DNA from: Azolla caroliniana | Taxonomy: Eukaryota > Plantae > Polypodiophyta | Direction of reading: 5' to 3' | NCBI GenBank assembly: GCA_043228905.1 | Contig: JBHGNT010000006.1 | Coordinates: forward strand, 22,196,001-22,260,000 | Length of the DNA stretch: 64,000 bases | In this document: positions 1-64,000 of the stretch, in pieces | Layout: the number at the start of each line of letters is the position of its first letter | Numbering within the stretch: position 1 is the first letter of the stretch | Notes under the pieces: generated by a model | Database searches by the model: none | Told to the model about the DNA's origin: nothing | Seen by the model: the letters and a program-made list of their open reading frames with translations, nothing else | Translations under genes and position numbers: made by a program

Positions 1-900
1 TGGAAAGAGCAGCATTGTAAATGCATCTCTAGATGGCTTTTGTCATATCCAAGTACTTATTCAGAGCAAGATTTGAATTCGTACAGGAGCTGTTGTATCC
101 AAGTACTTATCCAGAATAAGTGTTCAATCTTGCAACATGATGAAAACAAAATTGATAATGTCTGAATTGATGTGAAAATAGTTCTAAATTTCAACACAAT
201 TTGCTTTTCACTTACAATCAAATCGCCTCACCTCATTTGGCAGTGGTGCTGTGCTTTCTTCCAAGCATTGAAGAACTCATGAGTCTGTCTTTATCATATC
301 AGAGTTTTCTGCTAATTGAGTCTTGTCTACCAATCAAATGAGTTAATATCTTTGACGAAACCCATGTTTCCCTTTTGAGATGGATTGCTGATTTGTACCA
401 ACAAAAGTTGGTCTCGAAAACTTACCAGCATTGAAGAAGACCTCTTGAGTCTGTCTACCAATCAGATGAGTTATATTTTGACAAAATACATGGAATTGAC
501 TTTTGAGATGTGAATTGCTGATTTGTAGGCAACAGAAGTAGGTTCAGATGTGAATATTGCAATGCTGCCCATGGTTTACCATCTCAAACAGGTGGACATG
601 TGGTTCACATATTCCCCTGTATTCAATCATCCTTGATGATAGCTCATGTTCGCCCAATCTCACAGTCCCCTGTACCCTACCCAATTGTCCTATCAATGGT
701 AGTGGTACAAAATGCAAGTCACCAATTACCCTGCCAAACCTCCACCAGATGCTGAGATTGCTAGCAATCTGGATCTATGTCATTAATCAATCGAAGGAAG
801 TGGCCTTGTTTGATAATACCTCTCCCGTCTCCACCAGAACTGGACTATATAATTTGCTCAGAGAAAATGATGCAGATGATAATTATTTATATTCTGTGCA

Positions 901-3900
901 TTATATCCCCAATTCAGGAACCTGGAGACAATAAAGATTGTTATCTCTACACCCTATGAAAATCCTGCCATCTAGCATCACTGGTGAAGAAAACACATCC
1001 CCTGGCAATCTTAAAGCAGCAACATGTTCACAAGCCTTAAATTTCATATCTACATTGATTTCAGTTGAAGGCACAACGATTTTTTGGAAATTTGCTTCAT
1101 CCACTGCCTTGTGCTCCTCAACAGAGTGAGTCCTTAGACCTCCATAAACTTTCAGTACATGCATTTGTCCCAATGAGCCACAAACAACAACTAATCGAAA
1201 GCTATGGACAACACAGCCATTGTGTTCTGTTAAAGTTAAGTCAAGGCCCTCATCTACGAAGGCTGCAGATGTGATAGGCTCACCTACATGATGTTTCCAT
1301 AAGCATGTACCACTAGATACATTTAGAGAGTAAACCCAACCATCCCTACAGCAGACTAAAACTTGTGATGGTAGAGCTGACGAGATACATGCCCCAGCAA
1401 AGATTGGTCCCAACGTCTTATATTGCCACGCAAGCAAACCAGTTGGTGTTAAAGCCACCACAAAACCATTCACCAAAGTACATATGACATATCCAAGATC
1501 AGTATCAATAATAGGTGACCCAAATATAGGAGCACCACTTTGATATGTCCAACAGATGTGTGGAGAATTCAGTTCAGATGTTATTGCAATAACAGATCCT
1601 CCTGTTGTTGCAATATATGCTAACCTTCTACTTGAGTCATGAACTGGAGCTGCAAATATACTTTCCTTGCAGTCATGCTCCCATACACGAGACTGGTTTA
1701 CCGCATCGAGTATGTAGACCTTGTGATCATGAGAGCCGCACCAAATAAGACCTTTCAGAATGTCCATAGTCGGCTGGCACTTTACCTCAGCGTTGGTTTG
1801 GAATTTCCACCTCAGCATCCCATTTTCACAGTCAAAGAAATATAGAAAACCATCATAGCAACCCACCATTACTTGGGTTAAATCCAATGTAATGCCAGCA
1901 GACGACTCTACTCTCCCTCCTAATACACTTTCCCAAATCAATGAACCACTGCAAGCATCAATGCATACAAAATTATGTGCATGTGAACCAATGAACAAGT
2001 GACACTTATGCTTTGATACTAGCAGTAGTGGTGATGCATCAATGCAAGCTTTTAGCTGCACAGTCCACACAATAGTTAAACTGGATAAGCTCCTTGCTAA
2101 TGAGCATGGTGCTGAATGAACGGGGACTTTACAAACCCTACTCTTCATAACAGTCTTATGAGAGATAGCATGTACATTACATCTTAATAATACCAAAGGT
2201 TCTGTAACCTGTATATATGGCCATCTATGACCAAGATCAATATCAACATCTACATTGCTAGAATTTAGGTGATCTGTAATCTGCATAGGTGGAATAATTG
2301 GTGAGGAAACCATTTTCAAGCGTTTATGCTTTCCTGGGTTGACTGTGGCAGAAAACAAACTACCTTCTTTCTGAGTTTTCAAAACAGATTCTAGTGCTAA
2401 TGCAGAACTATAATGGTACAAAACTTGCATGTCTATGCCGAGAATGTAAGCCACATGAGCAGCAGATACAGATGTTCCACCTAGAGAGAAAAAATTATCA
2501 TGAACTGAAATATTATCCATCTTCAAAACTCGTTCAAAGACATGTTTAATATGAATAGATATTGGGTTTATTTCTTCAATATTAGGAGATTCAGCCAAAG
2601 GCATATTCAATGTAATAATTGAATTTGAAAGAGCTTGATAATCCACTTTACCAGAAACCAGCAACGGCAAAGAACCAAGAAATTGAAAGCAGTGAGGAAT
2701 GGCTGCCAATGGCAATCTCTCACCCAGCCAACTTCTAAGATTTGCTTCTACTTGAGACAATTCACTCTTGATGACCCCAGAATTTTTACGCTTGCTTGAT
2801 ATGTTTGTCTCTTTATTCGATTCAATAACAATGTGGGCAATCATGTTGCAATCCAAATTAATCCTCTCTTCAAAGGTCACAGCTGCTTGAGCGACAAGAG
2901 GATGCATCTGCAGAGCATTTTCAATTTCTTCGAGTACGACTTTATGTCCATTCATCTTTACAGTCCTGTCTTTCCTCCCTAAATATAGAAGAATCCCACT
3001 CGTAAGCTTCTTTACGTAGTCGCCAGTTTTGAAGAATTGCATATTCTTGTATTCAGGACCATCTACACATTCCATAAAGTTTTCCTTTGTTTTGTAACTG
3101 TCCTTGTAATATCCTGATGCAACCAGAATACCACCTACCCACAACTCTCCCTCATTTTGATTGTTTTCATTGGATGATATTTCGAAAAAACAACCAGGAA
3201 TAGGTTTCCCTATTGGCACAGATGGATACGCCCAATCACTCTCTATTGCCCCACACTCAAAAAAGAAACAATCACCAGAAACCTCAGTACTTCCATATAA
3301 ATTGAGAATCAATGTACCAGGTAAAATCGACCTTATTCTTTCAAGAAGCCAATGCATAAGAACTTCACCACTTAGCAAAACAATACGCAAAGAGTGTTGT
3401 TCCCTGTTATTCGATATTCGACTTTGTAGAACAGGAAGAACAGCTCGCATCCAAGATGGCACAGTAGTGAGTCTCGATACTTTATATGCTTCCAAGAAAT
3501 GCAGAAGTCCTAAAGGGTTCTTAAATATGTCTTCTGGAGGTGGCACGATGATAAGCGAGCTTCCGAGAAGAGGTCCAAACAATTCTGTTAAATGGTCAAT
3601 GAACGCAATTGAAGTTTTGAATATGGCTACATCATTTGGTCCAAATGGATACTCACGTTGCATCCAACAAAGCCGATGCATGAGTCCAACTTCAGTCCCA
3701 CAGACACCCTTGGGTTTTGTGGTTGTTCCAGATGTGTACATGATGTAACAGTGAGTCCGAGTCCAGGATGGCGCACAATGACAGAAACAAGGGCATACCT
3801 CATTGTCAATACGTCTACTGCAGTATTGGAGGAAAAATACGTGAGTTTAGTGTGATTTTAGTTTTTGCAACATTCAAAACATACCTTTAAATCATGTAAC

Positions 3901-5136
3901 TAAAAGTTTGCGACAACCTTCAAATTTGAAATTGAAGTGACAGATATATCTTTAAGTTCTGAAATTGAAGGCATAAATATTCCAAATCTTAGCTAGTATT
4001 ATACTGTAAACATAAAGGTTAAATTTTTTAATAGCTCCAAATTTTCAACTTGAAGGGATAACACAATGATATCTTCCATCCTTTAGTTCTAAACTTATGA
4101 AAATGCTCCAAATATTGAAATTTTCGCAAATAAATAATCTCAAAATGCTGTAGATAAAGGCTCCCCACCTTTTGGAACAATTAGCATCACCCATGTCGTT
4201 GGACGAGGACTTGATGTCGAGGATAGATTCCCAATCAATGTGTGGAAAGGGAGGTTTAACAGTATCTTCGACTGAACTTGAAGATAGCTCTGGGGGTTGT
4301 TCACATGATAGATCAACCCATAAGAAGGGAACTTCAACACTACCTTCAGAGGAACTCGAAGATATCTTTAGCGGTTGTTCACATGCTAGATCAACATGTG
4401 AAAACAGAACCTTCACAGTAGATTCATAGGAATTTGAAGATATTTCCATAGGTTGTTCACGTGCCAATACGAGACAAGTATCTGAATCGATGATCACATC
4501 AGCCAATCTCTGAGATGGCCAAAAAGGATCCAATGGAACAAATGCAAATCCACATTGAAGAACTGCAAGCACTGCCACTACATACTCTACAGATGGACCC
4601 ATAAAGAGGCCCACATTCCTAGCAAGTTCTGTGTTGCTCTCCGATCGAGATGTTGAGGAAGACGGAGACATGGTGCTTTCTTGATGATGGGGATGGTGTG
4701 GCAATGCTTTTCGTAGGCGTGCCGCTAGTCTATTCACCAGTGTGAGAAGGTTTGAGTATGTGAAACATTCATCTCCAGGATTGACTTGAACATCTCGTCT
4801 GGATGTCTGATTTGGTCTAGAGATCGCAACACTGCATCCTTCTTCTTCTTCTTCTTCTTCTTCTTGTTTTCCGCTGTCTCCTTCTTCATCTTCATCATCT
4901 TCATCATCATCATCTTCATCATCATCATCTTCTTCTTCTTCTTCTTCTTCTTCTTCTTCTTCTTCATTCAATGATTCTTCCCTTTTGTCCAGAGGTCTTA
5001 TGTTTCTCTGCAAATGGGGAGAGGAAGCTCTGAGGAGGGCGAGGTGGCAGGGGTGGCGATGGGCCACGCGTGCAAAAGAGCAATAAAGGCAATGGCCTTC
5101 TTCTTCTCCAACAACATCTTCTTCAGAACAGAGCAT
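901..5136 (-). CDS. AAE19: Acyl-activating enzyme 19 / AASDH(ACSF4)-like protein (adenylation + thiolation + PQQ-like beta-propeller); exons 4169-5136 and 901-3817, ~1294 aa
   Basis: A-domain motifs YIMYTSGTTTKPKG, NLYGSTE, FKTGD, GRKDRTVKMNG, SGKVD. Ppant motif DNFFSLGGTS. C-terminal PQQ-type repeats ending FSSPVMLDGRIFIGCRDNNLYCL. A GT..AG intron at 3818-4168 joins the two ORFs in frame (AG|T = Ser). Confidence 0.9.
4839..4966 (-). repeat. Coding (GAA)n/(GAT)n microsatellite encoding a poly-Glu/Asp tract in AAE19
   Basis: (ttc)n/(atc)n on the + strand; translates as EEEEEEEEEEEEDDDDEDDDDEDDEDEEG...EEEEEEEE. Confidence 0.9.
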
Positions 5137-5224
5137 AGCTATCTGTCTGTGTCTGTCACTCTGGACCCACACGATCACAGAACAGAGGCCAAGTCTGTGC
5201 TTGAGCAATAAAATAGCAGGGGAT

Positions 5225-5266
5225 GAAACCCTAAACAATCAAAATGGAAGATGATGAAACCCTAAA
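5225..5266. promoter_or_regulatory. Two telo-box motifs (AAACCCTAA) upstream of the AAE19 start
   Basis: gaaaccctaaa occurs twice ~90-130 bp upstream of the ATG. Telo-boxes are typical near the TSS of plant housekeeping genes. Confidence 0.55.
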
Positions 5267-5391
5267 TAAATCAATCAATCAATCAATGGCAGGGGATTGA
5301 TTAGATGCAGGGGCGAAAAGAACCCTATGTATGTTGTTAAAGCTAGACATAATTATCGAGAAATCAATACCGATTGTTGTTAAAGCTAGAC

Positions 5392-5790
5392 GTGTCTGAT
5401 TCATTATGCTTTGGTTGATAGATGATGTCGGGGTTATTCATTATGCTTTGGTTGTTGATCCATGATGTCTGGGTTACTCATTATCTTTCGGCCGATCAAT
5501 GATCTCTGGGTTTTCATTATGTTTTGATCAATTGATGATGTCCGGGCTACTCATTATGTTTTGATCGATTGATGATGTCTGGGCTATTCATTATGTTTTG
5601 GTCGATCGATCATGTCTGGGATATTCATTATGTTTTGATTGATCGATTATGTCTGGGATATTCATTATGTTTTGATTGATCGATCATGTCTGGGATATTC
5701 ATTATGTTTTGGTCGATCGATCATGTCTGGGATATTCATTCTGTTCTGGTTGATAGATGATGTCTGGGCTATTCATTACGTTTCAGCTTA
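5392..5790. repeat. Minisatellite, ~37-bp unit (gatcgatcatgtctgggatattcattatgttttg), about 10 copies
   Basis: Head-to-tail degenerate copies visible directly. Confidence 0.85.
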
Positions 5791-6234
5791 TAAGATTATG
5801 TCTAGGTTCTTCATGTATGTCACTACTACCAAAGCGAATTCTATGTTATCATGCCATAATTATCATGTGATGATAGATGCCCTCCCTCCATTGTTAGGGC
5901 CCTTTGAATTTTTCGGTGAGATACTAAGGAAGAAAATGCATTATTCATATGGTGTTTCCATCAAAAACAATCATGTCTAGGCTATTCAGTCTGTTCTTGT
6001 TGATAGATGATGTATGGGCTATTCATTATGTTTCAGTTTATAAGATTATGTCTAGGTTCTTCATGTATGTTGCTACTACCATAGCGAATTCTATATAAGA
6101 CGCCACTTTCATGCCATAATTATCATGTGATGATAGATGCCCTCCCTCCCTCCATTGTTAGGGACCTTTGAAATTATCGGTGAGATGCTAAGGAAGAAAA
6201 TGCATTATTCATATGGCGTTTCCATCAAAAACAA
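5721..6234. repeat. Tandem duplication of ~250-260 bp (5721-5970 / 5971-6234)
   Basis: Both copies run tcatgtct...taagattatgtctaggttc...tccatcaaaaacaa. Confidence 0.8.
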
Positions 6235-8306
6235 AACCTCGCTTAGTGCTTCCCTTCATTGTTCGTGTATTTCTTGTGAAGGCTTGACTCATAGAATCTC
6301 TCTAATCTCAATTCAAGTATTGTTTGCAATTACCATATATTTTTGTAATCTAGCAATAAGGAACATGCAACATTGTTTTCGAGTTTCCTTACCACCCTTG
6401 GTTCATGTATAGTAGAAGAGATTCATTCGATGTGGATCATTGGAGGAAAGCATTTCATTGAGCAATCATCACACTTAGTGGACATTCGTGGTGTGATACA
6501 CCATAAGAGTTAACTTGCTTACTATTATACAGTTGTATGGTTAATATGACAATGCATAGAGGTGCATGATTAATATTGCTTTCTATAGCTTGCATGAGTG
6601 TGGATTCTTTTGTATATTTCTAGTCGTAATGCAATACAATAACAAGTTGATCATTTCATTGAAATAATTGCACTTTGTGAGTTTTCACCTTATACTGAGG
6701 TTTCCAATCACTGAAGAAGGTTGCATGATTAGAGTACATGTTGTCATGCTTGATCTTGAATCATAATATAGCTCGCCTATAGTGTTTTGCCTTTGTCATC
6801 TTTAGGCAATTATTATTTTCATATCAACCCAAAAGTTAATGTTAATTTCTTTATTCGACATTCAAATTTTATGGTCCACATATTCAATGTTAACGTTGGT
6901 TCCACAAGGAGGAAAGCTTGGGCCATGTCTTCATGAAGTGGATAAATGTTTACTTTGGGCTTGAGAAATTTATTAGCACAAAAATTGGTTGCATCCACTA
7001 GCATGTTTCTTACTTACATGGGTTTTATGCATTGAGAAGGGATCTAGTGCAAATAAATTATTGTTGAAATCAAACGTTATCCCTACCATTATTACTTAAT
7101 GCGATATTAGTTATTTGTCCAACCAATCCATTTCCACTTTGTTCTTGTGCAACAAAAATATCTTTATGTAAATTTTATTCTGCCTTACAGATTTTCTATT
7201 TCTTTGATGTTCAAGCATCAAGAAGATTCTCTATAGATGAGAGTGCTTGTGTCCCTCGTCTCTTTGAAGGTTTCCCTAACCACTTATTCCCTAGATCGTG
7301 TACAATGGAAATTCACAAGTGTTATTTTGGTATGTGCATATTCTCATCGCTTAACGCTTGAGACGTATTTGCCACATCATGTGTTCATTTTATTGTGATT
7401 AATGGCAATTCAAAATATTCCTTACAAGAGGATAGAGCAATTAGGATCCTCTTCTAGCAACATGTTATCACGTATGTTTAAGTAGAAAGGAAAGGGTTGT
7501 CTCTATTGCAAATATTAGCAAAATTAACTCGTTCATGTTCTAGAGTTTTATCATCCTTGTTGAGCTATGATACATTTGGTCGCATACGAGCATTTCATGG
7601 GACATTTGTCCTTGCTTATTATATGTCCATTACAGACTCTTTAAAATATAAACATTGCTTTGTGACCACTATGATGAACATACAAGTTGTAGGTATCCAA
7701 TGTCCATTTCTATACATGGTATTCAATCATTGCCAATGACATAAGATGCCTTTCTTTCCATGGATACTATTGAAAACTTGGTAACTTGTATTTTTTGCTT
7801 CCTTATCATATTTAAGTAATATGACAAATTCACGGTGAGTAAAGACAAATATTTAACAAATATAGACAAGGACACAAACATTTTCCATACTTATTTTGAT
7901 AACATTTACAATTATTTTACAAATGTGAATTGAAATACAAGAGGTTAAAAAGATCTAAAAAAAAGAATTGTGTAGTAGTATACCCACATCTCGATCAAAC
8001 GAGAGCAAGCCAAAAAAGAGAGGGAATATACGGGTGTTTGTGCAAATGTAGGCTAAAGCCATAAGGACATCAACATTATTGACATATGCTTAGGAGATTA
8101 CAATGAGATATGCACGTAGGGTACAAATGAGAGTTGTGACACTTGAATGTAGTGTGTCAAATAATGACACCTCTTAAGAATGTCACAACAAGACATGTAA
8201 TTTGTTCAAGGGGGTGAAGATCTAAAACATGAGATGTAAGACTATAGTGGATTGAATCATCTTAGTTTTACCACGAAGTGGGCAATGAGAGTATCATATT
8301 ACTTGC

Positions 8307-8346
8307 TTATGTATGTATGTATGTATGTATGTATGTATGTATGTAT
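8307..8346. repeat. (TATG)n microsatellite
   Basis: Direct. Confidence 0.9.
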
Positions 8347-8492
8347 TGGTCCTTAAACACATTGACAAGTACTTAGGAGAATGCGATGAAAATACAATCT
8401 TATCCATGAAATTGTGAACAAGTCCCAAGGACGTTGGTAAACCATCCTTTTTGTCCATGAACTCATAGACAAGTCCTATATGAAAGAGGACG

Positions 8493-9065
8493 TTAGAAGG
8501 TATGGTGGAATACACCTTGATTCATGGCACGCACAAATGCAAAGCATGCTACAACATAGACAAGAAAAAGGAGGAGAAGGATGACAAGGCTAATAATGGA
8601 AACGGTCCCCCAATCATGCTTGAAGTTTAGGAGAGAATTTACATTGCAATCACTAGCTGACAACAAAGTTGAAATTGTCGAATCATGAGCGGTGATCAAG
8701 GGGGAGGATTGCAAAGCATTGACTTGGATGAGATCCTGAAATCCATGGCTTTTGAGGAGGAAAGCAAAGGTGGTGAAAATGATGAGGAGAAGGATTATGA
8801 GAGTGAGAAGGGCAATGTAGAGCCAAATGAGGCCAAGGATTCTACGACGGGCACCAGTTAAGCCGATAAATGAGATAACAAACATGATGATGCCGATGGA
8901 GATGATAAGCCATTGTATGTGAGAGGAGCAATGGTAGCCACGATGGGCAATCCAAATGCCAACACCAAGAACAACCAATGAGAGCAATAAGGTTAGAAAG
9001 TTGATGAGGATGAGGATCCTTATGCTTAGAGAGGGGCGCCTAGTATGATCTGGTCTTCCTAACAT
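8493..9065 (-). CDS. Tetraspanin-like protein, single exon, with a strongly shortened large extracellular loop
   Basis: Four hydrophobic segments and plant TET motifs (LINFLTLLLS, GIWI, C..IQW, FVISFIGLTGA, IWLY, DWGTVSII...VYVVACFAF). First ATG at 9065. Confidence 0.75.
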   Translation of the reverse strand: MLGRPDHTRRPSLSIRILILINFLTLLLSLVVLGVGIWIAHRGYHCSSHIQWLIISIGIIMFVISFIGLTGARRRILGLIWLYIALLTLIILLLIIFTTFAFLLKSHGFQDLIQVNALQSSPLITAHDSTISTLLSASDCNVNSLLNFKHDWGTVSIISLVILLLLFLVYVVACFAFVRAMNQGVFHHTF

Positions 9066-10211
9066 CTTTTTGAATGGAGATTTTTGGCTACTCTCTTTCA
9101 AGGGAAATTTGATTTTTGATGCATAAAACTACCCCTTCATCCCTTATACTTTCTCTCGCAGACACATAGACACACACATGCACGTAAAGTGTATGCTATG
9201 CCAACCCATTTTATTCCTTGCACTCCTTTCTCTCTCTCGAATTTCCCTTGCTTGTGTCTAAGTTATGCTAGACTTCAATGTCACACTTTTGTCACACACA
9301 CACTAGTATAGAGAGAGTCCCATAGAGAATTAAATTAAGTCTTGGTGTCAAATTTATGTGAATATATTGATGTGTGTCATATAGACCCCTATAGAATTAA
9401 ATCAAGTGTTGGTTTCAAATCATATGTATCCATATTTATATGAATATGCAGATTTCCAATTTTTGTGACTCATGTTTTGTTGTAGTACGTGGTATACATA
9501 TGTACATATTGGTAAGAATATGTTTATTGACACTTTTAAATTGTATGTAAAAAGAACACTTGTTTCATGGCAATTGAAGACTCTAACATACCTTGTAGGT
9601 AGAAATCTAAGATGATTTTTTTGTGTGTTGTGTGTTGCACATATGTAATTATGTGTGTATACCAATTCGAATGAGTGAGGATAACATATATTTTAAGAGT
9701 GGTTCTTATTGTGAGCCTTGAGGACATCAAAGACTTTAAATTGAGCATAACATTATTAAAGATAAACTCAAAATTAATTTGAAACTATGCAGTCTTAATA
9801 TTTGTAGATGTTTGGGCAAGATTTGTTAATTTTCACTATAACGAAGTTATTGTTTCATAAAAATACATGTTGAAACATTTTACAAAGTACAATGTGCCAA
9901 TGAAATATAAATCCTATTAATTGTGCATATGTGGCCAACAAGCGGATCTACATACTTATCCAATATATCAATTCTGGGATACATTCTTGGCTAAATTGCA
10001 AATATGAGACATTTTTTTTATTGGGAGATACCATTGTATCCCTTAAGAATGGTCACAAGTGATGAAAGGGATATATGATGAAGAAAATATGTTTCTATTT
10101 TTCATGGTACTAAGATTTAGTGTGACATATTTGAGGATATTTCTACAAAGTTTTTTATTATGAAATTACCAAATTGATGAAAGGAATCCATTCGAAAAGG
10201 CATACAACCAA

Positions 10212-10918
10212 TTAAGCAACGAAGCCAAATACAAATGCCGTGACTAGAGCAACGAGAGGAGCAAAGATATTATTGATGGAAGAACTATGAGCAAAGTTGG
10301 GAACATAAGTTGTGGTATGGGGAGGAGGAAGAAAGATAACAGGTGAGGTGGGAATGTTGTTGTTGTTAGGTGAGGTGGGAATATTGTTGTTGTTATTGTT
10401 ATTATTGTTAATGTTGGTCGTGGGTGCATCTAAGACATTGACAACAAGGCGCAATCCTTGAGAACATTGGTCAGCATATCCAGATATGAAATAGAATGTT
10501 TGTGCAGAGGTAAGGGTAATGGCCATGTCACCCTCCCCACCATCAGAAGCAAGAGGACTATCGCTAGCACAATCATTATACCCAACTTCTGTCACAAGGA
10601 GAACGCTACTTTGTCCATAAGTATAGGGAAAATCTAGGGAAAACAAGGAACCATGTTATTCTTTCCACAATAATAGAACCATTTAAAGTAAAAACATTGA
10701 ACATTGTTAGAAATGAGTACAATCAATGAAACTGCCTTACATAATGTATCACCCACATAGAAGGTGTATTGGGATGCCCATGCTTGCAAATCAGTGCCAG
10801 GAGACCATCCAGCAGGGCCACCTACTGTATATGATGTTGCATGAATACCATCAAGCTTCAAAATAATCGCCACAATGAACATTGCTAACATCATGAGAGA
10901 ATAATGTCTTTGCGCCAT
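10212..10918 (-). CDS. Phytocyanin / early nodulin-like (ENODL) protein, probably GPI-anchored; exons 10741-10918 and 10212-10633
   Basis: Signal peptide, YTVGGPAGW, WASQYTFYVGDTL|YFPY, YNDC, YFISGYADQCSQGLRL, Pro/Thr/Asn-rich linker, hydrophobic C-terminus. Phase-1 GT..AG intron. Confidence 0.88.
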
Positions 10919-12084
10919 CGTTATTTGTAATAGATTGTGAAAAATGCTAATCTCGGTTTCTTATCAATAAGATTACCCACTGTTTGCTAGATAAAAACAA
11001 AGATGATCAAATGGTAGATTCAATGCCCTTACAAGCCAATCTCATTGATGTTTCGACTTGTGTTTTTATCCCTTACATGCTCTTTGTTGGTCTTAAATAC
11101 ACATGATCATCGAGACCTCATTTAGTTATTATAGTATTAAATATACTTGGCCTCAATATACATTCCTTCTTATTTTATTGTACGGTCATATAATATTCCT
11201 TTCATAGTCCCATTTGTATCTACTCCCATGTTGCATCCCACACTTTATGAACTCTTATCCTTCCTTGAAAGTTCAATGCTTGATACATTCTAAGACTTTT
11301 ATTGCCAAAGATACTCTACAAGTCAATTTGTTGTTATGTCTCTAAGAATCCCTTTGGACTTAGCCTTTCAAAATGAGTGTAGCAAGTTGCAACACGTTTA
11401 TCAATTTAATATTCATAGTCAGAATATTTTATTGTTCCACACTCTAGTTTATATACCACATTTCTTGCCACTCCCAATAGGTAATCCTTAATATAGATCT
11501 AGCTTTAGTTTGGCAAAGAGTTAAGGTGTTGCACTTTCTAAATTCATCGATTTTCAAATGCCCCAATATGTAAAATAAACTAACATAATAGACGATTAGA
11601 AAGGATGAAACCAACATTATAATTTGTGTTGTGTTTCTCACACCTTTAGCTAATCTAATTTGAAAACAATACATACATGCACTATCTTGGAGCATAGAAC
11701 TAATGGTCTCTGGGATTATTGTATACAAATATGTCTATAGACCTATATAAACATGTTTTTGAGTGGATTGATAGTCCATTCATCATAGGTGGTTGTTTAC
11801 AAACCAATGATTGGCAACCGACAAATTGGAAATACTTGTTTTGCATATGCATAGTGGTTGCATAAAAATGTTCAATTGTGCTATAATTGGCTAAGATTCC
11901 CTCCAGAGTTGATGTTTTGATTTTATGCCATTATTGTTTTTCTTATTACAACTTTGGATGCAACTTTCATGGTTATGGTCCAAGACCATACCAAGCAAGA
12001 TTCACTTCCCCACATAACTATTTCAAGAATGAAAATTTTAGCGTGAGATTGAATCAGCAATGAGAACATGTAAAAAGTGAACTA

Positions 12085-12669
12085 GCATATTGATTCATGA
12101 GAGAATTAACACACAAACATAGTTTGGGAATTCGTAAGAATGTCTTACAAATTACATGAATCAAACATTGTGTTAAATTTAACAATTGTTTACCATTTTT
12201 GGCATAAATTTATTTTTTATTACAAGAACTATTACACCTTGTTTTTGACAAATATTAATGTGGTGCTTTTTAATTTGATTTTCAGTTGTATGCGCCCTTA
12301 TATATTCTCAACAGACCATTCCACTTCATCTAACCCCACTTTCCTTCCTCATGTTAACAATTTAATGCCTACTTTTGCATATTGATTCATGAGAGAATTA
12401 ACACACAAACATAGTTTGGGAATTCGTAAGAATGTCTTACAAATTACATGAATCAAACATTGTGTTAAATTTAACAATTGTTTACCATTTTTGGCATAAA
12501 TTTATTTTTTATTACAAGAACTATTACACCTTGTTTTTGACAAATATTAATGTGGTGCTTTTTAATTTGATTTTCAGTTGTATGCGCCCTTATATATTCT
12601 CAACAGACCATTCCACTTCATCTAACCCCACTTTCCTTCCTCATGTTAACAATTTAATGCCTACTTTTG
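12085..12669. repeat. Apparently identical 292-bp tandem duplication
   Basis: gcatattgattcatgagag...atgcctacttttg repeats at offset 292; ORFs at 12140 and 12432 translate identically. Confidence 0.9.
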
Positions 12670-13786
12670 ACACATTGCAAAATTCCACTTCTCATTAGAT
12701 TCTCATACAACTCAATTGCGAACCATTTGCTAAGAATCTCTTCACATTGTTATGTGGTGGAGATCATCACATTATCTTGTGAATTGTTCTAAAAGCCATT
12801 AATATTCTGCAGCATCCTCACTTTATGTGTATTCAAATCAATGCTCTTGTAATCCTAACTAGAAATGCATATGCCAAAAAAACCCATATTTGATCTCACT
12901 TTCCCAAGGTTGGCATAGCATTTCTGAAATCAATCTATTTTTAAAATACTCAAATTCTTAACATAGTTGGAGTCTAGTAATAACAAATATATATACAAGG
13001 GTGTTATAAAAAAATCTTTGGCCAGATGACTCCCTGATATTTACAAAATATCTTCTAAAATCCATTCAAGTACAAATGTATTTATAAAATTTAAAATTGA
13101 TTGAAACTTAATTATATATTTTCAATATGATGCAAGTTATAGTCTTATAGGATCAATCTCAAACGCCTTATAATATCAATTTCAAATGCTGCTTACTACC
13201 ATAGACTCATTATGCGAGACATTTGAAATTATTGATTAGAAATGATCAAGATTTGATTCTTGAGTGACAATATCAATCAAATCTAACAGCCCTGTGTTAG
13301 CACTACATCAATGTATCACTATAATTTCATACGACAAAATAGTCGTATCAATCAAAGGTAAGGCTATTGCTTCTATTGCAACATCCCTTGAGCTGATATA
13401 ATGCAACTTCAATGCGATAAGATTTCAATGTTAATTTGATTATTAGCATTTGGAATCACTTCTTGAAGATACACCATCTCATACTTCGAATTTTATGATT
13501 GCCATAATGGAAGTGGATCAAACAATGGTTGCTTTGGTTAACAGCATTTATCATCACGCAACCATCTTATTTAAAAAATTGCAGGCGATATCTTCCCTTG
13601 GAAGACAGGAAGTTGTCTCAAACTTTTGGCCCTATGCCTAAAGTGTTCACTGACTCCCTCCTACCACAAGTATTATATCAATACCCAATTTGATAAACAA
13701 TTTGTGCTTGTAGTCATGAGGATGACTCTGACATCAAAGACGATCTCTAAGATAACCCTATTGACGGTAAACTTGATTGGTAAACC

Positions 13787-13972
13787 TTAATCAATGCCTC
13801 CGATATAAGTCTCGTCAGTTATGAGAAACATATCACAACCAGAAATTGGAGTATAGTATTTGTGAGGCAGTAGAAGGCCGACCTTCATCAACACCAAAAG
13901 AAGACCAGGAGAAACATTATGACGAACACTATTGCAATGTATCAAGCTTCTCCTAGAATTTGCGTCAAATAC
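13787..13972 (-). pseudogene. BET1: Third BET1 terminal exon copy C, frameshifted relative to B
   Basis: Intact acceptor and VFDANSRRSLI, then a ~5-nt deletion versus B. The ancestral TM frame (IVFVIMFLLVFFWC*) ends at 13888; the shifted frame runs to 13787. Confidence 0.65.
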
Positions 13973-14105
13973 CTGATACCAAAAGAAAAATGCATGCACT
14001 TCATTTAGTTTACTGTAAGAATTGCATCCTTGCCATTACATTACAGACAGATAAGGTGAAATTTTAGTACTCCAGTAATTTCAAGTATAAGTGAAAGCTT
14101 GACCT

Positions 14106-14198
14106 TTATCTACGCCAAATGAAGGCTAGGAAAAATAATATCACAAACACTAGTACCAATGGTAGTATCAAGCTTCTCTTCGAATTTGCCTCAAATAC
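14106..14198 (-). CDS. BET1: Alternative BET1 terminal exon B (VFEANSKRSLILPLVLVFVILFFLAFIWRR*)
   Basis: Intact acceptor (ttttcttttgtatcag|GTA TTT GAG), phase 0, open to TAA, encodes a TM helix; paralogous to exon A. Confidence 0.7.
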   Translation of the reverse strand, partial: VFEANSKRSLILPLVLVFVILFFLAFIWRR

Positions 14199-14302
14199 CT
14201 GATACAAAAGAAAAATGCAGATCCTTTATTTAGTCTAAAGTAACAACAGCATCTTTGCCATTTCAATACTAACAGAGAAATTTTAGTTGCTAAAAACACT
14301 CA

Positions 14303-17300
14303 TCAATTGGTCAGGAAATAGACCAGAAATATTGTGATGAACATCGCAACCAACATAAGCCAGCTTTTTCCTCTTTTTTTCTCAAAAACCTGACATAAAA
14401 GAAAATTGATCTCTGGATCAATGGAAAAGCAAAATGATTGTACAACACATTGATTCATCTCTCTAAGCTACATAAAAAAGATAGGTTGCTAATTATATAA
14501 GCCTAGAGTCAAATTTGCAGCTAAATGTTTCAATTTAAGAATTAACATTTGCTAGCTAATGCGAAGTAGTGTTTTTTTGGTATTAATTAATTAATTAATT
14601 AATTAATTAAGAATTAAGATATTGGGAACCAAGAGGGCCCCAAAGTCATTCATGAAGTAAATAATTGACAACATAGGAAGGTCATTACCTTCTTAAACCT
14701 CCCTACAGTTACTGCTAGCATGCCTCTTGATGTATCCATGTGGCTTCCCTGACATGAAGAAAGAAAAGAACTCTTCTATTATGTTATGGTACTTCTTCAT
14801 TCATGAAATATGACAACATAAAATGATGTTAGGGCATAATTTGTGACTGTTTTCTATATGTATATGACCATTTAAAATGGCATGAGGACATATTAGATTA
14901 CGTCCTATTCTGTTAGAGTTTACATATATTCTCATATGAAAATATAGGGAGTTTTTCTGAAATACCCCTGAAGTCTTAATATTTCCCTTATGATCCAGAG
15001 ATTACATTATGACCACATCATTTCTCCAAATGCCTTTGGTCAACGCCCTCAATCACACTCACTCCTTTCTCTCTTTTTCAGTATCCACTCTCTCTCTCTT
15101 TCCCTTCCTTTTTAGTGTAGTAGTATAGTATCCATACACGCTGCTGCTCTGCCTGCTATCTGCTCATGCAACTTCCATGTTCTCAAGCCTCCCCATTGCT
15201 CCTGCTCTGAATGCTACCTGCTCACTCCTGCCTGCCACTTGCTCCTCAATCCCCCCCACTTTACTTTTTTACACTATCTACTCTTATCTGCTCCATATCC
15301 ATTCCAACACCAACCTAACACATGACAACCACCACACTGGAACAAAACAATGGATGGACATTTAGAAAACCTCAATGAAACATTTTAATTTTTGACTATG
15401 TGATGTGTGTGTGACAGTGTGTGGTTGTGTGGGTGTTCAAAGACACTGATGGCCCCCATTAAAGTTGGGTGATGCCAGCTGTGTTGAAATGAACCAGGGT
15501 CCTGGATCAAGATGGGCGATACCAGTGATCATACTCTCAAAATGGCAGTCTCAGATAAAAACTCAGGCTTCCTTACGAAAATTCATGGTTACCAGGGTCC
15601 TTGAGTTCTAAGTTTGATTTCTTTATGAAACTTGAAATGTCATTTGTTTTCTACTTCTCTATCTCCTTTTACATTTCTTGGTGGAGCTTTAATATGATAC
15701 TTCAATTATCATGCCCACCTAACAAGTCACCACATTTATCTCAAATTACCTCATATTTTGAGCACGTGAGAACTGATATTCACCTTCTACTATGTTTTCA
15801 TAGCATACCTTCATTTTTTTCATACTTGGGTGATGATGCCATGATGCTACATCAACACCTAGCTTGTGCAAGTGAGGTGAAAGAAGTGTTAAGGATATCC
15901 ATGAGTTAAGGCTCATGGAGGTAGTAAAATGCAAATGGATACGTTCTGGCATTTTTACCTTGTATCACAGACGGCATCGAGGGTCAACATTTGCAACATA
16001 ATCTTCCAACTTTGAGATTTTAGCAACTTGCCATTTCATCCTTAGTGCCTCGACTGATCTATTCTCGATGATCACATCCGTCATAGCAAAGTTGAGAGCT
16101 TCAATAGATCTTTTACTCCCCATCTTTTAAACCATTTCATAATGTCAAGGACCCACTAGATGAGAGGATTTGCTCTTCTTAGTTTTTCAAACCTTGCATC
16201 TATGTTTCAAGCTTATTTTTGGCAATCTACGATTGGGCATATTATTGCCTTCTCTGATATATTTGTATACTCTTTGCATGGCTCACATCGACATACGCCT
16301 AGCACTTGTTTCTAATAGCATGATAGGATAGGATCTTTTAATTTTCTCTATTTCATTCCATGCACTAAATGAGAAAGTGTCACCCCATACTTCCACTTCA
16401 CAGATCAACACATAGAGAGAGAGAGAGAGAAGGTTGATTAAAGGAATTAATGAGAATTTGGGGGTATTTCAAATCTTTTCCCAAATTTATATGAGTGTAT
16501 ATCATGAAAGCTAGCATCCTATGTATTTCATCTATCATCATATAATGATGTTGGGCCATGCCACAGAAATTAACATTCTACTCTGCAAATTGTATTTCTT
16601 CATGTACATGAGCAACTGTATTCCGTCATGTACATGAGCAACGGAAATTGTATTTCTTCATGTACATGAGCAACTGTATTCCTTCATGTATATCTGTGAT
16701 CATGTATATCTGTCGTAATCTGTGATTGTATTTCTTCATGTATATTAGCTTAACATTCCATGAAATCGAGCACAAAATTCTCAATTATACTTGTTTTGTA
16801 TAAGAACTTCAAACCTATTGGAACATACCATCAACTCTAGCATTTTATTCTGTGATTGTACTTCTTCATGTATATCTGTCGTAATCTGTACACGAGAAGA
16901 TAGATTTGTAGCTTCTAGTTAAGAAAAAACAAATGCGAAAAAGGGATAAAATCTAACCTCTAATTCATGTATATGCATACCCTCTTCAGGATATTAACTT
17001 TATCTTGTAAACCATCCACAGCCATATCATTATCATGTTCTGAAATCTCTAGAGCTGAATAGGATGAAGAAGCTCGATTGACACCTTCTTCAATGCCATC
17101 AAAGAGAGAGGACCGTGATCCACGATAATCTCTGCAAAGAAAAAGTAAGAAATTATTGCTAACAAATTCTTATGTCTGCAAAATGAAGAAAAATTTATTC
17201 TTATAATCTCTGACAAAAACAGAAAAAGATATGTAATGATATAGGCAAAAAACATACACAACACTACTTCTTTCTGCAAAAACCAGAATATCTGGCCAGA

Positions 17301-18360
17301 AACATACAAGTTCTTGGGATAATCTCAGCTATAAAGCATTGTCATAATCCAATAACAAAAGAATAAACTGATTCTTGTGATATAATTTCTTCAGAAACTG
17401 ACCTTGCTCTTGAGAGATGATCTCAGCAAACAAAACAGAAAATTCCTAGAAATAATCTTTGATTAAAATAGAACATTTCTTGAAATGATCTCTGGGAAAA
17501 TAGACAAATTATTGCAATAATATCAACAAATAACATACTAATTCTAGTGAAAATTTCACCAGGAAAAACAGAATGCAATATCTATAAAAACAGACAAATT
17601 GTTGCAGTAACCTTCGCAAATAGCAGAAACTTCAAGAAAAAATAATAGAAAATAGATATTGTGTTAATCCTCATGGAAAATAATAGTTATTCTTGATAAC
17701 TGCAGGAAAACTAGTATTAAAACACCTTCTATTAATCTTCCGAAAAATAGAAAAACCATTGCAGTACTGCCAGTAGAAATAGACAAGCTCTAGAGATATT
17801 ATAAGCAGAAACAGGAAACCTGGTCCAATAAGCTCAAAAAAAACAGAGTTTTCTGCCATCATCTTTGTAAAAAAAAGACAGATTCTTAGCATAATCTTCG
17901 ATGGAAAAACAGAGAAAATCTTGCTATAATCTTTCAGTAAAAGCAGATCAGTGTTTGCCACGATCTCAGCAAAAACCAGGAAAATAAATATTGCAATAAA
18001 CTCTGTCAATTTCTAGCGATAATTGCAACATTTGGCAGGAAAATCAGAGAAAATATTTCCGTAACTCCTGCAAAACAGAAAAAAGATTCTTGCCAAAATA
18101 ATTGCATCTGTGCAAGAAGCAAGGAAAAAGCAGGCGGAATTATTGAAAAAAGGACAGACAAATTCCATTGCGAAGATCTAACCTAAAACAGGCGCATTCA
18201 TCACGTAGGGGATAAAAAGGAGATGGAAATTTTCGACATCAGGAAGCGAAGACAATGGATACGGATCAAAAAAAGGCAAGAAACAGAAGAAAGTATCTGA
18301 TGTTAAAGAAGAAGAAGAAGAAGAAGAAGAAGAAGAGAAGAAATACCTGCGCGAGTTCAT
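14303..18360 (-). CDS. BET1: Bet1-like Qc-SNARE (BET11/BS14-like); exons 18347-18360, 16981-17131, 16829-16885, 14689-14748, terminal exon A 14303-14389
   Basis: Spliced translation MNSRRDYRGSRSSLFDGIEEGVNRASSSYSALEISEHDNDMAVDGLQDKVNILKR|ITTDIHEEVQSQNKMLELM|GSHMDTSRGMLAVTVGRFKK|VFEKKRGKSWLMLVAMFITIFLVYFLTN* matches plant BET11 as I recall it. All introns are GT..AG and frame-consistent. Confidence 0.9.
14947..16482. mobile_element. Possible degenerate Mutator-like element in BET1 intron 3
   Basis: Imperfect inverted termini gggagtttttctgaaatacccctg... / ...gggggtatttcaaatcttttccc. The 9-bp TSD matches only 6/9. Confidence 0.35.
16590..16750. repeat. Scrambled short copies of BET1 exon 3 sequence in intron 3
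   Basis: tgtgattgtatttcttcatgtatat and catgtatatctgtcgtaatctgt match exon 3 and its acceptor (16851-16888); interleaved with tcatgtacatgagcaac repeats. Confidence 0.75.
17120..18175. repeat. Degenerate ~30-35 bp tandem array filling BET1 intron 1
   Basis: Recurrent ttcttgcNataatctctgcaaaaaacagaNaaa-like units. Confidence 0.75.
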
Positions 18361-21300
18361 CGAAACGGGTGACAGACAACGATTCTGCTCTGCGATGACT
18401 GGCTCTGTCTCTGCAAACTGTCACTGAATCGCTCGCTCGCCTCAGGCAGCCTCTGGCAGAGTTGTTTTTCTTTATTCGCGACGATGCCCCTCCCGTTTTA
18501 GCTATTTACGAAACTGCCCCTGCGTTTCTCTTCGTTTTTATTATTATTATCATCTCTTCTCTTCTGTTAGAGACATCCACACTAAACTGATACACCTCCA
18601 AACCATCATTGCCATCGAGCATGAAATAAATCGATGCCTACTATGTTCCAATTCCACCGAACAAAAGAAACACAATCCTTTAGTAATGTTTCTTTTTTTT
18701 AATGCGTCCCCTAATGGTAAAGCTCCAACCATAACTCTCCAAATAAATATCTTGGCTCGTAGCATCAATCGAGAACACCAAACTGCCTTGATCACATGAA
18801 ACCACCAAGTAATGGGCTTATGAAAACCCCATATCTTTATAACCCTTTCTTCCAACCACTTATGTTTGTCAATCAACTTGTGATAAGCCACATTCGTTGA
18901 GATCATTGTCAATCTCTTATTTCCAACAAACCTCCAATCAAGCTCTTGAGATCGCCCATCTAAATCAAGAATTGGCTCATGCGAAGATAGTATTTGTTGC
19001 AACTTATCCCAAATAAAGTTATAACATTTTGGAATACGAAATGTTGATCTTCTTGTTCGAAAAGCCATTAATCTTCTTTGTGAAACCAACAAAGCATCCT
19101 TAACTGTTACCAAACCCAATCTAGTCATCCGATTAAATTGAAGGTTAAGAATTTGTTTACATTCCCACCTCAACAACCTTGATGTTGCCAAAACCTCCAT
19201 TTGTAATGAATTGGAACATCCCCTTTCTTGTGGGGGATGTCATTCCACAAAATCCAACATACTTTGCCAAGATGTCAACAAATGATTAACTATCATAGAT
19301 CCTGTACATTTGAAATCCCTGTCAGAATTAATTACATTCCACCAATTCGCTTCAACCTTCATGTTTCCAAGCTTTATTCCGTTCTTCTCTATAAAGTATG
19401 CCACCATTTCTGTCCAAGGTTGTACACCTTCAAACATGAACCGAATGAAAGTAAATCGACGAGCCACCATATGCTCTTATAGATTCAATATTCATGTCAC
19501 ACCAAGACGTTTCAGAGTACAAACATGATCCCATGCCAACCATGACAAGGCACTTTTCCCTTTTCTTTTCCATAACAACATTCGCATCGAACGTGACAAC
19601 ATTTCGAAGAGCTTTCTTTGACCATGGGAGCAAAGGAAGATAATAAGATACCATAGAGACCATAATCGATTGGACCACCTTAAGTCGTACATGAAAAGGC
19701 CAAAATTGAGACCTCTTATACATAAACTTATCCTCCAACCTTTTGGATACCCACTCAATAAGTTTCACATGAGAAATTTCCACCCCAATTGGATATCCAA
19801 GATGACGACAAATCATACCACAATGTACTATCCTTCTTGACCACCCCAACCCTAACACATCTTGTTCTGTACATGAAATGAGGACAAATTTATGTATATT
19901 AATTCTCAACCCTAAAGCATTTGAAAACAATTCCCACACATCTCTTGTTTGACTAATATTTTCCCGATTAGGTGCCAAAAACATAATATGGTCATCTGCG
20001 AGAGCTTGAACAATACATGGCTTCCCTGATGGCAACCTTAGTCAAAGCAATTCTTCCTCCATAGCCATATTGTGTAACTTAACAAGAATAGGATGTGTCA
20101 CAATAGTGAATAGTAAAGGACTTACCGGGCATCCTTGTCTAACTGACCTCCGAATAGAAATCAGTTGTGTTACTCCTCCATTAAACATCACATGTGAAAC
20201 CGAACCCTCCCCTAATGTATATATCAACTTAGACATACGATCACCAAAACCCATATGAGACATCAATTGATTTATAAATGACCAATCCACATTATCATAG
20301 GCTTTCTCGATATCCAATTGTAGCAACATTAATTCTTGTTTAGATTCCTTTGCATAGTCAATTGTCATTTGAACATTTAAAATATTATGTAAAATGTCTC
20401 TTTTTGCTAAAAACCCATATTGAGCATTATGAATAATAGAAGGTAAAACCTTATGCAACCTATTGGCCATCACTTTTGCAAAAATCTTGTACATTCCCCC
20501 CATCAATGAAATAGGCCTCCATTGAGCAAAGGAAGATGGAGAAGGCACCTTCGGCAAAAGCTTGATCAAACCAATTTTCCAAGAATGAGGCATTTCCCCT
20601 GATGTCCACACCTTCTAAAATAAAACCGTAAAAAGCCCCTTTAACTTAATCACATATTTCTTAAAGAGTTCATGTGTTAATCTATCCCACCCAAGACTCT
20701 TATCATTAGCGAGATGTGACACGACATGTTCCACCTCATCCTCTGAAATATTAGCATCTAATGATTGTGCCACATCATGCGATACATGATTTTTCACTCC
20801 ATTAAAAAATACATCTCTATCCTTTTTAACATTTTCATCGATACACACGTGTACATCCAACAATTGTGTATAATATTCTATGCATTTCTTCACAATTTCT
20901 TGAGGATCGGAACACATGATACCATTTTCCTCTAACCTTACCACATTATGTCGTGCATGTGATTCATGAAGGTCATGAAAAAACTTATGTGATTGACAAT
21001 TAGCATCATCCACTTCTTGTCTTAGACGATGTAGTCTAACATGTTGATAATTTTTTGCAATTTGGTCATGCATCGCAGAAATTAATACCTCTTGATATCC
21101 TATAAACTCTACATCCGTTGGCCAATAAGTTAACAATGAGTTGCATTTATCAAGCAAATTAACTAGGAGACTTAATTTCTTTCTCCTTTTAAAAGCATGG
21201 TGAATTGCATAATATCTAGTTAACCTCTGAACATTTGCAACAAATACTTCCCACACTTCATACCCATCAAATTGAACATGATAGGCAAATGCATCAATCA

Positions 21301-21537
21301 ATTGACACATATAGGCATGGAAGACCTCATGATCAAAAAATGATGAATTAAAAATCAATGGTAGTTTTCCTAAAAACTCATAAAAACCTCTAATTGAGTG
21401 GTGATTGAACTCAAAAATTAATGGGAAATGATTTGATATAATTGACCCATAAGACACTGAAATATCCAAAATCTCTAGTAAAAAACCTTCAGTATGCATT
21501 ACATACATTCGATCCAACCTACTCGAATTATCCTTAT

Positions 21538-21671
21538 TGTCAGGAACTCTATTAAGGCAGAGAAGGAATTAGTACTAAAAGAAGGATTAGTACTATTGTT
21601 GGGGAATAGTACTAAGACAGAGAAGGATTAGTACTATGAGAGGTGTCGAACTTTTGAGAGAAGGAATGAGT

Positions 21672-21721
<50 letters not shown>

Positions 21722-22011
21722 TGATGCGAAAGATATATGTATTATATGAAGGAAGATATACAACAGTAGTTAGAAGGCTTAAGACTGGCGTTGAACCGAT
21801 TTGGTTCGAACTAATGCCTTGCGCCTCCTTTTATAGTGTCTTCAGGAATACTCCTGAAGTTTCTAGAATGTTCCAGAGAAATCTGGAATATACATCAATT
21901 TCCCAATAAAACCTAAATGAAAATAATATCCTTCAAATTACAATTCATAACCTAATGGTAAAGTCTCGACCCGTGTAACAAAAGGTTATGGGTTCGAGTC
22001 TAGTTATGACA
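21538..22011 (-). repeat. 3' LTR of chromovirus (474 bp)
   Basis: tgtcaggaac...gttatgaca. Confidence 0.95.
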
Positions 22012-25000
22012 CTATCCCCCCTTTAAAACGACGAGTTCCACGAGTCGTTTTGGATTGAGGACCCGGTTTCTCGGGATATCGTCGATGGAAGTCTTCTAGA
22101 AGAGCACGAGCATTGGTCACATTCTCGATCGGTTCCCAAGTACGCTCGCTGGGACTATATCCTAGCCAATCGACTAGATAGTAGAGCTTGTTGCGAACAA
22201 TCTTGGAATCGAGGATGGCAGCGACCTCATACTCAGGTCCATCTTCGAGCTCGATAGGAGGTGGTGGTTGTATAGTACGTCCTGGGATAGTGCTCTCGTG
22301 ATAGGGTTCGAGGAGAGAACTATGAAACACCGGATGTATCCGAAGTTGCGGAGGTAGCTCGAGACGAAAAGCGACATCATTAATCTTCCCGATAATACGG
22401 AAAGGACCTAATCGCCGATAATCCAACTTCTCACATGGGCGAGTAGTCTTGATGTGTCGTCGTAGCAGCCACACCCGATCTCCAATGTTAAAACTGGATG
22501 GAAGTCGATGACGATCTGCGTAGTCCTTGTGTGATTGTTGAGCTTGCTGGAGTTGAGTAGATAAATCCGCTTGTATCTTGCGTAACCGCTCCAAACGATC
22601 CTCCGCGCAAGGATTTGTGGACACTTCTGGGGTTTCAAGGACACACCACCGGGGATGATATCCCGTATAAGCGTAGAATGGCGTGACTTTAGTCGATGCA
22701 TGGATAGTGTTATTATAGGCAAATTCGGCGAACTGAAGAATATCTGCCCAGTCATTCTGATGATAGTTGAGAAAGCACCGCAGATACTGCTCCAGTGTTT
22801 GATTTGTTCGTTCGGCTTGACCGTCGGTTTGTGGGTGGTAGCCGGAGGAGAGGTTACAAGTGACCTTCAGCATTTTAAAAAGGTGCTTCCAGAATTTTGA
22901 CACAAACTGGGGTCCACGATCGCTGATGATATTATCAGGGAGTCCATGATGCCGACATACTTCCCGCATGACAATTTCGGCGGTGTCTTCACTAGATATT
23001 TCTTTAGTACATGGTAAGAAATGAGCCATCTTCGTATATCGATCCACCACTGTGAGAATCGCACTGAATCCCTTAGAGACTGGAAGATCTGTAATGAAGT
23101 CAAGAGCAATGGATTGCCATGGCTGGCTTGGAATTGGTAATGGTTCTAATAAACCATATGGATGATGTCTTGGCATTTTCGCTCTGCAGCATGTATCGCA
23201 AGTCCGAACAAAATCTTCGACAAATTGTCGCATACGGGGCCACCAGAATGATCGTTGTACTAAATCTAATGTTTTAGTACTACCAAAATGTCCTGCTGTA
23301 TATGTGTCATGGCAATTTTGTACTACTCGAAGGCGGCAAGAACCATTAGGAACATACAAAAGTTCTTTAAAGAAGAGTAATCCATCACAGTATTTGAATT
23401 GCCGATAATCCGTACCTGGTGATTGTGATTGTGAACATGACGCTCGAGAGGGGTCAATTTGTGCTAGTATAGCTTGGGCGAAAGCGTCAGTCTTCAAGTC
23501 CTCACGTATAGTATTGGTAATGTCGGAATCCACGGGCATGTCAAAGACTTGTGCTGCTTGCAGTCGTGCTGGACCCAAGATTACTTGCTTCTGGTTATCG
23601 AAAGCTGGCTCACCGGGACGTGGTGTTAGATACGAACGCCGTGATAATGCATCTGCCTTCCCTTGGTGCTTCCCCGGACGATATGTAATTTTGAAGTCGA
23701 AGCGTGTGAGGAAGTGGGCCCACCGAGCTTGACGTCGATTCAGTACACGAGCATCTTGAAAGTAGGCAAGGTTCTTGTGGTCACTGAATACAGTGACCTG
23801 ATGAGGAGATCCCTCCAGGAAATGCCTCCATTGCATAAAAGAATCAACTATTGCTAATAGCTCTTTATCATGAATTTCGTAGTTGATTTCGGCGGCGTCA
23901 AACTTACGGGAGTGGAAAGCCACAGGATGTAGCTTCTCGTCGTTACCCTGTTGTGACAGAATGCTCCCCAATGCGAAATCCGATGCGTCAGCTTCGATAA
24001 TGAATGGTTTTTCCGGATCCACATGACCTAAAATTGGAGCTGATGTAAACGCCTTCTTAAGACTCTCGAAAGCCATGTCCGTCTCTTTAGACCAAATGAA
24101 TGATTGTCCCTTCCTGGTGAGCTGTGTGAGAGGCAGCACAATTTTTGAGTAATTTTGTATGAACTTCCGGTAAAAATTTGCAAAGCCTAGGAAGCATTGC
24201 ACATCCCGCACCGAACGCGGAGTGTGCCATTCTATCACCGTTTTCACCTTGGCTGGGTCCATAGATATGCCTTCTGAGGAGATGACATAGCCGAGAAATT
24301 CCACTTGGTTGCACCCGAAACTACATTTCTCTAACTTTGCATACAGACCATGTTCTCGAAGTCGTTTTAGTACTAATAGTACATGAGAATCATGTTCTTC
24401 TTGGGTCTTTGAATAAACCAGTAGATCATCCAAATAGATGATCAAAAAATCATCCAAGAGATCTCGAAATATATCATTCGCCATGTGCTGGAAGACTGCC
24501 GGCGCATTAGTGAGTCCGAACGGCATGACCGTATACTCGAAGTGCCCATATCTGGTGCGAAACGCGGTCTTCCATTCATCTCCTGGTCGGATCCGTACGA
24601 GGTTATAGGCTCCTCGTAAGTCGATCTTCGTGAAGAACCTGGCACCGTTGATCCGTTCTAAAAGACTTGAGATAAGGGGAAGAGCATACCTATTTCTTAC
24701 TGTGACCTTATTCAAGCCACGGTAATCTACAACGAGTCGAAGCGAGCCATCTTTTTTCTTGACGAAGAAAATGGGTGCACCGGCTGGAGATTTCGAATGC
24801 CGAATGAAACCGTTCTCCAAATTCTCCTCTATATAGGCTCGGAGGACTTCTAGCTCGGTTGGTGACAAATTGTAGATCGGCCCCCATGGCGGCTCTTTTC
24901 CCGGTTGTAAGTCGATGGCGCAATCGTACGGCCGATGATGAGGAAGTGTGTTGGCTTGTACTTTATCGAACACATCAGCATACTGACGATACTTCTCGGG

Positions 25001-25600
25001 AAGTTGAACGGTGGACTCCTCTTTGGTGGTGCTGGAGGGTTGTACTGATATTGCGAAGAGAAACATTTCCTCCTTGCGCTCTTCCTCACGCAACTGATGT
25101 AGCGAAATGGTTGCAACCTTCTGGGTAGATCCTTGGGTTTGTCGCAACCGGATTTCCCTTGTCCTCCAATCTATGTCTGGGTTATGTAACTCGAACCATG
25201 GTAATCCTAAAACTATGGGATGTTCTGGAATACTAATAATATTAAATGATACTACACATGTTAAGTTATCTAGGACAATATTAACGGGTTCCGACTCTTC
25301 TATGATATTACCAGAAGCAATGGGACGACCATCAATGACTACTACTGAGGCTGGACATGGGAGCTTTCTGAGAGATATCTGATGAGCTCGGGCAAAATTC
25401 CTATCCATGAAGCAAGAATTAGCTCCGGAATCTAGAAGGGCTAAGGTATGTACTGGAGGGGTACTTTTAGTACTAACTGCTACTTGGGCTACGAACACAT
25501 CACTAACTTGCTTAGAGGGAATGGAACCACTAATGGGCTGCACAGATCTAGGGCTGTCCAACCAAACGGCTCCTATTTTGGCTGGACTTAGTCGTTTAAC
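22004..25600 (-). CDS. pol: Chromovirus Pol (PR-RT-RH-IN-chromodomain), intact, in the -1 frame relative to gag
   Basis: LLDSGA, YLDD, EADASD, HHCC zinc finger, DFITDLP..SDRGPQF..GQAERTN, GPF motif, chromodomain EYEVAAILD...YLVDWLGY...TWEP. Confidence 0.95.
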
Positions 25601-26757
25601 TCTTCTTCTAATTGGCTAAGGACATCAAATTTGTTTGCGAGATTCGGACTATTAGTACTATTAGGACTATTATGACTATGAGGACTATCAGAGATTCCTA
25701 CTGAAATAGACTCGGGTTTAGTATAGTCAGAACTAACAACGACTTGGTTTACCTGCCTTCTTGGTCTATGGGGACAGTTTATCGCGATATGCCCTGGTCC
25801 ACCGCAATAAAGGCATAATCGGTTTGTTCGGCGTCGTTGCTTTTCCTCCTCCGATAGCGGCCCACGACGACGTGTAGTGTCAATTTCCATTGGAGTTGGA
25901 GTACTTACTGGAGGCGCATTATGTGACTCCCTTTGAAAAGGTTTTGCTACCACTGAGGCATAGGTAGGCTCGGATCTTGCCCTCGGCATCTGAAATTATC
26001 GTTCTGAACGTCGCTCGAAGAGGCGGTTGTCACATCTTACCGCTCGACTGATTGCTTCTGTTAATGATTTTGGCTCTTCAGGGAAAGTCAAGAGTAAATC
26101 CTTGACATCGTTGCGTAGACCATAGCGGAACTGCTCCATCAATGCTTGATCATCCCAGGGGATATCGGCGGCGAGTAGGCGGAAATCTGCAGCATATGCG
26201 GAGGCTGGACGGTCACCTTGGCGTAATCGCCGGATTTTGTTGATTGCAGTCCTTATGCTGTCAGTATCTCCAAAACATGCTTTAAACTCACTTATGAATT
26301 CTTCAAAATTATTTAGTACTGGAGATTCCTTTTCTAGTAGCGGAGCGAACCATGCTAATGCTGAGCCATTTAACAACGTGCCTACTAAACCCACTCGTGA
26401 TGCATTGGTGGGATATCGGGACGGATGCATTTGAATAACTAACCGTACCTGGTTAAGAAACCCTCTAAACTGCGATCGCGTTCCATCGAACTTCGTGGGA
26501 AGGCCAATCTTGGGTTCTTTATGAATTCCTTGTGCTCCGTGCCCTTGTTGTTGCATTGCTACGATGGTTGCTTCGAGTTGTTGCACGCGTAACGCAAGTT
26601 CCCCATGCTGTTGTTGCGTTTGCTGCTTTTCTAAGGAAATTTGCTGAAGATCCCCCAACAAGCGTTGATTTTCTTGTTCCAAAGCATGAAACTTCTCTTT
26701 CAAGCATTGAAATTCCGAGAAAACGGATTGATACTCTTCAGCGCTAACGGTGGCCAT
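25588..26757 (-). pseudogene. gag: Chromovirus Gag with one in-frame TAA at 25996-25998
   Basis: ORFs 25996-26757 and 25588-25989 share a frame. Capsid motifs (KFDG, LRQG), PMEID, and [14 protein letters not shown] knuckle. Confidence 0.88.
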
Positions 26758-26858
26758 GGGATGAAGGAAAAGGGAAATAAGAGACTAGTAGGAAAGGAGG
26801 GAGACAGAAGGAAGAGGGAGAGAAAAGACCAGACAGGCACCCGAAAATCGGTTCAAAC

Positions 26859-26992
26859 TGTCAGGAACTCTATTAAGGCAGAGAAGGAATTAGTACTAAA
26901 AGAAGGATTAGTACTATTGTTGGGGAATAGTACTAAGACAGAGAAGGATTAGTACTATGAGAGGTGTCGAACTTTTGAGAGAAGGAATGAGT

Positions 26993-27038
<46 letters not shown>

Positions 27039-27328
27039 TGATGCGAAAGATATATGTATTATATGAAGGAAGATATACAACAGTAGTTAGAAGGCTTAAG
27101 ACTGGCGTTGAACCGATTTGGTTCGAACTAATGCCTTGCGCCTCCTTTTATAGTGTCTTCAGGAATACTCCTGAAGTTTCTAGAATGTTCCAGAGAAATC
27201 TGGAATATACATCAATTTCCCAATAAAACCTAAATGAAAATAATATCCTTCAAATTACAATTCATAACCTAATGGTAAAGTCTCGACCCGTGTAACAAAA
27301 GGTTATGGGTTCGAGTCTAGTTATGACA
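26859..27328 (-). repeat. 5' LTR of chromovirus (470 bp)
   Basis: Same termini as the 3' LTR; TATAAAA on the minus strand at 27146-27152. Confidence 0.95.
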
Positions 27329-27676
27329 CTTATATTGAGCCGATTGAAAGGTATAACTAGGTTCATCTCCCTTGATCCATTTCCATACATCCCTTAACAT
27401 GACTTCAGTCTCAAAATCTCCCCATTCTTGAGCCTTTGGTCCATCCATAATAGAGTGGATAGATGTTAATTGATTTGTCTCACAACAAACATTAAAATCT
27501 CCCATCAATAAACCCAGTCTACCATTATCAAGCACTGAGTTTAGAGATCTCCATAACATTTGTTCTTGTGAAACATTTGATGCATACACACCAACTAATC
27601 AAAGAGCTTGCCCTTTATAACATATCTCTACCACAATAAATCTTCCTAATTCATCTGAGACAATTACTTTTGGGTG

Positions 27677-27719
<43 letters not shown>

Positions 27720-27722
<3 letters not shown>

Positions 27723-28140
27723 AAATGCCCCCCTCCTCTGTTTTGGCTATTTCCGATACTACCCCTGCATTTGACTTCCTTTTCTTTTCATCCTCTCTCT
27801 CCCTCTCTCTCTCCAGATGCCCCTCCTTTGTTTTGGTCATTTTCAAAACCACTCCTATTTTTATTTTATTCCTCTCTCTTGGTGCACCTCCCCACCAGGA
27901 TTTGGTTCTTTTCAAAACTACCCCTCCAATTTGTCTTCGTTTTTTTTTTTCTTTTTATCATCTCTTCGAATGCCCCCTCCGGTTTTGGTTATTTGCAAAA
28001 CTACACCTTTCGTTTCTCTACGTTTTTATCATCTCTCATGGATGCCCCTCCATCCATCAGTTTTGGTTATTTGCAAAAACTGCCCTTGTATTTCTCTTTT
28101 GCTCTTTGATATTTTGTTATTTGCCAAACATACCCCTTAA
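27720..28140. repeat. Degenerate ~70-90 bp tandem array (atgcccctcc..ttttggttatttgcaaaactacccct); another unit at ~18480-18550
   Basis: Five to six units here and one on the far side of the LINE, next to the BET1 5' end. Confidence 0.65.
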
Positions 28141-29338
28141 AACACATTCGCGTTCACAAGTGGAAGCATCACAGATTGCACTTTTAGATTCCTTTTATAA
28201 TTGTGCAACTTTAGGCTATTTACAAAAAACTTGATACACCAGTATCACATGTTCTTGCAACCATACAACGTTTGCTAATTTAATAATATTTAGTAAGTTC
28301 AAGAAATTGAAACATTAAGTTAAAACGTATATTTCTAAAGTTGATGATATGAAATACGAAATATAATTAAATCCAACAACATCATAAATGACTTATTAAG
28401 ATTTAACACATTGGTAAAACTCTAAAACATGTAATTTTCTGAACATTCATTAAGTTGATGATTTCCAATTAATGAAATGTAAAACATCACAGATGGCTAC
28501 AGAAATTGGAGTGGATATACGATGGCAGTACGTAGTACCGAGATGGATGTTCCCCCCTCCCATTAGATGATAGAGGGGCGTGAATGACACGACAAACATG
28601 GAGAACAAACATGTGGGCTATTTAGTGTAAGATAAATAAGTGATGTAGCCCATATGGAAGTAGGTAATGTCTAAAGCTATGTATTGTAGGCCTTTTAACT
28701 AATGGAGTATATTCTTCTTTGGAAAAAAAAAAACACCAATATCACAATGGTTTTCACATTTGTCACTTGTTAAACTGTATAAATAGTCATATTAAACTAA
28801 GAATCTTTCTTGAAAAGGTTCACGTGTCAATGTCTAAATATAAAATGAGGTTAAATTGAAGAGGAGCACAATTGATCTAATAAGCTTTTGATCTCTAGGT
28901 TTTAGCATTGCGAAGGGTTGACATGTGTTGAAGAAGGGGAAGTAATATCTATACTTATTGATTAAGTATTGGACATTGTAATACTTAGTGATTATAATGT
29001 TTGCTATGACAGGTGATAGTCAAATTTTCTAAAATGGAACAATATTAAGTTAAAACAATAGTTTAAGCAATATCCAAAATGTGCATCATTTTTCCCAATT
29101 GTTAACAGTAATCAGACCATGATAAAACATATGTACGCAATAATCTCAGTAATGTAGATTGTACCAACAGTGTCAATATAACATCCAAACTTAAGCCACA
29201 TCTCGTTCACAAGTTTAAATGCAACAATAATCAAATTGTAGTTGACGATAAAATGAATATGAAAGCATCGTATAAGTGAGTGAAATATAGATTAAAATGT
29301 TACAATTGATAATGAAACTTAGATTACAATCTTAATAT

Positions 29339-30026
29339 TGTTGAGATATGAACTGTAGACAAATGAGAAAAAATGTGCTGAAAAGTACAAACAAGAAACG
29401 AAGGAAAAACAACAAATGCATTGAATACACAGAGTTTAATGTGGAAACCCTAAAACAAGGAAAAACCTCGGGAGAACAGGTCTTCACTATAATAGTGGAT
29501 GTACAAGAGAAGGATAAAACAGATTACAACACTCTCATATAGAGTGTACCAGCCACACAGGGCTCTTGACGTCTACTGTTACACACACAACTATGGTGCC
29601 GCTCACGCTCTTTCGCATCTCACACTTCTTCTCTACACTCTACAGAAACTCTATTCTACATCACACTCATAATGGTTGCCCTAGGTGCATTTATACTTAT
29701 ACACAGTATGGGCTATTTACAAATGTAGTCCTTATTACTACTACTACTATTATTATAGTAACAACAATAGTAGTTAATCAGCTGACTGGTCAACTAGTCG
29801 ATTTGACTAGCCGACTCCTATGTCGGCTATCCAATCGGCCTGACTAGTTGGTCGTGTCTTCGACTTGGATCATTTACTATCAACTCTCCATGTCGACTCT
29901 TTGTGTCTTCGACCGTCAACTCTCAGCTCGACCAGTCGGCTACTCCTTGTCTTCAACTATCGGCTCTTACTCAATCTAATAGTCAACTCCTCCCACATGA
30001 GGGACAAATTCCAAACAAATATAACA
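29339..30026. mobile_element. Probable solo LTR (Copia-type)
   Basis: Starts tgttgaga and ends ..taaca; contains acacagagtttaatgtggaaaccc...ggaaaaacctcggg and gtcgac-rich repeats. No clear TSD. Confidence 0.45.
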
Positions 30027-30289
30027 TTCCAAAATAATGTTAACTCACATGGCTATAAAGGTAATGCGCTCGCGTACTAAAACATTATAATGCATAGACA
30101 ATAAATTGATTATATCAAACAAAGAACAAAATGAAATTTAGTAGCTAGAATGACCATTAGATTAAAATGTTAAGATTATGGGCATGAAACTTAAATTATA
30201 ATGTACTCTTATTAACATCACAAAGTAATGTTTCACATTGTTAAAAGAACATACGTTCAAAATTTAACACGTTTGTTACTAATAACACA

Positions 30290-30975
30290 TTCCGTCAAAA
30301 ACAATGGAGGAACAACTCCGTCAACCTCTATTTTGGAACCCCAGGATTCGAAGTGATGACGGTATGATGCTTGGTTAGAAAAAATACTTGCCATGGGGAA
30401 AAATGGTAGAGTACAATGTTAGTTCAGTAAGAGACTGGGAGGAGTTCAAAAGGAGAAGAAGGGAGGGACTGGTTGGTAGCCCTAGATTTACTGGCAGGTT
30501 GGAAAAGATTACCCATTTGATAGATAAGGCTGTTGATGGTCTAGCTAGGCTGAATGAAGAAGAGGGGGTCTGGTTTGGGTGGTTTGTGGGTGAGGACGAT
30601 GCACAAATTATCCGAGGCAGGTGCCCATCTAATGAGTATCGGTGGTGGGGCAACCTAAGTGCTTTGGTAGACAATGACCAGTGGTTGGCAGTACGAGTGG
30701 CAATGCTGGAAGGTAAGAAGTGGCAAGTAAACCCGGACCCAGGGAAGCTGCAATCTGATTGTAAGCTTTGGATAGTTGACAACAAGCCCATATGTGATCT
30801 GGATTGGGATCCACTAGAGGTGTGGTGGCAGAAACCGGGAACGGACAAACTTAAACGGTTTTTCGAGTACACTACCAAGCTAGGAAGGCAAATCATTGGA
30901 TCTAAATCGATGGGTGTTGCCCTAACTCGCAATAGCTGGAAGGATAAAGGCATTTCTGATGGAATTCGATACATT
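30290..30975 (+). mobile_element. LINE fragment (post-RT region) related to the LINE at 41-50.8 kb
   Basis: QPLFWNPRIR / WQVNPDP / LDWDPLEVWW align with RILWNPCIR / WIVDPDP / VSWDPLQWTW of the 43.5-50 kb LINE. Confidence 0.7.
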
Positions 30976-31769
30976 GTATCAACTTGTGATGAAACTCTGG
31001 TTTTTTCATCACTTCAAAATTTTAATTTTTTTTAAAAACAAAAAAAATCAAATTTGTTTTTTAAAAAACCCCAAAAAAGAACTTTAAACATGAACTCAAT
31101 ACAATGTGTGAGATTACATCTTAAGTGATATCTCATCTTTGCAAATAACAAATCAAAATAAATAAATGTTACCAAGTAAATAAGTAAATCATATAAAAGA
31201 GACAAAAGAATCTTATTACATGAAATGTACGATTCTCAAGTCAAATATATTGTAATTTTTTCCTTCGAAATATCTATAACATAAGTAGATCCAGAATGAG
31301 GAGATCTCCGAAGTGAGGCAAACGCCTATAATGACGATAGATAATGGCCTTTTACTGTCAAAGTCAACGGTGATGAAATTGAGGTCCATGAGGCCAAGAC
31401 CTATGTGCATGACAAATTGTTATTGCCTAATTTATTGTAAACACTTTGTTATGCCCTGGTTGGGAGCCCATTTGAGTAGCCTTGGATTGACTCATAGCAC
31501 GAGTAAGAGTCATGAGGATAAAAAAAGTTGTGATTGTTCTTTGTTGATAAGCTTTTGTGGTTGTAAAGTTGTCCTTCAGTAGCTTTTCCCTCTGGCTCTT
31601 GAGTTCTAACAAGAAAATCCACAAGCATCATTGGTCCTCATATTCCATTACCTTGGGTAGTGGGCCAAAGTCTTGTTTAAAGAGGCAATGATATCTCCCT
31701 CTTATTTCATAAGATACTACAATGACAAACATAGTGTTCTTTCACTTCCACTTTGGGCTCCCTTCCACT

Positions 31770-32120
31770 CCGGACTCCCTTCAATTATGCGCTTTGTTTG
31801 AGTATGCATTCCCTTCAAATTTAAGCTCTATTCAAGTTTGTATTCCATTCGACTCTGTGCTCCATTCGAGTTTGAGCTCTCTTCGACTTTGGGCATTGTT
31901 CAAGTATGACCTAATGTCATGTTTGATCAAACTTCGAATCTAGGCTATGTTTGACTTTGAGATCTATTCGAGTCTAAGATCTCTTCAAGTTTATGCTCCC
32001 TTCGAATGTGAGCTCTGTTCAACTCTACACTCCCCTCGAGTCTTATCTCTTTTTTACTGTGGGCTCTCTTCAACTCTGTGCTTTGTTAGAGTCTGAGCAC
32101 CCTTCGAGTTTTAGGATCCT
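31770..32120. repeat. Degenerate short tandem repeats (ttcgagtctgagctctcttcgactttg-like), probably TE-derived
   Basis: Recurrent ttcgagt/ctcttcaact motifs. Confidence 0.5.
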
Positions 32121-32877
32121 CCTTAATCCAAGATCCATGTGGTCCCACTTGATTAGCACACGCATGCACGTTTTCGTGACAACGCTCTGAAGTGTTATAC
32201 TAACACGTATTTCATAATATTATATTCGCTTGCATATGCATCATGTAAGTTGTAAGGTATGCATTTCATGTATCCCCGACTCTCTGTCTTTGATCGGTAT
32301 ATTTATAGTGTTTGCCAGGTGCTGACTATATTTGCGGAAGGGTTTCCAAAGCCGGGACTTATCCCTAGCTGCTGAAATACATACACGACTCGGATAAATA
32401 AACAGCCCAAGATGTGATGATAAATCTGACCAGTTATCTATGAGAGAATTTAGAAAACGGTGACTTGCCCTTCTTTACCCACGCCTCTTATCTTAAAGGG
32501 AAGTGACCTTTACTTTGCACACATTCACTTGGATAACTAGCTTATAACCATTAGGTCAACAGATGATTCGTTATCTTATGAGTGTGTAGTAAGCAATATT
32601 GCTTCATTAAAAATCAATTAATTGCAACAACTAAAGCACTCACATGTTTGCTACTATAGAAATTTTTTAATGTGTTTGTCTAGTAAGTTGTAGATGGGAT
32701 TATGTATGTGTTTTCTAGGTTTTTTTGCAATTATATCTAATTATGAATGTACTCAGAATTGTGATAAGGGTGAGCGCAAAATTTATGAGTGATAACCAAC
32801 GTAAATATCCACATATGGAAACGAGAAGAAGAAAAACATGTTTAGATGTAAAATCTACTAAATCAAAGAACACAAGC

Positions 32878-34975
32878 TCAATAAAGACGAAAACATATTC
32901 TATATCTTGAAGGTAATTGTCCAGATGCTCGGTATTTAGCAGCCACCTCTTCTGCTTTAAGAATTTCTTCACCATGGTTTGCCTCAGCAAATGCTCTTTC
33001 CTCTTCTGCTCTCATGTGAATTGCGGCTATCTCATTTCGTACCAATTCTACGCATGTTGCCTTCCTCTTTTCCAGCTTCTCCTGTGACAACGCAACCTTG
33101 TCATTTCATGTTGATGTCATAATAAAAGGCCAAAACATTTTTCTCGTGCACATTTTAAGTTAGCTCACATCAACTATTTAATAAAAAATACAAAAGATTT
33201 GAAGTGTCAATCTCGTGCATATATGTGAGTACATTTCCAACAAGATGAAATAAAAAAGGTTGAGAATAATAGAATTGCCTCTATGGCTTGTAAATGAGCC
33301 TCAATTTTCGACTTCTTGGCTTTCTCCCAAGCTGATATCTTGGCTACCTTTTTGCTATACCTACAATTTGCAATATAATGAAAGTCCCAGTTTGTTAGAT
33401 AAAAAAGATTGCTTCCGAATATTTTCAAATTGCTATAATGTCTCCAATAGATGGAATTTGTTAAATACAGGAAATTGACCTATTTGAAGCCTTCGCTTTT
33501 ACATTATCTTCCCATGCCTTTATTAGTGAGAGCACCTTTTCTTGCTTCATCTTTGCAGATAATATCTCTGGGAAACTTCATCATTTTAGGTCATGTCCCA
33601 AATACCATGAACATGATTAGAATGGTAAATGCATCAACAAATATGTTGGGTGAATGAATGGATAGTATCTATCTCTAGATCTATATATGTATATCAATTA
33701 TGTCCTTTATTTTCACAAAATTGTGATAAGATGAATTTTCATGCAGCATGTCAAATGGTAGATCATGTAATGGTTTATGTTGGAGTTAAAGGTAGAATAA
33801 TCACTCTCTTAATGAACAATTTTTGAAATTTTTGAGAATAGTTTGTGTCTTCTATCTTGAAAATTTATGATACATTGGATTTTACTTCAATTTTTTTTTA
33901 AATAGATCGTACAATTCGTGGATTGGAGGTGTCGACATATATTGAGTGTACAAGTTAGTCATCAACCATGGTGTATGTGATGAGAGCTTTGGATGCATTA
34001 ATGAACCTTGGCAAATAATGTGTTATTCATTTCCATTATGTGTTATATGTCAAGAACCTTGGCAAATAATTAGAGTGACATTTTGTCAAAGGCATTGATG
34101 AAAGAGCATAAGGTAAGATGTAAAAGAGCAAACCTTTGTTCAGAGAGCCCGGAGTATTTGCAATTAGGCTTGTCGTGGATAGATCGGTCCTCTCACTGTC
34201 TAAATGACCTGAAATTTTGTTAAGTAAACTACTCGAAATATAACATTGGCACAATCATTTCACGTTTAGGATATACATAAAATAAGAAGTGCACATGTAT
34301 AATCTTGATTAGATGTCATGTATTAGAATATTGGAGATAGACCTGGCATTTTTATGTGGATGTCTCTCAACATCATAAATTAAGGCTATGTGCATGGACA
34401 TATTATATGGACTTATAAAGAGAGAGAGTGAAGAGGGGCTTCGGTAAACAATAAATATTATGCCTTGGATGAAGATATATGTCTATAAGATAGTCTAAAC
34501 TATGTATAGGACTAGAATCCGGGAAACAACATTATTACAAAAACAAACAATATAAAATAGAATGTGGCATATTATATAGATATAGACTACGATAAACAAT
34601 ATTGGTGAAATAGCTTTGTTACATTGCAGTAAACAAATATATAGTGTTAGACCAAGATATATAACTTTGCAAGTGATTTATTCAATGATTAGTCAAATAA
34701 ACAAATGAATAGGGTATCTCAAATTCACAATGACAAGGATAATAATAAACATTATCATACACTTCAAAGCTACACAGAAATAAAGTCATCAAGTCCCACT
34801 TACTATAGCTATTGTACGAGTTGACAAGAACCAAAGCTTTTGATTCATTATTGGTGGGTTGTTCATTGGTTGGTGATTGTTGTTCTTCGTGAAGGTTCTG
34901 ATGATGATTATCTGATCCCACAATATTGTTCATTGGACTGTTGTTCATGTTCAACGTCAAGCTTTCGTCCTCCAT
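32878..34975 (-). CDS. Remorin (group 1-like), 206 aa; exons 34804-34975, 34134-34208, 33480-33567, 33279-33360, 32878-33081
   Basis: ESKALVLV, SLIKAWED..KAKASNR, KISAWEKAKKSKIEA, EKLEKRKA, IAAIHMRAEEERAFAEA, EEILKAEEVAAKYRASG. Exon phases are consistent; intron 4 uses a GC donor. Confidence 0.9.
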
Positions 34976-37900
34976 AAACCTTATCGTTGGTGGAGATGGG
35001 GGGGTTTGCAAAATCACAATTCAACAAATATCAAATAAAGCAAAATGATTTCGATATGCAAAACTTTTGACTTAGAACACAAAATTCCAATGCAAATTTC
35101 CCTACACACTCATCTGTGTTAATGTAAATGAATGGGTAATGAGTGAGAGAATGAAGGGTGTATAAAGGGAAGAAGAAGAATGGAGAATGAATAATGAAGA
35201 AAATTTGCAAAAGAAAGTAAAGCAATGAGAAGATTACCTACTAGTAGGGTTCTGTTAAGTTCCTCCTCAAAAAGAAGAGAGAAAAAGAGATGTAACAACA
35301 AAGCTTAATAGTCTTCTTCTTTTTTGAAAATAGAGAGATCATGCAAATTTTGTTGGCTCCAACCCATCTTGTCCTTAACCTTAGTACACCCACGTACACC
35401 CACGTTTATGAAACAAATACACACACACACACAATCTCCCTCACTTATATCATATATATCAGCACACAGGGTGTGACATAACTGCATTTTTCTTCTATGT
35501 ATATGGATAAATGGCTAATTTAATGATTGCATTCATATACAAATATGTATTTATGATGGATTGGAATGAATGTGCATATGCATGCATACATAGAGGATAA
35601 AGACTACGGATTTGCACATGTAATTATGGATGTTGATGTATTTGTGAATGTATGAGGTGGTGAACAGAAATAAATGAATGTATTAGACAATATGTTTGTG
35701 GTTTATGCGTGCATGTGTGTGTATGTATGTATGTATGAAGTGAACAAAAATAAATGCATTTACTAGTCGACATGCATGTATGTATGCAACCATAGGGGAA
35801 TGAATGTGTGTACATCAAAATATCCAATATATATCACAATGGTAAATCCATCTTGATGCTAGTTTTCATCATTGTTGTAGTGACTACCTTTTTGAAGACG
35901 TGGTATGTTGACAGGGGGTCTCCACTACTACACATGTTGATTCATGTGGGTAGGAGGGTTCTAATAGATTGTATGGATACTTTGTAGCCTTTGGGCATCT
36001 TTTCATTAATACCACGGTGAATCTTGATTTAATAAAAGAAGACATGACATGATGACTCTATCTGACTCAATAGAAATTTCATGAACACCAATGTTTTTTC
36101 TCTTAACGAAATCATTATTGCCATTTGTGGCAACCAAAGTCAACAATAAAGAGCCAAGATCTATTTATCGGCTCATCATATGTTTGAAATCATGTATTTT
36201 AAACATTGCGAGTGTAGCAAAGTCTACACGCATGGTACTATTTGTTGCTAGATACAAATTATTAGCAATTATCCAACTTAAGATCGAGCTACAAAATAAG
36301 TTCTAATTTACTTGACAATACCAAAGCCAGTGACTAAAATAAGGACAACCTAATAACCATGTTGCTTGTTCATTTACTTGTATCATATAACCACTCTTTA
36401 ATTTTATAATTGAATTAATACGAAAACAAGCTTATACACTATAACCCCTCACAAAGTACAAAGGGTTTGCCATGTAATTAATTGATGAAACATATTTTAG
36501 TAAGTTTTTAACATTGTGATAATATTTAGGGAGACTTGATTAGATGCAAAACTTCAAAATATGATGCTATCATAAGGAAACTCAAAGCTATAAATTTCTT
36601 TCATTGTATGTACATATACATATACCTGTGCAATCTCAAGGGCTATGTGTTTTGTCGACATTTTCTCAATGCACCATGTACATGCCATCATACAAGAGTA
36701 TCAAATTTCCCCGTATATTATGCATGATCGCACATGTTCATAACAACAATTTCATATATGTATCTTTGTTCAAACACATGCTTTTATTGTTTATTGATTC
36801 TCACATGTGAAAGTAACCAAAATAAGTCCTACAATGGAGAAGCCAATTGTGTGACCAATGCCGTTGATGTGATCAAGTTGGTTATAAATCATTTCATCAA
36901 GGAAGTTAAATTTCTGCTGCATTGACGTACCTTCTTTTGAGTTATTTTTATGATTAACCTTATTTTGAACTAATTCAAGTATGTTGATTTTACTCGATGA
37001 AACTGTTAGAGCTTTTAGATGTTTTAGAAAGCTAAGATTCTCACAATTTAACAAACAAAAAGGTTATTAAAAATAATTATTTATTTGAGACAAGCAAAGA
37101 TAAAGGAATGGTTCATCGACAACTTGTTCAATTCGTGTACATGTTTGGAAATACACATTAAGACTTGAGATTATTTAATATCTTCTAAAAGTCAATTAAG
37201 TATAATGTAGCCATCGAGAATAACAAAGCCTCCATGTTAGGGTGTGAGAGAGTGTGTTATCGCAAGTGATGAGAATAACATGAATCTAAACCATTTTCCC
37301 TACTATGATATGATATTTTAGGGTCAAAAATCACATTTTGTATGGGCAACCCATACACATAACATATTGTCTAAATAAAACGTGTAAGATATGTCCATAC
37401 CATGAACTTTGGTCAATTTTCTTAAATTTACCTTTTGAGAGCAACTCATTATATTGTTCATTGTGATGGGATGTTTGGCCCCATAGTGGGTGTGGTGGAC
37501 AAAGCAAGAGAAATATGTGAGACGGATAAAGCACCTTTAAATGGACTTACAGAAAATGATAGACAATGTTGGTTAATAGTGGCATCCGTGCTTCTATTGC
37601 AAAAGTGGGACAAATACATGGCCGTAAATTTCATGTGCCGTCTCTCTTGGCAAGCCAAAGTAAGATAATCAATATTGTCATTTACATTTAACATCAATGT
37701 TGGAGCACTTTTTTCATTTTGAGAAATTATACTCGTTGATATCCTCTCTTATATTGATGCTAATCTTTTGGGATATTTTACTTGAGAAAATAATGCGTGT
37801 CAAGTTACAAAAGGCTTCCTAAAGTGGCTTTGAAATAAGCTCTTGATATGAGCACAATAGATGTAGAGTCAATAACCCACATGAGGGTTACGTGAATGAC

Positions 37901-38745
37901 CCATTTAGAAGCTCAATTTGTCAACACAATATATACCATTGATTTTTAATATTACCACAATCAATTCATTGGTAAAAAATATTCAAATATTAAGATCCAA
38001 ATTCCAAAGAGAATTCATGGCATGTGTGCATATATATATAACCAGGTAAAAAACTTAAAGTCATCCACAATTAAATGTCAAATAATTCTCTCATGAGCTA
38101 CCACGATTTGCTCTTCATTTATGCTTAGTAATAGTCACATAGAAGACATTATAACACATTCAAATACTTCACATTCCGGAAATAGAAATGTCAATGGAGC
38201 CGCTCCATAAGAATCTTAATTAGTTAGCATCTCCAACTCTAGCTAGAGTGATAGCCAACCATTCCTCCATTAAGCACTCTAATGCCAGAATTTATGCAAA
38301 TAACAATCTCAATTGAATGATTTAAACCAATGGTCTTCACTATAGTTCAATCATCAACTATATGAGGGGGAGATGGGGAGCAAAGATCATATGACACAAA
38401 ATTGTTAATCTTTTTAAAACATCACATTGAACAACATAGATCAAGTACATATTTGATATTGTCTTCATTTTAAAACGAAGGCAATATTTTCTGATATTTG
38501 ATAGACATTGAGATATTTGACATTTGATGAAGATTATAAACAACACATCCATGAAATATTGATGAGCAATAGTATACAATGTCTTTTGTTATGTTTGGCC
38601 CAACTTGATTGCCATTCTACAACTATAGAGAATAGATTTTTAATATTGCTTTTAGAGTAGATTGTGTTAAAATACATAGCTATATTTAGATATTACAATT
38701 TACGACAAATAAGTATGATAGAAGCTATTGACATGCTACTTAAAT

Positions 38746-39000
38746 CTAGAATTTTTCAATGAGACAAGCCTTCAAATTAAAGGAGTGGATGCTACAACTA
38801 ATGCATCGTTCCTTTGAGAAGAGTGCCTTACACACACCCATAAAGAGGTGTGGGGAATTACGCAATACATACGCAAGAAATTTCATCTCCTCCTCACCAA
38901 GTGATTGAGTGGATGCTGCCATTATCTTTTTGCCGCCATCAAGCAATAATAGCATCAAGAGCACAATAAAGCACACTTTCACAACGATCTTCATCTCCAT
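38746..39000 (-). CDS. Putative small secreted Cys-containing peptide (84 aa)
   Basis: Signal-peptide-like N-terminus MEMKIVVKVCFIVLLMLLLLDGG and four C-terminal Cys; no family recognised. Confidence 0.4.
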   Translation of the reverse strand: MEMKIVVKVCFIVLLMLLLLDGGKKIMAASTQSLGEEEMKFLAYVLRNSPHLFMGVCKALFSKERCISCSIHSFNLKACLIEKF

Positions 39001-39930
39001 AACCTCCTTGATGAACCAAATCAACATCGCCGCCCATTTATTGACACTAATATGTTTAGGTTAAAGACACCTAAACATATCAAGATTATAGAGTTCATGT
39101 TAGGCAGATACCTAACATTGTCAAGATTATAACGTTCATAGTTTTGTGAACTTTTAGGTGACCCTCTCAACATCAACTTTCATGATACAAAAAGTTTGAA
39201 CTCATAAGTGTTCGACCCATATACTTTGTTTGAAATAAAACGCAAATAACTTTGGAAAATGGTTTGAACTTTGGAGTGTAAACATTCTCTGAGGAAGAGA
39301 CTATTAGAACTTAGTATCTTCTCTCGTGTTGAGCTTCAAGAAATTCTCTCATGTAGATAAATGAAATGTTTCCATCACGGTGATCGTTTATTTTTGGCAT
39401 CAAGGGAAAAATAATTTCCAATATTTTTATAGTATTATGATGAGAAATAAGGCTAGATAGATGTTTAGGAGTTGGAAGTTGGAATCTTCCATGACCTTAG
39501 GTCGAAGTCCTTGTGGCATTTCTCTTCGTGTTAGTTTCCACCCATTAAATTATAATTAGTTGAAAACTTATGAACCTCTAATACATTGACATGCATAGGA
39601 AATAGCCCCTTAAAAGTGTATTATTAAAATTTGTTATACAATGCATGTGTTAATCAACAATTGTTAATAGTTATATATTGATGATGGTGTTTTTTTGGGG
39701 GGGAGGGGGGAGATGTTTCTAGATGAGCTTCTTTGGGTGACAATTTTATTTTTGATTTGTTTTCAAAACAATATGTCATATGTGGTAACATTGACCATGG
39801 TGCCAAAACAAGTAGAGGGGAAAACACATGAAAGTAAACGGTAAGACCAAATGTTTTGGTTTCTTTCACATGAGGCAAATAAAGCTTGCCAAATTTGTGT
39901 GAAAGGCCATAAAGCTCACTTGACGATTAT

Positions 39931-40174
39931 AGTGGTTAGATTATATTATGTTAGACAATTTTTAGCATCCATAGAGAGACCAATATTAACCCATGAGACC
40001 TAAGTACACAATCAAGTGTAGCTTAAGAGTGATTGATGACCATTCTCACATGTTTTGACAACAATGGGGTATATTCCTAATCATGATGTCCTGAAGTGGT
40101 TAGATTATATTATATTAGACCATTTTTAGCATCCATAGAGAGGACAATATTAACCCATGAGAACTAAGTACACA
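39931..40174. repeat. ~80-bp direct repeat (agtggttagattatattat...taagtacacaa) at 39931 and ~40095
   Basis: Direct. Confidence 0.75.
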
Positions 40175-42971
40175 AGTTTTCTTGATGTGTGTATCCTCCC
40201 TAAGAAGGCATATTCATACATACTTCAAATCACAAAGCCAAAATGTGTACTAAATAAGGCATACACATATAAGCTCAACCTTCTAGGTTTTTGCCTTATT
40301 GTGACACCCAAGTCACCACCTCCTCTTAATATGTTATCATAGCTTTTAGGAATTGTACTACATGTGGATGTGTTGTATCAAGGTGCACACATCGAGAGCA
40401 CATCTATTGATTGAGGTTCTACCTCCACATCACTATTGCGAGCCAAAGGATTAAGATTGTCATATACCCTATTGGTAGTGACCTTTAGTTGCACAACTCT
40501 AACCTAACGAAATCTCAATCACACTTCCTCGTGTTAACTCTTAATTATTTGACTAATCAAGTCCTAAGACTGAGAAAAAAAAAGCGCTCACACACATAAG
40601 TAAAGACAAACAACATGTGTGTTAATGTTGACCCTCTCTCGATTAATATAAGACTTCCCAACACACATATAAAAGGCAGAATGATTAAGGTGTAGCTAAT
40701 TAGTGATTAACCTTAATTACTTTAGTAAAAGATTAAGGAAGGGGAGGAGAGAGCTCAAGTTGAGGTTATAAGAGAAGAAAAAAGTACATGAGGGAAGAAT
40801 AACTATAAAAGTCACCAAAAGTGACTTTTATTACTTTTTACAATGAGGTTTGACCTCTTTCACATTAGGGTGGCCCTTTGGCCTATATCTTTGAAAGGAG
40901 TTTTGTAGTTTGCATCCATTCCAAGCAAGATGTGTATGGTTTGACATATTATTGACTTTTGTAATGTATCTATATACTATGTGTAGCACCAATATCCTTA
41001 TAGGTCAAACACTTGTTTCCAAGACCACAACCTAATAAAAGGCGACGCATTTAAGTCCTACTTGATTCCTTAAAAACATATTTTGGACTCTACTACATGA
41101 GATTGTCAAGACTAGAAGTACGGATGCTAAGGAAAAGCGACAGAGGACAAAACGAGGATTAATAGCCTTACAACAACTTCAACAACGATACCCGACATGT
41201 AGTTGGCTCGCGGGACAAGTTGCCATGGCCAAACATGAACTCATCATGGCAGAAAAGGCAATCTATGACATGGAGTTTCATGGAAGCATGGCTCGATGGA
41301 TTCAAGTAGGGGACAAAACCACAAAGGACTTCTTCCGATCCAAGGGACCAAGACACGCTAGAACAATGATACGCAACCTCAACCGAGTAGATGGAACAAC
41401 CACGGTGGATGGTGATGAAATGAGGAATATTGCCACAAGTTATTTTAAGCGACTACTTACTGAAGATAATAAGACCACCGGGCAAGACATAAGAGAAGAT
41501 ATTATCCTCCAGAGCATACCTGAGAAAGTCACGATGGAAATGAATACATGACTCGTGCGTCCCCTATCAATCATCGAGATATGGGAGGCCCTCTCTTATT
41601 TGGATGTAGATAGCTACCCCGGAATCAACAACCTCACCCCTCACTTTTTCACGTGCCTTTGGGACACTATTCAAGAAGATCTTCTCCAGGCATATGAGGA
41701 GATCATCACCTCTGGAAACATGCCAGAGGAATTTGGACAGGGGATGATATATCTCATTCCTAAAAGTGGTGGAAGTGCCAATGACATTAGTAAGTGGTGG
41801 ACCATAACTCTCCTCAATATTGTCTATAAGTTGCTCGCAAAAATCATATCACACCGGTTAGCACCACTTCTCCCTCAGCTCATTCATCCGTCCCAAACAG
41901 GTTTTGTTAGAAATCGGAGCATCCTAGAAAATCTCTTCTCATTTTGGGAAGCAGTAGCCCTTGCTAAGCGTACCAACAACAAGGTAGTTGTGGTGCTCCC
42001 CAATTTTGAGAAAGCATATGATAGGGTATGCTAGAAATTTCTAGAAAGTGTGATGGGGAAACTCGACTTTCACGAATCATGGATCAAAGGCATTGTAGGA
42101 CTTTATAGGAACGCCACAAGATGTGTTTCACTAGCATGTGAAAGGGGCCCTTTCTTCCGAATATCGCGGTTTGTACGACAGGGTTGCCCATTGGCTCCAT
42201 CCTTATTTCTATTATACGCTGAAGCACTCTCTAGCTTTCTCAACTTGCGACATCTAAGCCTACGTGGTCTTCGTGTGCTGCATTCTCACCAAAGCCTCCT
42301 AGATATAGAATTTGCAGATGACACCGTGGTCTACTTGCAAGGTGACTTGGAAAATTTACAAAAGCTAGAAAGTGGTCTAGACGTATTTTGCAGGTGATCC
42401 AATGCCATGATCAATTGGCACAAATCCTATGCAATATGGCTCTCTCATGATGCACATCCTGCGTGGCACCTAGATCCCGCTTTCAAGTGGATCAATCAAG
42501 GTGAGAGCACCAAATATTTGGGTTTCCAAATTGGGTTCAACATACCTCCGGAGACTATGATTACACCGGTTATTCACTCCATACGACAAAAGTTAATACA
42601 TTGGAGTTCAAAAAAACTCTCGCTACCGGGGCACATCATAGTGGCAAACCAGGTATTACTCGCAACAACATGGTATAACCTATCATGCTAAACAATCTCC
42701 AATGAAAGTATACACCAAATTCAACGACTAGTATGCAACTACATTTGGTCTTGTAAGGAAGATCATGCAACTCGGGCCAAGGTGGCGTGGCCTATACTCA
42801 CATCACGTAAGTCGAGAGGAGGATTGGGTCTTATTGATCCCCTCTCACAATCAAAAGCCCTACTCGCCAAATTTGTGGTGTGGGGACTCCAACCAGGGAA
42901 TGACTGCTGGAAAATGTTATTGCGGTTACGCTTCACTTACTTTAGGCCACGAAAAGGGACCAATTGGGCCC

Positions 42972-43289
42972 TGTTGAGAGATCAAGCTCAACTTAGTTTA
43001 GTTAGTTAGTCAACCATGCTACTTCGTAGTTACCTAGATAGAATCTAGTTAGAAGTGTTGACTATAACGCCTTAAATAGGACCTTGTACTTAAGTGGGAT
43101 ATTCTAGATCCTCCACTCCTAAGTACATTTAATATAGGACTTACACCTTAGTACCTATATTCTACTCACACATGTGCACCTTTGCACATGAGATGTATAT
43201 ATACCTCATTGTGGGTATTTTTGTATTGGATGATGATAATGTTAATTTAATATAGTTACTCATCCCCCATCTTGTGTTGTTCATAACTG

Positions 43290-43339
<50 letters not shown>

Positions 43340-43421
43340 TCTCACACACATACACACATATAACATAATCTTCCACTTAACTTAATCACATAATTAGGTA
43401 CTAATTATCTAATTATTAACA
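42972..43421 (+). mobile_element. Solo LTR inserted in the LINE
   Basis: tgttgagagatcaagctcaac...attaaca; TSD ggccc/agccc (4/5). Confidence 0.75.
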
Positions 43422-44985
43422 AGCCCCCCAAACTGGATGGATTCTAAACATAGATCTCAAACCTAGTTTCTCCTGCCAACTGGAGGATAGATTTAGTGCA
43501 TCCATGTGGAAGGCGTGGTGTGACATTAGACGAGGACTCAAATGCGATCAACCCAATTCCGAACCTGCCTGGCTCAGTCAACGTATCCTTTGGAACCCAT
43601 GTATTAGGGATGAATCTAATCAACTAATTGGATCAAGTAAGGGGTTGTCATGGGGATACATGTCGGAAGGTCCAGGAAAAAGTATACAATGTTGGAGACA
43701 TTTTATGTCATTGCCAATACAAGACCAGGCAAACATCGTCCATGGAATCAGGGGCGGATGGGCTATGAGATCTGAAATCATTAACGCTCTACTTATTAGG
43801 GAAGTTGTTCATCAAAGGACGACAACGGAGAAATGGATAGGCTACAAGGAGGAGGGCTCTTTGCTCCCAAGAGGTAGGGACACACCGGATAGGATCGAAG
43901 GCTCTGAACTGCAGGATAACGAGGCATCAACACAGCATAAGGCAATTCGAGTACTAGCATATATTGGGCATAAATGGATTGTAGATCCTGATCCGATCAA
44001 AGTGTCGAATACGAGTGTATAATGGCTGTATTCACACTGTCCCTTTGGAAAGCCCAAGTTTGGGCTATTTTTGTAAATAGCATAAAGTACAGTTGCCCTA
44101 GGACAATCACTATATAAAGTGACTTTGTAACCTTTAGAAAAGGTTGGTTGTCATTCTTTGTAACTGTTGCTATTGGAATATAACGTTTCCTTTGTGCCTA
44201 TCTCTCTCACTCTCATGTGTGTATCTTGTTTCATTCTCATACACAGGTTCTTCTTCATCACGAATGTTGCTTGCACTTCCGCATTGACGGCCTTGTCCCC
44301 AACATTTGGTATCAGAGCGTTGGAGGTTCTTCAACCCGCTGTCGGCCGTCATAGTACACCACACAACATTCTGCTTTCGTTTTCTTTGAAGAACAGAGAA
44401 GGGAGAAGAAAAACAAAAAGCTCGCATCTCATTGTGTTAAATCACAAATTGGAGTAAGCCAGAAGGTTGTACTCTGTTCCTGTGACTGTAACTGCTTGAG
44501 GGGAGCTCCTTGTGCAACAACCGACCCAATCGTGCTTCGTTCGGTTAAACAACATCCGAATAGGTCACCGGACGCTATTCACCCGCTTGCTGTAACCACC
44601 CGCTGCAGATTGGTCTCCAGACAACAACCAAATTCGTGCTTCACTCGGTTGATCGACATTCGGGAGGATAAGTTGGATCCGTCCCTCTCATTGTTGCAGT
44701 CATCCGAAGCAGAATCGGTCCAAACAATCGGTTTCTTGTAATCGGTATTCGGCATACAATCGGAAGCTAACCGGGCTCACTCCAACTCGGCAACATTTGG
44801 GAAGACCAACCGGTTCTATCCCTCAAGTTACCGGAGTCACTCCGAGCAAGTTCAGCAAGTATCCGAAACAAAACCGACTCGGGTTCAAAACCGACTAGAA
44901 CGATATTGGGTGAGCCGACTGGCTGCACCCCACTAAGGTTCGTAGTCAACTCCGAACCGAATCTTACCAACCGAAACTAAAGCAG

Positions 44986-47900
44986 ATGGCATCAACATCC
45001 GGCTCATTGGAGATGAGTCTAAGGAGGTTCGACGGTTCGAACTTCAACTTCTAGAAGGAACAAATGCAGGACTATCTCAAAGTCAAGGGTCAGATAGACC
45101 CGATTGAGAATGAAAATCCTCCAGAAGCATACAAGGCAAACGAGTGGCCTAAGCTGGACAGAATTGTCCGTGCCACGATTCGGATGCACTTGTCGGAGTC
45201 AGTATACTTCACAATGCAATCATGCATGACAGCTTTTGAACTATGGAAAACATTGTCAGAAACGTATGAAAAGAAGGTCGCGGCAACGAAGATGTATCTG
45301 ATTCGGCGCCTCTACAACTTACGGATGAAAGAATCTGATTTGGTTCAGGCACACCTCAACGAGTACGAAAGCATAAGCTCCCAAATCTCGTCTCAGGGGA
45401 CGGCAATCAAGGATGAACTTAGAGCAATGATACTCATGAGTAGTCTCCCCTCTTCATGGGAAACTTTCGTCATTACAATCGTGTGCAATGCTTCAACAGT
45501 TGCCGTTAAGTACTCCGAAGTCATGAGTGCAATCCTGACTGAAGCAGCTCGCAGAAAGTCTTTCGCCAAAGACTTGGCAGATGAAACTTACGTAGTACAA
45601 GGTTCGACCGACCGATCGAACAACCGAGGAAGAAGTTCTTCCCGACCACCGAACAATCAGCGAAGCCGGAGCAAGTCCCGGGACAACCGAATTTGCAACT
45701 ACTGCAAGAAATCGGGACACATCAAAGCCGACTGCCGAGCACTCAAAGAAAAAACCAACAAAGCTCAGAGAGCGGATCAAAAGAGTAGCCGGCATGAGGA
45801 GGTCAACTACGTCGGCTCTTCAGCTGAAATTTTGACGACCGACCCAAACATATTGTCCATAGAGAACCCAGTCGAATCAGAAGTTCTGCTTACGACTGAG
45901 GAATCGAGCACATGGCTCCTGGACTCAGGAGCATCGTATCATGTGACACCTCACCGATCTCATTTTCGGTAATACTCGGACCAACACTTTGACTCAGTTC
46001 GAATCGGAAACTTGCAACATTGCGCTATAATCGGAATTGGCACCGTAGAGCTCAACCTTCCGAGCGGCTCTACACTCGTACTACACAACATCTGACACGT
46101 TCCTGAGCTCTCAAGACCCTTGATCTCAGTCGGACAGCTTGACGAAGCCGGCATCCGTGCCGAATTCTCATTAGGAGGGTGGACACTCCACAAAGGGATC
46201 CTCCTGCTTGCTCAAGGACCAAAGGTACATTCCTTGTACCCTTTATATGTCACACTCAAAGAGGGTGACCTATTTTTGGTTGATATCCCCGTGTCATTGT
46301 TATGGCACGGACGACTTGAACACCTCAGCAAGGCCGACATAACGCACCTATCCAGAGTCGGTTACATCCCCAAACTCTCCTTCTTGGATCACCAATTCTA
46401 CGAGCATTGCTAGTACGGCAAACAAGTAGCGACATCACACCCGACATCAGCACCAAGAGAATCGAGTCCCCTCAATTTGGTCCACTCGGACGTCTGTGGC
46501 CCGATGCCACATCAGTCTCTCGGCGGTGCTTCGAACTTCATCAACTTTATTGACGACTCGACTCGGAAGGTGTGGGGTTACCCCATCAGAACCAAAGATC
46601 GGCTGTTCTCGATCTTCTCCGAATGGCTTGCAATGGTTGAAAACTGAAATGTCTCCAAACCGACAACGGAGGAGAATTCAAGTCTAAAGAATTCGTCAAA
46701 TTTTGTCGAGAACGCAGCATTCGACGTGAATATACGACACCTTATAGTCCGAAGCAGAACGGAATTGCAGAACGCATGAACCGGATGATTCAAGAACGCA
46801 TATTATCCATGCTCCAACACTCCGGACTATCGGATGGCTTCTAGGCGGAGGCTCTACTTACGACAGTACACATAATAAATATGTCGCCAAGCAGACCTCT
46901 AGGACTTCAAATACCTCAGGAAATGTTGAGAATCAAGCTCAACTTGGTCTAGTGTGTGAACTCACCTTGAGAGTGAAGAGACACCTCAACAGTCAAGAGT
47001 CACCATTATGTCACCACTTTGTATTCTAGCATTTAGTATGAGTCATAGAATTATATTCTATGACACATAACTTATGAGCTTTCACATTCCCCATCCTCCA
47101 TGAGCCTTGTAGTTAATGAAGAGAGAGGGTGACTACATAAAGCACCCTCCTCCCATCTTGTATAATGTTGAGTCTTTCTCCTTTGCTAATATACTTTTAC
47201 CTTGCGTATTCCTTGTCTCTCTCACTCTCTCTCTCACTCTCTCATACACACACATAACTCCTATCTCTTGTGCTTCACAAGAATCAATCTCTTGATTCTT
47301 TACATGGTATTAGAGTGGCAGTAAACCGAATTATGACAAGCTGAGGATCTTCGGTTGCAAAGCATACGCCCTCATACCGAAAGACGGTCGCCGAAAACTC
47401 GAACCAAGATCAAGGAAATGCGTTTTCCTTGGATATGGACCCGACGGCGAGATCAGATATTGACTTTGGGACCCCGAGCAAAGACAAATCGTCCGAAGTT
47501 CGGACGTCGTGTTCAATGAGTCGGTTATGCATAAAACGGTCGAAAGGGCTATTGAAGTCCGAAGGGTAATATTCTCCAAAGTGCCAACCCTTCATGAAGG
47601 CCCAGCCCACAACACGAGATCAGTTTCACGGGTAACCGACACCTCCCGCACTGAATCCACCGATTTAGCACAGTCAAGTGACTCGGCTTCCCACCATCTG
47701 ACATCTACACCCGGTGCGACCAGTCCAGTCATACCTCGAAGATCCGAGAGACTGTCGCAACCTCTGGAAAGGTATTCTCCCAGAATTTTCTTTACCGACA
47801 CCGACGAACCGATGTCTTACGAAGAAGCATCGGCATCTGCCGATTCAGCCACATGGCATCTGTCAATGGAGTCGGAAATGCACTCCATTCGGGCAAACAA

Positions 47901-49382
47901 GACTTGGAACTTGGTCGAATTACCGAAGATCGACGTGCTCTTCCATGTAAGTGGGTCTATTGACTAAAAGAGACGTCCGACTCGACCAACCCAAAGTACA
48001 AGGCTAGATTAGTTGCGAAGGGATTTAGACAGGAATATGGCATCGACTTCGAAGAAATCTTTTCACCAGTGGTGAAAATGACGACCCTTCGTTTCATGCT
48101 CGGCGTCGTGGCCGCCAACAACTTGGAGTTGATTCAGCTAGATGTAAAAATGGCATTCCTCCACAGTGACCTACAAGAGGAAATCTACATGGAGCAGCCG
48201 AAAGGCTTTGTGGCATCCGGCCAGGAACATCTAGTCTGCCAACTCAGGAAAAGTCTCTACGGTCTGAAACAGGCACCCTGACAGTGGTACAAGAAGTTCG
48301 ACGACTTCATCTAGTCGATCGACTTCTCAACGAGCAATGAGAACCAATGTCTCTTCACCAAAACCGCTCAAGACGGGTCTCCCGTCTTCCTCATCATCTA
48401 CGTGGACGACATGCTACTCTCCGGTCGACATGCCGGAGAGCTCACCGAACTTGTTCGGAAACTGCGATTGAAGTTTGCCATGAAGGACCCCGGTCCGGCA
48501 AGATACATACTTGGTATGAAGATTAGTCGGCATCGTGATAAACGACAACTTTTCTTGTCTCAAACCGACTACATCGGACATGTCTTAGAACGCTTCAACA
48601 TGCACTCAGCCAAGTCTGCTTCGACCCCACTTCCCATTAACCTTCAGCTTTCTCAGCGAGACTGCCCGACATCCGGTCCGGAGGGGGAAGATATGAAGTC
48701 GGTACCGTATGCATCGGTAGTCGGCTCCCTTATGTACGCGATGGTCGCGACACGGACTGATATTTCTCACGTCATAGGAGTCGTCAGTAGACTCATGCAC
48801 AACCCAAGTCGATCGCACTGGAACGCAGTCAAGCATGTGTTTAGATATCTAGCTGGCACAAAAGACCACGACATTCTCTTCGGCCCGAACTCAACCTCAA
48901 GCCTAGTCGGTTACACCGACTTAGACTTCGCCGGCTGTGTGGACAGTCGGAAATCAACAACCAGATATTGTTTCAAATTCGGCAATGGAGCAATCTCGTG
49001 GAAGTCGAAACTTCAGGAGTGCACAGCCACCTCAACGACCAAAGCGGAATATGTAGCTACGTCCGACACGTCAAAAGAAGCCTTATGGCTCGGTCGGCTG
49101 GCGCACACATTTCGACAGGTTGACTCCGACTCGGCTCCAATTGTCTACAGCGATAGTCAGGGTGTTGTTGCTTTGTCAAAGAATCCAGTTCACCACAACG
49201 CCTCCAAGCATATCGACGTTTGATATCACTTTGTTTGGGACTTCGTCATTTTAGGGAAAATCGGTCTAGAGAAGATATCCACAACCGATAATGTCGCAGA
49301 TGGAATGACCAAGTGTCTTTCGGCGGATCGTTTCCGGTCCCTTCGGCACCAAATGGGCGTAACGAAAAATCGGTCTGATTAA
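44986..49382 (+). pseudogene. Copia gag-pol (Gag, PR, IN, RT, RH) with multiple stops and frameshifts
   Basis: CNYCKKSGHIKADC, WLLDSGAS, LWHGRL, HSDVCGP, SLYGLKQAP, YVDD, SKHIDV. Confidence 0.92.
46924..47315 (+). mobile_element. Foreign LTR plus PBS fragment inserted in the Copia integrase region
   Basis: tgttgagaatcaagctcaac...tttaca (46924-47304) followed by tggtattagag; host frame reads PQE..SGSKPNYDKL across the insert. Confidence 0.8.
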
Positions 49383-50999
49383 AGTCGGACACATAGCACA
49401 TGATGGTTTCAGACCACAGACATCAGTTCTTTGAGGATCAGCTTCAGCTCTTCCGACCCGACCGGTTCGGTCTTCTGTCTTCGGATCTTGTCGACTCTAA
49501 CAAAACCAATCTGTCTGATAAACCTTGTATATACCTGTAATTTTATAGATAACCCATGTATACGCCCATTACAGGGGAGTGTTGAATACGAGTGTATAAT
49601 GGCCGTATTCACACTATCCCTTTGAACAACCCAAGTTTGGGCTATTTCTGTAAATAGCATAAAGGGCAATTGCCCTAGGACAGTCACTATATAAAGTGAC
49701 TTTGTAACCTTTAAAAAAGGTTGGTTGTCATTCTCTGTAACTATTGCTATTGGAATATAACATTTCCTTTGTGCCTATCTCTCTCACTCTCTCTGTGTGT
49801 ATCTTGTTTCATTCTCATACACAGGTTCTTCTTCATCACGAATGTTGCTTGCACTTCCGCATTGACGGCCTTGTCCCCAACACAAAGTACAACCAGATTG
49901 GCACATATGTACTCATGAAAACACATGGCTATGTAAGGTTAGTTGGGACCCTTTGCAATGGACATGGTGTGATCCTTATGTGGGGCAATGTAACAATCCT
50001 ATCCCTTTCTTTCAATTCACAACTAGACTGGGTCGCCATATTATAGCCACTCAATCTGCCCGAGATCCAGCTGATGCAAAGGTCTGGAAAACACATCATG
50101 TTCCTAACACAATTATCACCAAGTTTTGACAAAACGTTGGAAACAACAACACGTGAAGCGAATCACCACTTTCTAATGGCTATTAATACATAAGTCACTA
50201 CCAGTTGGTGCATGGCAGCGTGGGAACCTCAGCTCTCCTAATTGTGTAGCGTGTCCAACTGTAGTAGAATCAATATGACATGCTCTATGAGACTGCCCAG
50301 AGTCCCATCGAATATGGCGGAGGGTTGGCCGCTTATTGCAATTATGCCAGGTGCAAGGCTCAATCAAGTGGGGGAATGTATGTTGGCTATCATGGCAGGC
50401 CCCAGTTGACAGATATGAGCATAAGGAAGAGGGGATGACTTTGGTTATAAAAGCACAAGAGGTTTTTTTCTCCACCATTAACAATGTCCACTCAACTCCT
50501 ATCAATGCCAAATCTCAAGTTGTGTTGGAATTGGTCAACCCAATAACTCTTTGGATTCTATGGAAACAATGGTGTAGACGGGTCTTCTCCAACCAAACCG
50601 TGTAGCCAATAGTGTTAATGCAAGAGATATGGAGTGAAGTGGTAGCCACTCTAAAGAGCCAATATGATGGCCTCAAGGGTGACTCCAATGGAGTTGAAAG
50701 ACAACGACTAGCCTTCATCCAACAATGGTCGTCCTCCCCCTTTATTGAGTCGGTGGGCATCCACATAGGATGGACCTATCGTGTCCCTGCAGGGATTTGT
50801 ATATACTAATCTCATTGTAAAATTTTATAACTAATAGGAGTTTTTTTTTTTGGAAAAGAAAAAACATATTTTGGATCTCCTCTATCTCATTCCGTGGATT
50901 AAGAGGGATAGTGCCTCCCCCACACATCTACTCCATAACGTAAAACTTGTGTTATCATGGCATTAAGTAACATTAGTTTCATTTCCCATCTATGAGTAT

Positions 51000-51880
51000 A
51001 AGTTTGGTTGCATTGATTTTCCAACATATAATAATTTTCCAACAATCTTGAAGCCTAGACTCAAAGCATACACTCCCTTTATTTGTGGAGGGTACATCAA
51101 TACCATGATACTTAAAGCTTTGCATAATTTGTACACACTCCTTTATATGTAAGTGTAGTGTATTTGTGAGGTTGGATAGTTCGCACTACCATCATTTTTG
51201 TTTTATCCACATTTACAATTAGTTGGCAAAATGCTTATAATGCTCAAAGTAAATGTTGCATATAATCAAAATCAAATTAAAAGATAACCACATCATCTGC
51301 ATATAAAAGCAATAAGATAACTTGTTGCATAAATTTTGGTGCATCTAATCTTTATTCTCTTGCAACCCTATTCACCACTTCTTCCAATTTATCATGCATA
51401 AACCAAAGAGTGTATGTGATAGTGGACATCCTTACTTAACCCCCATGTTACTTAAAAAGTAATTCGAGAATTCATTCTCAGTTTTTAGTTGGAATCTAAC
51501 TTGCTCATATAATCATGTAATAGCAACTAATTGATCCTCTACTAGCATGCCAAAATCCACCATTCTATTCAAAGCTCACTTTGCATTATTATATCAAAAG
51601 CTTATTTAAAATCAAGAAATTAACAACATAGTGTTTTTCCTAGAAGCCAACTTTCTTCCATAATTACTCTTAATGTAACCAAAAGATCCATAGTGGAGTG
51701 TTTTGGTCTAAAACCTACTTGTTGGCTAGGTACTCGTTTGTTTCTACTTTCAACCCATGAACTTATTTTTGGCTCCGTGATAACACTATATAATTTAGCA
51801 ATAGTTGAAATCAACATGATTGTGCAATAGTTTGATTCTTGATTCCTACCTCCTAAATGGGCTTGATCCAATTATTTGAC
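51000..51880 (-). mobile_element. RTE-like LINE RT fragment
   Basis: NYCTIML..AKLY, QVGFRPKHST, GVK*GCPLS, LLLYADDVV. Confidence 0.75.
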
Positions 51881-52232
51881 AAACCTTGTTTAATAACTTG
51901 ATCTATAATAGTCATTATCCAATGACACAAATGTGACATTGTTCATTTTAACAACTAACTTCTAATGAGAGTTACATATGGTGTATTGTCATTAGCCATC
52001 TTCGTTGTTCCCTTATTGAGATCTTTAATGTCAATGCATGTATTACAAGGTGTTTCAAGGCTCTCCAATAGAAAACACACTCATTTTGTTGTCAAAACTA
52101 GAGAGTGGTCTCTCATGAAGTCTGAAGTGAGTCTCCTCAACACCAAACCAACCCACTTTCCACACTCGATACCAAGCCTAGGGTTTCACAGTATTATTCA
52201 CTTTCATGATGCCCAAAACACTAAATTCACAT

Positions 52233-52508
52233 CATAGTATGAACCATACGTACCATACGTGCATTCGCATCCGTGAATGGTTCAATCATTCGCGAAAGAA
52301 AAACACCCTCAAAGAATGATAAATACCATACTTTTGGATTAACTATTTATTATGAGGTAGATAAGCCTAAAATTTTTTAAAAAAACATTAAAAAAATGGG
52401 GAAAAAACAAAAAAAAAAACACAAGAATGTTTGAATAACATTCGCATTCGTTTTCCAACGTAGGAAAACGAATGTTATACTAGACGAACACGAATTTTAC
52501 GTACTATG
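52233..52508. mobile_element. hAT-type MITE
   Basis: TIRs catagta.../...tactatg with a perfect 8-bp TSD ATTCACAT (52225-52232, 52509-52516). Confidence 0.75.
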
Positions 52509-54762
52509 ATTCACATACACCATTCAAAATGAAAGCTACAAAACTACCCTTACACACTTTCACAATTCCTAAAGTCTCACCCCCAAATAGCAAAAAACAA
52601 AACAATCACACTTTTACTTACAAATATGCATGTTCATACATATCTTGCACATATGACTACATCTTCCCATATTCATTAAAACACACATATATACATAGAC
52701 ATGAATCCACACTTTATGAATACTTATCAACACAATGACATAGACATACAAAATCATACATACCATTACATACATGCACATAATCACATATACCAATTCC
52801 CACAAACATTGGCACATGTAACAACACTAGTTAAGATAAATGGAAGATATATCATGAGCACATTCACACATAAATGTCATAGACGAACACACATTTTTGC
52901 ATCTTTTTGGGCACGCCCATTCTCTCACACACTATTGTCATATAAGCACTCACCAAATCATGAACTTTTGCACTTACACCCATCCATATGTAAGAACTTA
53001 CAAGCATAATACCAAGTGCTCCTACACATGTCAATTTAAGAAGTTACTGAGCACACGTGTGCGACACCTCAAACTTCAACATTGGAAACTATAAATCCAA
53101 CGTCCTCAACCTTGTTTTCCTGTGATCCCACTCAACATTTCACGCACACGAATTTCCACATCAATGATCTTCGCATGGATGAAGAACTCCAACTAAGTAA
53201 AACATTGTTAACCAATTCCATGCAACTGGATATTGGTAAAAAATGATGGAAGAAGTGTAGCACTAAAGAAAGAGATGAAGGAATATGCATAAAGACAAGA
53301 GAATTAAGAGACTTCTAATCCTCTTGCTAACATTTTTAGAGAGCTGGAGCTAAAGTTTAAGCCTCTCTTACTTTCATTTCCTTCTAATTTATCATCTCAA
53401 CCCTAATATTGTGTAATTTTGTAAGACACAAAATGTAAACTTCCATCTTAAGTCTTTGGGTCATAGGATGCAACTCCCTAATCATTAATCATGCTTGTCT
53501 CTCATTGTTTTCAATATTTCTTTAGTAATTAGCATTACAGGATTAAGAGTGCTAAAGTGAGATTGTACTTGTATATGTGCATCTAAGCATTTTGTTTAGA
53601 GATTTCTTTGTTTGTTCTTTAGTGTTTGCGCATAGGCGTAGGAGTGAATCAACATTTTCTTATATTCATCTCATCAACAAAGAATAGATGTTATCTTGAA
53701 CCTCGTAGAACTTGGTTCTAGGTTAGTTATGTAGATCTGGATAGAACAACACGAGGTAAGCCCTAAATTTCCCCATAAGCCTTAGCACAATGTAACACAT
53801 CTAGAATTTTTACGCATCGTTTTCATATGAGTTTTTTCTTCCACTATGACCCATCTCTAGTGAAAACCATTTCAAGTTAAGTGGAATTGTAGATTTCTCC
53901 TCTTTGAAGTTCATTATATAATATCCTTAGGTGCATTGTGAATTATAAATGGCTATCAAATATCAAGAACGATGATTGACTAAATCTATTGTCTTTTGCA
54001 ATGGTCCTACTTGTAGATTATCACCATTTTCTAGCTTTCCACATACCATTGAAAACATGCACAAGTTGTAGTTCCAAATGCTTCATTAATATCATGAAAA
54101 TTTTGCAAATTACAAAGCTTATTTCACAAATTTTGAATTAACTACACTCTAGAAATAAATCAATATTGTTTTTAATTTTCAATAAGAACTATCTAATATT
54201 ATGACAATGTAATCATATCATCATGTATTGTTTTTAATAGTTACATGTTTCTTTTTTCATGAGCACCTATAAGTACACACTTCTTTTTTAATGATCATAA
54301 TGAAAAAGGTATTTGTTAGCCTATTTCGGCTAACTTGAGAACCCTAACATGAAAATGTAAGGGGGCGAAATAAATTTATAGTAATTAATGAGGATCTAAT
54401 AAGGAGCACTCATGTATTGTGCGTTTTAATAAAAGACAAATATTGATGGACGCATTAAATAGAAGTTCACATGAAACCATGAGAATTGATATTCAATTTC
54501 ATTGAGAACTTGGGTTTGTGCTTTCTACTATAACATAAATCAATTGAAGGTGTGACTTGATATTTTGTGTAGTTGTTACAATTCTATCATGAGACAATTC
54601 CTGACTCTTTCTTAAAGGCTCTGCAAAAAATAAATAAATCACAACCGAAGTGATCATTTCGACAAAAAGGGCAATTTTCCTTACGAAGGTAAGGACAAAT
54701 GATCACATATATGTGACTTTGATTTAAAGGGGGAACAAGATGGACGCCCAATTTGTTATTGA

Positions 54763-57459
54763 TCATATAGTAGGCTTTTGGAAACGATCTTGTTGCATTA
54801 TAGATTGTGACACTTTGACAGCAAGAAGTGGGTTCTTCATTGCAAATTCCTCATATTCACGAGTAAACAGCAAGGAATCCGAATTTCCTACGATCATGTT
54901 CATGGCTGCTTCCTTTAAAGCATTAGCACAATTCAATCGGCTTGCCGTCACTAATGCCTCAAGCGCATTCTCTAAGTTCAATATGCTTATGAGATAGATC
55001 TCACATATCTCCACTAATAATGGAATATCATATTTGTATCCAGCTAGCATGAGTCCAAGTGAATGACCCTCTAGTGCTTCTATTGTTAGTCGACCGGTGT
55101 ACATGAACTCTAATAGGTACTTCAATTCGACATGAGTAATTTCCCGGATATGAATCCTCAAGTTGTCGGTTGCATCCACCTCTAGCATTGTCCTGAAAAT
55201 AGTGGATCTACTGGCCTGCATTCAAAGAGGCCTTTCATTAACAATACTTGCAAGTGTTAGAATCTAGCAATATATAAAAAGTGAAATCAATAAGAAACAC
55301 CAAAAATGAAAAAAAATAAAAGCTGGAACACTTCAGTATTTGAGCAAGCCAATAGCTCTCCAGAAGATCTAAGCTTATAGAGCAGGACGAAAACAATAAT
55401 GAACAAAAGCAATATTGCCGTTGCCAACCAAAAACATACAAGCAAAAACTTCTCGATCACGTTTCTATTGTACATGAAACCAAATGCCATAAATATCAAT
55501 AACTTATTTGAACCTTTAAAGAGATACAGCTCTCCACCTTACCATGATCACCTTATGAACTTTAATAGAGCAACCATCATCCGTGACAAGTTCCAAATCA
55601 GTATGAAATCCTTCCATCAATGCATCGCCTAATGCTCCCAAATACTCAATCTTCTTTGATGCGGTGGCTACAGCTTGTTCTAATTGTTTGATGTTCTTCA
55701 GTGCATCAGCTAGATCCCCCTGTTTAGAATAATAAAAAACATTTAGGTTAAACATGGGATTTTTCCTTGTCTTCTTTACAGAAAGAAATCTCATAGTTGA
55801 TATCATACACAAGCAAAATCACGACACTCAATGAGAACTGCATGTATGCTACAATCAAATGCATACATACATATTTACATCCACCATGTATATATGCAAG
55901 AGGTATCAACAAGGCACGATGTTATGCTACATGAATAAGATTCACATTGAATGATATCTACATAAATGTACCAATTGGAACTGGATAGTATTCTTATCGT
56001 TTGCATAACTAGGCATAACCTTATAAAAGTGACAAGCATGAAGGTGGAAACATCGGGCATCTTATCCATGCATATGGGCAACTGTATTTGCCGATAATGC
56101 ATATATTTATAATTAATGACCCTGTATAATGTTGAAATTAATATCACTAACTTAAGTCTTTCCGCAGTTTTCTTACGCTTCATGAAGAAAAGGTTGCAAT
56201 CACCCTAATATCCATATAACATACAGATTAACTACAATTAGCATCACATCTCCATCTTTACACATGACAATCGTAAAGGCTAATATACAATGTAGCATCC
56301 CAAGTTGATCATTGCAAATAATGACCCCACAAAATATACACAATTAGCATTATTACATCACAATCACCCTATGCAGTGTATAAAACATACACAATCACAA
56401 CTTAACTTTACTTAATCACCTTACACAATGTACATCTTTACTATGCGTAATCGCCCTGTACCATCATTATGTATAGCATTAACGTCACAAATTACAACCT
56501 AAACTTGATCGTCACAATAAACACCTTATATGATGTACAAAGTTTTTACATCACAAATTTTTAACCTTTACAGGATAAGCACCCCATATCATGGACCATA
56601 TTAAAATCACAAACTTACTCTTTACACATGACGACCTTATATAATATGCAGAATCAGCATGGCAAACTTAATGTTTACCTTATCAACATCAAAAACTTAA
56701 TCTATGCTACATATATAATCGCCTTATCTAATGCACAGAATTAACATCACAAATTTGATCTTCACACAAAAAAACCTATATAATATACAGACTTTATATT
56801 CACAAACCTGTAATGTTTAAACATATACATATATATAATGTACAGAACTGACATCAGCAACTTGTGAATCTTTACACATATAATGTACAGAATTACAATA
56901 AGAAACTTTTGAACCTGTATACATACAATGTGCAGAATCAACATGAGAAAATTTTAAATTTTTACACATATAATGTGCATCATTAACATAAAAAAAACTC
57001 TTAATCTTCACACATATAATGTACAGGATTAGCAGCACAATCTTTTAATCTTTATACGTAATGGCCCTATATAATGTACGCAGTTAACGTTACAAGCTTT
57101 ACTCTTTTTGGCGTCAATTCATGAAATTTGAAGCGAATCGACATAAAACAAGCAGAAGAATTAAAGAACGAGACGCTACATACCTTCAAATGGTTTCTAG
57201 TTAGGGTTCGAGGACGTGAAGCATCCGATTCTTTACCATCCTCCCTCTTCTTAACCTCCTCGGTGTCCAGACGTTGAGAGAGAAGAAGGATCTCCTGAGC
57301 GGCATGGAAACAGCGAGAGCAGATATCGTTGAGGTTTCGCGATCGGAAGGGGTAGTCACAGAGGCAACAGGACTCCATAGGTCTCTGGGACTGTTTCCTG
57401 TACCCTCTCGCGTCGGTGTCGCTGTCGCGGTCTTCCTCTGCGTCTCTGTTCCTGCGCAT
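54763..57459 (-). CDS. BTB/POZ-domain protein (At3g56230/At1g01640-like), 301 aa; exons 57184-57459, 55543-55719, 54763-55215
   Basis: N-terminal CCLC...ICSRC and coiled coil; HTDLELVTDDGCSIKVHKVIM|ASRSTIFRTML, LLEFMYTG, AGYKYDIP. Phase-0 GT..AG introns. Confidence 0.9.
56200..57100. repeat. Degenerate ~43-bp tandem array in BTB intron 1
   Basis: Units like tttacacatataatgtacagaattaacatcacaaatttttaatc, best conserved at 56700-57090. Confidence 0.75.
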
Positions 57460-57633
57460 CGGCCATAGCCAAAAGCTCTCCTTTCTCGTTATTTACCAGA
57501 CTACCCCTGTGATTTCTGATAATTACAAATAGTACCCCCGGCCTTTATATATATAACTACCATTTTGGAGGGCCTTGGGAAGAAAAAGAGAAAGTGCGAT
57601 AAATACATCATACATTCATTATTATTATTATTA

Positions 57634-57928
57634 TAGGAATCGGCAACAGTTCGGTCTCGGCTTAACCGGTTTGGAAAGTTTTCAAACTTGAACCGAGCCA
57701 ATTCCTAAACCGGTTAAGCGAATCGGTTTGGACAAAGCCCTTTAGCCTTAATCAGTTTGTAAACCGGTTTGGCCTCATCCGATTCGATTCGGCTTGAGCT
57801 TTGTCAAACCGAGCTCAAACCATTTAAAGAAGGTCAAGCCTAAACAGAGCCAAACCAAACCACCAAATTGTTTTTTAAACGGTTTAGCGGCTCAGTTTAG
57901 GTTTGAACCGAGCTGTTGTCAAGTCCAA
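57634..57928. mobile_element. MITE-like element rich in AACCG/CGGTT (hAT-like)
   Basis: Imperfect TIRs taggaatcggcaacagttcggt / accgagctgttgtcaagtccaa; no TSD seen. Confidence 0.55.
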
Positions 57929-58049
57929 AATACATGCATACATAGATTCTACTATCATCTTCAGAGGTCAAATATGGCCTATGAGACCAAAAATATTACA
58001 TTTCATGTAATATATGTGAAAGTGGGTAGCGACCCTTGATGTCCAAGAA

Positions 58050-58890
58050 CTTTACCAATGAATGTTACAATTGAGGGTGCACCTTGTGATTGTGAGAGAA
58101 ATTCACATGAGTATTCGATTTGGTTAAAGATATGTGGAACGCATAGTCGAATATGGTCAAAGGCAAAGCATTGTACCAAGTGTGATACTCAAACTCCCAA
58201 ACTTGTTTAAACCAAAGTGTGCATGGTTAACCACTCTCATCCCAACGCCCCATTTCACACTGCAATGTGTGTGAGCTAATTTGTATGGAAGTAATGGTAC
58301 AAATTGTAGACAATGGTATGGGCTCTAACATGTATTGATGGGTACGGTTTCCCAATTCAGCAAAGATATATGGTTTTATAGTTAGGTCCATCATGTGTAG
58401 TATAATGTGTGAAGCGTGAGCCGTTACATTTTTCCAGTGTCATGATACATTGGCATTGCAAAAATACTTCATTTACAGAGGAATCTAGTGATGCATCATG
58501 AAGCGAGTGTGTTCCATCCTATCCACCAAACCATTTGAATATATATTGCATCCAAATATAACACAAAGTTTTGCTTCTATACATTGTTTGGATCCTTTTG
58601 GTTACTTTCCATGTGATTCTAGGAAGTCGATGTGAGGGACTTTTTTGAACACGAAGCATGTATTTGACATGACAACACTTTCCATGACCATGACCTCAAT
58701 AGGAAATGATCCCATCCGGAAGGAGGAGGGTGTATTGCGTTTTTTTTAACTTGTAGAAACATTGTAAGAAAAATGCTTTTGGAAAATTTCAAACTCTTTT
58801 GAGGCTATTGCCCTATACTTCCACCCCATAAAGAAACACTAGTGTCACCAAAGTGTTGAAAAGGTATTTCCCAAGGACCCAACACTTTAT
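58050..58890 (-). mobile_element. RTE-like LINE 3' remnant
   Basis: YLFNTLVTLVFLYGVEV and HTLQCEMGRW...EYH motifs on the minus strand. Confidence 0.55.
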
Positions 58891-59339
58891 GGAGAGAGAG
58901 AGAGAGAGATTAACACCTTCTAAGACCAAATTTGGCCCATGAGACAATTAGTTACAATAATGGGATGTGTACCCAATCATTGAAGAATAAAAATAGAAAA
59001 AACATAGATAAAAGAGTTTTAGTATGGTACAAAAGATGTTATGGTGTAACATACTCTATAAAGGAAAAAACTATGTGATGGAACTAGTTTCATTTCCATC
59101 CAAGACTCTCTAAAAGGAGCATGAGGTCAAAGGGTTTTGATGTTGATATGGCTCATGATCCCGATGTAAAAGGTATCCCGATCATAGCTTTCTAGGCGGT
59201 GTAACTCACGTTCCTTTATCTTCTTAATTTCTTCTACATGAGTGATTTTGAGGCCCCTATATCCAAGAGCGTTTGGTTGTTATTTGGTTTTTTGATTTAG
59301 CGAGGAAGAGGCCAAATGGTGTAGGTGTTTCCACATTCA

Positions 59340-59832
59340 TCATCCCCCCTATCCTTGAAAAATATCAGTGCTTACATGTTGGTGAATATTAGAAAGGTTT
59401 TGGTTAACATTCAGTAGCTTCGTCTCTTTATGTTGTTTTAGCTCTAAGATATACCTACCTAGTGTCTTTATATCTAGGGCATCCAATAGTTGGGAGAGGG
59501 TCTTAGCATGTATTGATATTTTTCCTTGGCTTGACACAAGCTAGACACTTGCATGTAAAGTGATACTTATCCTCTATCTCTAGGTGACATAATCTACATA
59601 TCCTTTCATCTTTAGGGACTCCATTAACACGGCCAATCTCAACCTCAAGTTGGTGAGATGATACTCTAAGTTGCCCAATGGCAACCCTTAGTGCATTTGG
59701 TAAGAACTTATCTACATTTTTTGGTCGTATAATAAAACCTAACTGAGAGAAATGCATGAATCGTTCCTTATAATACAACATTTTAGACGAGAATGGCTTT
59801 GGTGGGTTGATGATAGACAAACACCCTTTCAT
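59340..59832 (-). mobile_element. RTE-like LINE C-terminal remnant
   Basis: QLRVSSHQLEVEIGR...ERICRLCHLEIEDKYHFTCKC. Confidence 0.75.
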
Positions 59833-61177
59833 GATTTTTTCATCTCATCACTCCATGCAAGTGAATGATAAGAGGGTGAGAATATAAAAAGTATGTTTGT
59901 CAAACCTCAATGTGTTACCCACTATACATCCAAAGTTCAAACTATGGCATATAGATTCACATGCTTATCTTTATTTGTCTTTGCTAAAAAAATGTGTAAG
60001 TTAGTATTGTAGTGATAAAGGTTAAGAGTTCAAATATATTTTGCTATGTTTGCTTCAGTTATTACTATACTTTTGAGATGATATGAACAAAATAAACAAC
60101 TCGACTCGAAACTAAAATATATGGGTTTGCAAACATTGTCTATATCTTGGTGTTAGGGAAAAAAACCATTTCCATAAATTCAACGCTCTTAAATGCATTT
60201 TATAAGTAACTTTACTTGTCATTTTTTTCGTTTCATGGTCCAATTGGCATATGCTTGGGTCGTACTACCATGAAAAACACAAAATGCCCCAAATTTCTAT
60301 GTTGTGATCGATGCAACATGAGTGATGTGCCTTGTTGAGCTATTATATTTGCTTAGCATTTATTCCCTTTCATGGTCAATGTGGGTTACTTAAATACAAA
60401 ACTTTTCCTCTTGTATTAACTTTACTATTGTAGTCAGTGAAATATCAATATATACCCCTAATAAAATTACGTATTCAAGTTTCCCCTTCACCAAAAAAGG
60501 AAGGGTGTACATGTTGATTTGAGCTTTTTACAATAATGATTTAATCATTTAGTTATTGACATGAGTATGAGAACAAAACCAACGATTAATATCATGTAAT
60601 GCACTTAGCTAATCATAGATTGCAAGCATATTTAGCAACCTTTTATGAGCACAGGCATTGGTTGACAATGACCATGATTAATCTCCGATTACAAACATAA
60701 GAACTACATTGCAAAGGATCAACATTCTATAAACACTAGGGGTATTTTATACATTACCTTTTGTTACTATTTTCATTGGATTCGATGTGTTGCTTATTGG
60801 AGAAAGGAGATCCAAGTGATTCATTTGATAATCAGCATGGAGTTCACGAGTGCGAGGTCCTACTTAAAACATGCATTATTTACATTGGCATTCAAGAAGC
60901 GAGTCTCTTGGCAGTAATTCGGACACGATCGCAGTGCAGGCAATGTTGTCGAGACTTGAATGGAAACAAGAATCATGGGGAGGGAAAGAAATTAAAGATG
61001 GTGCCAACACGAGGAGCCATCTCACGTCAACAATCGAAGTAAAAACAGCTACTGAGGGCAAATACTTCGATGGGGGGGGGGGGGTAAGAGAAATGCCGAG
61101 AAGAGACAAAACAAGGAAGGGATGGATATGTCCAGAAGGTTCGGGCGTTTTCTCAGGAACTATGTCACTTCCAGATG

Positions 61178-61210
<33 letters not shown>

Positions 61211-61524
61211 TGACAACATGTATGTATGCTCCGTACCATGTGTATTGGGCGAAAGTGATGGAGCGTGAGGCATGGCATGGCTCGGGATCGACCAAAAACA
61301 AGAAGCCAGATTGGGGAGGGGGGTAGGTTTGGAGATATCGAGAAACTTAGCATTTTGTTTGTTCTGAAAGGAGAGGGGGGTAAATTTGTTCTGTGAATTT
61401 CCACAGAATCTCAACACCAAAGTGAATGAAGGAATGCATTTTCATGTTCAAAAAAACAAACAAAAAAAAAAGAAAGATAGTTTGCTCCACACAGCATTTC
61501 TGGTTTTTTAAAAACCCTACAGAA

Positions 61525-61557
<33 letters not shown>

Positions 61558-61781
61558 AGAAGCTCTGTCGCGAGGGCAGCTCGCTCAGATAAGCAGAAGA
61601 AGGAGAGAGGAGAGAAATTGCAAACAAAAAGAAAGGTAAGATCTTACTCTCCCTTCATCCCCCCCCCCCCCCCCCCCCCATCTCTTTCTCTCTCTCTCTC
61701 TATATATATATATAAATATGTATACATATGTCATAAGAAGAAGCATCATCTGAAGATGAGCTCTATGCAGGTTGAAGAATC

Positions 61782-63883
61782 ATGGCTCTTTCTTCAGTGG
61801 GGGATAAGATAGTATTTTCAGACATATGGGTTTCTCTAATGTCCGATTCTTCTTCTTCTTCTTCTTCTGGAGACGTTTCTATGGTCCCTTTTACATGGGG
61901 TCCTTCAGTTCGCGCCATAGCCACATTCACATCTGACCACACTCGCAAAATAGTGGATTTTAATGATGCCCACACTGATGATGATATCGATGTCGATAGA
62001 AAGTTCAAGTTTCAGTGCTATTTGGATCAAACTAAGGTAAATTATTTTTAACTCCAAACTATATGGTTAATCAGATGCAACTATAAGGTGCTATTTACAC
62101 CAAACCAATGAAATATATTATATTAGGAAATAGAACTTCTCGTGCAATTGGATTAAATTAAGGTACATTTTATATGTGGAAATTAGAAATTTTGGTTCTA
62201 TCCAGATTGGACCAATCTTAAATTCGTGTACTCTAAAGTCGAAGTTTCAATGTTATTTGGTTCAGGACTCCGCATAAGCTTTTCTAAAACTGTCTCATTG
62301 GGTGGAAAATTGGATTTGTCTAAGTCTCATCGGAGATTCAAATCAGATAAAATTCCTTTTATTATTATTATTATTGTTAATGTGGCATCCTCACAAAAGA
62401 CAATTAGCTTAAGAGATTCTGGGATAGAATGTAACTGATTGCTGTCTATGCATATGTTGGATTATGAGATGAGTTACTTATTGTAACTTTTGCTGTTAAT
62501 GCTAATAATTTAAGGAATGCATTTAGATCCATGAAAGTTAGGATTGTTTACAATGTATATTTATATACTATCTATTTAAAGTTAACTAGCAATTGAATGT
62601 AATCTTTTACACATGTAATCCTTCTCTGTTTATGCCCTTCCAATTTTCACTTTACTGCATGAAAGAAATATGCAAAGGTGGTTTGTAGCATTATTTGCCT
62701 TGCATTTTAGACCTTCTTCACCATTTTTTTTTTAGGTATACAAAATGGGACCAAGCTCGCAAATCTGGATGGTGGATAATAGCTCTGTGAAGACTTTATC
62801 AAAGGTATAAACTTCTTATGTTCACACAGCTTTAACAACTCGTTTTAGTGTTTGTAATTTCTTGTTGGATGTTTTTGTAAGTAAAAAAGTGTTACAAAAA
62901 TTCCCATTATCTTTCTCTTGTTTATGTAAGAAATTATTTCAATGCATACAAAGTGAAGCTAATCAGCAAACCTATATTTGAAGTTTGGGCAGTTTTTGGA
63001 TTTTTGTATAGCCATTCAAGATTGCGATTTCAGGCTTTTATGCATACTTTGAGAGTCATACATCTAAATACATGTTATGCATGAAGTGAAGCTTCTTGCG
63101 TTTCTTAAATTTTAGAAGATGAAACTTAAACAGGCAGAACACAATATGACAATGTGGGAAGCCCATTCTTGGTTTCTTTATAGTCTTTCTTTTTCTCGCT
63201 ATTCTTTCTAAGCCTTTATAGCATAGAAGGTGGGATCTCATTAAAATCGTTTTTTATTTCTGTTACTCTATATTTTATCTTCATACAAAAAGATAACACG
63301 TTTTCACTTTGTTAAACATCATATAGACGCCCTCTGCAAAAGCCTTTGCAGTTTGCTGCAAGTCAGAAGAAGCAAGCAGCGCATTATTAACAGCAGTTCA
63401 TGAATGGAAGTCAACAGGTATTGTACTCCTGTTTAGTATTGTCTATAGATGCATATGTATTATTGCATGATTTGTAGGTTGTCCTGCATTCACTTCAATG
63501 AAAATACATGTATGCATTCTTGTTCTACACATACCTGGTATTTAATGTCTATAAAAAAGGACCATAGATGATTAACATTAATATTTAGAATTTGATGTAT
63601 CGTATATTTAGTTTGTTGTTCTGAGTATATGATTGTGTAAGAAGATGCATCAAAGTTCTGGATTGATATGGACGCATATTTCTTTGGTAGCATGGAAGTA
63701 ATTACACAGTATGCTCAAAATTTTGTAATGCTACAGGGTGTCTGGAAAATGGTATTATGGAACCTATAAAAAATTCAAGTAAGTTTGATGAAAAGATTGA
63801 GTCATCATCTGCCAAACTGTACTTCCATTATTATGGGCAGCTACTTCATCAGCAAAACATGCTTCAAGATTATGTGAGAACAG
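61782..63883 (+). CDS. PRMT4: Protein arginine methyltransferase PRMT4/CARM1, 5' part (continues beyond window); exons 61782-62036, 62736-62804, 63327-63417, 63737-63883; probable 5'UTR intron 61636-61770
   Basis: SKFDEKIESSSAKLYFHYYGQLLHQQNMLQDYVRTG is the plant PRMT4 signature; exon phases are consistent. Confidence 0.9.
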
Positions 63884-64000
63884 GTATACTCCATGTATAT
63901 CAATATGTGTGAAGTCATATACCTTATATCACACATGCAAACTGTAAGTAAGAATTTTATCACCCAATGGTGCTTCCAAAGGTTAGAGATTTATGAGGAG

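Follow-up and report, generated by a model that had tools for sequence, protein, structure and literature searches.

Three tandem copies of an anchor exon in a BET1-like SNARE gene of Azolla caroliniana, spliced alternatively and in series in close relatives

Can a single gene supply one SNARE motif with more than one kind of membrane anchor? This question is raised by a BET1-like gene on the minus strand of the window, as we call the whole stretch of 64,000 nucleotides of Azolla caroliniana DNA analysed here. An earlier note on this DNA had described three tandem, paralogous last exons, referred to below as copies A, B and C, and had proposed that one of them at a time is chosen as the anchor. 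Our analysis confirms that the anchor exon has been copied twice, and contigs from close relatives reveal that the copies are spliced both alternatively and serially. We favour the reading, at a probability of about 0.5, that the gene yields forms ending in A, in B, or in the first part of A (A') joined to B, and that the last of these carries a two-segment anchor, likely a hairpin, which has probably been under selection. The features of the gene are given below in the order of transcription, with X numbers denoting the sequencing runs introduced later.

18360-18347, minus strand: BET1 exon 1, coding part with the start codon; one contig in X6 joins 18348-18401 to exon 2
17131-16981, minus strand: BET1 exon 2, N-terminus and start of the SNARE motif; joint 16885/16981 in X1, X2 and X6
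16885-16829, minus strand: BET1 exon 3, middle of the SNARE motif with the central Gln; joint 14747/16828 in X1, X2 and X6
14748-14689, minus strand: BET1 exon 4, phase-0 end at a GT donor; joined to A (six of six RNA-like runs) and to B (X3)
14389-14303, minus strand: copy A at full length with its stop, giving a single anchor and a 122-aa protein; the spacer behind it is read through unspliced in X2 contig 9 and X3 contig 6
14389-14324, minus strand: A', the first 66 nt (22 codons) of A, up to an internal donor CTG/GTCTAT; joined to B
14323-14199, minus strand: alternative intron of 125 nt that takes out A's last codons and stop; CT..AC ends on the forward strand, joint 14196/14322
14198-14104, coding 14198-14106, minus strand: copy B, an internal exon with its donor 2 nt past the stop; 20-residue hydrophobic run and RR end
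14103-13973, minus strand: 3' UTR intron of 131 nt between B and C; joint 13970/14102 in X1, X2, X3, X4 and X7 (two studies)
13972-13345, minus strand: last exon, made up of the frameshifted copy C (13972-13885) and 3' UTR; poly(A) site near 13345

By sequence homology, the window gene is a BET1-like Qc-SNARE. Its exon 2 matches 87 of 95 candidate proteins, many of them named Bet1-like SNARE 1-1 or 1-2; identity to those named 1-1 is as high as 78%. Exons 1-4 all have GT-AG ends, the SNARE core shares 73-79% identity with those of the paralogues and of fern homologues, and its central Gln and hydrophobic layers align with the fern homologues. At a threshold of 0.001, P0001 and P0007 had no match in Pfam, and the homologue P0007 aligns weakly with the C-terminal motif of SNAP-25 (E 0.2-0.9). 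The fern-like placement of the gene comes from a single protein tree of 15 rows, P0015 among them, in which the window BET1 and both of its paralogues group with Adiantum and Ceratopteris, apart from the angiosperms (100/99). The genome holds three BET1 genes with a common exon layout, the window gene and two ordinary paralogues on C17. The two C17 genes are sisters in the tree (95/96), the window BET1 branch has no firm position, and a test of its orthology to Ceratopteris P0093 gives a p-AU of 0.11, which neither establishes nor rejects that relationship. One of the ordinary paralogues (L013 and L015, G000:C17:1807749-1814640) has an intron of ~6.8 kb ahead of its last exon.

The three copies are built as the earlier note had described them: exon 4 ends in phase 0, each copy lies behind a pyrimidine tract and a TCAG acceptor, the translations agree, and the claimed deletion of ~5 nt in C is found by alignment as a net 5-nt deletion relative to B. 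A degenerate exon-start pattern has three matches in the window, where 0.00 are expected and none of 100 shuffles reaches three; across the 523-Mb genome it has five, namely A, B, C and one in each of the two C17 BET1 genes, at their sole last exon. No duplicated last exon was found in the two paralogues, either at loci L012 and L015-L017 or by the exon-start pattern genome-wide. The triplicated anchor exon is real and is unique to this BET1 gene within the genome. We reject an assembly artefact as the source of the triplication, because 16 of the 88 bases aligned between B and C are different and the same arrangement appears in L020 and X5. We also rejected C as a coding exon used directly behind exon 4, given that its frame continues without a hydrophobic run and that no such joint is among the joints listed.

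The flanks of B and C can still be aligned with each other (none of 300 shuffles reaches their score), whereas the introns flanking A align no better than shuffles, of which 136 and 146 out of 300 reach the score, suggesting that the split between B and C came after that between A and B. Relative to the ordinary tails, the length has changed by one codon each in A and B and by 5 nt in C. Since no indel is listed at the position of C's deletion among the changes in relatives, this deletion appears to be common to the relatives covering C. A's last codons retain the ancestral V-Y-F-L and the position of the stop. A metagenome scan for relatives gave three loci, of which L020 is a near-identical allele and L018 an orthologue of a C17 paralogue; L019, bacterial-looking, was set aside as a chance match. 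This one scan and its three loci gave no distant orthologue of the A-B region.

The evidence on splicing consists of assembled contigs from six RNA-like runs (X1, X2, X3, X4, X6 and X7) of close relatives. These runs carry no RNA record, and their status is taken from GT-AG joints in all six and a poly(A) tail in X4. The analysis covered seven of the eight runs listed, X1 to X7, of which X5 is probably DNA and stands outside the six. Contig depth is not taken as a rank of expression. The joint between exon 4 and A is present in every one of the six runs, while the direct joint between exon 4 and B is present in one, X3, in a contig with a depth of 6.69 and 25 letters on its shorter side, flagged 'between: not known'. 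As X3 also holds the joint to A (depth 19.9), both A and B are spliced to exon 4, as had been supposed, and the finding that the earlier note said would speak against it, an exon 4-A junction alone with B absent or decayed in relatives, is not what the contigs and relatives display. A misplaced A or C contig is an unlikely source of the exon 4-B joint, for all five X3 contigs at 14181 have the B variant and none fits two places. No joint between exon 4 and C was found in X3, X4 or X7 or among the joints listed for X1, X2 and X6.

The in-frame joint of A' to B occurs in X1, X4 and X7, and a loose end with A letters at 14206 in X3 brings it to four of the six runs, all of them from organism A and from one study (P1); in the UTR, organism A and the window differ by ~5%. 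Among the joints listed for X1, X4 and X7, this is the sole A/B form. The joint of B to C is found in five of the six runs and in two studies. Contig 9 of X4 (1374 nt) carries exon 4, A', B, C and a poly(A) tail together, and A', B and C also lie on one contig in X7. Copy C is 3' UTR, and a poly(T) loose end in X4 places a single poly(A) site at 13345, downstream of C. Of the separate poly(A) sites that had been proposed, the contigs reveal this one and none between A and B, although contigs cannot prove absence. In X2 the assembled form is not A'-B but the one that ends at A's stop, with A, B and C on one contig; the unspliced A-B spacer, with A's stop retained, is seen in X2 contig 9 and X3 contig 6. 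X6 is probably of the window's own species, since four records match at 99% or more, and it has the exon 4-A joint and cover in C, with zero cover over the A-B spacer. No change at A's internal donor is among those listed for X2, X3 and X5. Contig 9 of X2 (window 13519-14387) differs from the window once in 452 nt of C and UTR sequence but 11 times in 286 nt of the A-B region, where it resembles organism A; this contig may be a hybrid, or a mosaic assembled from two haplotypes.

These contigs do not agree with three mutually exclusive last exons. The commonest assembled form joins a part of A in frame to the whole of B, and because the copies are joined, the window gene falls outside the mutually exclusive class. 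Neither is B a last exon; it is an internal exon whose donor lies 2 nt past its stop, and the last exon is the non-coding C.

Three proteins with one common SNARE motif are predicted, of 122 aa (A), 124 aa (B) and 146 aa (A'+B), the last of them in frame because A' is 66 nt long. The uncharged, hydrophobic run spans 19 residues in A and 20 in B; in A'+B there are two, of 16 and 20 residues, separated by a 6-residue loop. A single C-terminal anchor is predicted for forms A and B, and two segments for A'+B. Both ordinary paralogues have a 20-residue run followed by R, while copy A, with 19 residues, lacks a basic end and is more basic in its juxtamembrane stretch. Comparison of the tails thus makes B the copy of normal anchor length and A the deviant one, contrary to the contrast drawn in the earlier note, which described B as slightly longer and with a basic tail. 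In A'+B, a basic flank precedes segment 1 and the RR end stands behind segment 2, a charge pattern that would fit a hairpin with both ends in the cytosol. Segment 1 is strongly hydrophobic, with an approximate insertion energy of -2.9, near that of the ordinary anchors; at 16 residues it is short, and perhaps it does not span the membrane but lies on its surface. A protein with A letters was not found in the protein collection by an A open-frame query, a weak search in which 0 of 2 candidates scored.

Does selection act on these exons? Every relative with cover of copy B has it intact, with no indel among the changes listed, and the changes in B comprise at least two synonymous and two hydrophobic-to-hydrophobic ones, with one further change in organism A. 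In X5, A's stop is altered and a second stop follows immediately. Both A and B retain the acceptor, the frame, the hydrophobic run and the stop. We simulated neutral decay from the paralogue exons with assumed indel and substitution rates, counting as survival an intact acceptor, frame and length and an 18-residue uncharged run. Survival was 16% at 0.1, 7% at 0.15, 4% at 0.2 and ~1% at 0.3 changes per site, and the B/C flank score fits ~0.15-0.2 changes per site. Neutral decay is therefore an unlikely explanation of B's persistence, at ~4-7% under the assumed rates. The earlier suggestion that both A and B are under selection draws support from this survival, but not from conservation among close relatives, where coding sequence is not significantly more conserved than UTR (Fisher p 0.40 and 0.05). 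Identity of the window gene's tails to the ordinary tails is 41-64%, against 66-90% among the ordinary tails themselves; such faster change would fit a new role or relaxed selection alike. A comparative study describes plant splice variants as rarely conserved at the protein level (PMC2674458), which lowers the prior for function here.

The favoured reading suggests a simple course of events. The ancestral exon would have had a donor-like sequence at a codon boundary, and because A and C read CTG/GTC at the position of A's internal donor and the paralogues CTT/GTC, this site probably predates the duplication. Duplication would then have put an acceptor 125 nt downstream, making the latent donor usable and providing an in-frame join for free. 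Selection would since have maintained A' and B, whereas C would have lost its frame and retained only its acceptor. In the protein, segment 1 directly behind the intact SNARE motif is predicted to couple zippering to the membrane, and segment 2 to bring the RR end back to the cytosol, where it would serve as a new signal for sorting or retention. With two ordinary paralogues to cover the normal BET1 job, the window gene would be free to take on such a role.

The same two paralogues also permit a plainer account, namely drift in a redundant gene. The joints would be real but automatic by-products of the duplication, the gene could bear any hydrophobic tail, since the work is done by two ordinary BET1 genes, and the isoforms would have no distinct function. 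We regard this as rather unlikely, although much fits it: all that an in-frame join requires is a latent donor between two codons, the form assembled varies by organism (A'-B in X1, X4 and X7, A-stop in X2), the tails evolve faster than the cores, C has decayed, and the conservation tests among relatives are not significant. However, drift does not readily account for an intact SNARE core, nor for A and B that retain acceptor, frame, hydrophobic run and stop next to flanks that no longer align, with length changes of one codon each against 5 nt in C and a simulated neutral survival of 4-7% or less. The model of the earlier note, in which A or B is chosen singly as the anchor and sends the SNARE to different compartments, would reduce A'-B to noise. 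It can point to both joints in X3 (depths 19.9 and 6.69), to the V-Y-F-L and stop position kept in A, and to the second stop that backs the changed one in X5, but we consider it improbable, as A'-B is all that is listed for X1, X4 and X7, the exon 4-B joint is known from one run of six on a short contig, the contigs reveal no poly(A) site between A and B, and the anchor of B is of ordinary length.

Spacers can uncouple a SNARE motif from fusion. A further reading is that the switch tunes the amount of active SNARE, with only B spanning the membrane in A'-B, A' acting as such a spacer of 22 residues and the A-stop form, once its B-C intron is spliced, being degraded by nonsense-mediated decay. 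We think such a regulatory or inhibitory role highly improbable. The 16 residues of segment 1 would suit it, but the strong hydrophobicity of that segment (-2.9) would not. Decay is set off in plants by introns that lie over 50 nt beyond a stop (PMC3711448). A's stop precedes the B-C joint by 199 nt in contig 9 of X2, so the A-stop form may be unstable once this intron is removed, while B's stop, 2 nt from the joint, would escape. Against this, the A-stop form is the assembled form in X2 and thus not scarce there. The X2 contig also has the look of a mosaic and may not represent one molecule.

How does the favoured two-segment form compare with known systems? Arabidopsis BET11 and BET12 resemble the window BET1 in their short N-terminus, SNARE motif and C-terminal anchor. 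They are described as Golgi proteins with one transmembrane domain, and splicing is not mentioned (PMC5430320). Unlike them, the window BET1 has three alternatively spliced copies of its anchor exon and one isoform with two hydrophobic segments. Among the Bet1 tails of the fetched homologues, compared by eye, none has a repeated VFE unit. In angiosperm Bet1-like '1-2' proteins (P0083-P0150), a longer tail extends past YYLIR and annotated isoforms differ there, which suggests that splicing varies the BET1 C-terminus in other lineages as well. Titles and abstract openings, mostly outside subscription journals, revealed no plant BET1 whose anchor exon is duplicated or that carries two anchors; supplements may hold fern isoform annotation.

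The nearest parallel in exon arrangement is KRAS, in which the homologous terminal exons 4A and 4B give one protein alternative membrane-targeting ends (PMC9882654). Both genes have homologous tandem exons behind one donor. In KRAS, however, the anchors are lipid, the choice is mutually exclusive and the arrangement is conserved over 450 My, whereas the window BET1 has transmembrane anchors, copies that can be joined in series and conservation seen among close relatives only. Instead of exactly one copy per mRNA, A', B and C stand together in X4 and X7, and A, B and C in X2. Splicing also changes SNARE ends in animals, as in the Stx3S form without a membrane anchor (10.1101/162958), in VAMP-1B, whose basic end is important for mitochondrial targeting (PMC4592070), and in SNAP25a and SNAP25b, which differ by 9 residues (PMC3104942). 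In these three cases, as in the window BET1, splicing alters the C-terminal end or swaps a short part; they are animal cases, and in none of them is an anchor doubled through two duplicated exons.

In topology, the form predicted for A'+B is that of the hairpin tail anchor of syntaxin 17, whose defining features are two tandem helices and a cationic C-terminal end (PMC11152571). Syntaxin 17 differs from the window BET1 in having a Habc domain, in belonging to another SNARE class and in a basic C-terminal region longer than two residues; the window BET1 has ~40 residues ahead of its SNARE motif, which is not the arrangement of a syntaxin with Habc, and it groups with Bet1. Syntaxin 17 has glycine zippers. 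Both segments of A'+B lack glycine and thus have no counterpart to them, and no evidence ties the window BET1 to autophagy. The window BET1 is at most an analogue of syntaxin 17, not syntaxin 17 itself. That a fern lineage has, through tandem exon duplication, independently evolved a syntaxin-17-like hairpin on a Bet1 Qc-SNARE, in which splicing switches between a one-pass and a two-pass anchor and thereby sends the protein to a different membrane, is a stronger claim that we hold to be unlikely. Swapped terminal exons (KRAS), anchor-changing SNARE splicing (animals) and the two-helix anchor (syntaxin 17) are each already known.

If A'+B is made and works, the gene would be a natural experiment in which one SNARE motif meets three anchors, A, B and both, and a direct test of how a second transmembrane helix affects sorting and fusion, a question for which syntaxin 17 has been the main subject of study until now. 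It would also point to an easy path by which a tail-anchored protein turns into a hairpin membrane protein, through duplication of a last exon that activates a latent in-frame donor. If drift is the answer, the locus is a tidy case of local interest, an exon duplicated within a redundant gene.

Several further observations concern the surroundings of the gene. In the 3' UTR, near 13749, 8 nt that are present in L020, X1, X2, X3, X4, X5 and X7 are absent from the window, a private deletion. A perfect tandem duplication of 292 nt at window 12085-12668 is single-copy in L020, an allele 99.5% identical, which points to a very recent event or an assembly artefact. Broken LINE-like frames at 18550-21568, judged by eye, stop within ~200 nt of BET1 exon 1, and the one frame scanned had no Pfam match. 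A Ty3/gypsy-type retrotransposon occupies 21500-27000, its open frame at 22004-25615 carrying reverse transcriptase, RNase H, integrase and chromo domains, and remnants of Copia-type gag and reverse transcriptase lie at 41000-50000. The neighbouring genes encode a beta-alanine-activating-enzyme-like protein (901-5238), a tetraspanin (8493-9128), a protein with a plastocyanin-like domain (10212-10960) and one with a BTB domain (54763-55221).
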